Below the pieces are notes generated by a model. That model worked only from the letters and a program-made list of their open reading frames with translations, made no database searches and was not told the origin of the DNA. This document shows, one piece after another, positions 1 to 64,000 of a DNA stretch of 64,000 bases (the stretch's first letter is position 1; the number at the start of each line of letters is the position of its first letter). The translations under genes and the position numbers were made by a program. The stretch covers positions 943,886 to 1,007,885 of the forward strand of contig NZ_CP116808.1 of the NCBI RefSeq assembly GCF_028464065.1. The letters run 5' to 3'. This DNA is from Saprospira sp. CCB-QB6. Its GTDB lineage: Bacteria > Bacteroidota > Bacteroidia > Chitinophagales > Saprospiraceae.

Positions 1-1356
1 GCTCAGCCTTTTTTAACACGTGGAGAGGGAAATGCCAAACAGAATTTCTTTGCTTCTTTTGACCAATGGCATGACGAGCTTTGGCCTGCTCTAGCCAAAA
101 GTTTAGGAGAAAACGGCCAAGTGCCTATCAAAAAGAACAGTTATAAAGTTCAATTGCTACACGATTGGCATGCACAGGCTTTAGGCGAAAATGATTTTGT
201 CCGTGCTCAATTACTTAGCAAAAAGGAATTGGTCCAACAAAATAGCCCTTTTGCTAGTTCTAAAATTGAGTTACAAATTGCCTTGCCTGAAGGCCAAAGT
301 TATAAAACTGGCGGTTACATTGATATTCTGCCTCAGAATAGTCAAGCTAATATTCAGCGAGTGTTGCGCCATTTTCAAATGCAACATGATCCCTATATCA
401 AATTGGAATCGGAAGAGCAGTCCGTTGCCCTAAAATTACCTTTGGACCAGCATATTCGCCTGAGTGATTTACTTAAGTATTATGTAGAGCTACAACGACC
501 TGCAAGCAAAAAACTACTGGAAGAAATTTTGGCTCAAACTCGTTGTCCATTTTCGGCTCAAGGAATTCAACAATTTATTGACAACTATGAGGCAGAGGTT
601 TTACATAAAAACCGCAGCTTACTTAGTATTATCGAGCAGTTTCCTGGAGCAAAGATTGATCTAGGCCAATTTATTACAGCTTTGCCTGCTATGCGTCCTA
701 GAACCTACTCTATTTCTTCTTCCGTTAAACAATCTCCTGAAAAGGCTAGCTTAGTAATTTCCTGCATTAAAGGAGAAGCTTGGTCTGGACAAGGAGAATA
801 CCAAGGCCTAGCCTCTAGCTATCTCAGTCAGGTAGAAGAAGGCAACCTTCTTTGGTTGCGCTTTATGCCCAATTTACCCAACTTCCCTGCTCCAAAAAGC
901 GAAGATAAACTCATCTGTATTGCTGCAGGTACGGGTATCGCCCCCTTTAGAGCCTTTATGCAAGAACGCAGCCTAGAGAAAACGCCAGAAAAAGCGCTAT
1001 TTTTCTATGGTTGCCGTGCCAAAGAAGTCGATCAACTTTATGCGGAAGAGTTTGCGCAATGGGAAAAAGCAGGTTGGTTAGATTTGCGTCCCGTTTACTC
1101 TAGAGCACCCGAACAAGAAGATCAAACCTATGTACAGCATCGCCTTTGGGCAGATAGAGATGCTTTTTGGGATGCTTGGCAAGAAGGCGCCAAAATCTAT
1201 ATCTGTGGAGATGGCGAAGGCATGGCCCCTGCGGTCCGTCAATGCCTCATGGATATTTACCAAGAAAAGACCCAAGCTACAGAAGCCCAAGCCCTAGATT
1301 GGTTGATGCAAATTGCAGGTAAGGACAAGCGCTATTTTACCGATATTTTTAGCTAA
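1..1356 (+). CDS. FAD/NADPH-binding flavoprotein reductase domain (CysJ / cytochrome-P450-reductase family), 5'-truncated at window edge
   Basis: The reading frame is open from nt 1 with no in-frame stop upstream of the GTG at 121. It has the RxYSISSS FAD-binding motif, an IAAGTGIAPFRAF NADPH GxGxAP motif, and a C-terminal YICGDGEGMAPAV. Confidence 0.6.
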   Translation, partial: AQPFLTRGEGNAKQNFFASFDQWHDELWPALAKSLGENGQVPIKKNSYKVQLLHDWHAQALGENDFVRAQLLSKKELVQQNSPFASSKIELQIALPEGQSYKTGGYIDILPQNSQANIQRVLRHFQMQHDPYIKLESEEQSVALKLPLDQHIRLSDLLKYYVELQRPASKKLLEEILAQTRCPFSAQGIQQFIDNYEAEVLHKNRSLLSIIEQFPGAKIDLGQFITALPAMRPRTYSISSSVKQSPEKASLVISCIKGEAWSGQGEYQGLASSYLSQVEEGNLLWLRFMPNLPNFPAPKSEDKLICIAAGTGIAPFRAFMQERSLEKTPEKALFFYGCRAKEVDQLYAEEFAQWEKAGWLDLRPVYSRAPEQEDQTYVQHRLWADRDAFWDAWQEGAKIYICGDGEGMAPAVRQCLMDIYQEKTQATEAQALDWLMQIAGKDKRYFTDIFS

Positions 1357-1403
1357 AAAAAACTTAATTGTCCCATAAAAAAGGCTCAGCAAGGAATTGC
1401 TGG

Positions 1404-1580
1404 GCCTCTCTGCGTTTTGCAGGGCGCGAAGCGCCCGCAGGCTGAGGGGCTGTAGCAGGGCCGCCGAAGGCGGCAGACCAAAGGCTTTTGAAGCGCAGCG
1501 AAAAGCCTGCAGGGCCGAGCAGACCTGCGAGCTGCGCAATGGCCCGACCCGAGCGAAGCGAGTGGGCAGCCCCAAAAAAG
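1404..1580. repeat. REP/MITE-like GC-rich element (reverse orientation, type 1)
   Basis: It ends GCAGGGCCGAGCAGACCTGCGAGCTGCGCAATGGCCCGACCCGAGCGAAGCGAGTGGGCAGCCCCAAAAAA. Confidence 0.75.
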
Positions 1581-1634
1581 AGAAAGATTTGGGCCATGCA
1601 GCTAGACAAAAAAGCCTATATTGGCGGCTAATTT

Positions 1635-2531
1635 TTGCTTATGTATTTAGTTGCGGAACATCTGGTTCAGGAAGAGCAGGCGGGAAGAGTGTATGATTAT
1701 GCGCAGGGGTTATTTCCTTTGCTTCCCAGCCGAAAAAGTGTAAAAAAAGCCCTAGATAAAGGCCTTTTGAAGGTTAATGGGCAGGCGGTTGGCACGGGCT
1801 ATTACTTGCAGACAGGCGATGTTTTGGCCCTTTGGCAGCGGCCTGTCAATCAAAAAGAGCGGGAGTTGCCTTTGGAGGTGCATTATGAGGATGATGATTT
1901 GGCGCTAGTTTACAAGCCAGCGGGCATTGCCGTTTCGGGCTATCACAAACACAATTTTCAGCAGCGTTTTCAGGCGGGTTTGCAGCCTTCTTCGGCGGAG
2001 GATGCCCTGCCCTCTCCCCTGCCGGTGCATCGTTTAGATTTGCCTACACAAGGTTTATTATTGGTGGGAAAACGAGCCTCTTCGCTGCGTTTTTTGCAGG
2101 CTGCTTTTGCCCAAAGAAAGGTACAAAAAACCTATTTGGCGGTTGTTATGGGGCGGCCAACGCAGGCCAAAGGGCGGCTCGATAGCCCCGTAGATGGCAA
2201 GGCCGCTGAGACTGATTATCGCTTGCTTTGGAGCGTTCCTTCTTTGCGTTCTGGGCAGTTGAGCTTGCTCGAACTGCGGCCAAAAACGGGACGGAAACAC
2301 CAGCTACGGCAGCAATTGGCCCAGATTGATTGTCCCATTGTTGGCGATAAGCAATATGGGCCAAAAGGAAAGACCCTTTTGCATAAGGGTCTTTTCTTGG
2401 TTTCTATTGGATTGGCCTTTCCGCATCCTGCAGGAGACCAACTTGAGCTCAGCATGCCCGCTCCAACTAAGTTTTTGCGCTTATTGGAACGGGAGCGCAG
2501 GCAATGGGAAAAATACCAGCCCTTGGTCTAA
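1635..2531 (+). CDS. RluA-family RNA pseudouridine synthase
   Basis: It has an S4-like N-terminus and the catalytic motif HRLDLPTQGLLLVGK (HRLD..T.G), which is typical of the RluA/RsuA family. Confidence 0.7.
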   Translation: MLMYLVAEHLVQEEQAGRVYDYAQGLFPLLPSRKSVKKALDKGLLKVNGQAVGTGYYLQTGDVLALWQRPVNQKERELPLEVHYEDDDLALVYKPAGIAVSGYHKHNFQQRFQAGLQPSSAEDALPSPLPVHRLDLPTQGLLLVGKRASSLRFLQAAFAQRKVQKTYLAVVMGRPTQAKGRLDSPVDGKAAETDYRLLWSVPSLRSGQLSLLELRPKTGRKHQLRQQLAQIDCPIVGDKQYGPKGKTLLHKGLFLVSIGLAFPHPAGDQLELSMPAPTKFLRLLERERRQWEKYQPLV

Positions 2532-3592
2532 CGGAAAGACCAATCGTATTTTGGAATATTCAACAAGCACTGCTTGAGCAGCTGAATACTTTGGTAAATA
2601 TCCTCTTTATGGGCCATTTCTACGGTTTGGTGCACATGTCGACAAGGAATAGAGATCGCCCCTGTGATGGCACCTGATTTTCCATATAGTTGCAAACCGC
2701 CAGTATCGCTTCCGCCACCGGTCAAGATTTCGGGCTGCCAAGGGATTTCGGCTGCATCGGCTGCTTCTTTCATAAATTGCACCATGCGATAATCGCAAAT
2801 ACTAGAGCCATCCATAATTTTAATAGCAGTCCCCGCGCCCAAAGCCGTAATTTTCTCATGTGCCTGGGCCCCAGGCACATCAAAAGCAATGGTAATATCT
2901 AGGCCCAAACCGAAATCGGGGTTAATATTATGAGCGGCAACTCGAGCGCCACGCAAGCCCACCTCTTCTTGTACCGTAAAAACGCCATAGACATCATAAT
3001 CGAGTTGCTCATCTTTGAGCTCTCGCAAGCATTCGAGCAGAATAAAAACGGCCAAGCGATTGTCCAAAGACTTAGAGTTCACGCAATCGCCCATTTCAAT
3101 CAGCTCTCGCTCTCGACTAATGGGATCACCTACCGATACGTACTTTTCGAGCTCTTCTTTGCTCATGCCCGTATCAATAAAATAGTCCTTAATGCCTAGA
3201 CTTTTGCCTCTTTCTGCGGCCGACATCAAATGAATGGGCTTGCTGCCCATCACGCCAACAATATCCTTTTTGCCATGCACAATCACCCGTTGTGAGCTCA
3301 ATGTTTTGGGATCAAATCCGCCCAAAGTATGAAAGCGCAAAAAGCCCCCATCTTCAATATGCGTCACGATAAATCCAATCTCATCTAAATGAGCCGCCAC
3401 CATGATTTTTTTCTTGGAGCCCTGGCCGCTTCCCTTGCGAACTGCATACAAATTGCCCAAAGCATCCGTAAAACAATCATCTACCAAAGGACGCACTTCT
3501 GATTCTACAAACTGACGCAAACGCTGCTCAAAACCAGGAGGCGCCGCCGTTTTACAAATTGTACTGAGTAAAGGGATATTTAGTTTCTCCAT
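2528..3592 (-). CDS. M42 family metallopeptidase (FrvX/YpdE-like aminopeptidase)
   Basis: The sequence MVAAHLDEIGFIVTHIEDGGFLRFHTLGGFD and its 354-aa length match the M42 peptidase fold. Confidence 0.75.
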   Translation of the reverse strand: MEKLNIPLLSTICKTAAPPGFEQRLRQFVESEVRPLVDDCFTDALGNLYAVRKGSGQGSKKKIMVAAHLDEIGFIVTHIEDGGFLRFHTLGGFDPKTLSSQRVIVHGKKDIVGVMGSKPIHLMSAAERGKSLGIKDYFIDTGMSKEELEKYVSVGDPISRERELIEMGDCVNSKSLDNRLAVFILLECLRELKDEQLDYDVYGVFTVQEEVGLRGARVAAHNINPDFGLGLDITIAFDVPGAQAHEKITALGAGTAIKIMDGSSICDYRMVQFMKEAADAAEIPWQPEILTGGGSDTGGLQLYGKSGAITGAISIPCRHVHQTVEMAHKEDIYQSIQLLKQCLLNIPKYDWSFR

Positions 3593-3787
3593 ATTTTTAT
3601 TATTTTTTTAATGATTTTGACTCTACACTTTTGGCTTTGACCTAGTTTTAAGAGGAAAGTGCAGCCCCAAATGTAGGGAGATCCACAAAAAATATATGCT
3701 ATTATTGAATAAGCTAGCAGCAAGCTACAATAAACTCATATAATAATAGTAAATTAAAGGCTCAAACAGGCAGTTATCCAACACCTT

Positions 3788-4210
3788 ATGAAAACGAGAA
3801 ATCAAATAGACCAATCTATCGATGAATTGCTAAACCGCATCGAGCAAGAGTGTCAGGAAGAACCCGACACCCTACTTAGCATTCATCCAGCCCATTATAC
3901 CACCGAACACCTCTTTCAGCTGCGGGGACGTTGGCAACAACGCAACCGAGAATATCAACGATTGTCTAGAATTATCTTTGCCGCAGGCGTCGCCGCTCCC
4001 CTCTTTTTTGGCCTTGGTATGCTCGGATTTTGGTCTTGGGCCATTTTAGGCCTCATTTTTTTCCCCATCGCCGCCACCGCCTTTATGTTTTTTCTGCTCG
4101 GTAGCATCTGGCTATCCGCCAAATATAAAAGCAGCGGCTACCAACAAGCAATCCTAAAAGCCATAGACGAAGAACTCAAAGAAAGAGGACAATTCCTAGA
4201 AGAACATTAA
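3788..4210 (+). CDS. hypothetical membrane protein
   Basis: A 140-aa ORF with two predicted TM helices in the C-terminal half. I recognise no family. Confidence 0.4.
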   Translation: MKTRNQIDQSIDELLNRIEQECQEEPDTLLSIHPAHYTTEHLFQLRGRWQQRNREYQRLSRIIFAAGVAAPLFFGLGMLGFWSWAILGLIFFPIAATAFMFFLLGSIWLSAKYKSSGYQQAILKAIDEELKERGQFLEEH

Positions 4211-4216
4211 TAATAA

Positions 4217-4345
4217 TTTTTTGGGGCCTCCGCAGCAAAGCTGCGGCGCTACGTTCCGCAGCTCGCAGTTCTGCTCGGCCCATCGCCGCTAAGCGGCTCG
4301 GTCTGGCCCTACGGGCCACTGCTACACATCGCTAGGCCAGTCGCT
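4217..4345. repeat. REP/MITE-like element (forward, type 2)
   Basis: It starts TTTTTTGGGGCCTCCGCAGC and contains CTGCTACACATCGCTAGGCC. Confidence 0.75.
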
Positions 4346-4412
4346 TCGCTCCTCTCTAAGCCCATTATAAAGGCAAAAAGGGCAAAAAAGCTGGCAAGAT
4401 TTCTCCAAAAAC

Positions 4413-4442
4413 TTGATTAAAAGAATATTTTGTCTATCTTTG
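4413..4442 (+). promoter_or_regulatory. Bacteroidetes-type sigma-A promoter candidate upstream of rplY
   Basis: TTG at 4413-4415 and TAtcTTTG at 4435-4442, separated by 19 bp, match the -33 TTG / -7 TAnnTTTG consensus. It lies about 110 bp upstream of the rplY start. Confidence 0.4.
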
Positions 4443-4552
4443 CAACACTTTTGTAAAGCAGGAAGAAAGCCAGTGAGGGCCAAATGGCACACTAGCTTCT
4501 TTTAATTTTTATAGACAACGCTTAGTTATAATAATACAAATACGCATTTCTG

Positions 4553-5143
4553 ATGAAAACGATTGAATTTGAGGGCCAACTGAGAAGCAACCTAGGAAAA
4601 AGCAGCAGCAGAGAACTTCGCAAAGAAGGGCGCATTCCTTGTGTAGTTTACGGAAATGGCGAAAACCTCCACTTTACTACTACTGCTCTTGAGATCCGCG
4701 ATCTTATCTACACCAACGAGCTTCGCAAGGCTAGCATCAAATTGGGAGAAAAGACCGTTGAAGCGATCATCAAAGAGGTGCAGTTCCACCCCGTAACAGA
4801 CAAAATCCTCCACATTGACTTCCAAGCTGTAGTAGCTGGTCAAACTTTGAAAACTGAGATTCCTATCCGTCTTGTAGGTAACTCTAAAGGTCAAAAAGTA
4901 GGGGGTACATTGGTGCAAAAAATGCGCAAGCTAAAAGTATTGATCCAACCCGAAAGCCTTTGCGCTTACATCGCTGCTGATGTAACTCCTTTGGACTTGG
5001 GTAAATCAATGCGTGTACGCGACATCCAAATCGCTGAAGGTATCGAAATCATGACTAACGGTAGCATTCCTGTAGCATCTATCGAGATTCCTCGTGCCTT
5101 GCGTTCTGCTCAGTCTAAAGCTGCTGCTGAAGCTAAAAAATAA
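4553..5143 (+). CDS. rplY: 50S ribosomal protein L25 / general stress protein Ctc
   Basis: The N-terminus EFEGQLRSNLGKSSSRELRKEGRIPCVVYG is typical of L25/Ctc. Length is 196 aa. Confidence 0.85.
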   Translation: MKTIEFEGQLRSNLGKSSSRELRKEGRIPCVVYGNGENLHFTTTALEIRDLIYTNELRKASIKLGEKTVEAIIKEVQFHPVTDKILHIDFQAVVAGQTLKTEIPIRLVGNSKGQKVGGTLVQKMRKLKVLIQPESLCAYIAADVTPLDLGKSMRVRDIQIAEGIEIMTNGSIPVASIEIPRALRSAQSKAAAEAKK

Positions 5144-5169
5144 GAAGGAGATTAACTTTCCTTTCATAA

Positions 5170-5204
5170 AACGCAGTTCAATGCTATTGAACTGCGTTTT
5201 TTAT
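5170..5204 (+). terminator. rho-independent terminator after rplY
   Basis: A 13-bp perfect stem (AACGCAGTTCAAT / ATTGAACTGCGTT) with a 3-nt loop is followed by a T run. Confidence 0.7.
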
Positions 5205-5274
5205 TTGAAGATCTATGATTGCTTGGATTAAACAACTTTTTGGTAGCTCCACTACCCCCAAAAGTATAGACCCT

Positions 5275-5895
5275 ATGAAGTATCTTATTGTAGGCCTGGG
5301 CAATATTGGCGCAGAATATAGCGAGACCCGCCACAATATTGGCTTCAAAGTAGCCGATGCCCTAGCCGAAAGCCTAGACGCCAAATTTGAAACTAAACGC
5401 TATGGCGATCTGGCCCAAGGAAAATATAAAGGCCGCAGTTTGCTCATCCTCAAGCCTTCTACTTATATGAATTTAAGTGGAAAAGCATTGATGTACTGGA
5501 TGAAAAAGGAAAAGCTCAGCCTAGAAAATGTCTTGGTCCTTGTCGATGATCTCAATATCAATTTTGGAACAATTCGCCTTAGAGGAAAAGGAGGTGCTGG
5601 GGGCCACAATGGCCTCAAAAGCATAGAGGAAGAGTTGGGCCATAATGATTATGCTCGCCTACGCATTGGTATTGGAAATAATTATCCCAAAGGCCGACAA
5701 GTAGAATTTGTTTTGGGCAAATGGAGCCCCGAAGAAATCGAACTACTCCCCAAAGTTATCCGACATTGCCAAGGCGCCTGCAAAAGCTATAGCTTTTTGG
5801 GCCTGGCCAATAGCATGAATCTCAGTAATAAAAAGCTCTTTGCCCCACCAACTAGCCAAGCAGAGGTAGACAAAGATGATTTGCCTGAAGTATAA
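5275..5895 (+). CDS. pth: peptidyl-tRNA hydrolase
   Basis: MKYLIVGLGNIGAEYSETRHNIGF is the canonical Pth N-terminus. I moved the start to the internal ATG at 5275. Confidence 0.85.
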   Translation: MKYLIVGLGNIGAEYSETRHNIGFKVADALAESLDAKFETKRYGDLAQGKYKGRSLLILKPSTYMNLSGKALMYWMKKEKLSLENVLVLVDDLNINFGTIRLRGKGGAGGHNGLKSIEEELGHNDYARLRIGIGNNYPKGRQVEFVLGKWSPEEIELLPKVIRHCQGACKSYSFLGLANSMNLSNKKLFAPPTSQAEVDKDDLPEV

Positions 5896-5904
5896 AAGCA
5901 AAAA

Positions 5905-5937
5905 GGGCGGCCAGCAAATGCTGGCCGCCCTTTTTTA
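5905..5937 (+). terminator. rho-independent terminator after pth
   Basis: GGGCGGCCAGC-AAAT-GCTGGCCGCCC is followed by TTTTTT. Confidence 0.75.
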
Positions 5938-5952
5938 GGCTAGAGACAAGCC

Positions 5953-6411
5953 CTAAAAGCGGTAATAAGTAGGCTCTTTCCACTCAAAATCTTTGTGGCG
6001 AGGCAACTCATCAATAACTGCGGCAACGAGTTCGGGCCAAGGGGCCGTAATTTTGCGGGCCTGCATATCAATCCAGCTCCCGTCAATGACTACTCTAGCG
6101 GCTAATTTGCCATTTTCTTTGCGGACCTCCTGCTCAATAGTATAAAACGTATAGTCTTCTGAGGCTGCTTTGAGCAGCATATTAAAACTAAGCTTTTCGT
6201 GCATTTGAGTTTCTCGGATATAAGTGCTTTGCTCTCTGAGCAAAATAGCACCTAGGCCCTTTTTGGCCAAATCTTGTAAAGGGAAACCCTGTTGAGCAAA
6301 AAAACTGATCCGAGTGTGGGCCGCGTACTGGCTGTAAGAAGTATGACGCATATGCTGATTGGGGTCCATATCGGCCCAAATGATCTCTACTTCTTTTTCA
6401 TAAGATTTCAT
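5953..6411 (-). CDS. acyl-CoA thioesterase (4HBT/YbgC hotdog family)
   Basis: MKSYEKEVEIIWADMDPNQHMRHTSYSQYAAH matches the 4HBT family. I set the start at the ATG at 6411, because the longer ORF in the track runs into a REP element. Confidence 0.7.
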   Translation of the reverse strand: MKSYEKEVEIIWADMDPNQHMRHTSYSQYAAHTRISFFAQQGFPLQDLAKKGLGAILLREQSTYIRETQMHEKLSFNMLLKAASEDYTFYTIEQEVRKENGKLAARVVIDGSWIDMQARKITAPWPELVAAVIDELPRHKDFEWKEPTYYRF

Positions 6412-6461
6412 AATAGAATATTGAATTTGATTGATGATTTCAGTGAGTGGCTGCGTTCTAC

Positions 6462-6608
6462 AGGCCCGAAGGGCCGCAGGCCTAGCGATGTGGAGCAGTG
6501 CGGCAAAGCCGCAGACCAAAGGCAGGCGCAGCCTGCCTGCAGGGCCGAGCAGAACTGCGAGCTGCGGAACGTAGCGCCGACGAGCGAAGCGAGGCGGAGG
6601 CCCCAAAA
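6462..6608. repeat. REP/MITE-like element (reverse, type 2)
   Basis: It has GGCCTAGCGATGTGGAGCAG and ends GCGAAGCGAGGCGGAGGCCCCAAAA. Confidence 0.75.
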
Positions 6609-6616
6609 TAACAAGA

Positions 6617-7774
6617 TTAAGGCAAGGCTTTCACCGCCTTTCTAATCATGTAGCGATTGAGCCAAAGGATGCCGAGGGCCAAAAATGCGGCCGTTAGGAG
6701 AACCGTAAAATGTGGCCAATTGCCGATGGCATAGCCCTCTTGGCTAAGGAGATAGCCGAGGCCAAACTTGAGCGGCAGCAAAATGGCAAAGACCGCAAGG
6801 AGGATATAAATGAGCAGCAAATTGAGTTTTTGTCCCAATACTTGGGCAATTTGCTCTTGGCGATAACCGAGTTGGAGCAGCAGTAAAATATCGCTTTGCG
6901 CTTGGCTGACCAAGAGGCGATAATTGAGTAAAAGGACCAAAACGGAGAGGCTGATAATGGCCGTGGCCAAGAACAGCAGGAAGGCGAGCAAGAGAAAAAT
7001 TCCCTGTTTGAGTTCGCCCCCAATTAGGCTATTTCGGCTGAGTTCGTACTCCTTTTCGCTGAGATAATCGGCCAAAGATTTTTGAAAGGGATTATCCGTT
7101 TTTAGGATGAGTTGGCTAACCTTAGCCTCCTCATAACCAAATGTTTGGTTGCTGGCTTGCAGAAAGCTAGCGGGCACCAAAATCGAATTAAATTTGCGGC
7201 TAAGGCCGACAATTTTGGCCTTATAGGTTTTGCGATTCTTTTTTCCTCGGATATCGAAATCGAAGGCAAAAGAGCCCAACATATCTGCGCTAATTTTGGG
7301 TAGGCCTTGGCTGGGGCCAAAACCATAATTATAGAGGCTGAGGTAATCGTTGGAGAGCACTACAGGCACAAAAGGGTCGCCCTCGGTCCATTGAAAATCG
7401 CTGCTATCTATATCCACATAATTTAGGGGAACTGACTGGCAAAAAAGCAGGGTAGAAAAGCCCAACTGCGGCACTCTGGCCATCAATTCATAGCGATTGG
7501 AGCGAACGGGGGCTAGATCTTGGCAAAAACCTTGGGCTCGAATATCGGCAATTTCCTCCTCGCTAAAGCTTTTTTCTCCGCTTAAGCCTTCTACCTTCTT
7601 TTGGAGGACCAAAAGGTTTTCATCGCTAGCGCCATTGGCTAGCGTTTGCACATCCCAAAAAATTTGGAGGCTAAACAAGAGGAGAAAGAGGCCTAAAAAA
7701 AGGCCAATAGCCGCTCCCCAAATTTGCCAAGGAGAGCGGCTTTTCCATAGTAATTTTTGTAATAGAGGCTTCAT
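6617..7774 (-). CDS. FtsX-like ABC-transporter permease (orphan, no adjacent ATPase)
   Basis: It has an N-terminal TM helix, a large extracytoplasmic domain, and a C-terminal three-TM bundle with an FtsX-like signature. Confidence 0.55.
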   Translation of the reverse strand: MKPLLQKLLWKSRSPWQIWGAAIGLFLGLFLLLFSLQIFWDVQTLANGASDENLLVLQKKVEGLSGEKSFSEEEIADIRAQGFCQDLAPVRSNRYELMARVPQLGFSTLLFCQSVPLNYVDIDSSDFQWTEGDPFVPVVLSNDYLSLYNYGFGPSQGLPKISADMLGSFAFDFDIRGKKNRKTYKAKIVGLSRKFNSILVPASFLQASNQTFGYEEAKVSQLILKTDNPFQKSLADYLSEKEYELSRNSLIGGELKQGIFLLLAFLLFLATAIISLSVLVLLLNYRLLVSQAQSDILLLLQLGYRQEQIAQVLGQKLNLLLIYILLAVFAILLPLKFGLGYLLSQEGYAIGNWPHFTVLLTAAFLALGILWLNRYMIRKAVKALP

Positions 7775-7786
7775 AAACTAGGCGGC

Positions 7787-8710
7787 TTAGAGGAAACGGC
7801 GACGGATCCATTTAATAAAATCCTTAGCGAGCTCCTGCTTGTCTTTTTTCATCCAGTTGCCTTCTGGAATCAATTTGTTTTCTAGGTATTCTCTGGCCTG
7901 ATTAAAATCATCGGCCTTGCGATTAAAATAATCCACAGCCTCATCAAAGCGGCTGGCATCGCCTGCAAAGAGCTCACCGATATAGCGGAATCTTTGGCCT
8001 ACCCCAATACTTCCTTTGAGATCGCTAATGGGCTTTTGCTGTAAGCGGCTCATTAGGTCGGTTGCCTGTTTGAAGACAAATAAGGCTTCGTATTCTTCTT
8101 TATTTCCCTTTGCTTCGGGCTCTTCTTTAGGCGGATCGACAGCAGGAAGCTCAACTTCTGCTTTGGGTTCTTCTTTTTTGGGAACTGCGGGGGGGGCTTC
8201 TACCAGCTCTTCTTCCTGGACCTCAGGAATCTCCTCTACAGGAGGCAAAATTTCTTCTGCTGTTTTGGGAGTTTCTTCTTTGGGGGTTTCGATTGCTCGG
8301 CTTTGAGGAATTTCTTTTTCCTCTTCTATAAGTACCTCCTCTTTTTGGGGAACTTCTGGCGCTTTTTCTTCTACTAGAGGGGGGGCTACTGGAGCGGGAA
8401 TTTCCTCTTCTTTTGTAGTTGTTTTTATTGGTGCATTAAAGAAAAATTTAGGGCCTGTTTTTGGGGCTTCCTCTTTAGGTTCTTCTTGGATGGGTTCTTT
8501 TAGAGGTTCCGGGGCTTTTTCTTCCTCTATTTTTTGAGGAGCGACTTCTTGGATAGGGGTCTCTTCTTGGGCCAAGGCCAATTCATAAAAACCTCTAATT
8601 TTTTGTAGAACAAGGTCTCGTTCTAGTTGGCTAATGGGTTGAGATTCTTCGATTCGTTCCAATAGGATTTGAAATTGGGCAATCTCCTCTTTTAGCGCTT
8701 TAAGTTTCAT
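7787..8710 (-). CDS. hypothetical protein with Pro/Glu/Lys-rich low-complexity core
   Basis: It has a coiled-coil N-terminus, then about 150 aa of PEK-rich repeats (EEKAPE, PKEE), then a conserved-looking C-terminus. Confidence 0.4.
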   Translation of the reverse strand: MKLKALKEEIAQFQILLERIEESQPISQLERDLVLQKIRGFYELALAQEETPIQEVAPQKIEEEKAPEPLKEPIQEEPKEEAPKTGPKFFFNAPIKTTTKEEEIPAPVAPPLVEEKAPEVPQKEEVLIEEEKEIPQSRAIETPKEETPKTAEEILPPVEEIPEVQEEELVEAPPAVPKKEEPKAEVELPAVDPPKEEPEAKGNKEEYEALFVFKQATDLMSRLQQKPISDLKGSIGVGQRFRYIGELFAGDASRFDEAVDYFNRKADDFNQAREYLENKLIPEGNWMKKDKQELAKDFIKWIRRRFL

Positions 8711-8721
8711 GCTAATTTATT

Positions 8722-9342
8722 TTATGAGCAGCGATCTGGCTGGTAATATGTTTCGTCAAGGGCAAAAAGTTCGGGATTTTTTCCCAGTATGTCCTTATAA
8801 AAGCACATAATTTCGGCCATATCCTTGGCAATATCTCCAGAGGGGTGAATAACCTTGCCGATTCCTCCTTCTTTTTTGGCATAATCTAGCCAACCGAGTA
8901 AAATAGGCACCTTTGCCTTTAGGGCCACATAATAAAAGCCTGTTTTCCATTTAACCACCTTGGAGCGGGTACCTTCTGGCTCCATGATAATGCAAAGCCG
9001 CTCTTGGCCCTCAAACAAATTGGCAATAACATCTACCATAGAAGGGCGCTCTTCGCCTTCTTTCTTGGGTTTGCGGTTAATTCCGATCCCTCCCATCATC
9101 TTAAAAAACCAGCCAAAAGGTGGCCGCATATAATCATCTTTGATGGTGTACTTAATGGGAACGCCTAGCTGGGCCATAGCGGCCATGGTGAGGGGATAAT
9201 CCCAGTTGGTGGTATGCGGTGCCGCAATAAGGACACAGTTACCTTGGGCCTCTTCTGGAATACTAGGGTGTATTTTCCAACCCGCTAGTTTTAGGTAGAG
9301 CTGGCTAACTATTTTCTTAATCATTGTTTTTATTTTCTCCAA
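8722..9342 (-). CDS. lysophospholipid acyltransferase-family protein (PlsC-like)
   Basis: AAPHTTNWDYP is an HxxxxD-type acyltransferase motif. Length is 206 aa. Confidence 0.55.
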   Translation of the reverse strand: MEKIKTMIKKIVSQLYLKLAGWKIHPSIPEEAQGNCVLIAAPHTTNWDYPLTMAAMAQLGVPIKYTIKDDYMRPPFGWFFKMMGGIGINRKPKKEGEERPSMVDVIANLFEGQERLCIIMEPEGTRSKVVKWKTGFYYVALKAKVPILLGWLDYAKKEGGIGKVIHPSGDIAKDMAEIMCFYKDILGKNPELFALDETYYQPDRCS

Positions 9343-9811
9343 AATACAACTAAAAAAAGGGGCATCTTCTCCAATGACGATATTTAGTAATCATTTAATA
9401 CTCCTCTTCTCTCTACTTAAAGTAGTAGTTTATACAAAAAAAGCATCTTGGCGCTGCTACACCAAGATGCCCAATAGGCATACACCTATTCTCATGAAAA
9501 ATCTACTAATTGTAAGGGCAAGCTGCTTTATTTCTTACCCTTTGCTGCTTAGCTAAGATAAGGATTTATTATCAAAACTTCATTCTAATCTCCCCCCTTC
9601 TATCCACTAAACAGAATTTTTAAACACTTTTAGCATTTTTTAACCCCTAAAAAAGAAAATCCCAGCCCAAATAGCTCAGCCAATTGCAAATAAAAAGCTA
9701 GTAATCAACAATTTTGATTTTACTTAACTACAAATAAGATCTATAAGTAGCCCCCTATTTTCCAATATTTTATTTTAATTTTGTGCCCTAATCTTTAGAT
9801 CTCACACAGCT

Positions 9812-10954
9812 ATGTCGGCACTATATATCCATATCCCCTTTTGCAAACAAGCCTGCCACTATTGCAATTTTCACTTCTCTACCTCCCTCAAATATAAGGG
9901 GCGTATGCTAGAAGCTATCGGTAAAGAATTAGTCCTGCAAAAGGATTACCTCCAAGGCGCCGAACTACAATCGGTCTATTTTGGCGGAGGAACTCCCTCC
10001 CTGCTCTCTGCCTCCGAAATTATGCAACTCTGGTCCATTATAGAAACACACTATAACTTGGGCCCCAATATGGAAGTAACCCTAGAGGCCAATCCCGACG
10101 ATATGAAGCTCGATAAACTTCGTAGCTATAAATTACATACCCCCATCAACCGACTGAGCATCGGCCTGCAATCCTTTTTGCCCGATGAACTAAGCTATAT
10201 GAATCGCGCCCATTCCGCAGAAGAAGCCGAAAACTGCCTCGCCAATGCCCTAGCCGTAGGCTTCGAACAACTTTCTGTCGACCTGATCTATGGCGGCCCC
10301 TTCCTCTCCAATGAAGACTGGCGCAAAGCAATTCGCAAACTTTTCGCCTTCCAAGTTCCCCATCTCTCCGCCTATGCCCTCACACTCGAACCCAATACGC
10401 CACTCGAACATCTAGTCCGCCGCAATAAATTGCCCGCCCTCGATGAAGAACGAGCCGCCCAACATTTCGAGATTCTCTTAGAAGAATGCATCTTGCACGA
10501 TTATGAGCAATACGAAATCTCCAACTTTTGCCGCAACCAACAGTACGCTAAACACAATTCTTCTTACTGGAAAGGCCGCCCCTACCTCGGCATCGGCCCC
10601 TCTGCCCATAGCTTCAATGGCCATAGCCGACAATGGAATGTCGCCAACAACATGAAGTATATCAATGCCCTAGAAGATAACCAACTCCTCTTCGAAATAG
10701 AAGAGCTCTCCCCCACTGAGCAATTTAATGAACTACTCATGACCCGCCTGCGCACAAAATGGGGACTCTCCCTACAAGAGGTGGAAAAACGCTGGGGCAA
10801 TAACTGTAAACAACAACTCCTCCGCCAAATTCAACCTTTTATTCAAGATCATTTGGCCCATATCCAAACCAATTATATCTACCTCACCGATGCAGGAAAG
10901 CTCCTCAGTGATCATATTCTAGCCGAGCTCTTTCTCGAAGATATTCCCGCCTAA
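9812..10954 (+). CDS. hemW: radical SAM heme chaperone HemW (coproporphyrinogen III oxidase-like)
   Basis: YIHIPFCKQACHYCNFHF is the CxxxCxxC radical-SAM motif, and the 380-aa HemN-like architecture is present. Confidence 0.8.
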   Translation: MSALYIHIPFCKQACHYCNFHFSTSLKYKGRMLEAIGKELVLQKDYLQGAELQSVYFGGGTPSLLSASEIMQLWSIIETHYNLGPNMEVTLEANPDDMKLDKLRSYKLHTPINRLSIGLQSFLPDELSYMNRAHSAEEAENCLANALAVGFEQLSVDLIYGGPFLSNEDWRKAIRKLFAFQVPHLSAYALTLEPNTPLEHLVRRNKLPALDEERAAQHFEILLEECILHDYEQYEISNFCRNQQYAKHNSSYWKGRPYLGIGPSAHSFNGHSRQWNVANNMKYINALEDNQLLFEIEELSPTEQFNELLMTRLRTKWGLSLQEVEKRWGNNCKQQLLRQIQPFIQDHLAHIQTNYIYLTDAGKLLSDHILAELFLEDIPA

Positions 10955-10971
10955 TACTTTCTTTTCTCTCG

Positions 10972-11135
10972 TTTTTTGGGGCTGCCCCTGCGGCCTTCGG
11001 CCTTGGGTCGGGCCATTGCGCAGCTCGCTGTTCGCTCGGCCCTGCGGCCTGACGGCCTTGGTCTGCCGCCTTCGGCGGCCCTGCTACAGCCCCTCAGCCG
11101 CGTCGCTGCGCTCCTTTGCAGCGGCTTTGCCGCTG
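10972..11135. repeat. REP/MITE-like GC-rich element, forward copy
   Basis: It starts TTTTTTGGGGCTGCCCC and contains CTGCTACAGCCCCTCAGCC. A terminator follows it. Confidence 0.7.
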
Positions 11136-11146
11136 CTCAAACGCAG

Positions 11147-11180
11147 AACGGACCGCCAAATACTTGGCGGTCCGTTTTTA
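11147..11180 (+). terminator. rho-independent terminator between two REP copies
   Basis: A 13-bp perfect stem AACGGACCGCCAA / TTGGCGGTCCGTT is followed by TTTTT. Confidence 0.7.
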
Positions 11181-11200
11181 TTTGGTCCAATTGGCGCCCT

Positions 11201-11338
11201 ACAGGCCCCAAAGGGGCCGAAGGCCTAGGGACCTGTAAGGGGGGCCGAAGGCCAGACCGAAGCCCGTAGGGCTGAAGGGCCGAGCAGAACTGCGAGCCCT
11301 GAAAGGGCCCGGCCGCCAAAGGCGGCAGGCCCCAAAAA
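11201..11338. repeat. REP/MITE-like element, reverse/variant copy
   Basis: It contains GGGCCGAGCAGAACTGCGAGC and ends GGCCCCAAAAAA. Confidence 0.6.
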
Positions 11339-11341
11339 ATA

Positions 11342-12790
11342 TTACTTCAACTGCGCTAAAGCATCCAGCAAATAAGCCCAAAACTTCTGTACTGAGCTGA
11401 TCTGTACTCGCTCATCGGGAGAATGCGCCCCGCGGATGTTGGGACCAAAAGAGATCATCTGCATTTTGGGGTAATGACGGCCCAAAATACCACACTCCAA
11501 GCCCGCATGACAAGCATTTACGTCGGGCTCCTCCTCAAAGCGATCAATAAAAAGTTGACGCATTTGGTCCACCAAACTAGAAGCGGGCAAAGGCTCCCAG
11601 CCCGGATAACTGCCCGACAACTGCGTGTCGGCCCCCAATAGGCCATACAACCCCTGAATGTTTTCGGCCAAAGCCCATTTCTCAGAATCTACCGAGCTGC
11701 GGCAAAGGCAAAGTACACTATACTCCCCATCTTTGATGAGCAAGCGAGCCAAATTATTTGAAGTTTGCACCAGCCCCTCAATCTCTGGGCTCATTCTGAA
11801 GATGCCGTTGGGAGTAGCCAAAACCGCCGCCAAAAGGGCCGCTTGTTCCGCTTCGCCCAACTTAATTTGGGGCAAAGCTACCACCTCAGCGGTCAAACTT
11901 AGGCCGGGATCTGTGCTGCTATATTCTGCCTTGAGTTCGGCCTCCAAAGCAGCTAGTTGTTCTCTGCATTGCGCCTCTTCTGCCTTGGGCAAAACGACAA
12001 TCGCCCAAGCCTCTCTGGGAATCGCATTGCGCAATCCGCCCCCATCAAATTGGGCTAAGGCCAAGGGATAAAGCGATCTTAACACACGGGCCAAAAGTAG
12101 GTTGGCATTGGCCAAGCCCTTAATAATATCCATACCCGAATGTCCACCACTCAAGCCTTTTAAGCTAATTTTCAGGGCCAGATCTTCCTCTTTGGCCAGG
12201 GCGCTAGGCACATAATTTCCCGCTACCGAAATATCTACACCACCTGCACAACCAATCGTCAACTCCTTATCATCCTCAGTATCTAGATTGAGCAAATAAT
12301 CCGATTTCAACCAATTGGGTCCCAAGCCCAAGGCACCAGTCATTCCCGTCTCTTCATCTACGGTAAAAAGGGCCTCCAAAGGAGGATGGGGAATATCGGT
12401 ACTGGCCAAAAGGGCCATAATAGCCGCTACGCCAATCCCATTATCTGCGCCCAAGGTCGTTCCCTTAGCCTTTACCCAATCGCCTTCTACATACATCTCA
12501 ATACCTTGACTAGCAAAATCGAACTCGGTATCGGCATTCTTCTGATGCACCATATCCAAATGGCTCTGCAAAAGGACCGTGGGGCGGTTTTCTAGGCCTG
12601 CAGTGGCTGGCTTTCGGACCAAAATATTTCCTACCTCATCCTCCTCGGCAACTAATCCCAAGTTGGAGATATAGCTCCGCATAAATGCACAAACCGCCTC
12701 CTCTTTTTTAGAGGGACGAGGCACTGCATTAAGCTGACTAAAGGCCTCCCATAATGCTTTAGGGGCCAATTCTGCTACTTTCTGACTCAT
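11342..12790 (-). CDS. pepD: aminoacyl-histidine dipeptidase (M20 family, PepD)
   Basis: HLDMVHQKNADTEFDF and the 482-aa length match cytosol non-specific dipeptidase. Confidence 0.8.
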   Translation of the reverse strand: MSQKVAELAPKALWEAFSQLNAVPRPSKKEEAVCAFMRSYISNLGLVAEEDEVGNILVRKPATAGLENRPTVLLQSHLDMVHQKNADTEFDFASQGIEMYVEGDWVKAKGTTLGADNGIGVAAIMALLASTDIPHPPLEALFTVDEETGMTGALGLGPNWLKSDYLLNLDTEDDKELTIGCAGGVDISVAGNYVPSALAKEEDLALKISLKGLSGGHSGMDIIKGLANANLLLARVLRSLYPLALAQFDGGGLRNAIPREAWAIVVLPKAEEAQCREQLAALEAELKAEYSSTDPGLSLTAEVVALPQIKLGEAEQAALLAAVLATPNGIFRMSPEIEGLVQTSNNLARLLIKDGEYSVLCLCRSSVDSEKWALAENIQGLYGLLGADTQLSGSYPGWEPLPASSLVDQMRQLFIDRFEEEPDVNACHAGLECGILGRHYPKMQMISFGPNIRGAHSPDERVQISSVQKFWAYLLDALAQLK

Positions 12791-12889
12791 GATTTTATCG
12801 TAATTTGTTAGGCCGAAAAGCTAATGAAAATTTAGATAAAGCCAAGGGATAAGTCCTATTTCTATCCAGCTTTTGCCTTTTATTTCAAG

Positions 12890-13260
12890 GAAGGGCTTTA
12901 GCTAGCCATCCTGAGGGGTTGCTCTACCCCTACCAAGGGGTTGCCTTAGCTATCCTGAGGGGTACTCTACCCCTCTCGAGGGGTTACTTTAGTCCTCAGG
13001 GGGATTCATGCCCCCCACAACTTTACTTAAAGAAGCCCTAAAAAGGACCTAAACGAGTCCTAGCGAGGACTAGGGGATAATCAAAAGAGGGCTTTGGCAA
13101 GCCTAAAGGTCATTTAGTCTATAGCAATCGAGGACTAGCCTAAGTCCATTGGAGAACTTAGTAAAATGAAAGCGAGGACTTGCCTAGGTCCTGCGGAGGA
13201 CTTAGGCAACATCAACTGAGGACCTACTAAAGTGCAACTGAGGGGGTAGAGCAGTCCAAA
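12890..13260. repeat. structured ORF-free region with tandem ~45-bp repeats (AGGGGT/ACCCCT palindromes) followed by several AGGACT/AGTCCT hairpins
   Basis: Direct repeats occur at 12898-12945 and 12944-12987. Hairpin-forming GAGGACT...AGTCCTC units occur at 13056-13215. The stretch 12791-13354 has no ORF. Confidence 0.5.
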
Positions 13261-13354
13261 TAGTGAATTATCAGCCTATTCAGTAGGCCCTAGCTAAAAG
13301 CCAGCTTCTTTTATTTCTAAGATAAAAAGCAGAACTTGGGCAAAAATCAGTCTT

Positions 13355-14629
13355 ATGCCACAGCTTATCCGCTTAATTTTCATCCTTTGTTTTCCCCTTT
13401 TAATGTATGCACAGCAGCCCTTGCGACTAGCTGACGATCAGCTAGAGCAGCTCGTTCCCTTAGCCGATGGGAGTTGGGCGTGGAAACCTTTTTTGGATTT
13501 GCCTTCAAGCAGCTTTAAAACGGTAGCGGCTCAGGGAAAAGATATTTGGGCCATTAGTCTGGCCAATGAGCTCTTACATTACCATCTAGAGAGGGGCTAT
13601 TGGGAAAACTTGGGTGTACGCAAAGAGATTCCGGCCCTCATTCAAACTAGTTTCATTTATAAGGGGCAACTTTACTTTCAGTCTGCGGCCCTACTATATC
13701 GCTTATCCCTAACAGGCAGTTATAACTTAGAGCTGAGCACAAGAGGGCTTCCCTTATTGCTGTCTAACTGGGTCTATCTGCCCAATCAGGGCCGTTTTTG
13801 GGCCATGCAATCTAGTGGTGCCCCCATCTTTTTTGAGCCTGAAAGTGGGTTAATCGAACGACCTAGAAAAACTTGGTTTAGAAACTTTGCTAGAGGACAA
13901 AGTCAGGCAGAAGGACAGCTTTGGCCTCTAGATGCGAAACATTTCTTATACTTTAGTATTGGCGGGCAAGAACTTTACCTGCTCAACTTTCCTGATTTTG
14001 AAGCCTATAAACTAGGTCCAGTAGACGGCATTCAGCCCAAAGGCCAAGCCCTTTCTATTGATGGGCCAAAATTAAGCAGCTTTCTACCAGCTACAGCTAG
14101 TCGCTTATATTGGAACAAGGGGTTGAGAGGGGGCCGCATCAATTGGTGGCAGCATCCTAGTCCAGAAATTGACCACTTTGAATTGGAGCGCAAAGCAACA
14201 GCAGCTTCTTCTTGGATAATTATGGGCAGTCTCAATGCTTATAATGCCCCGCATCAGGCGGGCTTTCATGCCCTAGACGATAGCCAAAAAAGGAGCAATG
14301 CCACTAGTTACCGCTTAGTTGCCGTTAATACATGGGGTCATAAGCGCTACCTACAGGAAATCTGCTTGGGGGCAGGCTGTCCTAAAGTTCAACTTGGTCC
14401 TAATATCCTCCGGGCAGGAGAAGATTTACGGCTCTATTTGCCTGCTTGGCAGGGGCAATGGCTCAAGATATCCTGGAAAAGCGGGGGGAAAGTCATTCAA
14501 AGCCAAGAAATCTATCTAGATTTCCCTACATATCAGTTAACTTTGCCCGGCCAAGCAACGGGTTACTATGAGTTGTCGGTAGAGAGTACCGAGGACTGTC
14601 AGCAGTTTCAGTTGTTTTATGGTTTTTAG
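13355..14629 (+). CDS. hypothetical secreted protein
   Basis: It has a signal peptide, MPQLIRLIFILCFPLLMYAQQ. Length is 424 aa. I recognise no family. Confidence 0.4.
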   Translation: MPQLIRLIFILCFPLLMYAQQPLRLADDQLEQLVPLADGSWAWKPFLDLPSSSFKTVAAQGKDIWAISLANELLHYHLERGYWENLGVRKEIPALIQTSFIYKGQLYFQSAALLYRLSLTGSYNLELSTRGLPLLLSNWVYLPNQGRFWAMQSSGAPIFFEPESGLIERPRKTWFRNFARGQSQAEGQLWPLDAKHFLYFSIGGQELYLLNFPDFEAYKLGPVDGIQPKGQALSIDGPKLSSFLPATASRLYWNKGLRGGRINWWQHPSPEIDHFELERKATAASSWIIMGSLNAYNAPHQAGFHALDDSQKRSNATSYRLVAVNTWGHKRYLQEICLGAGCPKVQLGPNILRAGEDLRLYLPAWQGQWLKISWKSGGKVIQSQEIYLDFPTYQLTLPGQATGYYELSVESTEDCQQFQLFYGF

Positions 14630-15929
14630 CGAAACAAAATCTAGATTATTGGATACGCAGCAAGAAAAAGCGCCCCTACTTTGGGCCCTAGCCGCTAGTT
14701 TGGGCAGTGGATTATTACTGGCCTTTAGCCTTTCTAACTATAGTTTGTTATTTACGGCCTTCTTTGCCTTTATCCCTTTATTGTGGCTAAGTAGAAAGCT
14801 GTCTTTTTGGCCCTTTGTCGGCTTTAGTATTTTGAGCAATCTCCTTACTTATGGCCTTTTGGCCAGCCCCCTATTCGAGACTGTCGAAAGCAGTACAGCC
14901 CTCTTTTCTTTAGGATTTATTAGCCTGTTATTTAGTATTCCTTGGGCTATGCTTTGGTTAATTCATCATCGGCATAATGCTAAATTGGGCTATTGGGCTT
15001 TTGTGAGTAGTTACTTGGCGCTTGAGTGGATGCAAGGGCAATTTAGTGGACATTGGGCGGGTTGGCAACTTGGTAGTTTGCCCTTACTCTTTGGCAATAT
15101 TTGGCAGGCTTTGGCCTTTGTGGGTACAGGTGGAGCTAGTTTGTGGATACTCAGCCTTAATATTCAACTTTTCCGCCTTATCTTTCCCGCTCAGCCCCAA
15201 AGCCGAAAAGGCGCTATTTGGGCGGGCATTCCGCTAGTTCTTCTCCCCTTTTTATTGAGTTTGTTTATTGGCCCTAGCCAAAAGGGAGAGTCGGGCAGTT
15301 TTACTTATCAATCTACTTATAAAAGCCAAACTGGCCGCTTACTTTTGGGCCAATTGCCCACAGAGGAGATTCCAGAAAACGCTCTTTATGCACAAGAAAA
15401 AGTCTTGAACAGTTGGGCCTATCAAGCCAATCAAGATAGCCTTAACAGCATCCGCTTCTGGCAAAAAGGAGAACGACAGGCCGTAAATGGTCAAGGCTTT
15501 CTAGTTCGGACCATATTAGGCCAAGAGCAGCGCTTTTTCCAGTTTCTCGATTGGCAGGGCTCTCGCCTGCTCCTCCTCAATGCCCAAAGTCTAAAACGCA
15601 CTGCTCCCATCCGAGAGGGCTTACAAAAAGGAGCACAAACTAGCCTAGCTTTTAGTCAAGACAGCAGCCTCTCTCCTATGTTGTACCGCTCGGCTCGTGC
15701 TCGAGCCCAAGAGAGTGGCAGCGATATTATTTTGGTCCAAAAAACGGCAGCTCATTACTTTGGCGCCAATGGAGCATACCAAAAACTAGAAGAGGGCCAA
15801 AGCTGTTCTCCTAAAATATGGAGCCCTACATTTTTTGCCCAATATGGCGATTTGCCCGGGCGATTGTCTATCTTTTTGGCGGCCTGGTTGGCCTTAGCCA
15901 GCATTGTCAAACCCTTCCGTAAGAAATAA
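14619..15929 (+). CDS. hypothetical polytopic membrane protein (overlaps upstream gene by 11 nt; operon)
   Basis: It has about 6 TM helices in the N-terminal half, with Lnt-like topology, but I see no clear CN-hydrolase motifs. Confidence 0.4.
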   Translation: MVFSETKSRLLDTQQEKAPLLWALAASLGSGLLLAFSLSNYSLLFTAFFAFIPLLWLSRKLSFWPFVGFSILSNLLTYGLLASPLFETVESSTALFSLGFISLLFSIPWAMLWLIHHRHNAKLGYWAFVSSYLALEWMQGQFSGHWAGWQLGSLPLLFGNIWQALAFVGTGGASLWILSLNIQLFRLIFPAQPQSRKGAIWAGIPLVLLPFLLSLFIGPSQKGESGSFTYQSTYKSQTGRLLLGQLPTEEIPENALYAQEKVLNSWAYQANQDSLNSIRFWQKGERQAVNGQGFLVRTILGQEQRFFQFLDWQGSRLLLLNAQSLKRTAPIREGLQKGAQTSLAFSQDSSLSPMLYRSARARAQESGSDIILVQKTAAHYFGANGAYQKLEEGQSCSPKIWSPTFFAQYGDLPGRLSIFLAAWLALASIVKPFRKK

Positions 15930-15940
15930 CAATATAGCTG

Positions 15941-16675
15941 ATGAGTATGAAAAACGAAGATTTAGAACTTGAGCAGGAGATCCTACAGGCAGAATATATG
16001 CAGGCTCAGCAACCTGCGCTTTTGGTCCTTTTGGCCCAAGGCATTTCTGTTGTATTCCACCCTTTTCTCATTTTGCTCTACGCCTTTGTCCTTTTGGCTT
16101 ATTGCAATCCCTTTTTGTTCCGAGTGAGTAGTTTTACTGCTGTCTTTGAAAATAAGGTTAATAGCATGCTTTTCATTTGGCTGGCTATTTTCTCTTTTGC
16201 GGTCCCCCTACTTACTGTCCTCATGATGCGAGCCCTCAATTTTGTTTCTTCTCTACAAATGCCTGGTCGCATGGAGCGCATTGGCCCCTATATCGTGGTG
16301 GGCCTATTATACATGGTCATCTTTGTCAATTTCAAGAACAACCCTGGCGTCCCTTTAGAGCTAACCGCCTTTGCTTTGGGCAGTACGATTGCTCTTTTCA
16401 TTTCCTTTTTCTTCAACCTATTTACCAAAATTAGCGTGCATACTACAGGCATGGGAGGGCTAATTGCCATGACGCTACTTGCTGTAAGCAGAAGCTATGA
16501 TGGCCAAGGCTATTTATTGGCGGTAGTGATTCTAATTGCAGGTTTGGTTGGTAGCGCTCGTTTGCTTCTTGGCGCTCACAAAACAAAAGAAATTTATGGA
16601 GGTTATGTATCAGGCTTTATGGGCCAAATGATTGCTTTCAATTATTTATTTGCCGTTGCCGCCGAGCAGATCTAA
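15941..16675 (+). CDS. PAP2-superfamily-like membrane protein (putative phosphatase)
   Basis: VHTTGMGG and SARLLLGAH resemble the PSGH and SRx5H motifs of PAP2. It has multiple TM helices. Confidence 0.35.
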   Translation: MSMKNEDLELEQEILQAEYMQAQQPALLVLLAQGISVVFHPFLILLYAFVLLAYCNPFLFRVSSFTAVFENKVNSMLFIWLAIFSFAVPLLTVLMMRALNFVSSLQMPGRMERIGPYIVVGLLYMVIFVNFKNNPGVPLELTAFALGSTIALFISFFFNLFTKISVHTTGMGGLIAMTLLAVSRSYDGQGYLLAVVILIAGLVGSARLLLGAHKTKEIYGGYVSGFMGQMIAFNYLFAVAAEQI

Positions 16676-16680
16676 GGTTT

Positions 16681-16865
16681 TTTGGGGCCTCCGCAGCTTC
16701 GCTGCGGCGCTACGTTTACATCGAACTGCTAAAGTCCTTGTTGTCACAGCTCGCTATTACTTGCTTCGCTGCGTCGGCTCCCGTTGGTCGGGTCGCTCGG
16801 CCCTGCGTCGCTTTCAGCGGCTGGGTCTAGCTACTGCTTCACATCGCTAGGCTGGTCATCCTCTA
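16681..16865. repeat. REP/MITE-like element (forward, type 2, with internal insertion)
   Basis: It starts TTTTTTGGGGCCTCCGCAGC and ends CTTCACATCGCTAGGCTGG. Confidence 0.7.
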
Positions 16866-16874
16866 GTTTTAGGC

Positions 16875-16910
16875 AAAAAAAGACCTCCAATTCTTGGAGG
16901 TCTTTTTTTT
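16875..16910. terminator. bidirectional rho-independent terminator
   Basis: AAAAAA-AGACCTCCAA-TTC-TTGGAGGTCT-TTTTTTT lies between convergent genes. Confidence 0.75.
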
Positions 16911-16924
16911 GCCCATTTTGTCAC

Positions 16925-18265
16925 CTAAAACTGATATTGCAACTGAATAGACAGGTCGTTATTATAAAACTTATGAGGTAATCTGCTCAATTGGATTTCT
17001 CCAGCTTCTTGCTCTAGCAACAAACATTCATCTTGAGGAATTTTGTTCTCTTCTAGCAATTCAGCAGAAAGCTCTTGATTGGCCTGATGTGCTTTTTGGC
17101 GGCTATTTTTGGCCAAATTAGCAAAAGCCAAATTACATTGTAGCCCCAGCTTGAGTTGTTCATTGAGTTGATAATGATAACCCAAAACAGCCGCTGAAGA
17201 CCAGCTATTAAAGCCTAAATCTGCAGGATTTCGTTTACCATTGCTCATTTGGATAGGCAAGAGATAGCTAACTTTAGCTCCCATTTGCAATTGATGCTTG
17301 GGCAACATCTTATAGTTGAGCAAAACGGGAAGTTCCAAAAATTCAAGGCGCTTGATGGCCTGAACTTGTTCCTCCTGCAGCTCTCCATTCCACTCCAGCA
17401 TCAACATTTCCCTTTGGCTACCAAGATTTTGCATGTTTTTATACTGTAGGCCTGCTTCAAGAGCAAACTGTGCATCTAGTTCTTTGTGGAGTTGCAGCCC
17501 CGCTTGTACGCCTAAGGCTTCTCCTTGTACATTAAGCCCCAAATTAGCCGATAGCTGGAGTTTTTCACCACTTTTACGGTAGCGATCCAAAACAATCATG
17601 GGCGTATCCACTACTGGCTGTTGGCTATGGCGGAGTTGTTGTTGAAAACTACCTTTCTTAAGAAAAGATAAGTTCTCTAAGCGCTGAATCTCGCGTAATT
17701 GCTCAGCCTTTGCTCGGCTACTTGCCGAATAAACATAGCGAGTGGGCAAAATAGTTTGCTTCACTTCTGGATGTTTATTTTGGACCTTTTCTTCCACTGA
17801 AGGAGCTTCTTTTTGCTTCATAGAAACAATAGCCTCGGATTTTGGTGCTGGCATCGCAAGCATGTCCGATTCAATTGTTTTGCTAGGGGGTGGAGTTGTT
17901 ATGGCCGCTTTAGCTAGGGGAAGGACTTGCTGACTTTCTGGCAAATCTTTCTCCTCTAACTCTTCGAGTTGAATCATTTGGCGTTTAGGGGCTGTTTGTA
18001 GCAGCTCTTCCTCTTGAGCCATGCTTTTCTCAAAGCCTAAAAAGGGAAGGCAATACTGATAGGCCAAAACGCCTGCTCCACTAGCCAAGACAAAAGCGCC
18101 CATAACCAACCAATTGCTCCAGGCAGAGCCACCTTTGGCCCCAGTCAGCTGGATTTGGTCGAGCCGTTTGTCCATATCCTCCCAAGCAGCAGAAGGCATC
18201 TCAAACTGATGGCCTTCTAACTGAGAGCGAATAAAATCATCATCTTGTTCGTAAAACTGCTTCAT
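16925..18265 (-). CDS. anti-sigma-factor-like membrane protein with C-terminal putative beta-barrel domain
   Basis: It lies immediately downstream of the ECF sigma gene. It has a single TM (WLVMGAFVLASGAGVLAY) and a C-terminal region of alternating hydrophobic strands. Confidence 0.45.
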   Translation of the reverse strand: MKQFYEQDDDFIRSQLEGHQFEMPSAAWEDMDKRLDQIQLTGAKGGSAWSNWLVMGAFVLASGAGVLAYQYCLPFLGFEKSMAQEEELLQTAPKRQMIQLEELEEKDLPESQQVLPLAKAAITTPPPSKTIESDMLAMPAPKSEAIVSMKQKEAPSVEEKVQNKHPEVKQTILPTRYVYSASSRAKAEQLREIQRLENLSFLKKGSFQQQLRHSQQPVVDTPMIVLDRYRKSGEKLQLSANLGLNVQGEALGVQAGLQLHKELDAQFALEAGLQYKNMQNLGSQREMLMLEWNGELQEEQVQAIKRLEFLELPVLLNYKMLPKHQLQMGAKVSYLLPIQMSNGKRNPADLGFNSWSSAAVLGYHYQLNEQLKLGLQCNLAFANLAKNSRQKAHQANQELSAELLEENKIPQDECLLLEQEAGEIQLSRLPHKFYNNDLSIQLQYQF

Positions 18266-18323
18266 TTGCTAAAGCGATTTATTTTGGGTGGTTCATAATG
18301 TTTGTACAAAAAAAAGGGCCAAA

Positions 18324-18905
18324 TTAGGGGGCAGCCTCGTAGCGTTTTTGTTGCTCGAGCAAGGCGCGCAGTTCTTTGCGTGCATTGGCTAGGTGCCATT
18401 TGGAAGTCCCTACCGAAATGCCTAGCATATCGGCAATTTCTTTGTGCTTATAGCCATCTACTACATAGAGGTTAAAGACGCTACGGCTAGCATTGGGAAG
18501 GCGCTGAATTAAGCGGTAGAGATCCTCGGCCTGCAATTGTTGCAAGCTACCGTTATGTACGGCCCCATCTCTTTCTATATTATAGTTGATAACCTGTTTG
18601 TATTTGGTGTTTCGGCGAACGTGGTCGATAGCACTATTAAAGACAATCTTGGCAATCCAACCTGCAAGGTTGTTGCTATCTTGGTACTTATCTAAAGAGG
18701 TAAACACCTTGAGAAAAGAGGTGTTAAGAATGTCTAGCGCCTCCTCCTGGTTCTTGGTATAACGCATAGCAATGCCATACATTCGTCCGTAGTACTTTTC
18801 ATACAAATGCTTTTGGGCCAATCGGTCGCCTTTGCGGCAGCCTTGGATGAGCTCATTATCTGTACTTTTGTTAGAATATCTCATGCAATGAATTGCTTTT
18901 GGCAA
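18324..18905 (-). CDS. ECF-type RNA polymerase sigma-70 factor
   Basis: Region 2 is LAQKHLYEKYYGRMYGIAMRYT. Region 4 is an HTH, EIADMLGISVGTSKWHLANARKEL. Confidence 0.8.
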   Translation of the reverse strand: MPKAIHCMRYSNKSTDNELIQGCRKGDRLAQKHLYEKYYGRMYGIAMRYTKNQEEALDILNTSFLKVFTSLDKYQDSNNLAGWIAKIVFNSAIDHVRRNTKYKQVINYNIERDGAVHNGSLQQLQAEDLYRLIQRLPNASRSVFNLYVVDGYKHKEIADMLGISVGTSKWHLANARKELRALLEQQKRYEAAP

Positions 18906-19147
18906 GGTGATTTTTTGACCAAAGATGCAAGAATTGCAAGTTTTGGTCTTCTTAGGGGGGAGTGAGAATGAATTTTTGCCCTATTTTAGAGCCCTTCTCA
19001 TTAAGTAGTAGAATTTGCGCTATAACGTTCTTTTTTATAAAATTTACAATAGACAGCCCCTTGGTGGCCATTTTGTTTAAGAACGAAAGCTATTCTTTAA
19101 TGGTTGGTGATGAATGCTTTATTTTTTTAGAACTTACTTTGGGCTAG

Positions 19148-19278
19148 GCGTCTTTGGCCTAGCGATGTGCAGCAGTGGCCCGCAGGGCCAGACCAAGGCG
19201 GCAAAGCCGCTGTGCAGGGCCGAGCGAAGAGCGAGCTGCGAAACGTAGCGCCTGCCGCAGGCAGGAGGCCCCAAAAAA
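19148..19278. repeat. REP/MITE-like element (reverse, type 2)
   Basis: It has GGCCTAGCGATGTGCAGCAG and ends GGAGGCCCCAAAAAAA. Confidence 0.75.
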
Positions 19279-19336
19279 ATAGAATTAACCTCCTTTTGAA
19301 GCTCTTTATCCAACGCCTATCTATATAAATTAGTCT

Positions 19337-20587
19337 ATGCGCCTTCTATATTATCTTGTTTTTGGCCTCTTTTTTTGCAGTTTTTGGGCCTGTGATGCCC
19401 CCCTTTCGCTGAGTATTGCCGAAGCCAAGCAACGAGCTCAAAAAGAGTTTCGCTTAAAAGATACTTTGGGCGTGGGGATTAAACAGGTGATGCAGGATAG
19501 CGAGCACCATTGGTTGGTGGCCTATAATAAGGTACATCGCTTGCCCGCTATTTATTTGTTTCGAGCCGAAAATGCCCGAGAACATAGCCACCATATTTCT
19601 CTCAAGCATAAGCAAAAAGCCAAGATTACAGATTTGCATTTTGAGGATGTGACCTATGACGGCAATTTGGAGCTATTGGTTTATTTGCACTACGATTTTG
19701 ACCTATCTTATCAGGGCAAAGAGTTGGTTATTTTTCGTTATCCTTTCGATACGCTTCGACAAGAAGAAATTTTTAGTTTTCCCTTGCAACAACAATGGGA
19801 ACATGTCGATTCTTTTGACCAAAAATACGGTTTGCCTTTGCATGAAAGGCGCATTGATTATTTGGTGACCCCAGAGTTTTTTGAGGGCAATATTTTACTA
19901 CGCGGAACCATTGAGGGCCGGCACAATCACTTGCTCGAATTTAGCTGGGATAAGGGTATTGAGGAGTTTAAAAAAGTACTGGATGAGGATGTCCACGAGG
20001 AGGAAGAAGAGACTCATAAAGGCGGGGTCGTCGGCAAACTCAAGGGAGCCAAACGCTTGTTTGAGGTGGTGGCGCATGAAGACGATTGCAAGGCCTATAT
20101 TATAGAAGATGTGGGAGGGCATGTTATCAAATTGCCCAAAAACATACACGATGCCCTGCTTTGTTCGCCCATCACGTCCCTCTCCAATGATGGCCATTAT
20201 TTGTTGTATATGGACCATCCCCACAACCAATTTAGACTCTATGACTTTAATGCCGACAAACAGCAGGTAATCATCCCCCAACTCTCTACTTTAGAGGGCT
20301 TGTCCACGGTCATTTGGCGCAAAAAAAATGGCCGCCTGAGTTGCCTTTTTGTGGCCGTTAATTTTGAAGAATACAGCCAAAAAACAGCCCTTTATTTTTG
20401 CGAAGAGCAAAAAGAAGGCCCCTGGAGTATCCAGGTTTTTGACCTGCCCATTCACTACGAATGCGATCTCTCTGGCGAATGCGCCCCCCTCAAAGATTAT
20501 CATTTCAAATTGGGGCCCCGCAAAAACTTTCTCTATCGTCGCAGCAAAAATGATGATTGGCAGCTTTTTCCTTTAGGCTCAGATTAA
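19337..20587 (+). CDS. hypothetical lipoprotein/secreted protein
   Basis: It has a signal peptide with a Cys (FFCSFWAC). Length is 416 aa. Confidence 0.4.
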   Translation: MRLLYYLVFGLFFCSFWACDAPLSLSIAEAKQRAQKEFRLKDTLGVGIKQVMQDSEHHWLVAYNKVHRLPAIYLFRAENAREHSHHISLKHKQKAKITDLHFEDVTYDGNLELLVYLHYDFDLSYQGKELVIFRYPFDTLRQEEIFSFPLQQQWEHVDSFDQKYGLPLHERRIDYLVTPEFFEGNILLRGTIEGRHNHLLEFSWDKGIEEFKKVLDEDVHEEEEETHKGGVVGKLKGAKRLFEVVAHEDDCKAYIIEDVGGHVIKLPKNIHDALLCSPITSLSNDGHYLLYMDHPHNQFRLYDFNADKQQVIIPQLSTLEGLSTVIWRKKNGRLSCLFVAVNFEEYSQKTALYFCEEQKEGPWSIQVFDLPIHYECDLSGECAPLKDYHFKLGPRKNFLYRRSKNDDWQLFPLGSD

Positions 20588-20592
20588 GTTAT

Positions 20593-20765
20593 TTTTTTGG
20601 GGCTGCCCCTCGCTTCGCTCGGGTCGGGCCATTTCGCGGCTCGCAGGTCTGCTCGGCCCTGCGTTTTTTTCGCTCTGCTCAAAAAACTAGGTCTGGCCTT
20701 CGGCCCCCCTACAGGCAGCTCAGCCTGCGGCGGCTAGGCCGCCTGCTACACGCAACTGGACCACT
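20593..20765. repeat. REP/MITE-like element (forward, type 1)
   Basis: It starts TTTTTTTGGGGCTGCCCCTCGCTTCGCTCGGGTCGGGCCATTTCGCGGCTCGCAGGTCTGCTCGGCCCTGC. Confidence 0.75.
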
Positions 20766-20896
20766 AACTAGCGCTTTAACAAAGTTTTTTGATGGCTTTT
20801 TGCAAAAGACCACAAGCAAAAGCTGAAAACAAGTCTAACTTTGCGGGCAGATACACCCCTTTCCCCCTTTTTTTCATCTCTATTAAAGTAGTAAAA

Positions 20897-21541
20897 ATGC
20901 TCACGCAAGCGATTCTAGAAGGGTTGGGCCTCGGCCTATTACTTAGTATCATGACTGGACCTATTTTCTTTACCATCTTACAAGTGAGTATAGAAAAAGG
21001 AAGTCGATCAGGAATTGCCCTAGTGGCAGGCCAATGGATCAGCGATTTTATTTATATTGGTATTAGTAGCTATTTAGCTAAGTTCTTAATTTCTTGGACC
21101 AAAGAAAGTGATTTAGGGCAAGACCTTGAGTTTTATTTGAGCATAGGTGGTGGCGCTTTTCTAATTCTTTTAGGCGTTCTTCTGCTCTTGAGCCCGATGC
21201 CCAAAGCTAAACCCAAAGAAGAACCACTGAGCAATAAACAAGCAGGACAATATTTCTTACAAGGCTTTTTAATTAACAGCCTAACCCCTTTCCCCCTCTT
21301 TTTTTGGTTCACAAGTATCGGAACAGCCTACAGCAGAGGCTATAGCCAAACAGATTTAATCTTTTTTGGCGTCGCCATTATGCTCATGGTTATTTTGACC
21401 GATTTTTTAAAAGTTTTTCTAGCTAGCCGACTTCGCCAATTACTTAATGAACTTTGGTTGAAACGAATACGTTGGGTCGCTAGCTTTGGCCTAATTCTTT
21501 CAGGTTTGTTGTTTTGGCTTCGGCTAATATGGCTAAGCTAA
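20897..21541 (+). CDS. LysE/RhtB-family amino-acid exporter
   Basis: MLTQAILEGLGLGLLLSIMTGPIFF is the typical LysE N-terminus. It has six TM segments. I moved the start to the ATG at 20897, because the longer ORF in the track runs into a REP. Confidence 0.7.
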   Translation: MLTQAILEGLGLGLLLSIMTGPIFFTILQVSIEKGSRSGIALVAGQWISDFIYIGISSYLAKFLISWTKESDLGQDLEFYLSIGGGAFLILLGVLLLLSPMPKAKPKEEPLSNKQAGQYFLQGFLINSLTPFPLFFWFTSIGTAYSRGYSQTDLIFFGVAIMLMVILTDFLKVFLASRLRQLLNELWLKRIRWVASFGLILSGLLFWLRLIWLS

Positions 21542-21570
21542 AGTTCCCCCTTCACATAAAAATTAGCACT

Positions 21571-22872
21571 ATGAAAAAACGTCTTTGGAAATCCTTTTTA
21601 GTGGCCGCAGCTACTCTTGGCGCTGGCTTTACTCAGGCCCAAACCGCCAACGAAAGCACCCTACTCTTTGATGCCAATTGCATGCAAGAATATGAATATC
21701 AAGCAATTGATAAATATACAGAATCGGCTTTTCATGACTTTATGTTGCAAGTTTCCCCAAAACAGAAGCTTGCGTTTAGAGTGAAAACGACAAATCTCAA
21801 TGCAGAGCTTTTAGAAACACTTCCGCAAAAAGCTTTAGGTTGCACTGATTTAACAACTATCAATGGCCAGTTTATTCAAGAGGTCAATAGCTTGAAAAAA
21901 TCAGTAAATATTGCCGTTTATAATGCGCAAACAAAGCGCTATCATATTCATCAGGTGAGTCAAATTGCTAGCTTCACAGAAAATGATAAGCAATTGAGCT
22001 ACAAAGACCGTCGCCATAGTTTTGTCTATGCGGCCAATCAAATTAACAGTGGAGAAGACCTAGATGCTACGCCTGAAGGGAAAGTTCTCTTTGTCGAAAA
22101 TGATGAATTGAGCTGCCTCAAACAACGACAGTTCCGCTCGTTTGATCGCTTGCAGCCTCGGGTCTCTGAAAATCTCTATTTCTTGGAAGGAATTGGGCTT
22201 TATCTGATCCAACAAGCTAACGGAAGTCTTCAACTAAAGCGAATCAATAAAAAGACCATTCCTGAGCATATTCGAGATATCTGTTACGAAAAGATGAATG
22301 TAGAGAATGGCATCGCTAGCCGTGGCGGTAGCTCGGTCCAAAAAACTGCTGAAGAACAGAAAAAAAGAACAGGCGTTTTATCTGCTGAAGATCAAAAAGC
22401 CCGAAAGGGAGTCATTCATGGCGAGCTAGGTTCTCCTTTTGATGTAGAACCCATTCCAGCTGAGACTAAAAAACAAACAACAGCTACAGAAAAGAAAACA
22501 ACGCCTGTAGTTAGTGATGATCCTAATTATTACATTGTACAGGAGAACGATAATCTTTATAAAATTGCGGCCAAATATAATACGCGTGTAGACGTACTTA
22601 TGGGGCTCAATAATTTAACTTCTACTACAATTGATCGTGGGCGTCGGATTAAGGTGGTAAATGATGGGAGTTATGTAGACCCTAACCCCTATGTCCGTAC
22701 CGATGAGAAATCGGGTAAGAAGTATAAGGTGCATGTGGTCCGTCAAGGAGAAAACCTTTACGATATTGCCAAAAAATACGGCCTAAGCATGACGCAATTG
22801 GTCCAAATTAACAAGCTGCCTACAGAGAAAGCTAGCATTGATCAAGAATTGATTGTGGGCTTAGCCAACTAA
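21571..22872 (+). CDS. LysM-domain protein (two C-terminal LysM peptidoglycan-binding repeats), secreted
   Basis: The signal peptide is MKKRLWKSFLVAAATLGAGFTQAQ. The LysM repeats are YYIVQENDNLYKIAAKY and YKVHVVRQGENLYDIAKKYG. Confidence 0.65.
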   Translation: MKKRLWKSFLVAAATLGAGFTQAQTANESTLLFDANCMQEYEYQAIDKYTESAFHDFMLQVSPKQKLAFRVKTTNLNAELLETLPQKALGCTDLTTINGQFIQEVNSLKKSVNIAVYNAQTKRYHIHQVSQIASFTENDKQLSYKDRRHSFVYAANQINSGEDLDATPEGKVLFVENDELSCLKQRQFRSFDRLQPRVSENLYFLEGIGLYLIQQANGSLQLKRINKKTIPEHIRDICYEKMNVENGIASRGGSSVQKTAEEQKKRTGVLSAEDQKARKGVIHGELGSPFDVEPIPAETKKQTTATEKKTTPVVSDDPNYYIVQENDNLYKIAAKYNTRVDVLMGLNNLTSTTIDRGRRIKVVNDGSYVDPNPYVRTDEKSGKKYKVHVVRQGENLYDIAKKYGLSMTQLVQINKLPTEKASIDQELIVGLAN

Positions 22873-22890
22873 ATCGATCTTGGCCCAAAT

Positions 22891-22928
22891 AAAAAGGGGG
22901 CGCTCGCCAATGGCGAGTGCCCCCTTTT
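22891..22928. terminator. bidirectional rho-independent terminator
   Basis: GGGGGCGCTCGCCA-AT-GGCGAGTGCCCCC is flanked by A and T runs, between convergent genes. Confidence 0.7.
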
Positions 22929-22937
22929 GCTTACTGT

Positions 22938-23744
22938 TTAGGGCTTTTGGGCCGCTAAAGCAAAGACCATAGGGAGTTTATCTTCTAAACCTTTAATTTG
23001 GTAGCCTTTGGGATGTGGGACCGTATTATTAAAGCAGTTATAAGGCGAAAACTTATACTCTTTGAGATAACTGAGTTGCCAACCTGCCCCTTCTGTCAGT
23101 GCGGCAGTCATCTCTGAAAGGCTGTGATTCCAGCCATAGGATTTTCCTTGAATATCGGCGCTTCGGTTGGCATAGCTTCCCTCTTCTTCGGTCTCAATAA
23201 CGCCCTGGTCAAAATAACTGTATTGAATATAACTAAAGTTATCGTCAAACATCCAGACCATAGGGTGAAACTCAACCAAAAGGAATTGCCCGCCAGTTTT
23301 AAGCAATGGTCCTATTTCTTGGCCCCATTGCAGTAAGTCGGGCAGCCAATAGACCACTCCATAAGAACAAAAAATGAGATCAAAAGGAGCTTCTTGGGCC
23401 AAAATCTTTTGAGCATCTAAAACATTACCGGCATAGAATCGGGCATTGAGCGCTAATTCTTCTGCTAAGCTTTGCGCTTTGGCAATGGCGGTTTCTGAGA
23501 TGTCTAGGCCCACGACTTCTGCGCCCATGCGGGCCAAAGACAGACTATCTTGCCCAAAATGACATTGCAGATGCAAGACTCTTTTGCCCGATAAATCTGC
23601 CTCCAATAAGGAGAGCTCTATAGACTGCAAGCTCGTTTGCCCTTGCATAAAAGCGGCTTGCTGATAAAATTCGGTTTCGGGATGCAAAGCGGCTCTTTGT
23701 TCCCAAACGGCCTTATTGGCCGCAATTTGTTCTTGGTAATTCAT
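22938..23744 (-). CDS. class I SAM-dependent methyltransferase
   Basis: VLHLQCHFGQDSLSLARMGAEVVGLDIS matches motif I. I set the start at the ATG at 23744, because the upstream part of the track ORF is REP. Confidence 0.7.
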   Translation of the reverse strand: MNYQEQIAANKAVWEQRAALHPETEFYQQAAFMQGQTSLQSIELSLLEADLSGKRVLHLQCHFGQDSLSLARMGAEVVGLDISETAIAKAQSLAEELALNARFYAGNVLDAQKILAQEAPFDLIFCSYGVVYWLPDLLQWGQEIGPLLKTGGQFLLVEFHPMVWMFDDNFSYIQYSYFDQGVIETEEEGSYANRSADIQGKSYGWNHSLSEMTAALTEGAGWQLSYLKEYKFSPYNCFNNTVPHPKGYQIKGLEDKLPMVFALAAQKP

Positions 23745-23767
23745 GCGATGGATTGATTTTTTGGATG

Positions 23768-23912
23768 GGACAGGCCCGAAGGGCCGCAGGCTGAGGGGCT
23801 GGAGCAGGGCCGCCGAAGGCGGCAGACCAAGGCGCTGCAAGCGCCGCAGGGCCGAGCAGACCTGCGAGCTGCGAAATGGCCCGACCCGAGCGAAGCGAGG
23901 GGCAGCCCCAAA
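23768..23912. repeat. REP/MITE-like element (reverse, type 1)
   Basis: It contains GCAGGGCCGAGCAGACCTGCGAGCTGCGAAATGGCCCGACCCGAGCGAAGCGAGGGGCAGCCCCAAA. Confidence 0.75.
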
Positions 23913-23914
23913 TT

Positions 23915-25147
23915 CTATTTCTTCTCTGGCATTTCTTCCATAAATTCCACCTTCTTTTCATGAGTGATATTCATGGTCGGGGTCCCTTTGTAATCTGTAA
24001 TTTTCCCCTTTACACAAATTTGCTTGCCATAGAGTTCCGTCTCTGGCGAATAAGAAAAATGTTTGATGTCTTTGCCCCAGATCGTTACAGAAAAAATCTG
24101 GTTGGGGAATTTTGTGTCCAGATTGATAAAGACAGAGCCAGATTTCGTCTTTTTGGTCGATACGACCGTGCCGCAGACGCAGGCCTTTTGATTCATAAAA
24201 ACCTGTGCATCGGCTGTGCTGATGCAATCTTTGGGCAATTCTTCATTGCTAAGAGGTGGAACATCGGCCAAGCGGCCTTCCGTCGTTTTTTCCCAGCTAG
24301 AAGGGTCCTCCATGGCTTCTAGGCGTTTTTCTTCCTCTTCGGGCAAATTGCTAAAGAAATCCAAGCCCGTTTGGGCCTCCACCTCATCCACCGAAACCGC
24401 GTAACTGATAGTTGGGTTGTTGCAGCTGCCATTTTTCATGATAAAGGCGATGGCTTTAGGCTGCTCAGCCTCTAGGTCCAAAACGACCTTAAAAAAGGCT
24501 TCGGGAATGCTCACTTTATTGGGGCCTTGCGTAATTTGTGGCAAGCCCTCCTTCAAAATAGGGCCCGTAATGACCAACATCGAGCGTTTGTGAGAAAAGA
24601 CGGTGCCTCGAACCCAACGCTCCAAGTCGGCCCAGCCCTCTCGGTTAAATTCGGGCAATTGGGGACTCATATTAGAGTAATAATAGGACTCACTAATGGC
24701 CGTTTTAGACCAGCGAAAATCGGCAGAGGGGGCCAAATGCCCGCGATCATAACCACTATACCAATAATCGGATTTTACCGCCGTTCCTGTACTGACCAAC
24801 TCATCTTCTCTAAAATCATTGGTTCGGCTAAGATTGCCTTCCATCACCGCAGGCGGGATAATATGGGCCACCCAAGCGGCCTGTTCATGGGCTTCTGAGT
24901 AATTCAAAATCATGGCGGCATGCTCAACCAATTCCCCTTCTACGCCATCTTTTGGCAGCCCCACTTTCTTCAAATCGGCTCGAATCTTCTGCAGGCGCAA
25001 CGCTTCAATTTGCTGAATGAGGGCTGTTTTCTGTTCGTCTAGGCTTTGCTTTTGAGCTTCTAGTTTTTGTAATTCTTGACCAAGGTCTTGGCTCCAAAGG
25101 CAAGCAGGTAGGGCCAAAACGAAGGCCCATAAAATAAATTGGCGCAT
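23915..25147 (-). CDS. secreted DNA/RNA non-specific endonuclease (NucA/Serratia family) with C-terminal OB-fold domain
   Basis: It has a signal peptide and the GYDRGHLAPSADF active-site motif (DRGH), and then N..SPQ...N..W..LE. The C-terminal CVCGTVVSTKK...ITDYKGTP resembles an OB fold. Confidence 0.7.
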   Translation of the reverse strand: MRQFILWAFVLALPACLWSQDLGQELQKLEAQKQSLDEQKTALIQQIEALRLQKIRADLKKVGLPKDGVEGELVEHAAMILNYSEAHEQAAWVAHIIPPAVMEGNLSRTNDFREDELVSTGTAVKSDYWYSGYDRGHLAPSADFRWSKTAISESYYYSNMSPQLPEFNREGWADLERWVRGTVFSHKRSMLVITGPILKEGLPQITQGPNKVSIPEAFFKVVLDLEAEQPKAIAFIMKNGSCNNPTISYAVSVDEVEAQTGLDFFSNLPEEEEKRLEAMEDPSSWEKTTEGRLADVPPLSNEELPKDCISTADAQVFMNQKACVCGTVVSTKKTKSGSVFINLDTKFPNQIFSVTIWGKDIKHFSYSPETELYGKQICVKGKITDYKGTPTMNITHEKKVEFMEEMPEKK

Positions 25148-25251
25148 AAGCGATGATTTGTTTTGCTGAATAAGCTCCTAAGATACTGAATCAGCAAAGG
25201 GATGCCCGCTTTCTGTTCAGATTTAAGGGAAAGTTTATTTTGATTTAGATT

Positions 25252-25500
25252 TTTTGGGGCCCGCGGCCGCCCTTCCTGGGGCGGCCGCCGCTATGCTGCG
25301 GGGCTCGCTATTCGCTCGGCCCTTCGCCAGCAAGCTGGCTCGGTCTGGCCTTTGGCCACCCCTCCGCAGCGCTGGGCCCTCAGCGGCCCTTCAGGCCTTC
25401 GCAGAAAAGCGGTATTCGTCGCTGCGCTCCTCATGCTTTGATATATCCCCGCCCACCCGCCCCTCTACGGGATTCCTTAAGGAATCCCTCAGGGAAGCGG
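25252..25500. repeat. REP/MITE-like element (forward, divergent variant carrying GGGATTCCTTAAGGAATCCC palindrome)
   Basis: It starts TTTTTTGGGGCCCGCGGCC. Its reverse-complement relative is at 48306-48655. Confidence 0.65.
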
Positions 25501-25638
25501 GCGGAACTTTTTAGACTTTAGCCATGAGATAGAAATAAAATTCCCTTTTTTTGCTTAAAAAACTCGCTAATGTCATCAAAAAGCGATAATATGAGCTACA
25601 AATTAAGACCTAGGCCTTAAAAAGCCCATTTTATCCTT

Positions 25639-28600
25639 TTGCCGATGAAGCTAATAGAACAAAAGCGCCTGCATTTTAAGCAGGGGAATTCTGATAAAGT
25701 ATATGAAGTAGACCTTTGCGAATTAGAAGCAGGGGCCTTTCTAGTAAATTTCCGTTATGGAAAAACAGGCGGTCCCCTACGAGAGGGAAGCAAAACGCCT
25801 ACGCCTGTAGATGAAACCAAGGCCCGTAATCTGTACAATAAATTGCTACAGGATAAAATGAAAAAGGGCTATTTAGATGTCTCTGAAAAGAGTCAGGCTA
25901 AGCAAGTTGCAGCTATTGAGCCTCCAGATAAATCTCTAGAAGGAGAAAAAGCACAAGCGGCTTGGATACTATACCATTTGCAGCTCGCTCAACTAGATCC
26001 AGAGGCCCAAAAGGCCCGCAACTGGAAACTCTCTAGAGTTGCTTGGCGAGCGGCCAGCCTTAACATAAAAGCCGCTGGACCATATTGCTGGGCCCTTTTT
26101 GAGCAAAATCATCGAGGTAAATCGGTAAATGATTTAGAACTCTATAGTTTGCTTTGGGCTACAGCTCAACTTGATACAGAAATAGAGGATCTCAGCAACC
26201 TATTAACTTTTTGGAGAAGCAAGAAAAAAGCGCCTACAGCTAAAAAGCTAGCTCCTTTTGTTTATTGGGAATTAGCAAACGCGGCAGGACAGCAGGCTTT
26301 GCTCGAAGAAGAACTGCCCAAACTACCTGAACTTTGGCAAAAGGCTTTGGACCGTAAAGATATGGATGCCTTAGCCTATCAGTTGCGTAAAGCTAAGGGA
26401 GATAAAAGTATGGAGGAGGCTTTTGCCATGCTCTATTTATTGTCTCCAGCCATGCCTTATTGTCGCAAGGCGCTTTTGGAAGTCATTTGCGAAATGGAGT
26501 TTCGTCCCAATAGCTTCCGCCTCCTGCGTCGCCTCTTTAAAATGGCTACTTTCCGCAAAGATGCACAGTTCTGGGGCGCCTTGGCTTATCGCTTTGAAAA
26601 GGCGAGTCCCCAATATAAAATGCCCCGCCGCAGCAATCAATATGTTTGGGTAAGCTATAACCGCATGCGACCAAAAGATGAGTTGAAAAAAGAGGATAGT
26701 CGTTTGGCCTTCTCCAATTTGACCAAAAAGTATTTTAGTGACTACATGCGTAGAGAGCTAGATCAATTGGGCCAAAAAGGAAACATTGCCTATGTAGCTA
26801 TGGCCACTAGCATCCTTCTTCAATATGATGATCATCGTGATGGGCGCACAGACCGTAGAGAAAAAAGTTGGCGCTTTGACAATAATAAACAACGTTGGAT
26901 TGCAACGGTATACCATTACCCCAGCTATTCTAGAGAATTGATCTTCAACGAAATTCTCTATGCAAACAGTCAGCGATATCTGTACGCTCCAATGAAACAA
27001 GAATGGGTTTATGGAGATAATTATGATCCTGATCAGCCCTTACCCGCAGCACTTTCAGAAACTAAATATGCTGATCTTTGGCAACAAGAACCCAAAGCCT
27101 TTTTGCACCTAATGGCAGAGGCCAAAAGTCAAAAGGTATTGGAGTTTGCCCATACGGCATTTATGGCGCATCCCGAGGCCAAGAGCTTGCAAAATCGCTT
27201 GGGATTAGCTTACTGGAAACAGTTATTGAGCCGTACATATTTGCCTATACAGACCTGGGCCCTACAGAAAATTGTAGCCACTTATGAGCAATCGGGTAAA
27301 CCCACTTCCATTCTGCTTTACCTTTTGGACCATGATTATGCAAAAGCTAGAGAACAGGCTTTGGCTTGGCTCCAAGCCGATTTCTTCGATTATTTTGCCG
27401 ATCTAGACTTGGTCTATAACCTCTTGTTGCATGAACGCCAAGATTTAAGAGCTTGGGCGCAAGAGGCCCTAGGACGTATTGTAGAGGTATATGAACCCGC
27501 TAAACGTCAAGCGCTTTTAGGTCGCTTATTAGGTTTCTTGTTGCGCTCGGGCCAAGATCGCCAGATCTTGATGACAGAGGTGGAAACGCTACTAACAACT
27601 CACTTCAAGGCCGAATTAGAACAACTCAGCTTAGATTTAATCGGGAAGTTTTTACGCTTGCCTTTACCTCAGCAACAAGCTTTCGGTTTGCAGTTGCTTA
27701 AAGGCCATGCCGCAGAAGCAATGCAAATTCCCTTTGAAGATATTCAATACCTTTTTGGTAAAACAGCCGATTATTGGCAATATGGCCTAGAATTACTCCA
27801 AAATTCTTCAGAACAAAAGCTCTTGCAAGAAGGAGAATTTCTCTTGTCTCTGCTAGAACATAAGGAAGAAGATGTTCGCTTAGGCACTCGAGAGATTTTA
27901 GTCCCACTCTATGCCCAAAATCAAGCTTTTGCTGTAGATCAAATGCAACAACTCTTGCGCAGATTGATCCGCAAAGAAAAAATTGAGGGCTTGCATGCAC
28001 TTTTTGCCGATATGCTAACTACCGAGCTAGAAGGATGTTTAGTTGAAGTGGACCGGAAGTTTATTTTCCGCCTACTTAATGCAAAATATGCCCCTGCACA
28101 AGAATTAGCCGCCCTTTTAATTGATCGTTATATCCCTTATGACTCTTTGTCTGTGGCCAATACCGTTCGCTTAGCCAATCACGAAATTGTAGCTGTGCGC
28201 GAACTTGCCTGGAAAATGTTTAAGGAGCAAAAAGATCGTATGCGCTACGAAAGAGAAGAGGCTTTACGTCTACTAGATGTAGATTGGGCCGACTCTCGAC
28301 AGTTTGCCTTTACTTTCTTTGGCGAAGCTTATACCGCAGAAGATTGGAGCCCCAGCTTGATGGTGGGCATTTGCGATTCAGTGCGCGAAGATGTACAGCA
28401 GTTTGGTCGCCAACTCATCACTCGCTTCTTTGAGGAAGAAGATGGTCCCATGTATTTGGAGCAATTGAGTCAGCACCCCCGCCCAGAACTACAACTTTAT
28501 GCAACCAACTATCTGGAGCGTTTCGCTGCGGGACATCCTGAGCGGATTCTATCGCTACGCGATTATTTCTATACGGTTTTGGCCCAAGTAAATAAAGGCC

Positions 28601-28815
28601 GAATTGCCAAAGATCGCATCTGGAGCTTTTTAGCAAAAGAAGCTAAAGCCTCTTTTGAAGTAGCACAATTCCTCTCTGATTTAGCTACTTTTGTCTCGGC
28701 CACAGCAGCTATTGGCGATAAAGAACAGGCCGTTATTGTGCTACGCGATTTGCAGGACCAATACCCCTTGCTCGAACAGCCTATTGCGATTCACGATTAT
28801 CCCACTCAATCTTAG
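25639..28815 (+). CDS. WGR-domain protein with long alpha-helical C-terminal region (MolR/YehI-like, WGR + DUF4132-type architecture)
   Basis: The N-terminus NSDKVYEVDLCELEAGAFLVNFRYGKTGG...DETKARNLYNKLLQDKMKKGY matches the WGR fold, with YGKTG in place of WGRIG. It is followed by about 950 aa of helical repeats. Confidence 0.65.
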   Translation: MPMKLIEQKRLHFKQGNSDKVYEVDLCELEAGAFLVNFRYGKTGGPLREGSKTPTPVDETKARNLYNKLLQDKMKKGYLDVSEKSQAKQVAAIEPPDKSLEGEKAQAAWILYHLQLAQLDPEAQKARNWKLSRVAWRAASLNIKAAGPYCWALFEQNHRGKSVNDLELYSLLWATAQLDTEIEDLSNLLTFWRSKKKAPTAKKLAPFVYWELANAAGQQALLEEELPKLPELWQKALDRKDMDALAYQLRKAKGDKSMEEAFAMLYLLSPAMPYCRKALLEVICEMEFRPNSFRLLRRLFKMATFRKDAQFWGALAYRFEKASPQYKMPRRSNQYVWVSYNRMRPKDELKKEDSRLAFSNLTKKYFSDYMRRELDQLGQKGNIAYVAMATSILLQYDDHRDGRTDRREKSWRFDNNKQRWIATVYHYPSYSRELIFNEILYANSQRYLYAPMKQEWVYGDNYDPDQPLPAALSETKYADLWQQEPKAFLHLMAEAKSQKVLEFAHTAFMAHPEAKSLQNRLGLAYWKQLLSRTYLPIQTWALQKIVATYEQSGKPTSILLYLLDHDYAKAREQALAWLQADFFDYFADLDLVYNLLLHERQDLRAWAQEALGRIVEVYEPAKRQALLGRLLGFLLRSGQDRQILMTEVETLLTTHFKAELEQLSLDLIGKFLRLPLPQQQAFGLQLLKGHAAEAMQIPFEDIQYLFGKTADYWQYGLELLQNSSEQKLLQEGEFLLSLLEHKEEDVRLGTREILVPLYAQNQAFAVDQMQQLLRRLIRKEKIEGLHALFADMLTTELEGCLVEVDRKFIFRLLNAKYAPAQELAALLIDRYIPYDSLSVANTVRLANHEIVAVRELAWKMFKEQKDRMRYEREEALRLLDVDWADSRQFAFTFFGEAYTAEDWSPSLMVGICDSVREDVQQFGRQLITRFFEEEDGPMYLEQLSQHPRPELQLYATNYLERFAAGHPERILSLRDYFYTVLAQVNKGRIAKDRIWSFLAKEAKASFEVAQFLSDLATFVSATAAIGDKEQAVIVLRDLQDQYPLLEQPIAIHDYPTQS

Positions 28816-28826
28816 TCTAGCTCAAT

Positions 28827-30494
28827 ATGTTATTTAATTATAAGTATGGAGGAACTTCCTCCGTGAAAAATAAAGCTGGGCAAACGGCGATGTCTTTTGC
28901 CCCTGATAGTTTGCGCGAGCCTACTTTTTTTGTGGGCCAATTGCACAAGAAAATTGCCTTTAGAGAAGCTATCTCTGCCTTGAATGCTGTAGTAGTTTCT
29001 GATCTTCGCTTCAAACCTCGCGATAAATCCGCCTATTTGGCCTGGGCCAAAGAACAAGAAGAGGTTTGGCTAGCCCAATACCTCGGCGAAATTGCTGGAG
29101 ATGAAGCCAATATCAAAAAACGAATCGAAGATATTTCTGTGGAATTAGCAGGGGTAGAAGAGCAGGAACGAGGCGTAATGCAGCATTTCTACAAAAAACA
29201 AAGAGAGTATTTTAATTACCTCTATAAAAAGGATTTTGATGCTTGGATCGTCCTGGATCCCGTTATCACTACCCATCCCGATAGCATTTTCTTTGAGTGC
29301 TTTAGCCAAGATGAATCTACTTATGGTAAGCTCAGCTGTGGCTACAATGTCTTTAAGAATATTGACGAGTTTTCTTGCGGAACAACCAATATTGACTACT
29401 CCGCAGCCCTCTATAATGAGTTTCAAAAGATTCGAAACTATAAGGAAACCGATTTTCGAGTAGATCCTTCTGGCTTCGAAATCCAAACAGAAGACCAAGA
29501 TTTATATAAAGAGGTCAAAATTGACCTGCCCGAAAGCTGGGTCCGCGGCTTCCTTCAAGTGAGCTCCGCCATGACGATGCCCCTCATTCGCTTTGACCTG
29601 CATCCCATGGATATTCATAGCATCTGCCAGCTTTTGCGCCGCTTCAAAGAAACACATGGCCCCCGCTCTTTGCGCTTTCAACTTCGCCCTGGGCAGCCCG
29701 TTAAGGTGGTGGTAGAACCTTGGAATAAAGAAATTATCTGCCGCCGCTCTATTTATCATGGGCCAAAAGCAGAGGAGGTCCGCATTTGGGGCCGCCGCCG
29801 CTTACTCATTTTAGAGCGCCTGATTCCACAAGCCAAAAAATTTACAGTCAGCTTCCTCGGTTCTGGTTTGCCTTCTTTCTATGAGGCCCAACTAGAGGGA
29901 GATATGGTCTTTACTTTGGGCCTTTCTGGCTGGACCGATAACGATTGGTCCAGAGCTGGTAACTTTGATCTGCTCGCCCCTCGCTTAGAGGTAGACGATT
30001 GGACCAAACAAACCGTTTTCGAGGCACTCAAAACCACTTATTTCGAGTCGGTAGATAGCCTCGCAGAACGCCTGGAATTAGGCACAGATATCGTCAGCGC
30101 AGCCTTGCAAGCCTATACGCAAGCAGGCCGAGTGATCTTTGATCCTACCCTGGGCGTTTACCGCCTCAGAGAATTGCATCGCGAACCTCTCGATATGAAA
30201 CTGCTCCGCTTTGCTTCACCGCAAGAGGAAAAAGCCAACAAAATTTTGGACAAAAACCGCCTCAGCAATTTATCCGCAGAGGCACAGCAAAATGGCCAAA
30301 CTCGACTGTCCGCACAAATTAAAGGAGAGCAACGCAACTACCAATGCCAACTCCTTATCGATGCCGATGACCGCATGGTCCAAGCCGAATGCAATTGCAA
30401 TCATTTTCAAATGAATAAATTGCGCAAAGGCCCCTGCGAACACATCTTAGCCACTCGTATGGCCCATAATCGCAAAACAGGAAAACTGATCTAG
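28827..30494 (+). CDS. SWIM zinc-finger protein (YehQ-like)
   Basis: The C-terminus is CNCNHFQMNKLRKGPCEHIL, which is CxCx(n)CxH (SWIM) at nt 30390-30443. It starts 12 nt after the WGR gene, so the two form an operon. Confidence 0.7.
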   Translation: MLFNYKYGGTSSVKNKAGQTAMSFAPDSLREPTFFVGQLHKKIAFREAISALNAVVVSDLRFKPRDKSAYLAWAKEQEEVWLAQYLGEIAGDEANIKKRIEDISVELAGVEEQERGVMQHFYKKQREYFNYLYKKDFDAWIVLDPVITTHPDSIFFECFSQDESTYGKLSCGYNVFKNIDEFSCGTTNIDYSAALYNEFQKIRNYKETDFRVDPSGFEIQTEDQDLYKEVKIDLPESWVRGFLQVSSAMTMPLIRFDLHPMDIHSICQLLRRFKETHGPRSLRFQLRPGQPVKVVVEPWNKEIICRRSIYHGPKAEEVRIWGRRRLLILERLIPQAKKFTVSFLGSGLPSFYEAQLEGDMVFTLGLSGWTDNDWSRAGNFDLLAPRLEVDDWTKQTVFEALKTTYFESVDSLAERLELGTDIVSAALQAYTQAGRVIFDPTLGVYRLRELHREPLDMKLLRFASPQEEKANKILDKNRLSNLSAEAQQNGQTRLSAQIKGEQRNYQCQLLIDADDRMVQAECNCNHFQMNKLRKGPCEHILATRMAHNRKTGKLI

Positions 30495-30497
30495 CGA

Positions 30498-30645
30498 TTT
30501 TTTTGGGGCCTCCGCAGCAAAGCTGCGGCGCTACGTTTCGGGGCTCGCTGCTCGCTCGGCCCTTCGGCGGCTTTGCCGCCTCGGTCTGGCCTGCGGCCAC
30601 CCCTCCACATCGCTAGGCCTGCGGCGGCTTCGCCGCCTGTCTACC
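30498..30645. repeat. REP/MITE-like element (forward, type 2) separating SWIM gene from RT module
   Basis: It starts TTTTTTGGGGCCTCCGCAGCAAAGCTGCGGCGCTACG and ends CCACATCGCTAGGCCTGCGG. Confidence 0.75.
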
Positions 30646-30704
30646 GCAAAAAGGGCCAAAGCTTCACTATTTTGATAATTTTTTGAAAAAATTTAAATAA
30701 AAAC

Positions 30705-30733
30705 TTGACAAGCTGCTAAAGAATATCTATAAT
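30705..30733 (+). promoter_or_regulatory. perfect sigma70-like promoter (TTGACA-17bp-TATAAT)
   Basis: TTGACA at 30705-30710 and TATAAT at 30728-30733 are exactly 17 bp apart, upstream of the structured region and the RT gene. Confidence 0.5.
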
Positions 30734-30739
30734 TGTAAC

Positions 30740-31110
30740 AGACAAATGGGGATGGCAAGCATCTCTATATAGATATTGAAAAGAAGGATCAAGAGAAGAC
30801 AAAGTCTTGCAAAAAGAGCGCTGTTTCGGCGTTCAAGCGATATTACTCTTCACTGCTCACTAAGGAAGAATCTTTATGATGCGAACCGTCGTAGGTGCCC
30901 CTACTATGCGCCCTATTCGGTTTCGAGTCGTAGACTCTATAGGGCGCATAGTAGGGGCACCTACGACGGTTCGCTGGAGTTGATTCTCTTAGTTCTATGA
31001 TTGTACGAAGTAAATCTTCTCTCCTTCTTTTTTCTTTTGCAGCTACTTTCAATTTTGGACCAACTGGGCTTCTGCCTTAGTTCTCCCAAATTGAAAGTAG
31101 TTTTTTTTTG
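30740..31110 (+). ncRNA. candidate retron-type non-coding RNA (msr/msd-like) upstream of RT
   Basis: A perfect 36-bp inverted repeat (30881-30916 / 30939-30974) carries an inner 5-bp palindrome in its 22-nt loop. A second 13-bp perfect stem (31043-31055 / 31088-31100) is followed by T9, immediately 5' of the RT start. No credible ORF is present. Confidence 0.45.
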
Positions 31111-31126
31111 TCTCAATCTGCTCCCT

Positions 31127-32698
31127 ATGTCTGATCATCGAATGACCCGTCAACAGATTTATGACCGTATCCGTCAAACGTCTAAAGAGGAATACATTTT
31201 AGAAGAAATGAAACGCCTTGGCTTTTGGGATACTTCCGAAGAAGCTCCAAAAATATCTGAGGAGCTGATCCAAAAGAAAGGAGCCCTCCGCAGAGAGCTC
31301 CGCGAGCTGATGGAGAAGCAACGCATGTTTCGAGATAAAGAACGCATGCTAGCCGAAATGCGCAAAAAACGCATGGCCGATGCTCTCGCCCGTAGAGAAG
31401 AGACCAAGGAACGCCGTAAGGCGGAAAAAGAAGCCCGTGCTAAAGCTTGGCAAGAAAAGAAAGAACGAAGCATTGTCTTTTTAGGTAAGGATTATTCTGC
31501 TGGCTTGAGTGAAGAAGAAGCTGACCTAGAAAAATTAGCCGCTTTAAATCTCCCTGCATTTAAGGATATTAAGGAGCTGGCAGATGCTATGGAGATTTCT
31601 GTAGGGCGTTTGCGCTACCTTTGCTTTCAACGAAAGCTGTCTACAGTATCGCATTATGAACGCTTTTATTTAGCCAAGAAAACAGGGGGCAAACGTCTGA
31701 TTTCAGCCCCTCGTCCAATGCTTAAAACTGCACAATATTGGCTACTAGAAAATGTACTTTCTCGCTTGGAGATGCATGAAGCCGCCCATGGTTTTGTGCC
31801 GCAGCGCTCTATTGTGAGTAATGCTAAATTGCATGAGAAAAAAGAGGTCGTCATCAATATGGACCTCAAAGACTTTTTTCCTACCGTAACCTACCCTCGA
31901 GTGAAGGGGATGTTTAAGGGCTTGGGCTATTCTGAGCAACAGGCAATTATTTTTGCGCTATTGACCACAGAACCTGAGGTGGACCAAGTAGAAATAGATG
32001 GGCAATTGTATTATGCCCAAAAAGGAGAACGCTATTTACCACAGGGCGCCCCCACTAGTCCCGCAATCACGAACTGGCTTTGCCGCCGCATGGACCGCCG
32101 TTTTGAAGGTGTAGCGAAAAAACTAGGTTGGACCTATAGCCGCTATGCCGATGACCTAAGCTTCTCTGCTCAGGATACGAGCAATATTAGCCGCATTATT
32201 TGGCAGGCACAGCAGATTATCCAAGATGAAGGCTTTGTGATTCACCCCAAAAAGCTCAAAATTATGCGCAAAGGCCGCCGCCAAGAGGTAACTGGCCTTA
32301 CCGTAAATGAGCAAGTAGCCGTAGATCGCAAAAGCTTGAAGAAGTTTAGAGCCTGTTTGCATACCATAGACACTAAAGGCTATCAAGCAGCGGAATGGGG
32401 CCAAGGCTTTATTTTGGCCAGCATTAAGGGCTTTGCGAATTATGTTCGTATGGTCCAAGCCGATAAAGGCCAAGCCCTTTGCGAACAAGTAAATCGCATT
32501 TTGGCCAAAGAAGAAAATAAGCAAGCTTGGAAGGCCTATTTTGCTCAGTCTAGCACTAAGAAATATGCTTATAAAGAGCAAAAGCAACAAGTTACAGCAG
32601 AAGATACAGCTACTTTGGGTAGTTCTGGCTTAGCAGAATCTCTTCATCCCATCGACCCACAACAAAAGGATGAGGAGCAATGGTGGAGCCTTTGGTAG
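31127..32698 (+). CDS. retron-type reverse transcriptase with basic coiled-coil N-terminal extension
   Basis: It has RLISAP (motif 1), HGFVPQRSIVSNAKLH (the retron NAxxH, nt 31820-31834), INMDLKDFFPTV, SRYADDLSFS (YADD, nt 32144-32155) and RRQEVTGLTVN (retron VTG, nt 32288-32296). The N-terminal roughly 120 aa are K/R/E-rich. Confidence 0.8.
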   Translation: MSDHRMTRQQIYDRIRQTSKEEYILEEMKRLGFWDTSEEAPKISEELIQKKGALRRELRELMEKQRMFRDKERMLAEMRKKRMADALARREETKERRKAEKEARAKAWQEKKERSIVFLGKDYSAGLSEEEADLEKLAALNLPAFKDIKELADAMEISVGRLRYLCFQRKLSTVSHYERFYLAKKTGGKRLISAPRPMLKTAQYWLLENVLSRLEMHEAAHGFVPQRSIVSNAKLHEKKEVVINMDLKDFFPTVTYPRVKGMFKGLGYSEQQAIIFALLTTEPEVDQVEIDGQLYYAQKGERYLPQGAPTSPAITNWLCRRMDRRFEGVAKKLGWTYSRYADDLSFSAQDTSNISRIIWQAQQIIQDEGFVIHPKKLKIMRKGRRQEVTGLTVNEQVAVDRKSLKKFRACLHTIDTKGYQAAEWGQGFILASIKGFANYVRMVQADKGQALCEQVNRILAKEENKQAWKAYFAQSSTKKYAYKEQKQQVTAEDTATLGSSGLAESLHPIDPQQKDEEQWWSLW

Positions 32699-32711
32699 AC
32701 TATCTAATCAG

Positions 32712-32745
32712 AAAAGCCCCCGCAGTCATTGCGGGGGCTTTTTAT
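32712..32745 (+). terminator. rho-independent terminator after RT gene
   Basis: GCCCCCGCA-GTCAT-TGCGGGGGC is followed by TTTTT. Confidence 0.75.
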
Positions 32746-32756
32746 TGGACCAAAAG

Positions 32757-32900
32757 CAGCCTGGCCTAGCGATGTGGAGGGGTGGCCGAAGGCCAGACCA
32801 AGGCGGCAAAGGCCGCCGCAGGGCCGAGCGAGCAGCGAGCCCCGCAACGTAGCGGCGGCCAACTGAGGCCAAAGGCCGAACTGGCCGCAGGCCCCAAAAT
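32757..32900. repeat. REP/MITE-like element (reverse)
   Basis: It has GGCCTAGCGATGTGGAGGGG and ends GCAGGCCCCAAAA. Confidence 0.75.
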
Positions 32901-35840
32901 CTAGCTAAAGTGATTTTGTTTTTTGCGCCAATAAAAACCCAAAGCCAACAGCAAGAGAAGAAGGGTTCCTATACCCCAGATATAGATAGACCAGTTTGTT
33001 TTTTGGGGTAAATCAACAGCTTGGCTGTCTCCGCTGAGGACCCAGGCGGCCCAGAAAAAGGGTTGGGCAGCTACTTCCTTTTGATCAACTAATTCTAAGT
33101 AGCGGACTTGAGCATTTTGTAGGGCCTTATCTTTAGTTTGGCCCGCCTCTAAATTAGAATAAAAGAGCTCCATCAATAAGCGACTACTTTCATCATTGAC
33201 CTCCCAAAGCGTGCTGAGCGTGCTGGCGGCACCAGCATAACGGAAACCAAGGCCAAGACTTTGCGCCCCTTCTCCAGCTTGGTAACGGCCAGCAGCGGTT
33301 TGGCAGGCAGAAAGCACCACTAAATCAGCAGATAAATTTAGACCAGGGAGTTCATAAGCCAATAATAAATCATCGAGTAGACTATCTTGGGTTTCGCTAA
33401 AGAAGAGAGCCGAATAGCTAGGGGCCATAGGGTCTGTGATGGCGTGCATGGCCAAGTGAATAAAGCGGGCATGGGGAGCTAATTCTCTAAACTGCTGTTC
33501 GTTGGCAGCCCCACTGCGCAGAAACTGTCCCTTAAAGTATTTTTCCAGATAATTGAGTTCGGCCTCAGCTCCAGCCAAGGGCTGAAGTTGTTTGCGAGCT
33601 TGGGTCCAATCTAAGGCTTGACGATCCACTGCAGTTCCATGGCCTTCATAAGTTGGCGCCATAGCTAAAAAACCTTGAGCTTGTCGTTTTGGGCTATTTT
33701 GCAGATAGAAATTGGCGGCATAGAGGTAACTTATTGCGTACTGCTTGATGAGGTAATTTAGGCGGCTAAAAGCTTCTTCTTCAGGACTTATAAGCAGGCT
33801 ACTAAAAGCCAGCTGGGCCAATTCTGCATGAGGAGAAATGAGTAAATCATGCTTAGGCGCTTGGGGCATAAGTTGCTGATAAAGAGCATGAGCAGCTTGG
33901 ATAAAGTCCATTTTGAACTGTTTACTTTCTTCTTTTGGCCGTTGCAGGAGTCGCTGAAATTTTTGCAGTTTTTTACGTAGTGGTTGAGTGGTTCCTAGGC
34001 TAAATAATTGAATTTCGCCTGCTTCTAAAAGAAAGCAATAGCTATTTTTTGGGCCCATAAAATAAGCCAATAGACTTTGTTGATTTTGAGCTAATTTCTC
34101 CTGCAAAGCGGCTAAATCCAATTCCTCTAATTCTTCTTGCCAGCTACTATAACTGGGATATTTCTGAGCCAATTGAGCGAGCAAATCTTCCAAGGCTTGG
34201 CGTTTTTGGAAAAGAATTGCTTGCATTTTTTGTGCTCGCAAGCTATCTGATTTGCGTTCTGCACGGCTAAATTGCGCTTGATAATAGCTAATATCTTGGC
34301 GCAGGCTACGCTCTTCGGCCAAAAGCTCCGCCGAGATATTGCCTAATTGCTGGGCCTCTTTATTGCGCAAAGAACTGAGCAACCAACTGCCCTTAGCCAG
34401 CTCAATTTCGATAAAAGCTTGCTGAATATAAATGGGGTCGGCCTCCGCTTTTTCCAGAGCAATTGCGGTTTCTAGAAAAGACTCATAAATTTTTTCAGTT
34501 TGTTCTCTTAAAGCTGCTTTCCCCCCTTTAGAGCCCAATTGCTTTTCTAATTCCTTGGCCAAGCTAATTGCCGTTTGGCAACTTTTATATTGCTCTAGCA
34601 AAGGGGCATTGATTTGTTTTTGCGCTCGATAAATTCCCCATAAAATAGCCAAACCTTCTTGGCCTTTCAGCTGGCTAAGTCCTTCTTGTTGCCCCAAGCC
34701 CGCCGTTTGGTAGCGAAGAGCCTCATCAAAATAACGAAGCGCCAAGGCTGCCGTATCTAATGCCAAGGCGGCCTCTCCCAAAGCAATATAAATTTCTTGA
34801 TTTTTGGCGAGCTCTCGAAAGGCAGATTTTCGTCTTCGAGCATCTGCTAAAGAAGCCGCTAAGTCTTGAATACCCTCAAGATCCTTATTCTTTTTTAGCT
34901 TGTGGATATAGGCTTTAAACAAAGGAAATTGAGCGTGTCCGCCTCGATTTATTTCCTCTGTTAAAGGTAATTTAAAAGCATTTTGATCCAACAAGGATAA
35001 ATAGGCATTGGTCTCTAAAGCATAAAAACTTTTGGTCATCCCTAAGTCCTCAAATTGCTTTGCAGCCTCTAGCAAGTAAGGTAAGGCCTGTTTTTCTTGC
35101 CCCAATTTATAATAACAAATACCTCTACTCGCCAAGTTTTTTGCTCGAACATGAGGAAAAACTTTCTCCCCTTCCAAGGCGGCCAAAGCCTCTAAAGTAC
35201 GCTCATAATTTCCCTTCTGGCGATAGATTTGTGCCATGAGCAAATAGGCCATTGTTTTCGCATGAGGCTGTTGGAGTAAAGCCAATTTTTTGGCCCACTT
35301 TAAAGCTGTTTCTGGTTCATTGGCTAAGCCAAAATGAAAACTAGCCCCCTCTCTATATAAATCTAGCTTCAACAACTCATGATAGTTCTCCTCATTCTTT
35401 TCTAACCAAAGTAAAGCTTTGTCTAAGCGCTCCTTTTGTGCTGGCAGTTCAAGGTTTTCTAAATACCCTAAGTAATGATAGGCTAAATAATAATAAGGCA
35501 AGCGCTCTGCTGCTTGTTCTTCGGCCCAACTAAGTTGATCCTGAACCAAGGCTGTTAATTCTTCTACATAAGGCCTTTTATAAGCGCCCAAATAAGCATA
35601 AGCTAAGCCCACTAGCGCCAAATCACCCGCCTCTTGGTACTTACTCAATCGCCAAGATGAATCTACAGCTTGATTATAAGTAAAACTAGCTTCATAGTAG
35701 CGCATCATGAGCTGCTTTTGCACTCCTATCTTGGTAGTTTGAGCCAAACTGTCTTGATAAATGGCCCAATTAAGAGCTGATTGGGCAAAGAGGGGCAGGC
35801 AAAAGAATAACCCGCAAAGGCTATAGATATAGTTTCGCAT
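32901..35840 (-). CDS. TPR-repeat CHAT-domain protein (caspase-like protease), signal peptide and C-terminal TM anchor
   Basis: The C-terminal CHAT motifs are HLAMHAI (His) and VVLSACQTAAG (Cys). The N-terminal half has TPR repeats. The signal peptide is MRNYIYSLCGLFFCLPLFAQ. The C-terminal TM is IYIWGIGTLLLLLLALGFYW. Confidence 0.75.
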   Translation of the reverse strand: MRNYIYSLCGLFFCLPLFAQSALNWAIYQDSLAQTTKIGVQKQLMMRYYEASFTYNQAVDSSWRLSKYQEAGDLALVGLAYAYLGAYKRPYVEELTALVQDQLSWAEEQAAERLPYYYLAYHYLGYLENLELPAQKERLDKALLWLEKNEENYHELLKLDLYREGASFHFGLANEPETALKWAKKLALLQQPHAKTMAYLLMAQIYRQKGNYERTLEALAALEGEKVFPHVRAKNLASRGICYYKLGQEKQALPYLLEAAKQFEDLGMTKSFYALETNAYLSLLDQNAFKLPLTEEINRGGHAQFPLFKAYIHKLKKNKDLEGIQDLAASLADARRRKSAFRELAKNQEIYIALGEAALALDTAALALRYFDEALRYQTAGLGQQEGLSQLKGQEGLAILWGIYRAQKQINAPLLEQYKSCQTAISLAKELEKQLGSKGGKAALREQTEKIYESFLETAIALEKAEADPIYIQQAFIEIELAKGSWLLSSLRNKEAQQLGNISAELLAEERSLRQDISYYQAQFSRAERKSDSLRAQKMQAILFQKRQALEDLLAQLAQKYPSYSSWQEELEELDLAALQEKLAQNQQSLLAYFMGPKNSYCFLLEAGEIQLFSLGTTQPLRKKLQKFQRLLQRPKEESKQFKMDFIQAAHALYQQLMPQAPKHDLLISPHAELAQLAFSSLLISPEEEAFSRLNYLIKQYAISYLYAANFYLQNSPKRQAQGFLAMAPTYEGHGTAVDRQALDWTQARKQLQPLAGAEAELNYLEKYFKGQFLRSGAANEQQFRELAPHARFIHLAMHAITDPMAPSYSALFFSETQDSLLDDLLLAYELPGLNLSADLVVLSACQTAAGRYQAGEGAQSLGLGFRYAGAASTLSTLWEVNDESSRLLMELFYSNLEAGQTKDKALQNAQVRYLELVDQKEVAAQPFFWAAWVLSGDSQAVDLPQKTNWSIYIWGIGTLLLLLLALGFYWRKKQNHFS

Positions 35841-36083
35841 GATTTATAAGTAGTTAAGTGGCTAAGGTCAATACAAAGGTAGAGAATAGCCCGCAAAGCA
35901 GTTCTCCTAAGTTGAATAATTATAACAACTATTATTTAACAGAACATTAGGCTAGTCTAAATAAACTATAAAGTGAGTCTTGCTACATAAGTTCCCAACT
36001 ATTTGCGCTACACTTGCAAAGTATAAGTTATCAAACAGATAATATACGCCAAAAACATTACGCACATTTAAAACTTTAAAGCC

Positions 36084-36842
36084 ATGAAGAATTATGCCTT
36101 CTATCTTAGCATTCTTTTCCTCTTTTGTTTTTCCTTTTCCTCAAAAGTGCAAGCACAAGAAACAGACGAAGTTAACAACTGGTTTTTCCTTCACACTACC
36201 GCTAAATTTAACGACCACTGGAAAGTAGGCAATGAGTTGCACATTCGCCGCGACGATTGGGTCCAAAACTGGCGCAATTTGCTGGTCCGCCCTTATGTGA
36301 CTTATTCTGTCAATCCACATTTTTCCGCCACAATCGGCTATTCCTATATCGGTTCTTGGGCCCTTCCTGGCAGCGAAAAGGCCCCACATAGCAATGAACA
36401 CAACATCTGGGAACAAGTTAGTTTTCATCACAAGCTCAACAAGGCGATTAAGGTAGCTCACCGCTACCGCTTCGAACATCGTTTTGTCGATCAATGGGAA
36501 CATAACTTGCTGACCGATGAGTGGAATAAAACCGATAATACCTTCCGCAACCGCTTCCGCTACCGCATGACAATTAAGTCTAACTTGGCCAAAACAGGCG
36601 AAAACCAAGCGCTTTTCCTACATGTCTTTGACGAAATCTGGGTCAACCAAGCCGATAATTTCCGCTTTCAAGGCCTCGCCCGCAATTGGCTGTACCTTGG
36701 ACTAGGCTACAAATTCAATCCAGAACTCGCTGTTGAACTGGCCTATATGCACCAACACGATAACAAAACGATTAGCGATTACCTGAATACCCCCATTATG
36801 CAGCTTTCTATCGGCTATAAACTGCCCATAAAGAAGTCTTAA
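36084..36842 (+). CDS. hypothetical outer-membrane beta-barrel protein
   Basis: It has a signal peptide, amphipathic beta-strands and a C-terminal aromatic residue pattern. Confidence 0.4.
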   Translation: MKNYAFYLSILFLFCFSFSSKVQAQETDEVNNWFFLHTTAKFNDHWKVGNELHIRRDDWVQNWRNLLVRPYVTYSVNPHFSATIGYSYIGSWALPGSEKAPHSNEHNIWEQVSFHHKLNKAIKVAHRYRFEHRFVDQWEHNLLTDEWNKTDNTFRNRFRYRMTIKSNLAKTGENQALFLHVFDEIWVNQADNFRFQGLARNWLYLGLGYKFNPELAVELAYMHQHDNKTISDYLNTPIMQLSIGYKLPIKKS

Positions 36843-36899
36843 TGTCTTTCCCAAATAGCTAAACGGCTCTCTTAAATGCTAAGAGGGCCGTTTTTGTTT

Positions 36900-37105
36900 T
36901 GGGGCGTTACTCCCTTCGGTCGTCGAAGACGGACTAAAGTCCTTGTTGTTAGGGCTCCTGCTTTTTTGGGGCCTCCCGCCTTCGGCGGGCGCTACGTTCC
37001 GCAGCTCGCTACTCGCTCGGCCCTGCGGCCTGACGGCCTTGGTCTGCGGCTGCGCCGCACTGCTGCACATCGCTAGGCCTGCGGCCCTTCGGGCCTGCTA
37101 CATGG
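36900..37105. repeat. REP/MITE-like element (forward, type 2)
   Basis: It contains TTTTTTGGGGCCTCCCGCC and ends CTGCTGCACATCGCTAGGCC. Confidence 0.75.
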
Positions 37106-37319
37106 GGCTGTAGGTTAAAACCTACAGCCATACAACAAAAAACATCCTAGATACATAACGTGGAGGGTTAAAACCCTCCACAGCTTTTAACAGCCCTCAT
37201 AGCAACCGCATTTATGATTTAGGCCGCCTAAAAGATGTTTATTTATGGAGGGTTTTAACCCTCCATATTTTTTTTATTAAAATGTATTCGTTAATTGGCT
37301 GTAGGTTTCAACCTACAGC
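37106..37319. repeat. nested small-hairpin element (four ~22-nt GGTT..AACC hairpins; outer pair and inner pair share stems)
   Basis: H1 is 37106-37129 (GGCTGTAGGTTAAAACCTACAGCC). H2 is 37160-37181 (GTGGAGGGTTAAAACCCTCCAC). H3 is 37245-37266 (ATGGAGGGTTTTAACCCTCCAT). H4 is 37297-37319 (GGCTGTAGGTTTCAACCTACAGC). Confidence 0.6.
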
Positions 37320-37465
37320 TTGGCCCTGCGGCCTTTAGGCTGCAGTAGTTTAGACAAAAAATACAACTGTATCCAATATTTCGCTGCTAAGCGAGCTTAG
37401 CTCCTTTGCAGGAAACTCTAAATAAGGCCGAAGAAGGAGACCAAAAGCAACAACTAAAGATGAGC

Positions 37466-37624
37466 GGCCTAGCGATGCGGCGGGGTGGCCGTAAGGCCAG
37501 ACCAAGGCGGCAAAGCCGCCGCAGGGCCGAGCAGACCCGACCAACGGGAGCCGACGCAGCGAAGCAAGTAACAGCGAGCCCCAAAGCGTAGCGCCGACGA
37601 GCGAAGCGAGGCGGAGGCCCCAGA
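37466..37624. repeat. REP/MITE-like element (reverse, type 2)
   Basis: It has GGCCTAGCGATGCGGCGG and ends CGAGGCGGAGGCCCCAG. Confidence 0.75.
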
Positions 37625-37636
37625 ACAACAAACTAT

Positions 37637-38191
37637 TTATCTACGTCGGCTAGGACCTTTAGGAAACATTTCTTCGGCTAGTTGTAGTCCGATTTCTTCT
37701 ACAAAGCAGGCAATTTCTCTTTGGCTGTTGTAAAGTCCCCAGATTGGTTGTTGGCCATCTAGCGGGGCTTGATTCGTTTTTTGGGGCCAGAAAAAGCGGG
37801 CTGTTTTCCCATTAGATAGTTGTAATTCTATTTCGTATTGTTTGGACAGGCTTCCCCAATTCCATTTTTCGTTTTGGGCAATCAATTGGCCCTCCATCAG
37901 TTCGCCATCGACCAAGCAGCTGCTGCGGCGATGTAGAATCTGGTTGCCCTTGAAGAGAAAATAGAAGGCGGCCAGCTCAAAAAGCAAGAGTAAAGCCGTC
38001 ATCAGGGCAAAAGAAGGCAGGGCTTCGAAGGCAAAAAGCAGCACAAAAAGCAAGAGCGGAAAAACCAAAAAAATGGTCCCCAGTAGATAATAGCCTTTGA
38101 GTCCATGGCTAAGCGGCAACTGTTTTTTGATGCGATTTAGGTTGCGGCCTTTTTGTGGATCTAGGGCAAGGGTGGGAAAAGACTGACTCAT
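37637..38191 (-). CDS. hypothetical membrane protein
   Basis: 184 aa with two TM helices. I recognise no family. Confidence 0.35.
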   Translation of the reverse strand: MSQSFPTLALDPQKGRNLNRIKKQLPLSHGLKGYYLLGTIFLVFPLLLFVLLFAFEALPSFALMTALLLLFELAAFYFLFKGNQILHRRSSCLVDGELMEGQLIAQNEKWNWGSLSKQYEIELQLSNGKTARFFWPQKTNQAPLDGQQPIWGLYNSQREIACFVEEIGLQLAEEMFPKGPSRRR

Positions 38192-38195
38192 AGCA

Positions 38196-39179
38196 TTAGA
38201 AATTGGGCAGCAGCTCCATTTTTTTAGTCAAACGGCCCACCAAGCCTTTAGAGCCGATATAGATGGGCGTGCGTTGGTGTAGTTCTTTGGTTTCCAATTC
38301 CAAGATGCGTTCTTGGCCATTGGTTGCGGCTCCGCCAGCTTGTTCAATGACAAAAGCCATGGGATTGCATTCATAAAGCAGGCGCAATTTGCCAGAGGTA
38401 GAGCTTGGGCTGCTGGGATACATGAAAATCCCGCCTTTGATAAGGGTGCGGTGGACATCGGCCACCATAGAGCCCGTATAGCGGAAGCGCATATCTTCCT
38501 CTACGCAAGTATCAATAAAGCGGCGCACGCCTTCGGGGAAGGTTTTGTAGCGGCTTTGATTGACCGAATAATTTTTGCTTTCGGGAATCTTGATATCGGG
38601 ATGAGAGAGGCAAAACTCTCCGATAGAAGGATCGAGGGTAAAGCCGTTGACGCCTTGGCCCGTAGTATAAACGAGCATGGTAGAAGAGCCATAAAGGACA
38701 TAACCTGCGGCCACTTGTTCGGCTCCATCTTGCAAGAAATCTTCTAGGGTACAGGGGCCATCAATAGAATTGCGGCGATAGATGGCGAAAATGGTCCCAA
38801 TAGAAACATTTACATCAATATTAGAAGAGCCATCGAGGGGATCAAAAGCCACCACATATTTAGCCGATTTACAATTATCGAAAGCGACAAAGCTCTCTTG
38901 CTCTTCAGAGGCGATGCCACAGCATTCGCCACTATTTTGTAGACATGCTTGAAGAATTTCATCGGCCAAAACATCTAGTTTTTGGACCGTTTCCCCAGAG
39001 GCGTTTTCCACTCCCGCCAAGCCAATAATATCGGCTAGGCCTGCTTTATTGACCTCTCGGCTAATAATTTTGCAGGCTAGGCAGAGGTCGCGTAAAAGTC
39101 CCGACAGTTCGCCAGTGGCATAAGGTAGATCTTGTTGCTTGCGGATAATAAACTCGTCTACAGTGATGAGCTGTTTCAT
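38196..39179 (-). CDS. fbp: fructose-1,6-bisphosphatase class 1
   Basis: The N-terminus [32 protein letters not shown] and the 327-aa length are typical of FBPase I. Confidence 0.85.
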
Positions 39180-39272
39180 AAAGTGAAATTGGATAGACTA
39201 AAAAATTAGGGATACGCCCGCAAATATAAGATGATTTTTAGGAATGCTTGAGGCCCTAAGGAATTTTATCGA

Positions 39273-39848
39273 CTAGTCTGCAGATTCTCCCCAGCGATAG
39301 CTATCATTTAACTGGAAACCGGCCAAATCTAGGGCGCGATCAACTACCGTGGCAGCTAGTTCTTCGAAGGTTTTGGGCTTAGAGTAAAAAGAAGGGACCG
39401 CAGGGCAAATGATGGCTCCCGCCTCCGTTAATCGCTGCATATTTTGCAGATGAATGAGGCTAAGTGGGGTTTCTCGACTGACCAAAATCAGTTTGCGGCG
39501 CTCTTTGAGGATGACATCGGCAGCTCGGCTGCTCAGATCGTCGGAAATGCCCGCGGCAACTCGGCCCAAAAAGCCCATGGAGCAGGGACAAACAATCATG
39601 CTGTTATATTGGGCCGAGCCCGAAGCAAAAGGCGCCATAAAATCCCTTTTGTCGTAAAAATCAAAGGGGTAATTTTTATAGTCTTGGTGCTCTAGCTCCA
39701 ATTCCCAATTGAATTTGGCATTATCGCTCATGACGACCCCCACTTTTTCCCATTGGGCTTGCAAAAGCAGCAGGCGATCAAATAATACTTTGGCGTAGAT
39801 AGAGCCACTGGCCCCCGCAATGGCAATGACGAGTTTATGTTTTTGCAT
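39273..39848 (-). CDS. ubiX: flavin prenyltransferase UbiX
   Basis: LVIAIAGASGSIYA and MIVCPCSMGFLGRVAAGISDDL match the UbiX/Pad1 family. I moved the start to the ATG at 39848. Confidence 0.8.
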   Translation of the reverse strand: MQKHKLVIAIAGASGSIYAKVLFDRLLLLQAQWEKVGVVMSDNAKFNWELELEHQDYKNYPFDFYDKRDFMAPFASGSAQYNSMIVCPCSMGFLGRVAAGISDDLSSRAADVILKERRKLILVSRETPLSLIHLQNMQRLTEAGAIICPAVPSFYSKPKTFEELAATVVDRALDLAGFQLNDSYRWGESAD

Positions 39849-39931
39849 AGCTTTTTTTGAGGAAAACAAGTTTTTGGGGCGGGGGTTGAGTAAGGGAATA
39901 AAAAAAGCCGCCAATTGGCGGCTTGGGGAGT

Positions 39932-40849
39932 CTAAAACTCAATATAATTCTGTGCATCGATCGGTTGCCCATTATACCAGAGCTCAAAGTGCAGATGCGG
40001 CCCAGAGCTCATCTCTCCAGAGTTGCCAATAATGGCCACGGCTTCTCCCGCCTTTACCCGATCTCCCGTCTTTTTGAGGCGGGCCGAATTGTGTTTGTAC
40101 CAAGAAATCAGGTTGTTGCTATGTTGCACCCCAATCATATGGCCCGTATCGGCGGACCAGCTCGACATGATGACGGTCCCATCTCTTACGGCTTGAACCA
40201 CCGAGCCTTTGGGCGCCACCAAATCGGTCCCATAATGGGCGCGAGATGGGGCAAAACTATCTGAAACGACGCCCTTGACGGGAGGCACAAAGCTCTGCCG
40301 ATCGAGTCGATCCTCATCTTCCAAAAAGATGCTTTGGATCAAAGAGCCCAATTCTCGCTCCATTTGCGCACTTTCTACCACCGATTTGGTGGCCTCAGAT
40401 TGATCGGGCACGCCCTGGGCCGCTGCTTTCTGGCCCGTTTCGGTGCTTCCGCCCGATTTAGGCTTTTCGACATCTTTTTCGTACTCAAATTCCGCATTGG
40501 CCAGCTGCTTAATGCTTTCGGTCTGCGCCTGATTGTTTTCCATGTCCATTTTTAGGCTGTCCATTTGCAACAACAACTGCTTGAGCTCCTTCCGAACTCC
40601 AGAGTCGGCTATGCTATTATTGCCCGAAGACATCAAGTAATTGAGTGGAGAAAAACGAATCACTAAAACGGTCAGGAGAATAATTCCCAGCGTAATACTG
40701 CTTGAAAACAGAGCCACATTGAGGGGCGACAACCGCCAACTTTTCTCCTCAACATAAGTCTGTTCATTGACGACCACCAGTTTGTGGTGCGCAGAAATCC
40801 AAGGAATTAAAGGCTTTTTCTTCTTTTTATGATTAGGCTTAGCGCTCAT
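39932..40849 (-). CDS. M23 family peptidase (LytM domain) with N-terminal TM and coiled coil
   Basis: HYGTDLVAPKGSVVQAVRDGTV, GHMIGVQH and GPHLHFEL give the HxxxD / HxH M23 signature. Confidence 0.75.
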   Translation of the reverse strand: MSAKPNHKKKKKPLIPWISAHHKLVVVNEQTYVEEKSWRLSPLNVALFSSSITLGIILLTVLVIRFSPLNYLMSSGNNSIADSGVRKELKQLLLQMDSLKMDMENNQAQTESIKQLANAEFEYEKDVEKPKSGGSTETGQKAAAQGVPDQSEATKSVVESAQMERELGSLIQSIFLEDEDRLDRQSFVPPVKGVVSDSFAPSRAHYGTDLVAPKGSVVQAVRDGTVIMSSWSADTGHMIGVQHSNNLISWYKHNSARLKKTGDRVKAGEAVAIIGNSGEMSSGPHLHFELWYNGQPIDAQNYIEF

Positions 40850-40984
40850 AAAGCTCTTGATCTAGATTTTGGGATGCTTGGGCTCTGCTTCAAGGAAAGG
40901 GCCCAGAAATGGCGAAAATACGAACAAAGCCCTTATTTTTGTAGGCCTTAGGTCTTTTTTCGGCCAAGCGATCAAATTCTTCTG

Positions 40985-41200
40985 TTTTTGGGGCCTCCTG
41001 CCTACGGCAGGCGCTACGCTTTGGGGCTCGCAGGTCTGCTCGGCCCTGCGGCGGCTTTGCCGCCTGGGTCTGGCGCTTTGCGCCACCCCGCCGCATCGCT
41101 AGGCCGCTCAAAAACTCCCTTTGGTCCTTGAAAGGCGCCCTGCGGGCGCCCAAAAGCTCGCTTTGCTCGCCCTGCGGCCTGCTTTTTTGCCCTAGAACCA
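40985..41200. repeat. REP/MITE-like element (forward, type 2, extended)
   Basis: It starts TTTTGGGGCCTCCTGCC and contains CGCCGCATCGCTAGGCC. Confidence 0.7.
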
Positions 41201-41274
41201 ACAGAAAAAGCCTTTTTTTACGTTTCTAAATTAGCGCCTTTTGCTTAGGCCAAAAAATAAGGCCAAGCGGTCCT

Positions 41275-41396
41275 TGGCCTAGCGATGTGTAGCAGTGCGG
41301 CGCAGCCGCAGACCTAGGCGGTTTGGCCGCAGGGCCGAGCGAATAGCGAGCTGCCGGACGTAGCGCAGCAAGCGCAGCGCAGCTGAGGCCCCAAAA
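41275..41396. repeat. REP/MITE-like element (reverse, type 2)
   Basis: It has GGCCTAGCGATGTGTAGCAG and ends GAGGCCCCAAAAAT. Confidence 0.75.
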
Positions 41397-41437
41397 ATAA
41401 ATCATTGTACTGACAGCAATTCACTAGCAAATACCTT

Positions 41438-44215
41438 ATGCGATCATTAAAATTTATTTGGCTGAGCATCAGCCTACTGTTTCTTTTTGCCGCTTGCAAA
41501 ACCAAAGATGGAGCAACTACGGGCTTGGGCAAGGCCTACCACAATGTGACGGGCCGCTACAATGGCTATTATAATGCGGGCCTATTGGTTGATGAAAGTT
41601 TTAAGAGCTTAAATCAAGCGCATCGAGACAACTACAATCAGTTGTTGGCGCTTTATCCTTATGCCGCTGCAGAATCGGGCCAGGCGGTTGCCCCCGCCTT
41701 AGATAATGCCATTAAGAAATGTGCGGTGAATATTGAGCTGCATCGTCCCAGCCATTGGGTAGATGATAGTTATTTTTTGATCGGGCAATCGGAATTTCTC
41801 AAGCAGGAATATGAAAAATCGGCAGAGACCTTTAAGTATATTGTCGATAAATATAATCCAGATAAGGCCATTTCGGCCATGACCCCCGATGAGCGCAAGG
41901 CCTTCCAGAAAAAGGAAAGGGCCCAAAAGAAGAAAAAGAAAAAGCGGAAGAAAAAACGCCGCAAGAAGCGTAGAAAGAAGCGCTCTAAGAAGAAAAAGAG
42001 CACAAAAAAGACCGAAGAAAAAAAGGTAGAAGAGGAAGATATTAGTGAGCTAGACCCTCCCTCCTATTTTCTTAAGCACCCGCCTGTGCGCTATGAGGCT
42101 ATGCTTTGGTTGGCCAAAAGTTATGTAGAATTGGGTCGTCATGACGAGGCCGGGACCTACCTTCGCTTGTTATTGGAAGATGGTCGTGTGCGTCGCAAAA
42201 TCAAGGCGGAAGCTTATGCCGTTTTGGCGCATAGTTGGCTCATTCGGAAAGAGTATGAAAAGGCAATTCCAGAACTAGAACAAGCCATTGAATTGACCAG
42301 AGGCAAGCGCAAAAAAAATCGCTATGTCTATGTTTTGGCGCAGCTTTATGAGCAACAGGGGCAAAACAAACTGGCCATGGATACCTATAAACGAGTGCTT
42401 CGGTTGCGTCCCAAATATGAAATGGAATTTAATGCTCGCCTTAAAAGAGCCACAAATGCGGCCTCAGTAGAAGATCGCAAGTTTAATCCAGAATATGCCC
42501 TCAAGCGCATGCTGAGAGAGGGCAAAAATGCGGAATATAAGGACCAAATTTACTTTGCTTTGGCTCAGGTTCAGTTTAGAGCGGGTAGTGAGGAAAATGG
42601 TATTTTGGCCCTCCAACAAGCCATGGCCAATAGTCCAGAAGGGAGCTTTCAAAGAGCGGAGGCGGCCTATATGTTGGCAGAATTATACTATAAGCGCAAG
42701 GATTATATTCCCGCCTATAATTACTATGATACCACTAGCCGCAGCATGCAAAAAGAGGATGAGCGTTTGGCTGGAGTACAAGCAAGAACTCAACAGCTTA
42801 AAGATTTGGCGGCCAATATGCAGATCTATGAGCTAAAAGATAGCCTAATTATGGTGAGTAATTGGCCTTATGAAAAACAGCGCGAATGGGTACAGCAAGA
42901 GCGTAAAGAAGAGCTAGAGGCCGCCAATGCTAGCAATGATCGTAAGCCTGCTGCAGCGGCTGCTGTGATTAACACCAACAAATTGGTTAAGTCAAATTTT
43001 GCCCTCTATAATGCAAGTCAACTCAAGCGAGGCGAGCGCGACTTTAAAAAGCGTTGGGGCGATCGTCCTTGGGCCGACAACTGGCGCCGTAGCAATGGCG
43101 ATGGATTTGATACAGAAGGGCCTGATTTGGCCAGTACAGAACTCCCTCCTGTAACCGAGCAAGATGTGAGCGACTTTCTTAAAAAATCAGGCGTCCCCGC
43201 AGATGAGGCCAGCAAAAAGGCTACAGAAAAAGAATTGCGGGATGCACTCTTTATGGTGGCCACACTCTATTATGAGCGTTTGGGAGAAAATGAGCGTTCC
43301 TTGCAGAAGTTTAAAGAACTGCAAGAGCGTTTTCCAGGCCATCCCAGAGAGCTCGAAGCCTTATTTAGTATGTATAATATTGCACAGACTACAGGACAAA
43401 ATGCTTTAGCTGCGGAATGCAAACGCCGTATTTTGGACCAATATGCCGATTCGGATATTGCCAAATCTTTGCAAGATCCCAACTTCCTCAATGCCAAAGA
43501 AAAAGAACTCAAGGCGATCAATGCGGATTATGAACGCATTTATGCGATGATTCAAGCGGGCAAATCGGAAGAAGCTTATGGCGATTTGGAAAAGGTGGCA
43601 AAAAAGTATGGGGCGAATAATCCTCTTAAAGCTCGCTTTGCCCTCTTAGGCGCTATTTGTCAGGGAGGGATGCAGGGCAAAAAAGCCTATGTACAAGCAT
43701 TACGAGCAGTGGTCACTAGCTTCCCCAATACCGATGAAGAGAAGAAGGCCAAAGAAATGATTGCCATTCTCACGGGAGAAGAAGTTAAAGGCGGAAGCGG
43801 CAAAACCCCAATTGCTGCGGGAGAAACGGATGAAGAACTCAACAACATCTTTGAGAATGATTTGGGCCAGGGGCACTACATTCTTGTTAGTTTTCCCGAT
43901 CCCTCTGCTAAAGTGAATAGCTTTAAGGGCGCAATTAGCAACTATAATAAGAAATATTATAGCCTGCTTCGCTTGAATGTATCGAGCTTAATGCTCGATG
44001 GTAAGTTTCCTACCTTAATCGTCCGTAAGTTCAAAACGGGTAAAGAAGCTCAAGAATACTATAAGCTGGTTGAAGGCAATAAGGAGTTTTTGGGGGAAGA
44101 TGCCCCTAGCCATCAGGTCTATTTCATTGGTCAAAATAACTATCGGACCATTTTGCAAAAGCGCAACTTTGAAGATTATAAGCGCTTTTTTGCACAGACC
44201 TATCAGAACAACTAA
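41438..44215 (+). CDS. TPR-repeat lipoprotein (SprE-like gliding-motility protein candidate) with ~40-aa poly-Lys/Arg tract
   Basis: It has a lipoprotein signal (LFLFAAC) and multiple TPR-like repeats. The KKKKKRKKKRRKKRRKKRSKKKKSTKK run is encoded at about 41925-42010. Confidence 0.55.
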   Translation: MRSLKFIWLSISLLFLFAACKTKDGATTGLGKAYHNVTGRYNGYYNAGLLVDESFKSLNQAHRDNYNQLLALYPYAAAESGQAVAPALDNAIKKCAVNIELHRPSHWVDDSYFLIGQSEFLKQEYEKSAETFKYIVDKYNPDKAISAMTPDERKAFQKKERAQKKKKKKRKKKRRKKRRKKRSKKKKSTKKTEEKKVEEEDISELDPPSYFLKHPPVRYEAMLWLAKSYVELGRHDEAGTYLRLLLEDGRVRRKIKAEAYAVLAHSWLIRKEYEKAIPELEQAIELTRGKRKKNRYVYVLAQLYEQQGQNKLAMDTYKRVLRLRPKYEMEFNARLKRATNAASVEDRKFNPEYALKRMLREGKNAEYKDQIYFALAQVQFRAGSEENGILALQQAMANSPEGSFQRAEAAYMLAELYYKRKDYIPAYNYYDTTSRSMQKEDERLAGVQARTQQLKDLAANMQIYELKDSLIMVSNWPYEKQREWVQQERKEELEAANASNDRKPAAAAAVINTNKLVKSNFALYNASQLKRGERDFKKRWGDRPWADNWRRSNGDGFDTEGPDLASTELPPVTEQDVSDFLKKSGVPADEASKKATEKELRDALFMVATLYYERLGENERSLQKFKELQERFPGHPRELEALFSMYNIAQTTGQNALAAECKRRILDQYADSDIAKSLQDPNFLNAKEKELKAINADYERIYAMIQAGKSEEAYGDLEKVAKKYGANNPLKARFALLGAICQGGMQGKKAYVQALRAVVTSFPNTDEEKKAKEMIAILTGEEVKGGSGKTPIAAGETDEELNNIFENDLGQGHYILVSFPDPSAKVNSFKGAISNYNKKYYSLLRLNVSSLMLDGKFPTLIVRKFKTGKEAQEYYKLVEGNKEFLGEDAPSHQVYFIGQNNYRTILQKRNFEDYKRFFAQTYQNN

Positions 44216-44235
44216 GCTGATGAGTCAATAAAAAC

Positions 44236-44273
44236 GAAAGCCCCAGCCAAAATTGGCTGGGGCTTTTCTTTTT
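44236..44273. terminator. bidirectional rho-independent terminator
   Basis: GCCCCAGCC-AAAATT-GGCTGGGGC is followed by TTTT, between convergent genes. Confidence 0.75.
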
Positions 44274-44291
44274 CGGCTAAGCTTTGATTTC

Positions 44292-45392
44292 TTATCCCGT
44301 TACTTTAAAGGTAAATTCTACATGATCTACGGGTTCGTTCATCTGGCCCTTTTTAATGATTCGGCGAACACCAGAACCCGCTACAGGAACCAACTCTGCC
44401 ACTTTATTGGCAAAAACAGAGCGATTACCATTGGGAACCACATCTAGCGCTTGATTACTAAGGTGTTTACTTGATACTCGACCTCTATTTTGATCTCTTT
44501 TCTGCCACCAATCAGCAAAGGCCTGAATATTTCCGCTATACTTACGACAAGCATCCAATACATCTTGGCCATACCACTTGCGCACAGTCTCTGCACCACG
44601 ACCAGGTAGCGTTTGCGTCATAGTAATCCGAGCCTGATCATGATAGGTTCTAATCGTTGAAGTCACTGTAGCTCCAGTCATTCCACAAGCGGCCAAAATA
44701 CTTTTGAGTAGTTTTTCTGCTCTGCTGTTCATTTTCACGGCCTTAGCCCCATAGCTCAAGCTCACATTTCCTGCATTGGGATGGCTAAAATCTTTACCCG
44801 AAACGCCACCTTCTTCGCTAGTATCGCTAGCACTATCACTAGCTTCCGAGCTGCTACTATCATCTGAACTAGCGGAAGCTGCTCCATTTAGCGCTTGCCA
44901 ACTTTGTCCACCTGGATCAATACGCCCGTCAGCCCAACCAAAGGCCGCTTGCTGAAAAGCCTTAATTTCGCCAATAGTACCAGGTCCAATCAAACCATCA
45001 ACAGTCAAATTATGGCCCTTTGCCTTGAGTAATTCCTGAACCAGCTGCACATCGGCCTTATCATTGGTTCCACCACGGCCCACAGAAGCCTTAATTGTTT
45101 TTTGGCTGCTTTCTAGCTCTGCAGGAGGAGCACCCGCTTCCTCATCTTCTCCGGCTTCGGCCTGAGCCGAATCAATTTTATCTTCTAAAAGATCGCCCAA
45201 GCTATGAATCAAGCCCTCAATTTTATCCAATTGCGCCTGTTCTTCTTGGTCAATTTTGCCATCAGCTAAAAATAACTCCTTCAATTTGGTCAACTGACCA
45301 TTATATTGCCCAATAAGGCCTTGTATCTTACCTAAATCTGCCATATAGCTGCTCTTTAATGTTTTTATTATACTTTCTCCTGAAAGATACAA
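44292..45392 (-). CDS. hypothetical protein with peptidoglycan-binding (PG_binding_1-like) domain
   Basis: GHNLTVDGLIGPGTIGEIKAFQQAAFGWADGRIDPGGQSWQAL matches the PG-binding domain. It also has an N-terminal coiled coil and a Ser/Asp-rich linker. Confidence 0.5.
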   Translation of the reverse strand: MYLSGESIIKTLKSSYMADLGKIQGLIGQYNGQLTKLKELFLADGKIDQEEQAQLDKIEGLIHSLGDLLEDKIDSAQAEAGEDEEAGAPPAELESSQKTIKASVGRGGTNDKADVQLVQELLKAKGHNLTVDGLIGPGTIGEIKAFQQAAFGWADGRIDPGGQSWQALNGAASASSDDSSSSEASDSASDTSEEGGVSGKDFSHPNAGNVSLSYGAKAVKMNSRAEKLLKSILAACGMTGATVTSTIRTYHDQARITMTQTLPGRGAETVRKWYGQDVLDACRKYSGNIQAFADWWQKRDQNRGRVSSKHLSNQALDVVPNGNRSVFANKVAELVPVAGSGVRRIIKKGQMNEPVDHVEFTFKVTG

Positions 45393-45479
45393 AAGCCCTG
45401 CGAAAAAACCAGTTAGACGCTTAACTTTTCAGCTATATTATTTTAGATAATTATTCTTTCCAGCTCTTCTTTCTGCTAC

Positions 45480-46583
45480 CTATTTTTGCTTTTTTTTCGC
45501 CACCAACTCATCAAAAAAGGCCAGATAGCGCTCCTTTTGGGCCACTACAGCATACTCTTCTAACACGCTTTGACGCCCTGCCTTGCCCAACTTTTCCCGC
45601 AACCCAGACGATTCGATCAAAGCCGAAAGCTGCTCAAACCACTCCTCTTCATTAGCGGCCAAAAAGCCATTAACCCCAGACTTAATAATCTCGGTATTTA
45701 CCCCCACAGCCGACATCACCGCAGGCAAGCCCAAAGCCATATATTGCAAGCCTTTCAGGCCACATTTGCCCTTGGTCCACTCATCGGTGGGCAAAGGCAT
45801 TAACCCAATGTCTAGCTCCACCAATTGCTCAATCTCATCGGCCTCGGTCCAAGCCACTCCCTGAATATCCAACTCAGGCAAGCGATAATTGGCATCTCCA
45901 ATCAACTTAAAGTAAATCTTATCCCCATATTTTTCTTTCAAACGGCGCAAAACAGGCAACAACTGCTCAAAATACTGCACCGTAGAAAAACTGCCCGTCC
46001 AACCAATACAAACTGGCGCATCTGCTGCTTTGGCAGGCTTAAATTTAGGATGATGCCGCTCCTCATCCACAGTTGTCGGCAACACCTTTACACACTCATT
46101 ATATTGCTTGGCATAATCAGCCAAATAGCGATTTCCCGCAAAAACCATATCCGCCAAAGCAATCAATTCCGCTGTTTTGTTCGCATTTTTCAAAAAGCCC
46201 AAAGCCTTATTGTTCGCCGACACATTTTGCAGCCAAATAGAATCATCAAAGTCAAACACCAAAGGCGCCCGCTTAGCAAAACGCCGCTCAAAAAAAGAAG
46301 TCCCTAACATAAAGGCCTCCCGCTGCACATATATCAAATCAAATCGCTTGGCCCAAGCTGAAGAAGCCCGCCAAAGCCGCCAAACACTCTTCAACAAAAC
46401 CTTCATTTTGCCCAAATACTGCCCCGCCCCATAAAAGACAGGATCATCCTCCGCCTCTATCAAATAACAGAGCTCATACTCATAGCCATTCTCCTGCAAA
46501 AAATCTAAATATTGCTCGTAGCGAAAACGCTGAGAAGGAGAGCGATTTGGCCGATGCAAGGCCACAAAAAGAATCCGTTTCAT
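45480..46583 (-). CDS. glycosyltransferase family 4
   Basis: GLPAVMSAVGVNTEIIKSGVNGFL is a GT4 C-terminal domain motif. Length is 367 aa. Confidence 0.75.
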   Translation of the reverse strand: MKRILFVALHRPNRSPSQRFRYEQYLDFLQENGYEYELCYLIEAEDDPVFYGAGQYLGKMKVLLKSVWRLWRASSAWAKRFDLIYVQREAFMLGTSFFERRFAKRAPLVFDFDDSIWLQNVSANNKALGFLKNANKTAELIALADMVFAGNRYLADYAKQYNECVKVLPTTVDEERHHPKFKPAKAADAPVCIGWTGSFSTVQYFEQLLPVLRRLKEKYGDKIYFKLIGDANYRLPELDIQGVAWTEADEIEQLVELDIGLMPLPTDEWTKGKCGLKGLQYMALGLPAVMSAVGVNTEIIKSGVNGFLAANEEEWFEQLSALIESSGLREKLGKAGRQSVLEEYAVVAQKERYLAFFDELVAKKKQK

Positions 46584-46603
46584 ACTATATTTTAGCCTAT
46601 TGT

Positions 46604-46775
46604 TTTTTGGGGCTGCCCCCTCAGTGCCTTCGGGGTCGGGCTGTTTCGCAGCTCGCTATTCGCTCGGCCCTGCGGGCTTTTTCGCTTCGCTTCAAAAGCC
46701 CTGGGTCTGGCGCTTCGCGCCACTGCTATCCATCCCTCAGCCGGCTCGCTTCGCTCGCCTCTGCCGCAGAAAATC
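46604..46775. repeat. REP/MITE-like element (forward, type 1 variant)
   Basis: It starts TTTTTTGGGGCTGCCCCCTCAG and contains CGCAGCTCGCTATTCGCTCGGCCCTGC. Confidence 0.7.
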
Positions 46776-46907
46776 AATGCTCTTGTTAAAAATCGACCAA
46801 AAGTAAGACTTAATCAATTCATTTAAAAATAGCTGATTAGGATTAGTTTTCTGTCTCACCCCAAAATACAACTTCCTGTTTTTATTTGCAAAAATATATG
46901 CAACTAT

Positions 46908-46937
46908 TTGTTTTTAAACAGATTTGTTTTAGATTTG
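46908..46937 (+). promoter_or_regulatory. Bacteroidetes-type promoter candidate for S24 repressor gene
   Basis: TTG at 46908-46910 and TAgaTTTG at 46930-46937 are 19 bp apart, about 47 bp upstream of the start codon. Confidence 0.3.
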
Positions 46938-46983
46938 TAGGGCAAGGGGACTTGTTCCTCCTCTGCTAGCCAAATTATCCGCT

Positions 46984-47724
46984 ATGAAAAACCAAAAAAA
47001 GGAGAAGCGTTTAGCTATGAATCGTCGTTTCATCAAAGCTTTTCAAGCTTTAGAGGAAAAAGGAGATATTGTACCCAATAGCCACGATAAAGGAATGACC
47101 AAACTGTCTTTGCTCTTTTGGGATAAAAAAGGAAATGGACACTTAGTCAGAGCTTTTCTCAACCCTCAAAGCAGCCGCTCTATCGATTTTGATAAAGCCA
47201 GCCGGTTTTGCGAGGAGTTTGGCGTCAATAAAGATTATTTGCTACAAGGCAAAGGCCCCATGTTTGGCGAAGAGGAAGTACCCGCCTTTGCCAATGGCGA
47301 ACTAGCCTCTGACTATGGACATGGCTCACAGATTCTTTACTCTAGCCAAGCCGCCTTTGCTAGCTCAGCCCTAGGTATCGAATCTTATGAAGAAGGCCAA
47401 TATTTTAGCCTACCCGGCCTCTCTCAAGGCGATTATGTGGCCTTTACGATTAGTGGAGATTCTATGCAACCCACGCTCAGCACTGGCGACCTAGTAATCT
47501 GCCGCCCCCTAGAAGAAATCGAAAGAGTCCAAGAAAATGAGGTTTATGCCATTGTGAGTAGCCATGGCGTACAAGTCAAACGCATACAAAAGGTCTTTAA
47601 TAAAGGTCGCCTCACCCATCTCAAACTAATTTCTGATAACTACCTAGAACATGACCCTTTTATGGTCGAACTAGCCGAGGTGCGCAAAATCATGAAGGTA
47701 GACCGAAAGGTTACCGCCCTCTAA
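46984..47724 (+). CDS. HTH / S24 peptidase-family transcriptional repressor (LexA / phage CI-like)
   Basis: The C-terminus FTISGDSMQPTLSTGDLVICRP...VYAIVSSHGVQVKRI carries the S24 Ser/Lys dyad context. It has an N-terminal HTH-like segment. Confidence 0.65.
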   Translation: MKNQKKEKRLAMNRRFIKAFQALEEKGDIVPNSHDKGMTKLSLLFWDKKGNGHLVRAFLNPQSSRSIDFDKASRFCEEFGVNKDYLLQGKGPMFGEEEVPAFANGELASDYGHGSQILYSSQAAFASSALGIESYEEGQYFSLPGLSQGDYVAFTISGDSMQPTLSTGDLVICRPLEEIERVQENEVYAIVSSHGVQVKRIQKVFNKGRLTHLKLISDNYLEHDPFMVELAEVRKIMKVDRKVTAL

Positions 47725-47776
47725 ACAGCTACCCGCTCTTCCAAAAATACTGCTTACAAACAATTTATACCAGCCG

Positions 47777-47806
47777 CCCCTTAGCCTAAGCTAAGGGGCT
47801 TTTTTA
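47777..47806 (+). terminator. rho-independent terminator after S24 repressor gene
   Basis: CCCCTTAGC-CTAA-GCTAAGGGG is followed by CTTTTTT. Confidence 0.7.
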
Positions 47807-47859
47807 TGCCCCTCCCCCTTTTTTAGCTCCTCTAAATAAAGAATATAGGTCCCTCAACC

Positions 47860-48260
47860 CCATAATCGACCTTCGTAGCCCCCTTATTATACGTTCTGAA
47901 CTCCACTGAATAGGTTCTATAACTCCATAATAGACGTTCTGAACCTCATTAGATAGGTTCTATACCCCCATAATAGACCTTAATGCCCCCCCCTATTATA
48001 CGTTCCGAACTGCACTGAATAGGTCCTCCTACTCCATAATAGACGTTCTGACCCCCATCAAAGAGGTTTCCCAACCCCAAAATAGACGTCCTTGGACGTC
48101 TATTATAAGATCCAGAACGTCTATCATGAACTTGCATAACCTACCTTGTGGACTTTTACAACGTCTATCGTAGACTTCCATAACCTATCCAATGGACTTC
48201 AGAACGATAGAGAAGCAGTAAAAGGGCCTATATGAAAGACTTCTACGACCTATATGATCT
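47860..48260. repeat. degenerate tandem array / motif cluster (core ATAGACGTTCTGAAC, both orientations; perfect palindrome at 48079-48102)
   Basis: Forward copies occur near 47926, 48026 and 48079, with variants near 47862, 47890, 47969 and 47988. Reverse copies occur near 48102, 48113 and 48161. The unit spacing is about 43 bp with no spacers. Confidence 0.6.
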
Positions 48261-48305
48261 ATTCTCGAACGACTGAATAGGACTTGAGTAAGGGCCATTC
48301 TGTAC

Positions 48306-48655
48306 TAAAAACTTATAATTCTGCCCAAATGCCCCCATTCCCTAAGGAATCCCGTAGAGGGGCGGGTGGGCGGGGATATATTGACGAATGAGGAGCGAAG
48401 CGACGAATACCACTTTTGCGAAGGCCTGCAAGGCCGCTGAATACTACGCTCTAGCCAAAAAAATAGCCCAGAGAATTAGCTTAGCCCAAAGTATAGGCCC
48501 AGCGCTGCGGAGAACCGTTTCGGTAGGTTAAAACCCACCGCAAAAATGGTATCGCTTTGCGATTATATATGAATGAGGGTTGAAACCCTCATTAAATTTA
48601 GCGGCGCAGCATAGCGGCGGCCAGCTTGCTGGCCGCGGGCCCCAAAACAACTCCC
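48306..48655. repeat. composite REP-like element (reverse-complement relative of 25252-25500) carrying nested GGTT..AACC hairpins
   Basis: It has the GGGAATCCC...CGGGTGGGCGGGG segment and ends GGCCGCGGGCCCCAAAA. Hairpins lie at 48521-48540 and 48572-48593. Confidence 0.65.
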
Positions 48656-48728
48656 CTATTCAATTAAAATGAAGACAGCTCAAAACTTTTTTCCTAAATT
48701 GTTTTTCTAAGATCAAAGAATCAATGAA

Positions 48729-49631
48729 ATGTTAAAAGTTGCTTTTTCGCCCATTTACCGCTATGAGCTGCCCCAAAGCCACCGCTTTCCCATGATCAAA
48801 TATGATTTGTTGGCTCAGCAGCTCATTTATGAGGGTTGTTTAGAAGAAGAGAATTTTTTTCAGCCCGCCCCCATTGCCGAAGAATGGATTTTGCGCACAC
48901 ATAGCAAAGATTATTGGGACTCCCTAAAAGAGCAAACGATCTCAGCCAAAGCCGCCCGTAAAATTGGCTTTCCCATGTCCGACAAATTGGTCCAACGCTC
49001 TAAAGTAATTGCCCAAGGGACCATTGATTGCTGCCTAGCAGCCCAAGAACACGGAGTTTCTCTCAATATTGCAGGCGGCACGCATCATGCCTATGCCGGA
49101 CATGGAGAAGGCTTTTGTCTACTCAACGACTTTGCTATTGCCGCCAATTACCTCTTAGACCAAGGCCTGGCGCAGCAAATTCTCATTGTCGATTTGGATG
49201 TGCATCAAGGCAATGGCAGCGCTAAAATCTTCGAAAATGAGCCTAGGGTCTTTACCTTTTCTATGCATGCGGCGGCCAACTATCCTTTTCAAAAAGAGCG
49301 ATCGGACCTAGATATTGCCTTGCCCGACCTCATGGATGATGGCCCTTATTTGCAGGTTTTAGCCGATTATTTACCCACCTTACTCGAAAGTCTACGGCCA
49401 GATATTGTCCTTTATCTCTCTGGCGTGGATGTCTTGGCCTCTGATAAATTGGGCCGCCTAGGCCTAAGCTTAAACGCCTGTGCTCAGCGAGACCAATTTG
49501 TTTTTAACTGCTGCCAAAAGGCGGGAATTCCCGTAGCAGTCAGTATGGGCGGTGGCTATTCACCCCAATTACGCTATATTATTGAAGCCCACGCCAATAC
49601 CTACCGAATGGCCCAAAAAATTTACAGCTAA
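48729..49631 (+). CDS. histone deacetylase-family protein (AcuC/acetylpolyamine amidohydrolase-like)
   Basis: GGTHHAYAGHGEGFCLLNDFAIA and IVDLDVHQGNGS are HDAC active-site motifs. Confidence 0.75.
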   Translation: MLKVAFSPIYRYELPQSHRFPMIKYDLLAQQLIYEGCLEEENFFQPAPIAEEWILRTHSKDYWDSLKEQTISAKAARKIGFPMSDKLVQRSKVIAQGTIDCCLAAQEHGVSLNIAGGTHHAYAGHGEGFCLLNDFAIAANYLLDQGLAQQILIVDLDVHQGNGSAKIFENEPRVFTFSMHAAANYPFQKERSDLDIALPDLMDDGPYLQVLADYLPTLLESLRPDIVLYLSGVDVLASDKLGRLGLSLNACAQRDQFVFNCCQKAGIPVAVSMGGGYSPQLRYIIEAHANTYRMAQKIYS

Positions 49632-51116
49632 ATGAACAAACAAAAAATTGCAATCATTGGCGCCGGCATTGGCGGCATTGGGGCCGCAGTACGCCTAGCC
49701 GCCGCTGGCCATACCGTAGAAGTCTTTGAGGCCAATAGTTACCCCGGCGGAAAACTCTCTAACTTAGAAGTAGGAAAGTACCGCTTTGATGCTGGTCCCA
49801 GCCTTTTTACCATGCCCCAATATGTAGAAGAACTCTTTGCCTTAGCCGGCGAAAATCCCAAAGATTTCGGCTTTGATTACCATCGTCTAGATACCGTCTG
49901 TAAATATTTTTGGGAAGATGGGCAGTCTATATCCGCCTATGCCGATCTCCATAAATATGGCCAAGAAGTAGAAGAAAAATTGGGCTTTCCCGCCCAAGCA
50001 CTTAAAGATTATTTAGCCTGGGCCCGTTTTCGATACGAAACTACCGCCCCTATTTTCCTTGAGCATTCGCTGCACCGACTCAGCACTTATTTGCGCTGGA
50101 AAACCTTTAAAGGGGTGCTAGCCATGCCTTGGCTGGGGCTGCATCGCTCTTTGGACCAAGAGAATAGAAAGCACCTAAAACAACATCCCAAAATGGTCCA
50201 ACTCTTTAATCGCTATGCGACTTATAATGGCTCTAGTCCCTATAAAACACCAGGTATCATGAGCCTGATCCCCCACTTGGAACAGGGCTTTGGTGCCTTT
50301 ATGCCCAAAGGCGGCATGAAAGAAATCAGCCATTCGCTGGTTCGCTTGGCCGAACATTTAGGCGTAAAATTTCATTATGAGCAGAAAGTAGAGGAGATTT
50401 TGGTCCAAAACAAAGCCGTAAAAGGCATCCGAATTGGCCAAAAAGAACTAGCCTTCAATCAAGTCGTTTGCAATATGGATGTCTTTTTTGCCTACGATCG
50501 CCTGCTGCCCAAACAGCCCAGACCTAAGCGCATTTTGGAACAACCCAAGTCCTCTTCTGCCCTTATTTTTTATTGGGGAATGGACCAAAGTTTTCCCGAA
50601 CTAGATGTGCACAACATCTTTTTTAGCGACAATTATCCTGAAGAGTTCCGCCAACTATTTGAGGAAAAAAACCTTTATGAAGATCCTACGGTCTACATTC
50701 ACATCAGCTCCAAAATTGAACAAACCGATGCCCCCTTGGGCCATGAAAATTGGTTTGTGATGATCAATGCCCCTCAACTCGATGGCCAAGATTGGGAGGA
50801 CTTAATTGCCCAAAGCAAAAAGCGGATTATTCAAAAGCTAGAGCGTGTCCTGGGCCGCCCCATTCAACCCCATATTGTCGAAGAAGAGCTGCTTTCCCCA
50901 GTCCTAATTCAAGAAAAAACCCAATCACATTTGGGCTCTCTATATGGCACTTCCTCCAATAATAGCATGGCGGCTTTTTTCCGCCATCCCAACTTTTCTC
51001 GACAGCTATCGGGCCTCTATTTTGTGGGCGGCAGCGTGCATCCTGGGGGCGGCATTCCCCTGGCCCTTTTATCGGCCAAAGTGGCCACAGAAGATCTCAT
51101 CAAAAACCTAAAATAG
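49632..51116 (+). CDS. phytoene desaturase-family FAD oxidoreductase (CrtI/CrtD-like)
   Basis: IAIIGAGIGGIGAAVRLAAAGHTVEVFEANSYPGGK is the FAD-binding GxGxxG fold. The start codon abuts the HDAC stop (TAAATG). Confidence 0.75.
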   Translation: MNKQKIAIIGAGIGGIGAAVRLAAAGHTVEVFEANSYPGGKLSNLEVGKYRFDAGPSLFTMPQYVEELFALAGENPKDFGFDYHRLDTVCKYFWEDGQSISAYADLHKYGQEVEEKLGFPAQALKDYLAWARFRYETTAPIFLEHSLHRLSTYLRWKTFKGVLAMPWLGLHRSLDQENRKHLKQHPKMVQLFNRYATYNGSSPYKTPGIMSLIPHLEQGFGAFMPKGGMKEISHSLVRLAEHLGVKFHYEQKVEEILVQNKAVKGIRIGQKELAFNQVVCNMDVFFAYDRLLPKQPRPKRILEQPKSSSALIFYWGMDQSFPELDVHNIFFSDNYPEEFRQLFEEKNLYEDPTVYIHISSKIEQTDAPLGHENWFVMINAPQLDGQDWEDLIAQSKKRIIQKLERVLGRPIQPHIVEEELLSPVLIQEKTQSHLGSLYGTSSNNSMAAFFRHPNFSRQLSGLYFVGGSVHPGGGIPLALLSAKVATEDLIKNLK

Positions 51117-51785
51117 ATGTCCTTAAGCTATTCGCAAAAGCAAAACTGGGTACTCATTCTACTCTGCTGCCTCTATGCCGTGGGCTTGGTGGGCGTCAGT
51201 TGGCCCTTGCATCCCGAATTTATGCGGCTCACGCCCCTCAACTTATTAACAACTTTTGGCCTCTGCCTTTGGGCCGAAAAACAACATGACAAACGATTGT
51301 ATTTGGCCCTTTTTGCGGTCTATTGGGGCGGCTGGTTTTTAGAATTGGCGGGCGTACAAACGGGCCTCATCTTCGGAGAATATAGCTATGGCGCCACTTT
51401 AGGCCCTCAGTTGGGCGGCACGCCTTTCATGATCGGCCTCAATTGGGCCATGCTAGTCTACGCCTCTAGTTCAATCATTCTGCGCTTTTTTTCCAGCAGC
51501 CCGCTTTGGCTGCGCAGCCTGCTGGGCGCCAGCCTCATGGTCATTCTCGACCTCTTTATTGAGCCCGCCGCGGTCCGTTACGATATGTGGAGTTGGGGCA
51601 ATCCCCCCTACAACAGCCTACTGGTGGCTCCTTGGCAAAATTACGCCGTTTGGTGGCTGGCCGCCTTTGGACTACAACTCTTTTTCGGCCATTTTTTGGG
51701 GCCTAGACGCAACCCCGCCCTTGAATTTTTGTTTCTTTGGCAGTTCGTTTTCTTTCTCTGGATCTACCTCTTTTTATTGATGTAG
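51117..51785 (+). CDS. membrane protein, putative carotenoid-biosynthesis protein (DUF422-like)
   Basis: It is polytopic and lies directly between the crtI-family and crtZ genes. Confidence 0.4.
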   Translation: MSLSYSQKQNWVLILLCCLYAVGLVGVSWPLHPEFMRLTPLNLLTTFGLCLWAEKQHDKRLYLALFAVYWGGWFLELAGVQTGLIFGEYSYGATLGPQLGGTPFMIGLNWAMLVYASSSIILRFFSSSPLWLRSLLGASLMVILDLFIEPAAVRYDMWSWGNPPYNSLLVAPWQNYAVWWLAAFGLQLFFGHFLGPRRNPALEFLFLWQFVFFLWIYLFLLM

Positions 51786-51790
51786 TTCTT

Positions 51791-51940
51791 TTTTTGGGGC
51801 TGCCCCTCGCCTATTGGCTCGGGTCGGGCTGTGTCGTGGCTCGCAGGTCTGCTCGGCCCTGCGGCGCAAAGCGCCTGGGTCTGCGGCTTCGCCGCCCCAC
51901 TTTCCATCCCTCAGCCATAGCGGGCTTCGCCCGCTTTTGA
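51791..51940. repeat. REP/MITE-like element (forward, type 1) inserted between carotenoid genes
   Basis: It starts TTTTTTTGGGGCTGCCCCTCGCC and contains GGCTCGCAGGTCTGCTCGGCCCTGCGG. Confidence 0.75.
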
Positions 51941-51976
51941 ACCAGATAATTTCCACTTTCTCATAATACCTTTAGT

Positions 51977-52441
51977 ATGCAGATTTTACTCTATACCTTA
52001 ATTACGCTTGCTAGCGTCATAGCCATGGAATTTGTGGCCTGGCTGGCCCATAAATATATTATGCACGGCCTCTTATGGATTTGGCACGAAGATCACCATA
52101 AACCTCATGAGGTAGAGGGCTTTTTTGAGAAAAACGATCTCTTTTTTTTGGTCTTTGCGGTCCCTAGTGCCTCCTCTTATATTATTGGCTCGGCAGTACC
52201 AGGCTATTTCCCCCTCTTTTTTGTGGGCGTAGGCATTTCCATTTATGGGCTGATCTATTTCCTGATCCATGACGTATATATACACCAACGCTTCAAATGG
52301 TTTAAACAATTGGATGGCTGGTATTCTAGAGGGATTTTGCGCGCTCATGGTGCTCATCATGCCAAACAAGAAAAAGAGGATGGCGTTTCTTTTGGCCTCT
52401 TGCTGGTCCACCCCAAATATTTTCGCAAAAAAAAGAAGTAA
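51977..52441 (+). CDS. crtZ: beta-carotene hydroxylase (fatty-acid hydroxylase superfamily)
   Basis: The histidine boxes HEDHHKPH, HDVYIHQR and HGAHH are present. Length is 154 aa. Confidence 0.8.
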   Translation: MQILLYTLITLASVIAMEFVAWLAHKYIMHGLLWIWHEDHHKPHEVEGFFEKNDLFFLVFAVPSASSYIIGSAVPGYFPLFFVGVGISIYGLIYFLIHDVYIHQRFKWFKQLDGWYSRGILRAHGAHHAKQEKEDGVSFGLLLVHPKYFRKKKK

Positions 52442-52442
52442 T

Positions 52443-52967
52443 ATGCCTTGGATAATCTGTTTTCTTATCGCTTTTGGCCTTAGCTTAACAAGCTGTGGCA
52501 CGGCTGTCAAAGGCCAAGAATCTAGTACCACAGCCAAAGACAGCCTGATTAACCCCAAACTTATTTTTGATGGCTCCCCTATCGAAAAGTCGGAGGAAGA
52601 ATGGCAAAACCAACTGACCGACTTAGAGTATAAAATCCTTCGCCAAAAAGGGACCGAGCGCGCCTTTACTGGCGCCCTACTCGATAATAAAAAGGAAGGA
52701 ACCTATTGCTGTAAGGCTTGTGCCCTTCCGCTCTTTAAATCAGCCCATAAGTTTGATTCGGGCTCGGGCTGGCCCAGCTTCTGGGATATTTTCCACCCTA
52801 AAAATATTGAGGCCCAAGAAGAATATGGCTGGACGGGCAAGCAAATCGAAATTCATTGTCCCCGCTGCCAAAGCCATTTGGGCCATGTCTTTGACGATGG
52901 GCCAGAACCAACTGGCCTGCGCTATTGTATTAACTCGGCCTGCCTGCAGTTTAGTGAAAAGAAATAA
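52443..52967 (+). CDS. msrB: peptide-methionine (R)-S-oxide reductase MsrB, lipoprotein form
   Basis: The Zn-binding CxxC pairs are CCKAC and CPRC. The catalytic region is GWPSF...HLGHVFDDGP. It has a lipoprotein signal LTSC. The start is 1 nt after the crtZ stop. Confidence 0.8.
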   Translation: MPWIICFLIAFGLSLTSCGTAVKGQESSTTAKDSLINPKLIFDGSPIEKSEEEWQNQLTDLEYKILRQKGTERAFTGALLDNKKEGTYCCKACALPLFKSAHKFDSGSGWPSFWDIFHPKNIEAQEEYGWTGKQIEIHCPRCQSHLGHVFDDGPEPTGLRYCINSACLQFSEKK

Positions 52968-52983
52968 GTACAACAAAAAATGC

Positions 52984-53020
52984 CGCTCCTTTCAGGAGCG
53001 GCATTTTTTTATACCTCTAT
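52984..53020 (+). terminator. rho-independent terminator after msrB
   Basis: ATGCCGCTCCT-TTC-AGGAGCGGCAT is followed by TTTTTTT. Confidence 0.8.
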
Positions 53021-53196
53021 CCTAATATACTCTAAAAAGACAATTTCCTAATCAAACAAAAACTCCTCAAACATACTTTATCAACAACACTTTCATACAA
53101 AAGAATACAACTAATATTAAATACAAAGCTACCTTCGCAAAAATCATCAAATCCTTAAATTTTAAATTATGAGATCCTTTTTTTCTATTAACATTT

Positions 53197-53931
53197 ATGT
53201 TGTTCGTTCATTATAGCTATGCACAATGGACACTTTTAGGATCCCCTATCAATGGAGATGCTGCAGGAGACAATGGCAATGGCACTGATGCAGGACATGT
53301 TCGTGTTTACAAATGGAATGACGCTAGCGCTAACTGGCAACAAGTTGGTAGCGATATTGATGGTGAAGCTGCTTCAGATTTTTCTGGACGCTCGGTTAGC
53401 CTTAATTATGATGGAAGCCATGTCGCTATCGGCAGTACTGAAAACGATGATAATGGTAGTGATGCCGGACATGTTCGCGTTTTTGAATGGAGTGGTTCTA
53501 GCTGGAGTCAAATTAGTGGTAGCATTGTAGGTGATACTACTAAAGATTTTTCAGGAAACTCTGTTGCCTTAGACTCTTTGGGCACAACAGTAGCCATTTC
53601 ATCTACAGGAAATGACGCTAACGGCACAGATGCGGGACGTACTCGTGTTTTCCAATACGTTCCAGAACGTCCTAGTGCGACAACTCCCTTGGTAGGAAAC
53701 AACAACATTAAAATCTATCCCCAACCGGCTACTTCTTTTATCAATATTGAAGCAGAAGGTCTTGAAGCCATTTACCTTTACAACCATTTGGGCCAACTGT
53801 TGAAAATGCAAACTTTACAGTCGGCTACTAATGTGTATCAGTTAGAGCTTCAAAATTACCCTGCTGCTGTTTATTATATTACGATCCTAAGCAAAGAGGG
53901 TAAATATAGCCAAAAGGTCATTTTGAGATAG
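53197..53931 (+). CDS. FG-GAP-like repeat protein with T9SS C-terminal sorting domain; N-terminus disrupted by a frameshift (possible pseudogene)
   Basis: The repeats have the form GTDAGHVRV(F/Y)EW..S.W.Q.G.DIDGEAA.DFSG.SV. The C-terminus KIYPQPATSFINIEAEG...KVILR is a Por_Secre_tail. An upstream ATG at 53169 is out of frame relative to the paralog's signal peptide, because of a 1-nt deletion. Confidence 0.5.
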   Translation: MLFVHYSYAQWTLLGSPINGDAAGDNGNGTDAGHVRVYKWNDASANWQQVGSDIDGEAASDFSGRSVSLNYDGSHVAIGSTENDDNGSDAGHVRVFEWSGSSWSQISGSIVGDTTKDFSGNSVALDSLGTTVAISSTGNDANGTDAGRTRVFQYVPERPSATTPLVGNNNIKIYPQPATSFINIEAEGLEAIYLYNHLGQLLKMQTLQSATNVYQLELQNYPAAVYYITILSKEGKYSQKVILR

Positions 53932-54104
53932 TTTTCAAATATTTACTCAAAGTAAGTTCCCCCTTTGTACACCAATTATAGGCAAAGAGTCATCTCCTTT
54001 TGGGGTTGGCTCTTTATTTTTTTTATTCAATTAACTATAAATGCAGGCAATAGCATATAAATGTGCTTATATTTGCGTCAAATATCACTTTAAAAAACCA
54101 CAAG

Positions 54105-55586
54105 ATGAAAAAATCTATTTTTTTACTCGTTTTCATGTTATTTGTTCATTTCAGCTACGCACAATGGGCTACAGTAGGCAGCCCTATTGATGGAGCTGCT
54201 GCAAATGATAAAGCTAGTTGGTCACTCAGTCTAAGTGGAGATGGCCAAAAAATGGCTATTGGAGCGCCTTACAATGATGCTTCGGGAGTAGATGCTGGAC
54301 ATGTTCGTGTCTATGAACAAGTCAACGGCAACTGGCAGCAATTAGGCGCCGACATCAATGGTGCCGCAGCTGGAGATTTATCTGGTCGTGCCGTTAGTCT
54401 TAGTCAAGACGGACTTCGTCTTGCTATTGGTGCCTCTAATCATAGTTCTAATAGAGGACAAGTACGTATCTTTGAATGGAACGGAACAAGTTGGCAACAA
54501 ATGGGCCTTGATATTGACGGAGAAAATGGTGCAGACTTTTTTGGCAAATCAGTTTCCTTGAGTCATGATGGAAGCATTCTAGCAGCCTCGGCAACAGGTA
54601 ATGATGATGCAGGTACAGATGCTGGACACGTTCGCATTTTTGAATGGAACGGGACAAGCTGGCAACAAAAAGGTTCTGATGTAGATGGTGAGGGGAGCAA
54701 CGCTTATACTGGAAATTCAGTAAGCATTAGTGCTGATGGACTACGCTTTGCCGTTGGAGCAACTGGAAATGATGGCAATGGAATTGATGCCGGACATGTC
54801 CGTATTTTCGAGTGGAACGGAACAGACTGGCAACAAATGGGAAGCGATATTGATGGTGAAGCCGCAGGCGATGAATTAGGTTGGTGGGTAAGTCTTAGTG
54901 GCAATGGTAATCGACTAGCTGCTGGTGGAACATATAATGATGGCAATGGAACTGATGCTGGACATGCACGCATTTTTGAATGGAACGGGACAAGCTGGCA
55001 ACAAATGGGAGCCGATATTGACGGCGAAGCAGCCTCAGATTTTTCTGGCCGCTCGGTTAGCCTTAATTATGATGGTAGTCGTGTAGCTGTAGGAAGTACT
55101 GGAAATGACGCAAATGGTACTGATGCTGGAGATGTCCGTGTTTTTGAATGGAATGGGACAAGCTGGCAACAATTTGGCCCTGCTATTTTAGGAGAATTTG
55201 CAGGTGACTTTGTGGGACATTCTGTTGCTTTAGACTCTGCAGGACAAACACTAGCCATTTCTGCAACAGGAAATGATAATAATGGCAATGAAGCTGGACA
55301 AACCCAAGTTTTTCAGACGAGCAATGCTGTAGCAATCACTTCTATACAAAAGAATACTCAGGTTAAGATCTATCCCCAACCGGCTACTTCTTTCATCAAT
55401 ATTGAAGCAGAAGGTCTTGAAGCCATCTACCTTTACAACCATTTGGGCCAACTATTGAAAATGCAAACTTTACAGTCGGCTACTAATGTGTATCAGTTAG
55501 AGCTTCAAAATTATCCTGCTGCTGTTTATTATATTACAATCCTAAGCAAAGAGGGTAAATATAGCCAAAAGGTCATTTTGAGATAG
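54105..55586 (+). CDS. FG-GAP-like repeat protein with T9SS C-terminal sorting domain (larger paralog)
   Basis: The signal peptide is MKKSIFLLVFMLFVHFSYAQ. It has about 8 repeats. The last ~230 nt (55356-55586) are near-identical to 53701-53931. Confidence 0.65.
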   Translation: MKKSIFLLVFMLFVHFSYAQWATVGSPIDGAAANDKASWSLSLSGDGQKMAIGAPYNDASGVDAGHVRVYEQVNGNWQQLGADINGAAAGDLSGRAVSLSQDGLRLAIGASNHSSNRGQVRIFEWNGTSWQQMGLDIDGENGADFFGKSVSLSHDGSILAASATGNDDAGTDAGHVRIFEWNGTSWQQKGSDVDGEGSNAYTGNSVSISADGLRFAVGATGNDGNGIDAGHVRIFEWNGTDWQQMGSDIDGEAAGDELGWWVSLSGNGNRLAAGGTYNDGNGTDAGHARIFEWNGTSWQQMGADIDGEAASDFSGRSVSLNYDGSRVAVGSTGNDANGTDAGDVRVFEWNGTSWQQFGPAILGEFAGDFVGHSVALDSAGQTLAISATGNDNNGNEAGQTQVFQTSNAVAITSIQKNTQVKIYPQPATSFINIEAEGLEAIYLYNHLGQLLKMQTLQSATNVYQLELQNYPAAVYYITILSKEGKYSQKVILR

Positions 55587-55721
55587 AATGATTTTACTAT
55601 TGAGCCTTAGATGCTTTACAGCATATTTGGTCCTTTAAACTAAAGGGGCTGCTAGTCTTAGACTAGCAGCCCCTTTTTGACAAACGGCCAAAGAAGAGCG
55701 CTAAAAAAAGCCCATCGGATG

Positions 55722-55848
55722 AGCGGCCTAGGGATATGCAGCAGGGCGGCAAAGCCGCAGACCCAGCGGGCAAAGCCCGCGCAGGGCCGAGCAGACCTGC
55801 GAGCTGCGCAATGGCCCGACCCAGCCGAAGGCTGGGGCAGCCCCAAAA
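55722..55848. repeat. REP/MITE-like element (reverse, type 1)
   Basis: It has GGCCTAGGGATATGCAGCAG and ends GGGGCAGCCCCAAAAA. Confidence 0.75.
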
Positions 55849-55849
55849 A

Positions 55850-57301
55850 TTAAATCAATTCATTCATAAAGGCCAGTAAAACATCTTCTCGTTGTTTGGC
55901 CGAAAGGACATTGAGCAATTGATTGACGGCGCCCATATCGGCAGGTAGGCCTCCTTCGGCAGACTCTAAGCCCATCAATTCTTGGAATTGGCCCAACATA
56001 GCGGGATCAAAATCTTCCATCAAGAGAGCCAACATCGAATGATCGAGGGCAGCCAAAAGCTCATTTTCTTCCACGGGGCTGCTCATTAGCTCGGCTACAG
56101 TTTCCTCTAAATCGGTAATAAAGCTTGAAATATGTGGGCAATTAAAATGGCTAATGCTCAAATGAATGGCTGCAGGAGAATGCGGACTCGCCAATTGTAC
56201 CTGCACATACCAGCCCTTTTCGTTGAGCTGATCGGCCAAATCAAAAATGCTGAGATCCTCATCTTTGCTCGCAAAAGCCAACAAACTCATCTCAGGTTGT
56301 CCAATCAATTCTAGGCTAGGCAACTGCTCTAAAGCCGCAATGACAGCATCTCTAGCCGCTTGGCAATCGGCCACGGCCTTTTGGTAGCCCTCTAGGCCCA
56401 TATATTGAAACATGGCCCAAGCTGCGGCCATAGGCGCCCCTGTCTTACTCGATAAAACGGTGGGATTCACCACTGTATAACCTGGCCATTGCGAGCAACT
56501 AAAAATCTGATGTTGACGAAGTTCTTTATTGCGGTACAAAATCGTTGAGCAGCCCTTGGGCACATAGCCAAACTTATGTAAATCGCAAGAAATAGAGGTC
56601 ACACCAGGCAACTCAAAGCCAAAAGGAGGAACCTCGTGGCCCAACTCCCGCAAGAAAGGCAAATACATACCACCCACGCAAGCATCTACATGCAAAAGCA
56701 AATCTTTTTCTAGGGCCAGGGCAGACAGTTCGGCAATCGGGTCCATCACACCATGTGCATAAGAAGGTGCAGAGCCCACCAACAGAATTGTCTTTTCGCT
56801 AATGGCCGCCCGCATATCGGCTACCTTTAGGCGCTGCGTTTGCGGGTCTACGGCTATAGATTTAATTCCAATATTTAAGTAATGGGCCGCCTTATAAAAA
56901 CAGGGATGGGCAGTAGAAGGGACCAAAATTTCAAACTCTTTTTGATCGGGATATTTAGCGCGAGCATAATCTCGGGCCGTTTTCACAGCCAACATAACAC
57001 TTTCGGTCCCGCCAGAAGTGCAGTTTCCCTTCACCTCCTCATTACCGCCCAACAAAGAAGCTAGCTGTCCAATAATTTGCTGTTCCAAATGCAAAAGCGA
57101 AGGAAAAGCCGTGGGGTCCAAGCCATTTTCGGGCAAAAAAGACAGATAAGCCGCTTCGGCTACTGCCTTGGCCGCTGCAGAAGTTTGGTAAATATAGGCA
57201 AAGATTTTTCCTGCTTGCCAGGGTAAATCCTGCCCTTTAAAGGCCTTCAATTCGGCTAAAATTTGCTGTTGATCTTGGCCCTTATTCGGTATCTTGTTCA
57301 T
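55850..57301 (-). CDS. PLP-dependent group II decarboxylase (glutamate decarboxylase / sphingosine-1-phosphate lyase-like)
   Basis: SISCDLHKFGYVPKGCS is the PLP-lysine motif. Length is 483 aa. Confidence 0.7.
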   Translation of the reverse strand: MNKIPNKGQDQQQILAELKAFKGQDLPWQAGKIFAYIYQTSAAAKAVAEAAYLSFLPENGLDPTAFPSLLHLEQQIIGQLASLLGGNEEVKGNCTSGGTESVMLAVKTARDYARAKYPDQKEFEILVPSTAHPCFYKAAHYLNIGIKSIAVDPQTQRLKVADMRAAISEKTILLVGSAPSYAHGVMDPIAELSALALEKDLLLHVDACVGGMYLPFLRELGHEVPPFGFELPGVTSISCDLHKFGYVPKGCSTILYRNKELRQHQIFSCSQWPGYTVVNPTVLSSKTGAPMAAAWAMFQYMGLEGYQKAVADCQAARDAVIAALEQLPSLELIGQPEMSLLAFASKDEDLSIFDLADQLNEKGWYVQVQLASPHSPAAIHLSISHFNCPHISSFITDLEETVAELMSSPVEENELLAALDHSMLALLMEDFDPAMLGQFQELMGLESAEGGLPADMGAVNQLLNVLSAKQREDVLLAFMNELI

Positions 57302-57343
57302 AACTTATAGGATGTAGTGAAAAACTCCTTTAAAATAAACTAA

Positions 57344-57802
57344 ATGTCTGTTCAAAAAAAGTTTTCTATGAATTTCAGTAACTATTTAGCGCAATTGCCT
57401 TCTGAAAAAGCCCAAGCGCTTGAAAAACTAGCCGAATTATTAAGGCAGCAACTACCTACTGGCTTTGCAGAGCGCTTTGATGGGCGGATGTTACATTTTG
57501 AGGTTCCCTTAAGCAGTTACCCTCAGGGCTATCATGCACAAGCCGGACAGCCCTTGCCCTTCATCAGTTTGGCGGCTCAAAAAAGCCATTTGGCTCTATA
57601 TCACTTTGGGCTTTATGCCGATGAGGAACTACTCAATTGGTGGACAACAGCCTATACTACAGCCAGTAAATACAAGCTAAATATGGGCAAAAGCTGTATT
57701 CGTTGGAAAAAAGCGGAGCATATTCCTTGGTCCTTAGTCGAAGAATTGGCCCAAAAAATGACGCCTTGCAGCTGGATCTCTATTTATGAATCAAAAAAGT
57801 AA
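57344..57802 (+). CDS. hypothetical protein (DUF1801-like?)
   Basis: 152 aa. The family assignment is weak. Confidence 0.35.
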   Translation: MSVQKKFSMNFSNYLAQLPSEKAQALEKLAELLRQQLPTGFAERFDGRMLHFEVPLSSYPQGYHAQAGQPLPFISLAAQKSHLALYHFGLYADEELLNWWTTAYTTASKYKLNMGKSCIRWKKAEHIPWSLVEELAQKMTPCSWISIYESKK

Positions 57803-57807
57803 GCAGC

Positions 57808-58335
57808 ATGGCTATTTTACTCAACGAACTCCTTTTTTTCACGGCTCTTTTGTTCCAAATGCAAAGCCCTGTTTTGGCAGAAGAGGCACTTTTAGAACTC
57901 GATTTTAAAAAGCAAAGCTTCAAAATGGAGTTTGTTCATCTTCAATATCCCGAAAATGCAGAGGCAGAAGCCCAAGAATTTGTGGCTCGCCTAGAAAGCA
58001 AAGCGCCTTTTCATCATGAGGAATTGGGCCTAAAGATTGAAAAAATTAAGCTCAAGAAAATTCGGGGACAAGCCTTGCTGCGCATTCAGGGCCATTTCGA
58101 AAATAAAGAGCGCCTATTAGAAGCTCTGCATTTCCAAGTAGATGAAAATCAACATATTTTATACACCGCTTTAGCCGAAGAGCGGGTAATCCACAGCAAT
58201 AAGGGCGCCCGCTGCGAGTGGACGCCCAAAGATCGAAAACTTTTTTTACATCTGGGGCGACGCTTAAAACAAAGCTGGGAAAATGAAATAGAAGAGCAAT
58301 TGGGCCCCTTAGAAGGGCTTGAAAAACTCTACTAA
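57808..58335 (+). CDS. hypothetical protein
   Basis: 175 aa. It lies 6 nt after the previous gene, and a terminator follows it at 58340-58370. Confidence 0.35.
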   Translation: MAILLNELLFFTALLFQMQSPVLAEEALLELDFKKQSFKMEFVHLQYPENAEAEAQEFVARLESKAPFHHEELGLKIEKIKLKKIRGQALLRIQGHFENKERLLEALHFQVDENQHILYTALAEERVIHSNKGARCEWTPKDRKLFLHLGRRLKQSWENEIEEQLGPLEGLEKLY

Positions 58336-58339
58336 TCTT

Positions 58340-58370
58340 TTAGACGATCTATTTAGGTCGTCTTTTTTTT
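58340..58370 (+). terminator. rho-independent terminator
   Basis: AGACGATCT-ATTT-AGGTCGTCT (one G·U pair) is followed by TTTTTTTT. Confidence 0.65.
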
Positions 58371-58515
58371 GGGGCTGCCCCAGCCTACGGCTGGGTCGGG
58401 CCATTGCGCAGCTCGCAGGCTTGCTCGGCCCTGCAGCGGCAAAGCCGCTTTGGTCTGCCGCCTTCGGCGGCCCTGCTCCAGCCCCTCAGCCTGCGGCGGC
58501 TTTGCCGCCTGTAGG
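58371..58515. repeat. REP/MITE-like element (forward, type 1)
   Basis: It starts TTTTGGGGCTGCCCCAGCC and contains CTGCTCCAGCCCCTCAGCC. Confidence 0.75.
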
Positions 58516-58522
58516 ACAGCAG

Positions 58523-59365
58523 CTACCAGCTATACTTTAAGGCCCAAGAGGTACTATAATAAAACTGAGCTAATGGTACAGGAGGTGCTAGTTCATAATT
58601 CAGTTGGGCTCCAAAAGCCAGCGCCCAATGTTTAGCAATCTTCCAGCTCCATTCATTAGAAATAAAAATTCGGGCCTTTTGCCATTCGCTATCAGGTCTT
58701 GTTTGTAAGTACAGGACCAGTTGCGTACGTAGTTTGGGACTAAAATCCTCCCAATAACTCAAGTAAAAATTGAGCTTGCCATATTGAGTATAAAAATCAC
58801 TAATGTCAGCGGGGAGTAAGCTATCCCCTACTGCAGAATAGGTCCATTTTTCTGATTCATACATTCCTCCTAAGCCCAAAAAGAGGTTACTTTTTTCTTT
58901 TTGCCAAAGCTTCAGGCGCAGATTTCCGCCCAATAAATAGCGCTCTTGCATTCCCCGAATTTGATCGCCTTGGAATTGGGCAAAAAGCTCATATTGTAGC
59001 CCCTCTTCTGGCTCTAAGCGGTAGCGAAAATGCGTATAACCGCTATTCAGTGTATTTTCTCCACCTGATCGGAGCAAACGATAATAGTTGCTATGCATCA
59101 AGCGGTGTTGGCCTGAGCGATAGGCCCATTCTGCTTGGCCCGTAAAGCTATAAACGGGTGTATAGTTTCGCTTAGTAATACTTAAACTTCCTTGTCCAAA
59201 CAGATGAAAGGCTCGGCTAGAGTCTAGTTTTGGCGCCAAAGCATCGGCATTTAAGATTTGAGCCTCTAGCGGCAGGGCCAAAAGCAGCAGCGCAAAGAGC
59301 TTAATAGTTTTCAATAAATTCTTTTCTAAATTGACAGTTAATCCAGCTTTCATCAAGTTGAGCAC
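58523..59365 (-). CDS. hypothetical outer-membrane/secreted protein
   Basis: It has a signal peptide, LFALLLLALPLEAQ, and a beta-rich composition. The N-terminus overlaps the 3' end of the GNAT gene. Confidence 0.4.
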   Translation of the reverse strand: MLNLMKAGLTVNLEKNLLKTIKLFALLLLALPLEAQILNADALAPKLDSSRAFHLFGQGSLSITKRNYTPVYSFTGQAEWAYRSGQHRLMHSNYYRLLRSGGENTLNSGYTHFRYRLEPEEGLQYELFAQFQGDQIRGMQERYLLGGNLRLKLWQKEKSNLFLGLGGMYESEKWTYSAVGDSLLPADISDFYTQYGKLNFYLSYWEDFSPKLRTQLVLYLQTRPDSEWQKARIFISNEWSWKIAKHWALAFGAQLNYELAPPVPLAQFYYSTSWALKYSW

Positions 59366-59771
59366 CTAGTTTTTTATAAAAAGCAATAGCGGGCGCATTC
59401 CAATCGAGCACCTGCCAGCTCATTCGGCCCACTTTTTTGGTTTTAGCAATTTGCAGGAGTTCATCAAATAGGAGTTGGCCAATGCCTTGACGGCGGCAAG
59501 CTTCCTTGACCACCAAATCTTCTAGATAAAGACAGGGCCCCTTCCAGGTAGAATAACTAAAGAAATAAAGCGCCATTCCCAAAATTTGCCCCGCTTCATT
59601 TTCGGCGACTAAAAAAGAAAAGTAGGCTTGGGGACCAAAAGCATCTTCTTGCATTTCTTCAATACTAATAGTATGTTCAGCTTCCGCTTGCTCATAAATA
59701 GCAAGTTCTCGGACCAAAGCATGAACAGCGGGAATATCTTGGGCGGTACCTAGACGAATTTGAATAGACAT
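59301..59771 (-). CDS. GNAT family N-acetyltransferase
   Basis: CRRQGIGQLLFDELLQIAK matches the acetyl-CoA-binding motif A (Q/RxxGxG/A). Confidence 0.7.
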   Translation of the reverse strand: MSIQIRLGTAQDIPAVHALVRELAIYEQAEAEHTISIEEMQEDAFGPQAYFSFLVAENEAGQILGMALYFFSYSTWKGPCLYLEDLVVKEACRRQGIGQLLFDELLQIAKTKKVGRMSWQVLDWNAPAIAFYKKLGAQLDESWINCQFRKEFIENY

Positions 59772-59793
59772 AATTTAGAGTTTGTTAAGGTCC

Positions 59794-59830
59794 ATAAAAA
59801 AGGGCCCGCTGCAATTGCAGCGGGCCCTTG
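59794..59830 (-). terminator. rho-independent terminator for the OmpA-family gene (minus strand)
   Basis: AGGGCCCGCTGC-AATT-GCAGCGGGCCCT has an A run on the plus strand, which is a T run on the minus strand. Confidence 0.7.
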
Positions 59831-59852
59831 AAATTAAAGCTTAAAGAAGCAA

Positions 59853-61547
59853 TTATTTACAAAGGTTGAGGTCCATTTCGTCCCACTCTTTGATTTTCTT
59901 GCTTGTACGCTTACGTAGTACGTACATTTTCTTTTTCTTCTTATACTTAAGGTCTGTCAATTTCACCTCAGCGTAACGCTTTTTCTCCGCTTTCTTCTTG
60001 TGCTGGTAGCGCTGAAGAACGATGATATCGTCCATGTTATCATCTTGGCGAATGTGGTACTCTTTAGTACGAGTTTTACCTTTGCGAGTCACATTCTTCG
60101 CACGGTATACATAACCTGTTTTCTTGTTTGCTACAAGGATAGTAGAGTTACGTAGTACACGTGTTTTAAGTACGTAAGTATCTTCGCCAGCAGCTTTAGG
60201 CTCTTCGTTCCACTCTCCCAATTTGTAGTTACCTGTAGCAGGAACATCAAATACGATGTAGTCACAGTTGATAGGACCTAGACAAGTCGCTTGCTCATAT
60301 TTAGAAGTTTGCCACTTGATATAACCTTGCTTGGTCAAGCTACCTGTAAGCAAAACAGGATTATCTTCTGTTACTTTATCGCGGGGAAGCATGATACGCA
60401 TACCACGGTTAGCATCACCCTCTTGAGCTTCGCCAGCAGAGTTTTTAGCTTTAACGATAACGTTTTTGCTATCATTCATATTAGCATAAGCAGGGAACCA
60501 ATCTTCAGTAGCGATACCATATTGGAATTGCTCACAGATGTCACAATCAGACTCTTTGTTTGGCTCATCTACAACTTGAACATCCATGTTGGCGATGTCA
60601 TCGCTGTAAGTACCATCTTTGATTTGAGCAACAGTTCCTTCGCTGCTATAACGAATGTCAGCTGCTTCTAGGTTAGGAGAACGCTCACCACCAAAGGGAT
60701 CTTCGCTACAGTCTTCTTCACAAGCGCGGGGCTTTAGACAACCACAGTAGCCGTTTACTTCCAATTCAAAGTTATACGTAGAGCAATCACCTTCTTTCAC
60801 TAGGCTACCACAAGGCTTACCTGTGCTTTTCCAAGTGATTTTTCCACCATTATCTACACCAGTGTAAAGCATAAAGCCGTCAGCATCTTCGCCAACTGCG
60901 GGCATTTTCACTTTAATCGTTTTGCCTGCTGTTAGTGCGTTGCCATCTACTTTAGCATCAAGGTAAGCGATAGCGTTAGCGTATAGACGCTTGCCGTTTT
61001 CGTCTTCCATTTTGATACCTGCCTGGGCTACTTCACGAGCATTAGACAAGCTTTTGTAAGTGAAAGTAATGTCTTTATTCTTTTTAGGCTTGAATGTTCC
61101 TTTTTCTACGAAAAACTCCAAGCAGTCTTTTTGCAAAAGCGTGTCGCGGTCGTCATCTTCCAAAGAGAAAAGGAAATATACACGACGGTTTTCGGCAACA
61201 CCGCCTTTACCGTACTTAAGATCTTTTTCTCCGTAGAAGAAAAGCTCCATTTTGTCTTCTGGCTCCCCTACTTCTTTGAGGTATTCGAAGGCAGATTCTG
61301 CACGGCGCTCAGAGAGGCCCATGTTGTAGTTTTCGGTTCCGATATCACAAGTATAACCTGCGATACGTACACCAAGACGGCGGCCTTTAGTAGCCTCCAA
61401 GAAAGAGTCGATCTGCGTTTTACTTTCCTGTTTTAGGATAGCACGATTAAACTCGAAGTAAAGTTCAAAGCTATCTTGCAAGTCTTGGGCAGAGGCCATG
61501 CCAAAGCTCAAGAGCATCAATAAGCAGCTTAAATATAACTTCTTCAT
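59853..61547 (-). CDS. OmpA-family protein (N-terminal OmpA-like domain, long C-terminal region with Lys-rich tail)
   Basis: The signal peptide is MKKLYLSCLLMLLSFGMASAQ. FEFNRAILK...LGVRIAGYTCDIGTENYNMGLSERRAESAFEYL is the OmpA peptidoglycan-binding motif. I moved the start to the ATG at 61547. Confidence 0.7.
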   Translation of the reverse strand: MKKLYLSCLLMLLSFGMASAQDLQDSFELYFEFNRAILKQESKTQIDSFLEATKGRRLGVRIAGYTCDIGTENYNMGLSERRAESAFEYLKEVGEPEDKMELFFYGEKDLKYGKGGVAENRRVYFLFSLEDDDRDTLLQKDCLEFFVEKGTFKPKKNKDITFTYKSLSNAREVAQAGIKMEDENGKRLYANAIAYLDAKVDGNALTAGKTIKVKMPAVGEDADGFMLYTGVDNGGKITWKSTGKPCGSLVKEGDCSTYNFELEVNGYCGCLKPRACEEDCSEDPFGGERSPNLEAADIRYSSEGTVAQIKDGTYSDDIANMDVQVVDEPNKESDCDICEQFQYGIATEDWFPAYANMNDSKNVIVKAKNSAGEAQEGDANRGMRIMLPRDKVTEDNPVLLTGSLTKQGYIKWQTSKYEQATCLGPINCDYIVFDVPATGNYKLGEWNEEPKAAGEDTYVLKTRVLRNSTILVANKKTGYVYRAKNVTRKGKTRTKEYHIRQDDNMDDIIVLQRYQHKKKAEKKRYAEVKLTDLKYKKKKKMYVLRKRTSKKIKEWDEMDLNLCK

Positions 61548-61723
61548 TTTGACAATTTTTGTATGAAATAAAATGATGGACAACAGTTTTGTATGTTACT
61601 TTAACAGTGGGCAAATATAAGAAAACTTGCCGAAAAGCAGGGCTTTAGTCAGATTTCTATATTTAATCTATAAATTTTATCGCTTTGTTAGCACAATCTA
61701 AGGACAGAGCGATTTTTGGTTCT

Positions 61724-61884
61724 ACAGGCGGCGGAGCCGCCGCAGGCTGAGGGATGGGCAGCAGGGCCGCCACAGGCGGCAGCCCCAAAGCTTTTGAAGC
61801 GCAGCGAAAAAGCTTGCAGGGCCGAGCAGACCTGCGAGCTGCGAGACAGCCCGACCCGAGCGAAGCGAGGGGCAGCCCCAAAAA
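61724..61884. repeat. REP/MITE-like element (reverse, type 1)
   Basis: It ends CGAGCGAAGCGAGGGGCAGCCCCAAAAAAA. Confidence 0.75.
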
Positions 61885-61964
61885 AATAGAAAAAAACTTT
61901 TGCCTTTGCCCTTGATTTTGGATCTTCGTCTTCAACACAAAAAAATCAATCTAAAAATATATTC

Positions 61965-63470
61965 ATGTCTATAAAATCTTTCCTTATTAAGCAGGCGGCT
62001 CGTTACATTAGCAAGCAGAAAAATGGGCAAGCGCTCAAGGGCCTGCAATATCAAGAGAAAATCCGGCAGGAATTGGTGGCGGTGGGTCAAACAACGGCTT
62101 ATGGTAAGGACCATCAATTTAATAAGATTGTGGATTATGCTAGCTTTAAGCAACAGGTTCCTTTGGTCGATTATGAAGCTTTGCGGCCTTATGTGGAGCG
62201 CATCAATGCGGGAGAGGAAAATGTGCTTTGGAAGGGGCGGCCCAAATATTATGCAAAGACTTCGGGCACCACTTCGGGAGCCAAATACATTCCCTTGACC
62301 AAAGAGAGCATTCCCAATCATTTTGGCACGGCTAGAAATGCCGTCTTTAATTATATTGCTCAGACGGGCAAGGTGGATTTTATGGATGGTAAGATGATCT
62401 TTTTGTCGGGCTCTCCAGAGCTAGAAAAAAAGGGAGATATTTTGCTGGGCCGTCTTTCGGGAATTTCCAATCATTTGGTACCCAATTGGGTTAAGGGCAA
62501 TCAACTGCCTTCTTATGAGACCAACTGTATAGAAGATTGGGAGGAGAAACTGGACCGCATTGTAGAAGAGACGATGCATGCGGATATGCGTTTAATTTCG
62601 GGCATTCCGCCTTGGGTACAGATGTATTATGAGCGTTTGTTGGAGCGCACAGGCAAAAAGACTGTTTTAGAGGTCTTTCCCAATCTTTCTATCTTTGTTT
62701 ATGGGGGAGTCAACTTTGAGCCCTATCGAGAAAAGCTAGAATCTTTGGTGGGGGGGCGGATTCCCTCTGTAGAGACCTATCCCGCTTCGGAGGGCTTCAT
62801 TGCTTATCAGGACCAACAAGATGCGCCGGGGCTTTTGCTCAATGTCAATTCGGGCATTTTCTTCGAGTTTATTCCTGCCGATCAATACTTTTCTGAACAT
62901 CCGCCCCGTCTTTCTTTAGCCGAGGTGGAGCTAGGCGTTAACTATGCCTTGGTCCTCAATACAAATGCTGGACTTTGGGGCTACAGCATTGGCGATACCG
63001 TCCAATTTATCTCTAAAGATCCTTATCGAATCTTAGTCACGGGTCGCATCAAGCATTATATTTCGGCCTTTGGAGAGCATGTAATTGGCAAAGAAGTGGA
63101 ACAAGCGCTTTTAGAGGCCCTAGAAGTAGAGCCCGCCAAGGTAGTGGAGTTTTCGGTAGCCCCACAGGTAACTCCTCCAGAAGGCGGCAAGCCTTATCAC
63201 GAATGGTGGATTGCTTTTGATCAGTTGCCACAAAACTTAGAGCTACTGGCCGAGCGGCTCGATTTAGCCATGCGCAAGCAAAATATCTATTATGAGGATT
63301 TGGTTCGAGATAAAATCTTGCAGCCACTCAAAATTCGCCCTGTTCCAGCCGATGCCTTTAGACAATATATGAAGTCAATTGGTAAATTGGGTGGACAAAA
63401 TAAGGTCCCTCGCCTATCCGATGACCGCAAAATTGCCGATAAGCTCCGAGAGCTTTTCCCTTCAGCTTAA
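61965..63470 (+). CDS. GH3-family (auxin-responsive-promoter family) adenylate-forming enzyme
   Basis: The N-terminus MSIKSFLIKQAARYISKQ is typical. YAKTSGTTSGAKYIP is the AMP-binding P-loop. Length is about 500 aa. Confidence 0.75.
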   Translation: MSIKSFLIKQAARYISKQKNGQALKGLQYQEKIRQELVAVGQTTAYGKDHQFNKIVDYASFKQQVPLVDYEALRPYVERINAGEENVLWKGRPKYYAKTSGTTSGAKYIPLTKESIPNHFGTARNAVFNYIAQTGKVDFMDGKMIFLSGSPELEKKGDILLGRLSGISNHLVPNWVKGNQLPSYETNCIEDWEEKLDRIVEETMHADMRLISGIPPWVQMYYERLLERTGKKTVLEVFPNLSIFVYGGVNFEPYREKLESLVGGRIPSVETYPASEGFIAYQDQQDAPGLLLNVNSGIFFEFIPADQYFSEHPPRLSLAEVELGVNYALVLNTNAGLWGYSIGDTVQFISKDPYRILVTGRIKHYISAFGEHVIGKEVEQALLEALEVEPAKVVEFSVAPQVTPPEGGKPYHEWWIAFDQLPQNLELLAERLDLAMRKQNIYYEDLVRDKILQPLKIRPVPADAFRQYMKSIGKLGGQNKVPRLSDDRKIADKLRELFPSA

Positions 63471-63475
63471 GACAA

Positions 63476-63510
63476 TAAAAAAGGCCAGCGAAATTCGCTG
63501 GCCTTTTTCG
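63476..63510. terminator. bidirectional rho-independent terminator
   Basis: AAGGCCAGCG-AAATT-CGCTGGCCTT is followed by TTTT, between convergent genes. Confidence 0.75.
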
Positions 63511-63525
63511 TTGGGCTCCTCTCCC

Positions 63526-63996
63526 CTATTTCTTAGGCTGAGGCGCACTTTTGTTGGTCGATACATTTTTCTTTCCCAACTTATGGTATTTCATCACAGC
63601 CTCACGAAGCTCCTGAAGCGTTACCCCTTCTTTAGTACCTCGCACTCCCACAATCTGTGGGTTAAGTCGCGTTTTTTCATCATAAATTTTATACTTGATG
63701 ATGGTAATGGCCTGCATAACCGACTGAATAGAAGCTCCACTGATCTCACTAGGCAAGGGAATTACCGAAGTAATTTCTGGATCGTGCAAACCAATTGCTT
63801 CTACCCGAACAGAACCATACACCTTTTTGTCTGTGGCCGCCATACCAATACTAAAGATATCACTCAAGTTGATGTCCTTGGCTCGAGAAGATATATTTAA
63901 AATGACTCGAAAACCAACACCAGCCGCCGCTTCTCCAGCTACGTCTCCCTCTTTTTTCACCTCTAAGGTGGCAAATTTAAGGTAATCCATGGTCAC
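63526..63996 (-). CDS. hypothetical protein with basic C-terminal tail
   Basis: 156 aa. I recognise no family. Confidence 0.4.
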   Translation of the reverse strand: MTMDYLKFATLEVKKEGDVAGEAAAGVGFRVILNISSRAKDINLSDIFSIGMAATDKKVYGSVRVEAIGLHDPEITSVIPLPSEISGASIQSVMQAITIIKYKIYDEKTRLNPQIVGVRGTKEGVTLQELREAVMKYHKLGKKNVSTNKSAPQPKK

Positions 63997-64000
63997 GATA

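Follow-up and report, generated by a model that had tools for sequence, protein, structure and literature searches.

Computational identification of an intact type XIII retron locus in the chromosome of Saprospira sp. CCB-QB6

On the evidence of its sequence, a locus in a 64000-nt stretch of the Saprospira sp. CCB-QB6 chromosome (hereafter the window) is an intact retron of a type that has already been classified, type XIII. We consider it very probable that the locus as a whole is best explained as a canonical type XIII retron, with the msr-msd and tripartite mechanism proposed below. The WGR and SWIM partner genes, which a preliminary description of this DNA had taken for a retron partnership not yet described, are a defining feature of the type and no new discovery: type XIII was defined with both of them in Mestre et al. 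2020 (PMC7736814), and PADLOC has HMMs dedicated to them.

Locus and its classification

In type XIII a clade-10 reverse transcriptase (RT) is accompanied by two proteins, one of DEDE/winged-helix/SWIM (CxCx12CxH) architecture and one WGR-like with HEAT/ARM repeats; members of the type include Mx162, Mx65, Sa163 and Ne144 and its inheritance is moderately vertical (Mestre et al. 2020, PMC7736814). Mx162 was discovered before any other retron. Its family numbers thousands of members, and according to a recent survey type XIII is among the most abundant retron types and the most widely spread ones taxonomically. At the Saprospira locus this trio was found component by component, and the PADLOC type XIII models for WGR, SWIM and RT matched all three proteins essentially over their full length. 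The parts named in the preliminary description (WGR and SWIM genes, promoter, 36-bp inverted repeat, and RT with NAxxH, YADD and VTG) were all found where they had been placed:

25639-28815, + strand: gene of the WGR-like domain and HEAT/ARM-repeat accessory protein (1058 aa; Mestre cluster 216-type)
28827-30494, + strand: gene of the SWIM partner protein (555 aa), starting 11 nt after the WGR stop
30498-30645, + strand: GC-rich dispersed (REP-like) repeat copy, abundant and probably outside the system
30705-30733, + strand: putative ncRNA promoter, TTGACA-17-TATAAT (12/12 consensus; best site in 25-33.2 kb)
30779-30799, + strand: a1 repeat, 5' arm of the ncRNA closing helix, pairing with 31015-31031
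30806-30810, + strand: CUUGC including the predicted branching (priming) guanosine G30809
30811-30879, + strand: msr core (covariance model R1 match, 66.4 bits, E=9e-14)
30816-30834, + strand: RT-recognition hairpin in msr, stem GAGCGCUG/CGGCGUUC, loop UUU
30855-31010, + strand: msd, the msDNA template (predicted msDNA ~130-150 nt; ends predicted)
30859-30872/30982-30993, + strand: msd lower stem
30881-30916/30939-30974, + strand: msd upper stem, a perfect 36-bp inverted repeat
31015-31031, + strand: a2 repeat, 3' arm of the closing helix
31043-31109, + strand: long hairpin and T9 run between ncRNA and RT start, probably terminator- or attenuator-like
31127-32698, + strand: retron RT gene (523 aa; ORF 31001-32698)
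32716-32746, + strand: intrinsic terminator after the RT gene, GCCCCCGCA-GTCAT-TGCGGGGGC then TTTTTATT (T-run)
32763-32857: GC-rich dispersed repeat copy
32901-35840, - strand: CHAT protein gene, downstream of the RT

Reverse transcriptase

The ATG at 31127 was taken as the RT start since the PADLOC profile begins there and the annotated RT of S. grandis DSM 2844 has a matching length (524 aa). Against the PADLOC model RT_XIII the protein reached an E-value of 1.5e-188 (625.6 bits, profile positions 7-457 of 469), a profile match that assigns it to clade 10; the next-best model, RT_other, gave 311 bits, half of that score. Pfam RVT_1 was detected with E=5e-24. In the translation we located NAKLH (residues 232-236), RYADD with YADD at 340-343, and EVTG with VTG at 388-390; NAKLH, YADD and VTG, the motifs characteristic of retron RTs, are invariant in the RT alignment (A1). 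The closest solved relatives were retron RTs (Ec86, 5e-39), compared with 9e-6 for a group II intron RT.

The RT has an N-terminal extension of ~170 aa, conserved across a family that nearly always has SWIM and WGR partners, and a C-terminal linker ending in DEEQWWSLW. Termini of the form WWx-hydrophobic-hydrophobic were present in 92 of 120 RT homologues. Neither extension matched a known domain in Pfam or NCBIfam. To judge by its sequence, the linker with its short terminal motif resembles a docking peptide and no enzyme, and the WW motif is a candidate for such a peptide. When the occurrence of the tail was compared with that of the SWIM partner, the WW tail was seen to mark one RT sub-clade, many SWIM-linked RTs having none.

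Structure and conservation of the ncRNA

Folding of the ncRNA region gave -130 kcal/mol (z=-12.3 versus shuffles). In 22 ncRNA sequences from four phyla, including Myxococcota, compensatory changes occurred in 25 of the 32 consensus pairs. The covariance model R1, built in this analysis and distinct from Mestre's published type XIII model, had one match in the window; it also matched at 55 loci, always on the RT strand, and all matches whose coordinates were compared with those of the RT lay upstream of it. Thus, an msr-msd ncRNA of the retron kind, with an a1/a2 helix, an msr hairpin and a long msd stem-loop, adjoins the RT gene on the same strand. Together with the RT matches, this ncRNA with its covariation bears out the retron identity proposed in the preliminary description.

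The a1/a2 pairing consists of 10 bp and 7 bp around a 4-nt bulge, and the msr hairpin has compensatory changes in six of its eight pairs. All 22 ncRNAs of the alignment contain CTTGC; CUU pairs with AAG at 31008-31010, and G30809 is left opposite G31007. From its invariance and position, and by analogy with the UUA-G-C priming context of Ec86, G30809 is predicted to be the branching G. Invariant blocks of the msd are CUGGAGUUGA at 30974-30983 and UACGAAG at 31004-31010. The promoter is conserved in S. grandis Lewin except for one base of the -10 element. The hairpin at 31043-31109 shows a compensatory change in Lewin (AACU/AGUU to AGCU/AGCU), and a comparable hairpin with a T-run was seen in four related loci (L006, L042, L050 and L062), while the myxobacterial loci have none.

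Among three Saprospira strains, 18 of the 21 variable ncRNA positions fall in the arms of the upper msd stem, and the perfect 36-bp stem is kept in each strain despite changes at nine paired positions. The upper stem thus differs between strains, always with compensation; one pair of loci compared for msd variability (L084 and L085) had identical sequences. In some relatives tandem ncRNA units with differing stems were observed. The always-compensated stem changes and the tandem arrays hint that the sequence of the msDNA duplex may itself be under selection.

Partner proteins

The WGR protein, a WGR-like HEAT/ARM protein preceding the SWIM protein as in type XIII, matched PADLOC WGR_XIII with E=0 (1019 bits, model positions 1-972 of 973). 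Pfam WGR covers residues 11-83 of the 1058 aa and the HEAT match is weak; a Pfam search detected no DUF4132 in the proteins of the locus. In PARPs the WGR domain is a DNA-break sensor.

The SWIM protein matched SWIM_XIII with an E-value of 1.8e-232, with Pfam SWIM at residues 505-542 of 555. It carries the motifs Dx7Dx4Ex32Dx38E and CxCx12CxH and, with its winged helix and C-terminal SWIM finger, corresponds to the cluster-114 type (Dx7[D]x4Ex30-32Dx37E, winged helix, C-terminal SWIM CxCx12CxH). It is ~60% identical across phyla, which is unusually conserved, and had no sequence-based match to any solved structure. A first AF2 model from 40 close sequences was poor in the N-terminal half; this was corrected by adding a Lachnospiraceae clade. 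The model predicts a PCNA-like clamp fold at about residues 34-366 with a helical-hairpin insertion at 68-135, a winged helix at about 391-447, and a Zn finger at 479-550 (C522, C524, C537, H539). The predicted clamp region is superposable on a PCNA subunit, with the two-domain beta-alpha-beta-beta-beta repeat, and the model suggests that in the SWIM protein a PCNA-like clamp subunit is joined to two further modules, a winged helix and a SWIM finger. Such an architecture would point to binding of DNA or of the msDNA duplex rather than to a classical toxin. No toxin domain was recognisable in any component in Pfam, PADLOC and NCBIfam searches.

Conservation across genomes

Homologous loci from many phyla were compared, 80 in all. 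A SWIM gene lay on the strand of the RT in 68 of them (upstream in 65, downstream in three), and a same-strand WGR homologue was observed in 49 of the 80. In nine of the 12 loci without SWIM the available flank is shorter than 6 kb on at least one side; only three loci lack it despite flanks of 6 kb or more to either side. The co-localised, co-oriented genes that characterise type XIII are thus conserved across genomes, which upholds the earlier view of the WGR and SWIM genes as functional partners of the RT and agrees with the neighbourhood conservation that the preliminary description had proposed to look for.

The upstream gene order is common to the Saprospira locus and two S. grandis genomes (Lewin and DSM 2844), and the order Endonuclease_NS-WGR-SWIM-RT is found in DSM 2844 as well. 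Nucleotide identity with Lewin is 88% for the system and 85% for the upstream flank. Conserved synteny, an identity to Lewin near that of the flanks, vertical inheritance and the ~60% identity of the SWIM protein fit less well with fast-turnover defence islands, which makes a role in defence uncertain.

Flanking genes and repeats

Between the SWIM gene and the ncRNA lie a REP-like repeat and a separate promoter, which counts against assuming that all parts are co-transcribed. Members of the repeat family occur across the window; the copy at 30498-30645 is also present, with variation, in Lewin, and a rearrangement between the two genomes has its breakpoint at one of the copies. We considered inverted copies around the ncRNA and RT as ends of a mobile unit; their placement is probably incidental, the repeat matching many other sites in the window.

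The terminator and repeat that had been noted between the RT and CHAT genes were recovered, as was the opposite orientation of the CHAT gene. As candidate effectors, neither CHAT nor Endonuclease_NS (23915-25147) co-occurs in any of the 80 loci or has a relevant PADLOC match, and in neither S. grandis genome does CHAT follow the RT; the CHAT gene had been regarded as unrelated from the outset. A small ORF (25254-25514) has no family match and its Lewin counterpart contains dispersed-repeat sequence; it is probably no gene. In an Rfam scan no intron or other RNA family reached its gathering score, and the sub-threshold matches (miRNA precursors on the 36-bp hairpin, Leu/Thr leaders on the RT terminator) were taken to be generic hairpin artefacts.

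Proposed mechanism

Sequence features and established retron biology suggest the following course of events. The dedicated promoter at 30705-30733 would transcribe the msr-msd ncRNA, and the hairpin with its T9 run (31043-31109) would probably end most transcripts before the RT gene, giving more ncRNA than RT mRNA. The a1/a2 repeats would close the RNA; the RT would recognise the conserved msr hairpin, prime from the 2'-OH of G30809 in CUUGC and copy the msd into an msDNA of ~130-150 nt with a long hairpin (the 36-bp perfect upper stem plus the lower stem). If characterised retron types are a guide, the particle of RT, msDNA and RNA may then join the SWIM and WGR-HEAT/ARM proteins in a tripartite complex, in which the msDNA would restrain the partners until an insult, e.g. 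phage infection, perturbs it.

Alternative explanations

A novel retron-like system with an undescribed WGR-SWIM partnership is now extremely improbable: its sole support is the lack of a classical effector domain in the partners (Pfam), while the architecture is that of the published type XIII definition (PMC7736814), dedicated PADLOC HMMs match full length and the family has thousands of members. Another suggestion of the preliminary description, that the RT's own N- and C-terminal extensions are a fused effector and the WGR and SWIM genes unrelated neighbours, is very unlikely. Conservation of the ~170-aa extension and of the C-terminal motif would agree with it, but the family having that extension nearly always has the SWIM and WGR partners, the same-strand SWIM gene recurs in 68 of 80 loci, RT and accessory proteins co-evolve (Mestre et al. 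2020, PMC7736814), and the extensions match no known domain, the tail looking like a docking peptide and no enzyme. We give practically no credence to an RT of another class (group II intron, DGR, Abi or DRT) beside a hairpin that is a REP element or terminator. In NCBIfam, the group II intron RT family (1.6e-18) and Drt2 (6e-8) matched weakly, as expected for any RT, compared with 1e-61 to 1e-64 for retron RT families and 1.5e-188 for RT_XIII; no Rfam family reaches its gathering score, and the ncRNA has retron-type covariation and a fixed placement next to the RT on its strand. The RT thus clusters with retron RTs, away from group II intron, DGR and Abi enzymes, as had been anticipated.

What the type XIII retron does is another matter. 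It may, as we tentatively consider, be a vertically inherited, domesticated DNA-transaction module with no abortive-infection toxin/antitoxin, in which the SWIM and WGR proteins act on, or are recruited via, the hairpin msDNA. Several observations would fit: the gene order shared with Lewin upstream and with DSM 2844 from Endonuclease_NS to RT, a system that has diverged from its Lewin counterpart about as far as the flanks have, a SWIM protein ~60% identical across phyla with a full predicted PCNA-like fold, no recognisable toxin domain, and the correlation of type XIII with 16S, for which functions other than defence were suggested (Mestre et al. 2020, PMC7736814). Against this, type XIII counts as a defence system in PADLOC and DefenseFinder, the variable msd stems look more like an arms-race signature, and in the literature searched the retron types characterised so far all act in phage defence.

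Returning to the canonical type XIII retron, one could speculate, on the basis of the model, that its SWIM/DEDE 'effector' is a PCNA/9-1-1-like clamp. Type XIII would then be an RT with a dedicated clamp and a WGR DNA-end sensor on a long msDNA hairpin, with no conventional toxin restrained by the RT; an arms race would select on the two variable, always compensated patches of the msDNA stem, as determinants of specificity or as decoys, and relatives would have diversified these patches into tandem arrays of ncRNAs that share a single RT. This is possible, though we would rather doubt it than assume it. The literature searched held no description of a clamp fold, msd stem variability or ncRNA arrays in type XIII, and no link between clamps and retrons, which does not prove that none exists.

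Standard defence-annotation tools would label the locus Retron XIII, an architecture published in 2020. Still, the type is worth attention, being apparently without demonstrated function, mechanism or solved partner structure: we found no report of its anti-phage activity, function or mechanism in the literature searched, though this is no proof of absence, and no solved structures of its partner proteins. The confidently predicted PCNA-like fold of the SWIM partner, the conserved C-terminal WW peptide of the RT, and the fast-changing but always compensated msd stem patches with the tandem ncRNA arrays of relatives are testable leads that yield specific mutants and binding experiments.

Comparison with known systems

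A search of the E. coli genome gave no match; the host is no enteric bacterium. The homology to the E. coli MolR/YehI-YehQ type claimed earlier did not hold up. The E. coli genes yehF/H/I (WGR, DUF4132) and yehLMPQ (MoxR-VWA-SWIM) have WGR and SWIM domains in common with the locus at the Pfam level only: BLASTP gave E=0.15 for the SWIM protein versus YehQ and E=0.25 for the WGR protein versus YehI, with an hhalign probability of 0.5%. The yeh locus has no RT or ncRNA, and the Saprospira system, unlike it, has no MoxR or VWA genes and no DUF4132.

The SWIM protein resembles PCNA, 9-1-1 and beta clamps at the level of predicted fold, with 6-12% sequence identity. It differs from PCNA-type clamps in a ~70-aa helical-hairpin insertion in domain 1, in the winged helix and SWIM finger to which the clamp domain is fused, and in an invariant acidic cluster on the domain-1 strands.

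Ec86 (Eco1, type II-A), the best-characterised retron, shares the RT fold and motifs, being the closest solved structure (5e-39), and likewise has an msr hairpin with a U-rich GUUUCG-type loop. Its branching G directly follows the a1/a2 helix and is followed by C, an arrangement also predicted in Saprospira. A tripartite logic of RT, msDNA and partner protein is proposed for Saprospira as well. Unlike the Saprospira RT, that of Ec86 has 320 aa and no N- or C-terminal extension; its effector is a nucleoside deoxyribosyltransferase-like protein, it has no WGR, SWIM or clamp-like partner, and its msDNA is 86 nt long versus ~130-150 nt predicted in Saprospira.

The nearest likeness is to type XIII itself. 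Compared with Mx162-type members, the host here is a member of Bacteroidota, a consensus promoter is dedicated to the ncRNA, and an inserted REP-like repeat separates the ncRNA from the SWIM gene. Compared with the myxobacterial loci, only Saprospira has a terminator-like hairpin before the RT, the myxobacterial a2 abutting the RT start. The last DEDE spacing is x38, versus x37 in the published definition. The ncRNAs of Archangium, Hyalangium and Myxococcaceae loci have sequence blocks and covarying helices in common with that of Saprospira, and their RTs are 48-52% identical to the Saprospira RT. Type XIII retrons (Mxa1/Mx162, Mxa2/Mx65, Sau1/Sa163 and Nex2/Ne144) have the same three proteins, including the N-terminal extension of the RT, and the same gene order, WGR-SWIM-ncRNA-RT, as the Saprospira locus.

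Identification of the locus as a type XIII retron

At 25.6-32.7 kb lies an intact and standard retron of type XIII. The block that a preliminary description had placed here, three co-directional ORFs with a promoter and a 36-bp inverted repeat, was found as claimed.

Features of the locus and its surroundings (window coordinates)
23915-25147, - strand: Endonuclease_NS gene (non-specific DNA/RNA nuclease, C-terminal OB-fold), divergent from the WGR gene
25639-28815, + strand: WGR gene, 1058 aa; Pfam WGR at residues 11-83, weak HEAT match
28827-30494, + strand: SWIM gene, 555 aa; Pfam SWIM at residues 505-542; start 11 nt past the WGR gene
30498-30645 and 32763-32857: dispersed repeat copies, an inverted pair, in the SWIM-ncRNA gap and past the RT
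30705-30733: sigma-70 promoter between SWIM gene and RT; 12/12 consensus, the region's best site
30779-30799 with 31015-31031: a1/a2 closing helix (fold)
30816-30834: msr hairpin (fold)
30859-30872 / 30982-30993: lower msd stem (fold)
30881-30916 / 30939-30974: perfect 36-bp inverted repeat, the upper msd stem
31043-31109: terminator-like 58-nt hairpin with T9 run (31101-31109), between a2 and the RT start codon
31127 (start ATG), + strand: RT gene, 523 aa; RVT_1 at 5e-24
32716-32746: intrinsic terminator downstream of the RT
32901-35840, - strand: CHAT gene (979-aa CHAT-domain protein), convergent to the RT
20722, 36991, 37506, 41043, 58488 and 61727, among others: further dispersed-repeat matches

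The PADLOC profiles WGR_XIII (E=0, 1019 bits), SWIM_XIII (1.8e-232) and RT_XIII (1.5e-188, 625.6 bits; the second-best RT model scored 311 bits) each matched the respective protein over essentially its whole length. The RT translation contains NAKLH, YADD and VTG. Its closest solved structures are retron RTs, Ec86 (5e-39) and then Ec67, Kva2, Ec83 and Ec78, versus 9e-6 for a group II intron RT structure; among NCBIfam families, those of retrons matched at 1e-61 to 1e-64, versus 1.6e-18 for the group II intron RT family and 6e-8 for Drt2. The retron identity is borne out by profiles, motifs and nearest RT relatives alike.

According to Mestre et al. 2020 (PMC7736814), type XIII is RT clade 10; its characteristic protein combines a DEDE motif, a winged helix and a C-terminal SWIM CxCx12CxH, a WGR-like HEAT/ARM-repeat protein usually precedes it, a type-specific ncRNA belongs to the set, and Mx162, Mx65, Sa163 and Ne144 are experimentally known members. 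As exactly this set defines the type, the view that a WGR-SWIM retron partner was undescribed is wrong; the preliminary description was right about the retron and about the partnership, but not about novelty, since the locus is a standard type XIII retron.

Conservation of the neighbourhood

As the preliminary description had proposed, the neighbourhood was compared across genomes. Scanning for RT homologues with one genome per species gave 80 loci from Bacteroidota, Myxococcota, Cyanobacteria, Planctomycetota, Verrucomicrobiota, Acidobacteriota, Proteobacteria and Firmicutes. A same-strand SWIM homologue was detected by tblastn in 68 of them (65 upstream of the RT, 3 downstream) and a WGR match also in 49, so that RT homologues do co-occur with these genes, and the assignment of WGR and SWIM as partners fits the type XIII definition. 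Of the 12 loci without SWIM, nine have less than 6 kb of flanking sequence on at least one side; the three others, all cyanobacterial, have 6 kb or more on each side. Neither CHAT nor Endonuclease_NS co-occurred with the RT in any of the 80 loci. In a close relative (L082, 9603-11780) an McrB-like AAA_5 gene lies directly 3' of the RT. In a Lachnospiraceae locus (L070, 5461-11464) the HEAT, SWIM and RT genes overlap without an intergenic ncRNA; therefore, the ncRNA must be elsewhere in that sub-clade.

The window RT shares 95% identity with the RT of Saprospira grandis str. Lewin, and the SWIM protein 99% with its S. grandis DSM 2844 counterpart; no match was found in the E. coli genomes searched. 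The upstream order in Lewin is that of the window (LysE, LysM, methyltransferase, Endonuclease_NS, WGR, SWIM, RT), and the order from Endonuclease_NS to RT is also present in DSM 2844, making Endonuclease_NS syntenic in both genomes. Nucleotide identity to Lewin is 88% over the system and 85% over the upstream flank. The type XIII locus is syntenic among Saprospira strains, and moderate vertical inheritance has been noted for the type (Mestre et al. 2020, PMC7736814). Genes 3' of the RT differ in Lewin and DSM 2844; both lack the CHAT gene at this position, and its 979-aa product had no PADLOC match.

Synteny with Lewin ends just past the RT at a GC-rich dispersed repeat (REP/MITE-like, ~100-150 nt), which is very abundant and occupies many intergenic regions of the window. 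Beyond it the Lewin sequence corresponds to window 16717-13266, inverted; the repeat copy past the RT coincides with the rearrangement breakpoint. The inverted copies bracketing the ncRNA and RT are 92-96% complementary, and their position is most likely incidental.

Structure and variation of the ncRNA

The ncRNA fold is the textbook retron layout. The folding energy of 30775-31040 is -130 kcal/mol (z=-12.3 against dinucleotide shuffles), and the same architecture was observed close 5' of the RT in loci of four phyla, Archangium and Hyalangium included. The ncRNAs have in common the blocks CUUGC, a GUUUCG-type msr loop, UCAC, CUGGAGUUGA and UACGAAG, and 25 of 32 RNAalifold pairs showed compensatory changes (22 sequences). 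R1, a covariance model of the msr core that we built, had 67 matches over the window and 55 loci, every one on the RT's strand and, among those with coordinates compared to the RT, all upstream of it; the single match in the window is 30811-30879 (66.4 bits, E=9e-14). G30809, in the conserved CUUGC, stands directly past a CUU/AAG extension of the closing helix, facing G31007, and is likely the branching G, a prediction made by analogy with Ec86.

Alignment of the ncRNA from three Saprospira strains (276 positions) showed 21 variable sites. The two arms of the upper stem, 72 nt in all, hold 18 of them, in two patches (30887-30890 and 30906-30910, with the positions they pair with); the arms at window 30881-30916 / 30939-30974 were set against L081 9844-9937 and against the corresponding stem of L087. 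The 36-bp stem is perfect in every strain yet differs from one to the next, all arm changes being compensated, and the ncRNA outside the arms is almost unchanged.

Several homologous loci carry tandem msr-msd units upstream of one RT. In L021 (2225-3095) there are three, with identical msr and lower stems and with upper msd stems that are all different, each fully compensated; judging by its sequence, this locus may be an array offering a choice of msDNA templates. We saw three msr model matches each in L012 and L083, and two each in L001, L009, L017, L019 and L027.

Partner proteins and the RT C-terminus

The SWIM protein carries the DEDE residues as D144-x7-D152-x4-E157-x32-D190-x38-E229 and the finger as C522-x-C524-x12-C537-x-H539; all are invariant in homologues from Bacteroidota to Firmicutes, with identity across phyla of ~60%. 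Solved structures searched by sequence with the SWIM and WGR proteins gave no match. Adding a distant Lachnospiraceae clade to the structure prediction raised the mean pLDDT of the SWIM model to 75.6 and its pTM to 0.71, and on this basis residues ~34-366 are predicted to form a whole PCNA-like subunit of two domains, into which a helical hairpin is apparently inserted at 68-135. In the model the invariant DEDE residues would lie on domain-1 strands, not within a recognisable transposase fold. We found no description of a clamp fold for the type XIII SWIM protein in the literature searched.

The RT ends (aa ~470-523, window 32560-32695) in a variable low-complexity linker followed by an acidic WWx-hydrophobic-hydrophobic motif (DEEQWWSLW), which looks like a docking peptide. 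The WW motif is at the extreme C-terminus in 92 of 120 close homologues; because it is restricted to a single RT sub-clade, it could not be linked statistically to the SWIM partner. The RTs of L005, L007 and L028 end instead in a hydrophobic, transmembrane-like tail.

Proposed function and comparison with known systems

The standard retron cycle is the best-supported account of the locus. The ncRNA would be transcribed and its msr hairpin recognised, DNA synthesis would be primed from a 2'-OH to give an msDNA of ~130-150 nt with a long hairpin, and the RT-msDNA particle would then join the SWIM and WGR-HEAT proteins. The output could be either abortive infection, as in other retron types, or a domesticated function. 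The literature searched yielded no experimental study of type XIII; leads to its mechanism are offered by the predicted clamp fold, the variation in the upper stems and the tandem ncRNA arrays.

Homology to E. coli MolR/YehI-YehQ, suggested earlier for the partner proteins, was not supported: neither K-12 YehQ nor YehI was significantly similar in direct comparison (E=0.15 and 0.25; hhalign probability 0.5%), the overlap being confined to generic WGR and SWIM modules. The hairpin at 31043-31109 is possibly an attenuator of read-through that sets the ncRNA:RT ratio, in which case ncRNA would outnumber RT mRNA. Set against the myxobacterial type XIII loci compared, none of which has a counterpart, the hairpin and T9 run before the RT are a feature of the window locus; S. 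grandis Lewin retains the hairpin, with a compensatory change, and similar ones occur in several relatives within the Bacteroidota (Flavobacterium, Bacteroides, Chitinophagaceae).

What the first reader, a model, noticed from the sequence alone, without database searches (positions are those of the whole stretch)
25639..30494. WGR-domain giant protein + SWIM zinc-finger protein operon (MolR/YehI-YehQ-like pair) lacking the MoxR-ATPase/VWA partners
The first protein has an N-terminal WGR domain (NSDKVYEVDL…FRYGKTGG…KGY) fused to about 950 aa of helical repeats. A SWIM zinc-finger (CxCx18CxH) protein follows after a 12-nt gap.

In E. coli the homologous yeh cluster also encodes a MoxR AAA+ ATPase and a VWA protein. 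Here those are absent, and the pair instead neighbours a secreted nuclease and an RT module.

The function of this family is unknown. Both domains are nucleic-acid binders that are frequently found in defence islands.
Basis: partly seen in the sequence, partly recalled or inferred. Interest (0 to 1): 0.55.

Follow-up and report, generated by a model that had tools for sequence, protein, structure and literature searches.

The report
Type XIII retron with clamp-like effector
The WGR and SWIM genes are not an orphan Yeh-like pair but the two accessory genes of a known kind of bacterial retron (type XIII), which also has its own non-coding RNA and reverse transcriptase; modelling predicts that the SWIM protein contains a PCNA-like DNA-clamp fold.

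Summary
Both ORFs exist at the stated coordinates, and the WGR and SWIM domains are confirmed. Two details are corrected: the zinc motif is CxCx12CxH, not x18, and the gap between the genes is 11 nt.

The interpretation as a "Yeh-like pair lacking MoxR/VWA" is wrong. PADLOC profiles match both proteins end to end (WGR_XIII 1019 bits, SWIM_XIII 770 bits). The next gene downstream is an RT_XIII reverse transcriptase (626 bits).

Between the SWIM gene and the RT gene lies a retron msr-msd non-coding RNA. It has its own perfect promoter, a1/a2 inverted repeats, a conserved G and a 36-bp perfect hairpin. Across 49 loci from several phyla its structure covaries strongly.

Of 55 related loci with enough flanking sequence, 45 carry the RT. 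None carries a MoxR or VWA gene. YehI and YehQ show no homology beyond the zinc finger.

This is therefore a Saprospira member of the type XIII retrons (the Mx162/Ne144 class, Mestre 2020). I found no published experimental evidence of their function.

The parts
25645..28815 (+). Gene for the WGR + HEAT/ARM-repeat protein (1056 aa). This is the retron type XIII accessory protein, cluster 216_1 of Mestre 2020. The ORF opens at TTG 25639; the likely start is ATG 25645.
   Evidence: PADLOC WGR_XIII PDLC02973, 1019 bits, residues 1-1054 over profile positions 1-972 of 973. 223 homologues, most about 1050 aa. Homologues start MKLI.Q.
25669..25887 (+). WGR domain (residues 9-81).
   Evidence: Pfam PF05406, E 2.2e-5, above the gathering score. 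Invariant residues S16 K18 Y20 D23 N35 G39 G75 Y76 in the family alignment.
28827..30494 (+). Gene for the SWIM protein (555 aa). This is the retron type XIII 'primary' accessory protein, cluster 114_1.
   Evidence: PADLOC SWIM_XIII PDLC02972, 770 bits, full length. More than 6700 homologues, 53-75% identical across phyla.
28914..29936 (+). Predicted PCNA-like two-domain clamp protomer (about residues 30-370), with a long helical-hairpin insertion (about 68-140). It contains the conserved acidic 'DEDE' residues D144, D152, E157, D190 and E229. Boundaries are approximate.
29997..30167 (+). Winged-helix domain (about residues 391-447).
30390..30443 (+). SWIM zinc-finger motif C522-x-C524-x12-C537-x-H539.
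   Evidence: Read directly from the translation. All four residues are invariant in 100 sequences. Pfam SWIM at 505-542.
30497..30660 (+). Copy of a dispersed GC-rich intergenic repeat, inserted between the SWIM gene and the ncRNA. Not part of the retron proper.
   Evidence: At least 7 copies in the window. It accounts for the long 632-nt SWIM-RT spacer, compared with about 280-500 nt in most other loci.
30705..30733 (+). Promoter-like site TTGACA-17 nt-TATAAT upstream of the ncRNA.
   Evidence: The only 12-of-12 match in 25100-33000. Conserved in S. grandis DSM 2844.
30777..31038 (+). Retron non-coding RNA (msr-msd).
- a1: 30777-30800.
- Conserved CTTGCA, with candidate branching G at 30809.
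- msr hairpin: 30816-30834.
- Outer msd stem: 30859-30872 pairing with 30982-30993.
- 36-bp perfect msd hairpin: 30881-30916 with 30939-30974.
- Conserved GAGTTGA: 30978-30984.
- Conserved ACGAAG: 31005-31010.
- a2: 31016-31038.
   Evidence: RNA fold -140.9 kcal/mol, z -10.3. Inverted repeat I1 is 100% complementary. The same motif set lies downstream of the SWIM gene (usually within about 150 nt) in 51 of 80 loci. In the 49-sequence alignment, 36 of 42 pairs show compensatory changes; 89.9% of cells are paired against 32-43% when partners are slid; 0 of 500 shuffles reach the observed score. Cognate a1/a2 duplexes average -27.6 kcal/mol against -12.7 for non-cognate pairs.
31043..31110 (+). 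A+T-rich hairpin (31043-31059 with 31084-31100) followed by a T-run, between the ncRNA and the RT start. It looks like a terminator or attenuator.
   Evidence: Inverted repeat I6, 17 nt, 94% complementary. Both arms and the T-run are conserved in L002. Function is inferred.
31127..32698 (+). Retron reverse transcriptase (523 aa), with an N-terminal extension of about 180 aa. The RVT_1 domain lies at 31676-32305.
   Evidence: PADLOC RT_XIII PDLC02956, 625.6 bits; the next best profile scores 311. Pfam RVT_1, E 5e-24. The best solved relative is the retron Ec86 RT, E 5e-39. NAKLH, VTG and YADD motifs are visible in the translation.
32716..32743 (+). Intrinsic-terminator-like hairpin GCCCCCGC-7 nt-GCGGGGGC followed by TTTTT, just after the RT stop codon.
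   Evidence: Read directly from the sequence.

Best explanation
SHOWN BY COMPUTATION. The region 25645-32743 is one complete type XIII retron in a Saprospira chromosome. It has two transcription units.
1. An operon encoding the WGR + HEAT/ARM scaffold protein and the SWIM protein.
2. A unit with its own promoter encoding the msr-msd non-coding RNA and the retron reverse transcriptase.

INFERRED FROM ESTABLISHED RETRON BIOCHEMISTRY.
- The RNA folds so that a1 pairs with a2.
- The RT primes from the 2'-OH of the conserved G (30809) that sits at the end of that stem.
- It copies the msd region leftwards from about 31007. This gives a multicopy single-stranded DNA of roughly 150 nt whose core is a hairpin with a stem of about 36-50 bp.

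INFERRED FROM THE PREDICTED FOLD AND FROM DOMAIN FUSIONS.
- The SWIM protein is a PCNA/9-1-1-like clamp protomer fused to a winged helix and a SWIM finger. It binds the duplex stem of the msDNA, perhaps as a ring.
- The WGR domain of the partner binds a DNA end or the branch. Its HEAT solenoid bridges to the RT.
- By analogy with characterised retrons, this msDNA-loaded complex is a surveillance device. Disturbance of the msDNA, for example by phage DNA-modifying or DNA-degrading proteins, would release an activity of the accessory pair on DNA.

My confidence in the identity is about 0.95. My confidence in the clamp-on-msDNA mechanism is about 0.3.
For: Identity:
- Full-length, top-scoring PADLOC matches of all three proteins to the type XIII profiles.
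- Mestre 2020 defines type XIII by exactly this set: a clade-10 RT, a SWIM CxCx12CxH protein with a winged helix and a DEDE motif, and a WGR-like HEAT/ARM protein.
- The gene order WGR-SWIM-RT on one strand is found in 44 of 55 informative loci from Bacteroidota, Cyanobacteria, Planctomycetota, Acidobacteriota and Verrucomicrobiota. It is also found in Nannocystis, the genus of retron Ne144, and in Clostridium butyricum.

ncRNA:
- Stable fold.
- Conserved sequence blocks with strong covariation.
- Cognate-specific a1/a2 pairing.
- The predicted msDNA folds at -56.7 kcal/mol, z -13.9.

Clamp:
- The second AlphaFold model is confident (pLDDT 86).
- Invariant or near-invariant basic residues (R46, R203, R323, R325, R331) lie on four predicted helices: 42-57, 193-200, 260-272 and 324-335. 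I assign these helices by topology to the inner face of the clamp. That assignment is my inference.
- Family variants carry BRCT or extra WGR domains, both of which bind DNA ends or DNA-damage sites.
Against: - No msDNA has been observed. The branching G and the end points of the msDNA are predictions.
- The clamp fold rests on a predicted model. Ring formation, DNA binding and any partner contacts are untested.
- Sequence identity to PCNA is only 7-13%, and there is no Pfam PCNA match.
- Neither accessory protein has a recognisable toxic or enzymatic domain, so the output of the system is unknown.
- The invariant acidic cluster (D144, D152, E157, D162, E163) is not explained by a pure clamp role.
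- Several features are atypical of abortive-infection defence genes. The SWIM protein is conserved at 53-75% identity across phyla. It is absent from phages and nearly absent from plasmids. The family tracks host phylogeny.
- 10 of 55 loci have the WGR and SWIM genes (9 of them also the ncRNA motif) but no RT within 4.5-6 kb.
Confidence: 0.8

Rival explanations
1. One reading: an orphan MolR/YehI-YehQ-like WGR + SWIM pair that has lost its MoxR ATPase and VWA partners and only happens to lie next to an RT.
For: WGR and SWIM domains occur in both systems.
Against: - No significant similarity to YehI or YehQ by sequence or by profile.
- No DUF4132.
- The SWIM finger is at the opposite end of the protein.
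- No MoxR, VWA or YehM homologue in 1.24 Mb of related loci.
- The RT and the ncRNA are conserved partners.
Confidence: 0.03
2. A type XIII retron working as a classical abortive-infection system, in which the SWIM protein is a transposase-derived DEDE (DDE-like) nuclease held in check by the msDNA. This is the proposal of Mestre 2020.
For: - The acidic motif D144-x7-D152-x4-E157-x32-D190-x38-E229 is present and (nearly) invariant.
- Eukaryotic Mutator-type transposases also end in a SWIM finger (my own knowledge).
- Other retron types use nuclease effectors.
Against: - The region carrying the motif is confidently predicted as a PCNA-type clamp domain.
- No Pfam transposase match even at E 10.
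- The system is chromosomal and vertically inherited.
Confidence: 0.15
3. A domesticated retron with a housekeeping or developmental role in DNA metabolism (repair, replication restart, recombination) rather than phage defence. The msDNA would serve as a cofactor or substrate for a clamp-like protein.
For: - Unusually high conservation of the SWIM protein across phyla.
- The locus is collinear between Saprospira strains at 89% nucleotide identity.
- Mestre 2020 reports a correlation of 0.78 with host 16S and suggests domestication.
- Absent from phages and from mobilisable plasmids.
- PCNA-like fold, with BRCT and WGR fusions.
- The window neighbours are ordinary genes, not a defence island.
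Against: - All retrons whose function has been established are anti-phage systems.
- The system is patchy, not universal, within the phyla where it occurs.
- PADLOC and DefenseFinder list it as defence by classification only.
Confidence: 0.2

Closest known systems
Type XIII retrons (Mestre et al. 2020, NAR 48:12632). Examples: Retron-Mxa1 (Mx162), Retron-Mxa2 (Mx65), Retron-Sau1 (Sa163), Retron-Nex2 (Ne144).
   Same: - RT of the same clade.
- SWIM protein with CxCx12CxH, a winged helix and the acidic motif.
- A WGR-like HEAT/ARM protein encoded upstream of it.
- A dedicated ncRNA class with a long msd hairpin.
- Chromosomal, largely vertical inheritance.
   Different: - The host is a Saprospira (Bacteroidota).
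- A dispersed repeat element is inserted between the SWIM gene and the ncRNA.
- The ncRNA-RT unit has its own consensus promoter.
Nothing here departs from the definition of the type.
E. coli yeh cluster: yehF/yehH (WGR), yehI (DUF4132), yehL (MoxR AAA+), yehM (DUF5682), yehP (VWA), yehQ (SWIM).
   Same: Both include a WGR-domain protein and a SWIM-finger protein. Neither has an experimentally defined function, as far as I know.
   Different: - No detectable homology outside the two small domains.
- DUF4132, MoxR, VWA and DUF5682 are absent here and in all related loci.
- The SWIM finger is N-terminal in YehQ and C-terminal here.
- The yeh cluster has no RT and no ncRNA.
PCNA and 9-1-1 (Rad9-Hus1-Rad1) sliding clamps.
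   Different: - 7-13% sequence identity.
- A helical insertion of about 75 residues.
- C-terminal winged-helix and SWIM domains.
- An invariant acidic cluster.
- Encoded in a retron.
Ring assembly, loading and DNA encirclement are not shown.
Characterised retrons with solved complexes: Ec86/Eco1 (type II-A), Ec78 (I-A), Eco2, Eco8.
   Same: The RT is homologous (Ec86 RT, E 5e-39). The overall logic is the same: RT plus msDNA plus accessory effector.
   Different: The accessory proteins are unrelated to any solved effector; there is no PDB sequence match for the SWIM protein. The RT has an N-terminal extension of about 180 aa.

Membership tests
Type XIII retron | Reverse transcriptase of the type XIII (clade 10) lineage. 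| tested here: met
   RT_XIII PDLC02956, 625.6 bits over residues 43-534 of the ORF, against 311 bits for the next profile. RVT_1, E 5e-24.
Type XIII retron | Retron-RT sequence hallmarks (NAxxH, VTG, YADD). | tested here: met
   NAKLH, QEVTGL and RYADDL are read in the translation. The motif definitions come from my own knowledge of retron RTs.
Type XIII retron | An msr-msd ncRNA next to the RT, flanked by a1/a2 inverted repeats, with a conserved G after a1. | tested here: met
   36 of 42 pairs covary. Cognate a1/a2 duplexes average -27.6 kcal/mol against -12.7 for non-cognate pairs. G30809 lies in a column that is at least 90% conserved, next to an invariant T.
Type XIII retron | [quoted passage not shown] | tested here: met
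   SWIM_XIII, 770 bits, full length. The zinc motif and acidic residues are invariant. DprA_WH match is weak.
Type XIII retron | Preceding gene for a WGR-like + HEAT/ARM protein (cluster 216_1). | tested here: met
   WGR_XIII, 1019 bits, full length. Pfam WGR.
Type XIII retron | Conserved co-location of the three genes. | tested here: met
   71 of 80 loci have the SWIM gene downstream. 45 of 55 informative loci have the RT. Also seen in Nannocystis and Clostridium loci.
Type XIII retron | Production of branched msDNA. | not testable with these tools
   Needs nucleic-acid extraction or sequencing. The predicted product is about 150 nt.
Type XIII retron | Anti-phage activity (assumed for retrons in general). 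| not testable with these tools
   No experimental paper on type XIII function was found in the held library.
Yeh-type MoxR-VWA system (E. coli yehF-yehQ) | MoxR AAA+ ATPase and VWA protein in the cluster. | tested here: not met
   tblastn with YehL, YehP and YehM finds nothing at E 1e-3 or better in the window plus 80 loci.
Yeh-type MoxR-VWA system (E. coli yehF-yehQ) | Large protein with DUF4132, homologous to YehI/MolR. | tested here: not met
   No DUF4132 match, whereas YehI matches at E 2e-47. BLASTP E 0.24. hhalign probability 1.1%.
Yeh-type MoxR-VWA system (E. coli yehF-yehQ) | SWIM protein homologous to YehQ. | tested here: not met
   BLASTP E 0.15. hhalign aligns only 27 zinc-finger columns, probability 1%. 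The SWIM finger is at 56-88 in YehQ and at 505-542 here.
PCNA / 9-1-1 sliding clamps (fold level only) | Two-domain protomer of the DNA-clamp fold. | tested here: met
   [not shown]
PCNA / 9-1-1 sliding clamps (fold level only) | Detectable sequence homology to PCNA families. | tested here: not met
   7-13% identity in the structural alignments. No Pfam PCNA match at E 10 or better in 30 family members.
PCNA / 9-1-1 sliding clamps (fold level only) | Closed ring around duplex DNA, loaded by a clamp loader. | not testable with these tools
   No multimer or nucleic-acid modelling tool is available.
DDE / Mutator-like transposase-derived nuclease (Mestre 2020 suggestion) | RNase H-like catalytic fold carrying the acidic residues. 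| tested here: not met
   [not shown]

The most novel reading that the evidence does not exclude
The accessory SWIM protein of type XIII retrons, the class that includes Mx162, is a genuine PCNA/9-1-1-type sliding clamp of bacterial origin.
- It assembles on the long duplex hairpin of the msDNA, or is transferred from the msDNA to cellular or phage DNA.
- The WGR-HEAT partner acts as its end-sensing loader or scaffold.
- The system is a vertically inherited DNA-surveillance or DNA-metabolism module, not a mobile toxin-type abortive-infection system.

This would give a concrete, testable function to this retron class. I found no experimentally established function for it.
Probability: 0.3. Interest if true: 0.75.

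Novelty: new member of a known kind. Interest (0 to 1): 0.4.

Why it matters
As a locus it is ordinary. It is one more type XIII retron, already covered by the PADLOC profiles and by the 2020 classification, so the finding as first framed (an orphan Yeh-like pair) should be marked down.

It still matters for two reasons.

1. I found no experimental function or mechanism for type XIII retrons in the searched literature. This is the class that contains the classical myxobacterial retrons.
2. The fold prediction made here replaces the earlier "transposase-like DEDE nuclease" idea with a specific, testable alternative. The SWIM protein appears to be a PCNA-like clamp protomer followed by a winged helix and the SWIM finger, and its partner carries the DNA-end-binding WGR domain.

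Together with the well-defined ncRNA (promoter, a1/a2, candidate branching G, hairpin), the locus offers a compact system of about 7 kb for testing what this retron class does.

Tried and rejected
- Rfam at permissive E-values on 25000-33000 gave only spurious microRNA-precursor matches to the long hairpin, all below gathering scores. No retron family in Rfam covers this ncRNA.
- NCBIfam gave nothing useful.
- Pfam at E up to 10 on 30 family members found nothing for the N-terminal 380 residues of the SWIM protein.
- A PDB sequence search found no solved relative of the SWIM protein. For the WGR-HEAT protein it found only designed HEAT-type repeat proteins.
- The first AlphaFold run used 30 close homologues and was poor (pLDDT 62.7; below 50 across residues 128-241). 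Its PCNA matches had rmsd of about 11 A and were not trusted. I therefore collected divergent relatives and re-modelled.
- The hypothesis of homology to YehI/YehQ was tested four ways and rejected.
- Association with MoxR/VWA was rejected.
- The secreted nuclease and the CHAT protein were considered as system components. Both were rejected because they do not co-occur in other loci.
- The 86-aa ORF at 25254-25514 is a GC-rich repeat, not a gene.
- Literature searches for experimental work on type XIII retrons, for retron plus PCNA, and for WGR plus SWIM plus RT or MoxR found nothing relevant.

Full report
**1. The observation**

The first opens at a TTG, but its homologues begin MKLI.Q, so ATG 25645 is the probable start, giving 1056 aa.

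Pfam confirms a WGR domain at residues 9-81 (E 2.2e-5, above the gathering score). It also confirms a SWIM finger at residues 505-542 of the second protein (E 1e-5).

The remainder of the first protein is a HEAT/ARM-type solenoid.

Three small corrections are needed:
- The zinc motif is CxCx12CxH, not x18.
- The gap between the genes is 11 nt.
- DUF4132 is not present.

**2. What it is**

PADLOC profiles identify the system outright.
- Protein 1 matches WGR_XIII over its whole length (1019 bits).
- Protein 2 matches SWIM_XIII over its whole length (770 bits).
- The next gene downstream (31127-32698) matches RT_XIII at 626 bits, twice the score of any other retron RT profile.

"XIII" refers to the retron classification of Mestre et al. 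2020. That paper defines type XIII by exactly this set:
- a clade-10 RT;
- a protein with a DEDE motif, a winged helix and a C-terminal SWIM finger, stated there as CxCx12CxH;
- usually a preceding WGR-like HEAT/ARM protein.

The type includes the classical myxobacterial retrons Mx162, Mx65, Sa163 and Ne144.

The window comes from a Saprospira. The WGR protein is 91% identical to that of S. grandis. The region 17960-32756 is collinear with S. grandis DSM 2844 at 85-89% nucleotide identity.

**3. The non-coding RNA**

The 632-nt spacer between the SWIM and RT genes contains these elements, in order:
- A copy of a dispersed GC-rich repeat (30497-30660).
- The only perfect TTGACA-17-TATAAT promoter match in the region (30705-30733).
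- A highly structured RNA (-140.9 kcal/mol, z -10.3).

In that RNA, a1 (30777-30800) pairs with a2 (31016-31038). These enclose a small hairpin (30816-30834) and a long hairpin whose core is a 36-bp perfect inverted repeat (30881-30916 with 30939-30974).

The same architecture lies downstream of the SWIM gene (usually within about 150 nt) in 51 of 80 related loci. It has the same conserved blocks: CCTTGCA, a TG.(A/T)TC(A/G) hairpin loop, GAGTTGA and ACGAAG.

On a 49-sequence MAFFT alignment, RNAalifold predicts 42 pairs, and 36 of them show compensatory changes.
- 89.9% of cells are paired, against 32-43% when the partners are slid by 1-3 columns.
- The covariation score is 0.656, against 0.09-0.16 for the slid controls.
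- No shuffle out of 500 reaches the observed values for that score or for the percentage of paired cells.

The a1/a2 arms differ in sequence between loci but pair specifically with their own partner. The mean duplex energy is -27.6 kcal/mol for cognate pairs and -12.7 for non-cognate pairs.

G30809, within CTTGCA, lies directly at the inner end of the a1/a2 stem, which is the position of the branching G in known retrons. It sits in a column that is at least 90% conserved, next to an invariant T.

From retron biochemistry I infer an msDNA of about 150 nt, templated leftwards from about 31007. As DNA it folds at -56.7 kcal/mol (z -13.9).

An A+T-rich hairpin with a T-run (31043-31110) lies between the ncRNA and the RT start. 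It is conserved in a distant Saprospiraceae locus and may attenuate read-through into the RT gene.

**4. Conservation of the gene set**

A scan of one genome per species returned 80 loci encoding a WGR-HEAT homologue.
- 71 have the SWIM gene downstream.
- 55 have a complete SWIM gene and at least 2.5 kb of downstream sequence. Of these, 44 have the RT downstream on the same strand and one has it upstream.

The hosts include Bacteroidota, Cyanobacteria, Planctomycetota, Acidobacteriota and Verrucomicrobiota.
- A Nannocystis genome shows the same three genes.
- A Clostridium butyricum megaplasmid also shows the same three genes.

The secreted nuclease and the methyltransferase next to the window's retron recur only in the sister Saprospira genome. 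The CHAT-domain gene does not recur even there. They are therefore neighbours, not components.

**5. The Yeh comparison**

I fetched the E. coli K-12 yeh cluster.
- YehI carries DUF4132 and no WGR domain. The WGR domain is in YehF.
- YehQ has its SWIM finger at residues 56-88.
- Pairwise BLASTP gives E 0.24 for the large proteins and E 0.15 for the SWIM proteins.
- Profile comparison gives probabilities of about 1%, aligning only 27 zinc-finger columns.
- tblastn with YehL (MoxR), YehM, YehP (VWA) and YehQ finds nothing in the window or in the 80 loci, 1.24 Mb in total.

The two systems share two small, promiscuous domains and nothing else. The pair is not "lacking" partners. Its partners are the RT and the ncRNA.

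**6. How it may work**

The held literature contains no experimental work on type XIII function. No relative of the SWIM protein has a solved structure.

A first AlphaFold model, built from 30 close homologues, was poor. I then took three steps:
1. Searched the 50%-identity representative library, which gave 1485 clusters at E 1e-3 or better.
2. Used divergent members to retrieve a second clade.
3. Re-modelled with 100 sequences of 33-75% identity. This gave pLDDT 86 and pTM 0.79.

- PCNAs as the nine best hits.
- Then herpesvirus processivity factors.

Foldseek gives PCNA for all top 50 hits, with E down to 7.6e-11 and TM up to 0.77.

Invariant or near-invariant arginines (R46, R203, R323, R325, R331) lie on four predicted helices that, in the clamp topology, would correspond to the DNA-facing inner helices. 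This is an inference.

Some family members have a C-terminal BRCT domain or an extra WGR domain. Both domain types are known from proteins that recognise DNA ends or DNA damage.

My working model is as follows. It is inferred, and I put its probability at about 0.3.
- The SWIM protein binds, perhaps encircles, the duplex stem of the msDNA.
- The WGR domain of the partner holds a DNA end or the branch.
- The HEAT solenoid links them to the RT.
- Disturbance of the msDNA changes what the pair does to DNA.

**7. Features that do not fit a typical mobile defence gene**

- The SWIM protein is 53-75% identical across phyla. The RT is 44-62% identical and the WGR-HEAT protein 28-45%.
- The family is absent from 50,697 phage records. 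It occurs in only 11 of 72,556 plasmid records, all non-mobilisable replicons of at least 200 kb.
- Mestre et al. report a correlation with host 16S and raise the possibility of domestication.
- Ten of the 55 informative loci keep the WGR and SWIM genes (nine of them also the ncRNA motif) but have no RT within 4.5-6 kb.

A non-defence role in DNA metabolism is therefore a live rival.

**8. Verdict**

The locus is a new member of a known kind, a complete type XIII retron. Interest as a locus is modest.

The one added insight is the PCNA-like fold of the SWIM protein. I did not find it in the searched literature, but it rests on a predicted model. It could make the function of this retron class directly testable.

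Noticed in passing
window ~10970-11150, 25250-25420, 30497-30660, 32745-32890(-), 36950-37130, 41230-41400(-), 46600-46780: A dispersed GC-rich intergenic repeat of about 150-170 nt. It starts TTTTTGGGGCC and has the core GCTCGCTnnTCGCTCGGCCCTGCG...GGTCTG. There are at least 7 copies in 64 kb, against 0 expected by chance. Three copies bracket the retron's transcription units. Synteny with S. grandis DSM 2844 ends exactly at the 32745-32890 copy. The 86-aa ORF at 25254-25514 is this repeat, not a gene.
   Followed up: partly
window 32901-35840 (-): A 979-aa protein with a C-terminal CHAT (caspase-like protease) domain (E 3.6e-48), a long helical N-terminal half and a C-terminal hydrophobic tail. 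It is absent from the otherwise collinear S. grandis DSM 2844 locus, so it lies in a strain-variable segment next to the retron.
   Followed up: partly
window 30705-30733: A perfect sigma-70 consensus promoter (TTGACA, 17 nt, TATAAT) upstream of the retron ncRNA, in a Bacteroidota genome. To my knowledge, promoters in this phylum usually follow a different consensus. It is conserved as TTGACA...TATCAT in S. grandis DSM 2844.
   Followed up: no
L034 12924-19144; also L010, L016, L018, L021, L030, L033, L038, L039, L080: Ten related loci keep the WGR-HEAT and SWIM genes (nine of them also the conserved ncRNA motif) but have no retron RT within 4.5-6 kb. In Xanthocytophaga flavus, housekeeping genes follow on the other strand. 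In several cyanobacteria the RT lies 1.6-5 kb away from the ncRNA.
   Followed up: partly
proteins P0391, P0291, P0285 (relatives of window 28827-30494): Some members of the SWIM-protein family carry a C-terminal BRCT domain. One carries a WGR domain inserted just before the SWIM finger. Both domain types are associated with DNA ends or DNA damage.
   Followed up: partly
[not shown]
   Followed up: no
window 31043-31110: An A+T-rich 17-bp hairpin followed by a run of nine T lies between the end of the ncRNA (a2) and the RT start codon. It is conserved in a distant Saprospiraceae locus (L002). It may be an attenuator that sets the ratio of ncRNA to RT mRNA.
   Followed up: no
plasmid and phage collections; L083 (C. 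butyricum pCBU1): The SWIM protein has no match in 50,697 phage records. It matches only 11 of 72,556 plasmid records, all non-mobilisable replicons of at least 200 kb. The Clostridium version has the RT gene overlapping the SWIM gene by 4 nt, which leaves no room for an ncRNA between them.
   Followed up: partly

What the first reader, a model, noticed from the sequence alone, without database searches (positions are those of the whole stretch)
30881..30974. Perfect 36-bp inverted repeat (94-nt hairpin) upstream of the RT - msd-like stem
The repeat arms are:
- left arm: GCGAACCGTCGTAGGTGCCCCTACTATGCGCCCTAT (30881-30916);
- right arm, its exact reverse complement: 30939-30974.

They are separated by a 22-nt loop that itself contains a 5-bp palindrome (GAGTC-GTA-GACTC, 30925-30937). 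No T run follows, so it is not a terminator.

It sits about 150 nt downstream of a strong promoter and about 150 nt upstream of a retron-type RT start. That is the position and form expected for a retron msd stem-loop, which is the template reverse-transcribed into msDNA. The preceding roughly 140 nt (30740-30880) would then be msr.

A possible a1/a2 pair is AGAGAAGA (about 30793-30800) and TCTTCTCT (about 31013-31020). This is weak, only 8 bp.

The perfection of the stem is itself unusual, because most characterised msd stems carry mismatches. It suggests recent origin or strong selection.
Basis: seen in the sequence. Interest (0 to 1): 0.75.

Follow-up and report, generated by a model that had tools for sequence, protein, structure and literature searches.

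The report
Retron type XIII msd template hairpin
The perfect 36-bp hairpin is real and is very probably the DNA-template (msd) stem of the non-coding RNA of a complete type XIII retron in a Saprospira grandis-like genome, which makes it a well-supported new member of a known class rather than a new kind of element.

Summary
Arms 30881-30916 and 30939-30974 form a perfect 36-bp inverted repeat around a 22-nt apex.

It lies inside a ~290-nt structured non-coding RNA, between a 12/12 consensus promoter and a reverse transcriptase gene that scores as retron RT_XIII (E 3.8e-188). The RT is preceded by the two type XIII accessory genes, WGR/HEAT-ARM and SWIM.

The same RNA architecture recurs upstream of RT homologues only 40-55% identical, in several phyla: a1, TTGC, 8-bp msr hairpin, TCAC, basal stem, long stem, CGGT plus mini-hairpin apex, GAGTTGA, CGAAG, a2. 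Covariation is strong (91% of cells paired against 29-47% in slid controls).

Three Saprospira alleles differ at 10 stem positions. Every change is mirrored on the other arm, while the rest of the RNA is 97-99% identical.

G·U wobbles are common in the msr hairpin (14.6%) but almost absent from the helices of the predicted msd region (0.1-0.7%). That is expected if those helices must pair both as RNA and as cDNA.

Perfect stems are the rule in this family (40 of 56), so perfection reflects selection and not recent origin. The 74-aa ORF is not conserved as coding sequence.

Verdict: new member of a known kind, moderate interest. msDNA itself was not demonstrated.

The parts
25639..28815 (+). 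Type XIII accessory gene: WGR-like domain plus HEAT/ARM repeat protein (1058 aa)
   Evidence: PADLOC WGR_XIII E = 0 (1019 bits) and HEAT-ARM_XIII 2.9e-25; Pfam WGR 2.2e-05
28827..30494 (+). Type XIII accessory gene: SWIM zinc-finger protein (555 aa)
   Evidence: PADLOC SWIM_XIII 1.8e-232; Pfam SWIM 1e-05
30705..30733 (+). Promoter-like site TTGACA-17-TATAAT for the ncRNA
   Evidence: 12 of 12 consensus matches. Conserved in L001 and L081 except for one base in the -10 box. Function is inferred.
30746..30768 (+). 5' leader hairpin (9 bp) upstream of a1
   Evidence: Single-sequence MFE only; not tested for covariation
30778..30799 (+). a1, the 5' arm of the terminal ncRNA duplex
   Evidence: Pairs 30778-30788/31022-31032 (11 bp) and 30793-30799/31015-31021 (7 bp). 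An a1/a2 duplex with z < -3 is found in 28 of 32 related loci. The window's z is only -2.0 because the arms are purine and pyrimidine tracts.
30806..30810 (+). CTTGC motif; G30809 is the candidate 2'-OH priming (branch) guanosine
   Evidence: TTGC is invariant in 25 of 25 aligned loci. It sits at the inner end of a1/a2, opposite G31007 if CTT pairs with AAG 31008-31010. The priming role is inferred, not tested.
30816..30834 (+). msr hairpin (8 bp, loop TTT), predicted to remain RNA only
   Evidence: 99% of cells paired and 6 of 8 pairs with changes on both sides. G·U pairs are tolerated at 14.6%.
30857..31007 (+). Predicted msd (reverse-transcribed) region, about 150 nt; the boundaries are inferred
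   Evidence: All helices inside it use almost only Watson-Crick pairs (G·U 0.1-0.7%), against 14.6% in the msr hairpin. It is flanked by the conserved TCAC (30857-30860) and ACGAAG (31005-31010) motifs. Its complement folds as DNA at -56.7 kcal/mol, z = -15.4.
30859..30872 (+). Basal msd stem, 5' side; pairs with 30982-30993
   Evidence: 6 + 6 bp in the MFE. The family helix has 8 of 9 pairs with changes on both sides and 91.8% of cells paired.
30881..30916 (+). Long stem, 5' arm (the finding). It contains the CTA box, CCTACT at 30901-30906.
   Evidence: Perfect 36-bp inverted repeat. Ten positions vary among three alleles and all are mirrored on the other arm. CTA[CGT] occurs in 27 of 34 independent arms against 7.1 +/- 2.3 expected.
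30917..30938 (+). Apex: conserved CGGT (30918-30921) plus mini-hairpin GAGTC/GACTC (30925-30929/30933-30937)
   Evidence: The C and first G of CGGT are invariant and the T nearly so. In the mini-hairpin 5 of 5 pairs show changes on both sides and 91.1% of cells are paired. Only 1 change across the three Saprospira alleles.
30939..30974 (+). Long stem, 3' arm
   Evidence: Exact reverse complement of 30881-30916
30976..30983 (+). Conserved GGAGTTGA motif at the 3' foot of the long stem
   Evidence: GAGTTGA is invariant in 25 of 25 loci
30982..30993 (+). Basal msd stem, 3' side
31005..31010 (+). Conserved ACGAAG motif next to a2; predicted start of templating
   Evidence: G and the first A of CGAAG are invariant and the other positions at least 90% conserved. 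The templating role is inferred from the general retron mechanism.
31015..31032 (+). a2, the 3' arm of the terminal duplex
31041..31109 (+). Terminator-like long hairpin followed by T9, between the ncRNA and the RT start codon
   Evidence: 17-nt inverted repeat 31043-31059/31084-31100, 94% complementary. The MFE stem is 31041-31055/31088-31102 and is followed by a T run. The simple terminator scan missed it because its loop is longer than 8 nt. Function is inferred.
31127..32698 (+). Retron reverse transcriptase, type XIII (523 aa), with an N-terminal extension of about 130 aa
   Evidence: PADLOC RT_XIII 3.8e-188 over residues 2-492; Pfam RVT_1 4.4e-24. The motifs NAKLH (NAxxH), YADD and VTG are present.

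Best explanation
The hairpin is the long msd stem of the msr-msd non-coding RNA of a type XIII retron. The cassette is WGR/HEAT-ARM, SWIM, ncRNA and RT, in a Saprospira grandis-like chromosome.

Proposed mechanism. Steps 1 and 2 are shown by sequence and comparative evidence. Steps 3 to 5 are inferred from the established retron mechanism.

(1) A strong promoter (30705-30733) drives a ~290-370-nt RNA. The RNA ends at, or partly reads through, a terminator-like hairpin (31041-31109) into the RT gene.

(2) The RNA folds as follows. a1 (30778-30799) pairs with a2 (31015-31032). Inside that duplex lie an invariant TTGC, one 8-bp msr hairpin, a basal stem, and the 36-bp stem capped by a conserved CGGT bulge and a 5-bp mini-hairpin.

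(3) The RT binds this fold. It uses the 2'-OH of the conserved G (candidate G30809) at the inner end of a1/a2 as primer.

(4) It copies the RNA from about 31006 leftwards to about 30857. This gives a branched msDNA of roughly 150 nt whose DNA part re-forms the same 36-bp hairpin. For comparison, Mx162 of the same retron type makes a 162-nt msDNA.

(5) The msDNA-RT complex presumably works together with the SWIM and WGR/HEAT proteins, as in other tripartite retrons. The role of those proteins is unknown.

The stem must pair both in the RNA template and in the complementary DNA product, so only Watson-Crick pairs are allowed. This explains why the stem is perfect, why changes are always mirrored on both arms, and why G·U pairs are excluded.
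For: Gene context:
- RT_XIII 3.8e-188, WGR_XIII E = 0 and SWIM_XIII 1.8e-232, all on one strand.
- The retron RT motifs NAxxH, YADD and VTG are present.
- Type XIII is defined by exactly this gene set and includes Mx162, Mx65, Sa163 and Ne144 (PMC7736814).

Position:
- The hairpin lies between a 12/12 promoter and the RT.

Family conservation:
- A covariance model of the core finds one hit in the window (30805-31011, 123.8 bits, E 6.5e-31).
- It gives 68 matches at E <= 0.01, nearly all on the RT strand and most just upstream of the RT in the related loci.

Covariation:
- 33 of 38 RNAalifold pairs keep pairing through changes on both sides.
- 91.4% of cells are paired against 29-47% when partners are slid. 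The covariation score is 0.664 against 0.07-0.17.

Micro-evolution:
- Window against S. grandis DSM 2844: 6 of 6 stem changes are compensated, while the rest of the ncRNA is 97-99% identical and the flanking genes 86-94%.
- A third allele from a metagenome is again a perfect 36 bp. There are 19 pairwise pair-changes and none is uncompensated, transversions included.
- Other close pairs show the same pattern.

DNA-level constraint:
- G·U fraction is 14.6% in the msr hairpin, 0.6% in the basal stem, 0.1% in the long stem (1 of 994) and 0.7% in the mini-hairpin.

a1/a2:
- 18 bp in the window; z < -3 in 28 of 32 loci.

The predicted cDNA folds as a stable DNA hairpin.
Against: - No msDNA, RNA or any other experimental data exist for this locus. 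Reverse transcription, the priming G and the msd boundaries are all inferred.
- The putative priming context is TTGC. The characterised retrons have TAGC, CAGC, GAGC, CAGA or ACGC (PMC6868368).
- The local geometry around G30809 is ambiguous. Either CTT pairs with AAG with two opposed Gs, or TGCAA pairs with TTGTA as in the MFE.
- No Rfam family matches. The only hits are generic long-hairpin miRNA models below their gathering scores.
- I could not compare the RNA directly with the Mx162 ncRNA or with the published type XIII covariance models.
- The window's own a1/a2 duplex is not significant against shuffles (z = -2.0) because of its composition.
- Most of the G·U signal in the msr hairpin comes from one conserved U·G pair. 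Without it the fraction is about 4%, which is still far above 0.1%.
Confidence: 0.88

Rival explanations
1. The hairpin is an RNA-only element of the RT leader, for example an RT-binding platform or a regulatory or attenuator structure. It is never copied into DNA.
For: There is no direct evidence of msDNA here. The RNA sits in the 5' region of the RT transcript and is followed by a terminator-like hairpin, which could suggest regulation.
Against: RNA-only helices normally tolerate G·U pairs, as the msr hairpin of this same RNA does (14.6%). The long stem, basal stem and mini-hairpin almost never do (0.1-0.7%). The RT and accessory genes belong to the retron type that contains the classical msDNA producers Mx162, Mx65 and Sa163. 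The overall a1/msr/msd/a2 layout matches retrons.
Confidence: 0.06
2. The region is translated: the 74-aa ORF 30776-31000 (TTG start) encodes a small protein and the palindrome is incidental.
For: An ORF of 74 codons exists.
Against: Between the window and L001 the frame has 9 nonsynonymous against 3 synonymous codon differences, and it loses its stop codon. The adjacent RT has 30 nonsynonymous against 141 synonymous. Nucleotide conservation follows base pairing and invariant RNA motifs, not codons.
Confidence: 0.01
3. It is a DNA-level palindrome: a cruciform or recombination site, the end of a mobile element, a dispersed repeat, or a bidirectional terminator.
For: A perfect palindrome reads the same on both strands. 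The genome does carry dispersed GC-rich repeats, one of them 250 nt upstream.
Against: The conserved flanking motifs (TTGC, TCAC, TCTTTA, GAGTTGA, CGAAG) are asymmetric. The model gives a single hit in the window, on the RT strand, and the hits in the related loci are nearly all on the RT strand too. No T run follows the hairpin. The neighbours are ordinary chromosomal genes with no mobile-element markers. The GC-rich repeat is a separate element.
Confidence: 0.02
4. It is the template RNA of a non-retron defence RT (DRT2- or DRT9-like) that makes concatemeric or homopolymeric cDNA rather than a branched msDNA.
For: Those systems also place a structured ncRNA upstream of a retron-related RT (own knowledge, not tested here).
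Against: The 25 best PADLOC hits shown, of 60 families matched, are all retron RT models, with RT_XIII far ahead at 624 bits against 311 for the next. The type XIII accessory genes are present. The RNA has the retron a1/a2 clamp and a conserved G at its inner end.
Confidence: 0.02

Closest known systems
Retron-Mxa1 (Mx162) and its relatives Retron-Sau1 (Sa163), Retron-Mxa2 (Mx65) and Retron-Nex2 (Ne144): type XIII, RT clade 10 of Mestre et al. 2020
   Same: - Same retron type by RT profile and by the SWIM plus WGR/HEAT-ARM accessory genes.
- The RT has an N-terminal extension (PMC6868368).
- The ncRNA is upstream of the RT with a long a1/a2 duplex, a short msr hairpin and one long msd hairpin.
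- The a1-to-a2 unit is about 255 nt (30778-31032) against 241 nt for the Mx162 primary transcript, and the predicted msDNA is about 150 nt against 162 nt.
- The context is chromosomal and looks vertically inherited.
   Different: - The host is Bacteroidota (Saprospira), not Myxococcota.
- The putative priming context is TTGC instead of CAGC or GAGC.
- A direct sequence or structure comparison with the Mx162 ncRNA was not possible, because no myxobacterial locus was retrieved.
- msDNA has been shown for Mx162 but not here.
Retron-Eco1 (Ec86) and other E. coli retrons: the generic retron msr-msd architecture
   Same: The general plan is shared: an a1/a2 clamp, a priming G at its inner end, msr hairpin(s) and an msd hairpin that reappears in the msDNA (PMC7736814 and PMC6868368).
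   Different: - According to the review, msd stems generally carry mismatches or wobble pairs. In this family 40 of 56 stems are perfect and G·U pairs are essentially absent.
- The accessory proteins are different.
- The RT here is longer because of its N-terminal extension.
Engineered retron ncRNA/msd arrays ('multitrons', PMC10370050)
   Same: Some natural relatives of this locus carry 2-4 tandem msr-msd units with different stems in front of one RT. This resembles the engineered arrays.
   Different: The window itself has a single unit. In the searches I ran I found no description of natural arrays.

Membership tests
Retron (general) | RT with the retron-specific motifs NAxxH and VTG, plus the YADD catalytic box | tested here: met
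   NAKLH, RYADDLSF and EVTGLTV are all present in the translation. All 25 best PADLOC hits shown are retron RT models.
Retron (general) | Structured ncRNA next to the RT on the same strand, with terminal inverted repeats a1/a2 | tested here: met
   11 + 7 bp a1/a2 in the window. z < -3 in 28 of 32 related loci, although the window's own z is only -2.0 because of its composition.
Retron (general) | Conserved priming guanosine at the inner end of a1 | tested here: inconclusive
   An invariant TTGC (G30809) is in the right place, but its context differs from the known TAGC, CAGC and GAGC. The local pairing is ambiguous. Branching cannot be tested in silico.
Retron (general) | One to three short msr hairpins | tested here: met
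   An 8-bp hairpin at 30816-30834; 99% of cells paired and 6 of 8 pairs with changes on both sides.
Retron (general) | Long msd hairpin (10-50 bp) conserved in structure but not in sequence | tested here: met
   36 bp here and 7-36 bp across 56 copies. Changes are compensatory at every scale examined.
Retron (general) | Production of branched msDNA with a 2'-5' linkage | not testable with these tools
   Only indirect support: the Watson-Crick-only rule in the msd helices.
Retron type XIII (Mestre et al. 2020) | RT of clade 10 | tested here: met
   PADLOC RT_XIII 3.8e-188, 624 bits, over residues 2-492. The next model scores 311 bits.
Retron type XIII (Mestre et al. 2020) | Adjacent SWIM zinc-finger protein (cluster 114) | tested here: met
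   SWIM_XIII 1.8e-232; Pfam SWIM. The gene ends 633 nt before the RT start, with the ncRNA in between.
Retron type XIII (Mestre et al. 2020) | WGR-like plus HEAT/ARM repeat protein (cluster 216) upstream of the SWIM gene | tested here: met
   WGR_XIII E = 0 and HEAT-ARM_XIII 2.9e-25; Pfam WGR.
Retron type XIII (Mestre et al. 2020) | ncRNA of the type XIII structural class | tested here: inconclusive
   The published covariance models and supplementary tables were not available. Rfam 15 has no matching family. The architecture is shared by most of the retrieved RT_XIII-like loci.
Intrinsic (Rho-independent) terminator | GC-rich hairpin followed directly by a T run | tested here: not met
   The right arm is followed by TGGAGTTGATTC, not a T run. 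The scan lists no terminator there.
Rfam miRNA precursors (mir-3912, mir-3116, mir-8338) | Score at or above the family's gathering threshold | tested here: not met
   51.7 against 95, 42.2 against 65 and 39.4 against 80 bits. These are generic long-hairpin matches, two of them on both strands.

The most novel reading that the evidence does not exclude
The stem of the type XIII msDNA may be more than a structural rod. It may be a specificity-bearing sensor surface.

It combines an invariant core, including a strand-specific CTA box, with short variable patches (arm positions 7-10 and 26-30 in Saprospira). In some relatives, 2-4 tandem ncRNAs with different stems feed one RT, which would amount to a natural 'multitron' repertoire.

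Under this reading, different stems would be recognised by, or act as bait for, different phage factors. The strict perfection of the palindrome might be maintained in single steps by hairpin-templated (quasi-palindrome template-switch) correction rather than by pairs of independent mutations.

My data do not exclude this, but they do not require it either. Stem divergence is not above the neutral rate, and internal dyad symmetry is only weakly enriched.
Probability: 0.12. Interest if true: 0.7.

Novelty: new member of a known kind. Interest (0 to 1): 0.35.

Why it matters
Type XIII is the retron type of the first msDNAs ever found (Mx162 and relatives) and is among the most widespread. Even so, I found no mechanistic study of its SWIM and WGR/HEAT partners in the searchable literature, and Rfam has no model of its ncRNA.

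This locus is cleanly delimited and compact, and it comes from a cultivable bacterium. The analysis provides:
- exact coordinates for every RNA element;
- a family-wide covariance model;
- a simple sequence signature, Watson-Crick-only helices, that separates the reverse-transcribed part from the RNA-only part without experiments.

That signature could help annotate msd boundaries in other uncharacterised retrons and choose scaffolds for retron-based editing. The finding itself does not change what is known about retrons.

Tried and rejected
(1) Rfam search at a permissive threshold. It gave only sub-threshold miRNA-type hairpin matches and weak noise, and no retron family.

(2) The stem as a hypervariable element. 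In some lineages the stem differs much more than the rest of the ncRNA; L038 against L039, for example, has 6 of 14 pairs changed against 1 of 158 nt. However, third-codon divergence of the adjacent RT genes is 17-60% in the same pairs. The stem therefore changes at about the neutral rate or below it, and it is the flanks that are unusually conserved. I dropped the hypervariability claim.

(3) Internal dyad-symmetric 'restriction-site-like' sequences inside each arm. Enrichment is weak: the summed best inverted repeat is 109 against 95 +/- 4.9, z = 2.8. For the window's arm P = 0.12. This is not used as evidence.

(4) The 74-aa ORF. Rejected.

(5) The GC-rich repeats at 30500-30650 as part of the retron. 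They are a dispersed genomic repeat with 7 copies in the window and are poorly conserved between strains (86.9% identity). They are not part of the ncRNA.

(6) Literature searches for experimental work on type XIII function, and for natural tandem ncRNA arrays. Nothing relevant was found. The supplementary tables of Mestre et al. are not held, so I could not check whether this Saprospira locus is already listed there.

It is described from the fold instead.

Full report
OBSERVATION

The sequence at 30881-30974 is as described. The two 36-nt arms (30881-30916 and 30939-30974) are 100% complementary and are separated by 22 nt. The loop contains GAGTC-GTA-GACTC at 30925-30937, and no T run follows the right arm. 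Chance cannot produce a perfect 36-bp inverted repeat in 64 kb (inference). The surrounding 371 nt fold far better than shuffles: -170.4 against -94.9 +/- 5.7 kcal/mol, z = -13.3.

GENE CONTEXT

The ORF downstream begins at ATG 31127, not 31128, and encodes a 523-aa reverse transcriptase. It hits the PADLOC model RT_XIII at E = 3.8e-188 over residues 2-492. The next best model scores half as much. The protein carries the retron motifs NAKLH (NAxxH), YADD and VTG.

The two genes upstream on the same strand hit WGR_XIII (E = 0, with HEAT-ARM_XIII) and SWIM_XIII (1.8e-232). Pfam confirms the WGR and SWIM domains. This is the gene set that defines type XIII retrons in Mestre et al. 2020. That type contains the classical myxobacterial retrons Mx162, Mx65, Sa163 and Ne144 and has its own ncRNA class (PMC7736814).

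The hairpin lies in the 633-nt gap between the SWIM gene and the RT. It is 148 nt downstream of a 12/12 TTGACA-17-TATAAT promoter match. The genes further out are ordinary chromosomal genes such as FBPase, a flavoprotein and an M23 peptidase.

RELATED LOCI

A scan of one genome per species returned 80 loci that encode relatives of the RT. The closest is Saprospira grandis DSM 2844 at 94% amino-acid identity. The rest are 33-56% identical and come from Bacteroidota, Gammaproteobacteria, Verrucomicrobiota, Cyanobacteria, Planctomycetota and other groups.

Most of these loci carry a long, near-perfect hairpin 75-250 nt upstream of the RT. Folding the regions one by one showed the same layout in each. 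The layout is:
- a long terminal duplex (a1/a2);
- CTTGC;
- an 8-bp hairpin;
- TCAC;
- a basal stem that includes TCTTTA;
- the long stem;
- an apex made of CGGT plus a 5-6 bp mini-hairpin;
- GAGTTGA;
- ACGAAG;
- a2.

In a 25-sequence alignment TTGC, GAGTTGA and the central TCTT of the TCTTTA motif are invariant, and most positions of TCAC and CGAAG are invariant or at least 90% conserved.

COVARIATION

RNAalifold predicts 38 pairs, and 33 of them keep pairing through changes on both sides.

A covariance model of the core (R1, 185 positions) finds exactly one hit in the 64-kb window: 30805-31011, plus strand, 123.8 bits, E 6.5e-31. It gives 68 matches at E <= 0.01 in total, nearly all on the RT strand and most just upstream of the RT in the related loci.

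On the resulting alignment 91.4% of cells form standard pairs, against 29-47% when the 3' partners are slid by 1-3 columns. The covariation score is 0.664 against 0.07-0.17. No shuffle out of 500 reaches the observed values. The msr hairpin, the basal stem, the base of the long stem and the apical mini-hairpin each show changes on both sides in most of their pairs.

a1/a2 complementarity is significant (z < -3) in 28 of 32 loci. In the window it is 11 + 7 bp. It scores only z = -2.0 because a purine tract faces a pyrimidine tract, so shuffled versions also pair.

MICRO-EVOLUTION OF THIS STEM

Against S. grandis DSM 2844 the cassette is 86-94% identical at the nucleotide level, and third-codon positions differ by 17-30%. 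The ncRNA outside the arms is 97-99% identical. The arms are 83% identical, with six positions changed on each arm. These form six exactly mirrored pairs: 30887/30968, 30889/30966, 30907/30948, 30909/30946, 30910/30945 and 30916/30939.

A metagenome scan with the conserved apex as probe gave a third allele, L081. It is again a perfect 36-bp palindrome. Among the three alleles ten arm positions vary (7, 9, 10, 26-30 and 36). That gives 19 pairwise pair-changes. All are compensated, including transversions such as G-C to C-G and A-T to T-A that have no wobble intermediate.

Other closely related pairs of loci show the same pattern. Almost all stem changes are compensated, and the non-stem ncRNA is much more conserved than the stem.

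Stem divergence per site does not exceed the third-codon divergence of the neighbouring RT genes. The right description is therefore that stem sequence is largely free, pairing is strictly constrained, and the flanks are constrained in sequence. The stem is not hypervariable.

A DNA-LEVEL SIGNATURE

G·U pairs make up 14.6% of paired cells in the msr hairpin (74 of 507). In the three helices of the predicted msd region they are far rarer:
- basal stem: 0.6%;
- long stem: 0.1% (1 of 994 pairs in 49 distinct stems);
- apical mini-hairpin: 0.7%.

Much of the msr figure comes from one conserved U·G pair. Without it the fraction is still about 4%.

This contrast supports reverse transcription of the stem. 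It places the msr/msd boundary between 30834 and about 30857. The complement of 30856-31006 folds as DNA into the same hairpin at -56.7 kcal/mol, z = -15.4.

By analogy with Mx162, which has a 241-nt primary transcript and a 162-nt msDNA (PMC6868368), I predict an msDNA of about 150 nt. This is an inference.

IS PERFECTION UNUSUAL?

A review states that msd stems generally contain mismatches or wobble pairs. It also states that mismatch-containing msDNAs titrate MutS when overexpressed, whereas fully complementary ones do not (PMC6868368).

In this family 40 of 56 stems are perfectly Watson-Crick, and the others have one or a few mismatches. Perfection is therefore a family trait. The window and its two close relatives simply have the longest stems, at 36 bp against a typical 12-27 bp. 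Three diverged but perfect alleles argue against recent origin and for selection.

RIVALS

The 74-aa ORF (30776-31000) shows 9 nonsynonymous against 3 synonymous codon differences between the window and DSM 2844, and it loses its stop codon. The RT has 30 against 141. The ORF is not coding.

A terminator is excluded because there is no T run. A purely DNA-level palindrome is unlikely because the conserved flanks are asymmetric and the model gives a single, RT-strand hit in the window, with nearly all other hits on the RT strand as well. The Rfam hits to miRNA precursors are below their gathering scores and reflect only the shape of a long hairpin.

WHAT REMAINS INFERRED

The following are deduced from the general retron mechanism and from conservation:
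- that msDNA is produced at all;
- the identity of the priming G (candidate G30809 in the invariant TTGC, a context that differs from the TAGC, CAGC and GAGC of characterised retrons);
- the exact msd ends;
- the role of the terminator-like hairpin at 31041-31109;
- any function of the SWIM and WGR/HEAT proteins.

I found no experimental study of type XIII function in the searchable literature. I could not access the supplementary tables or models of Mestre et al. to check whether this locus or this ncRNA class is already listed.

VERDICT

The element is a new, well-delimited member of a known kind (retron type XIII). Interest is moderate: a retron specialist would not be surprised. The family-wide RNA model, the Watson-Crick-only signature, the CTA box and the natural tandem arrays in relatives are useful leads.

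Noticed in passing
L028:95-1197; L030:5066-5857; L032:5065-5858; L034:2264-3055; L002:3342-3818: Several related type XIII loci carry 2-4 tandem copies of the whole msr-msd unit between the SWIM gene and a single RT. The conserved cores are 51-96% identical between copies, but most copies have a different long stem, each perfectly paired. I found no description of natural retron ncRNA arrays in the searches I ran; only engineered 'multitrons' turned up. The window itself has one copy.
   Followed up: partly
window 30901-30906 (CCTACT) and the 5' arms of the stems in the related loci: Inside the otherwise free stem there is a strand-specific conserved box CTA[C/G/T]. It is present in 27 of 34 independent 5' arms against 7.1 +/- 2.3 in shuffles, usually 8-16 nt below the apex. 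In the three Saprospira alleles it lies in the invariant core GTAGGTGCCCCTACT. It may be a recognition element for the RT or an accessory protein.
   Followed up: partly
window 31041-31109: A long AT-rich hairpin followed by T9 sits between a2 and the RT start codon and is conserved in the two close relatives. Similar strong hairpins follow a2 in L017 and L068. It looks like a terminator or attenuator that would make the ncRNA much more abundant than the RT mRNA. The simple terminator scan missed it.
   Followed up: partly
window 30500-30650; also 20722, 37506, 41043, 58488, 61727: A GC-rich repeated element with the core GCCTGCGGCGGCTTTGCCGCC lies between the SWIM stop codon and the retron promoter. 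It recurs 7 times in the window on both strands against 0 expected. It is a dispersed intergenic repeat of this AT-rich genome, diverges faster than the ncRNA (86.9% identity between strains), and is not part of the retron RNA.
   Followed up: partly
window 32901-35840 (minus strand): A 979-aa CHAT-domain (caspase-like protease) protein is encoded convergently just after the RT (Pfam CHAT 3.6e-48, no PADLOC hit). Nucleotide similarity with S. grandis DSM 2844 stops at 32756, just past the RT stop codon, so the region downstream of the retron differs between strains.
   Followed up: no
window 30705-30733: The ncRNA promoter is a perfect 12/12 match to the enterobacterial sigma-70 consensus TTGACA-17-TATAAT. 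This is unexpected for a Bacteroidota genome, where a different promoter consensus is usual (own knowledge). DSM 2844 and L081 have TATCAT in the -10 box.
   Followed up: no
L057:10593-10765; L059:13100-13284: In two MAG loci (Vulcanimicrobiota and Synergistia) the ncRNA model hits several kb downstream of the RT match instead of just upstream. This suggests a different gene order in those type XIII-like systems.
   Followed up: no
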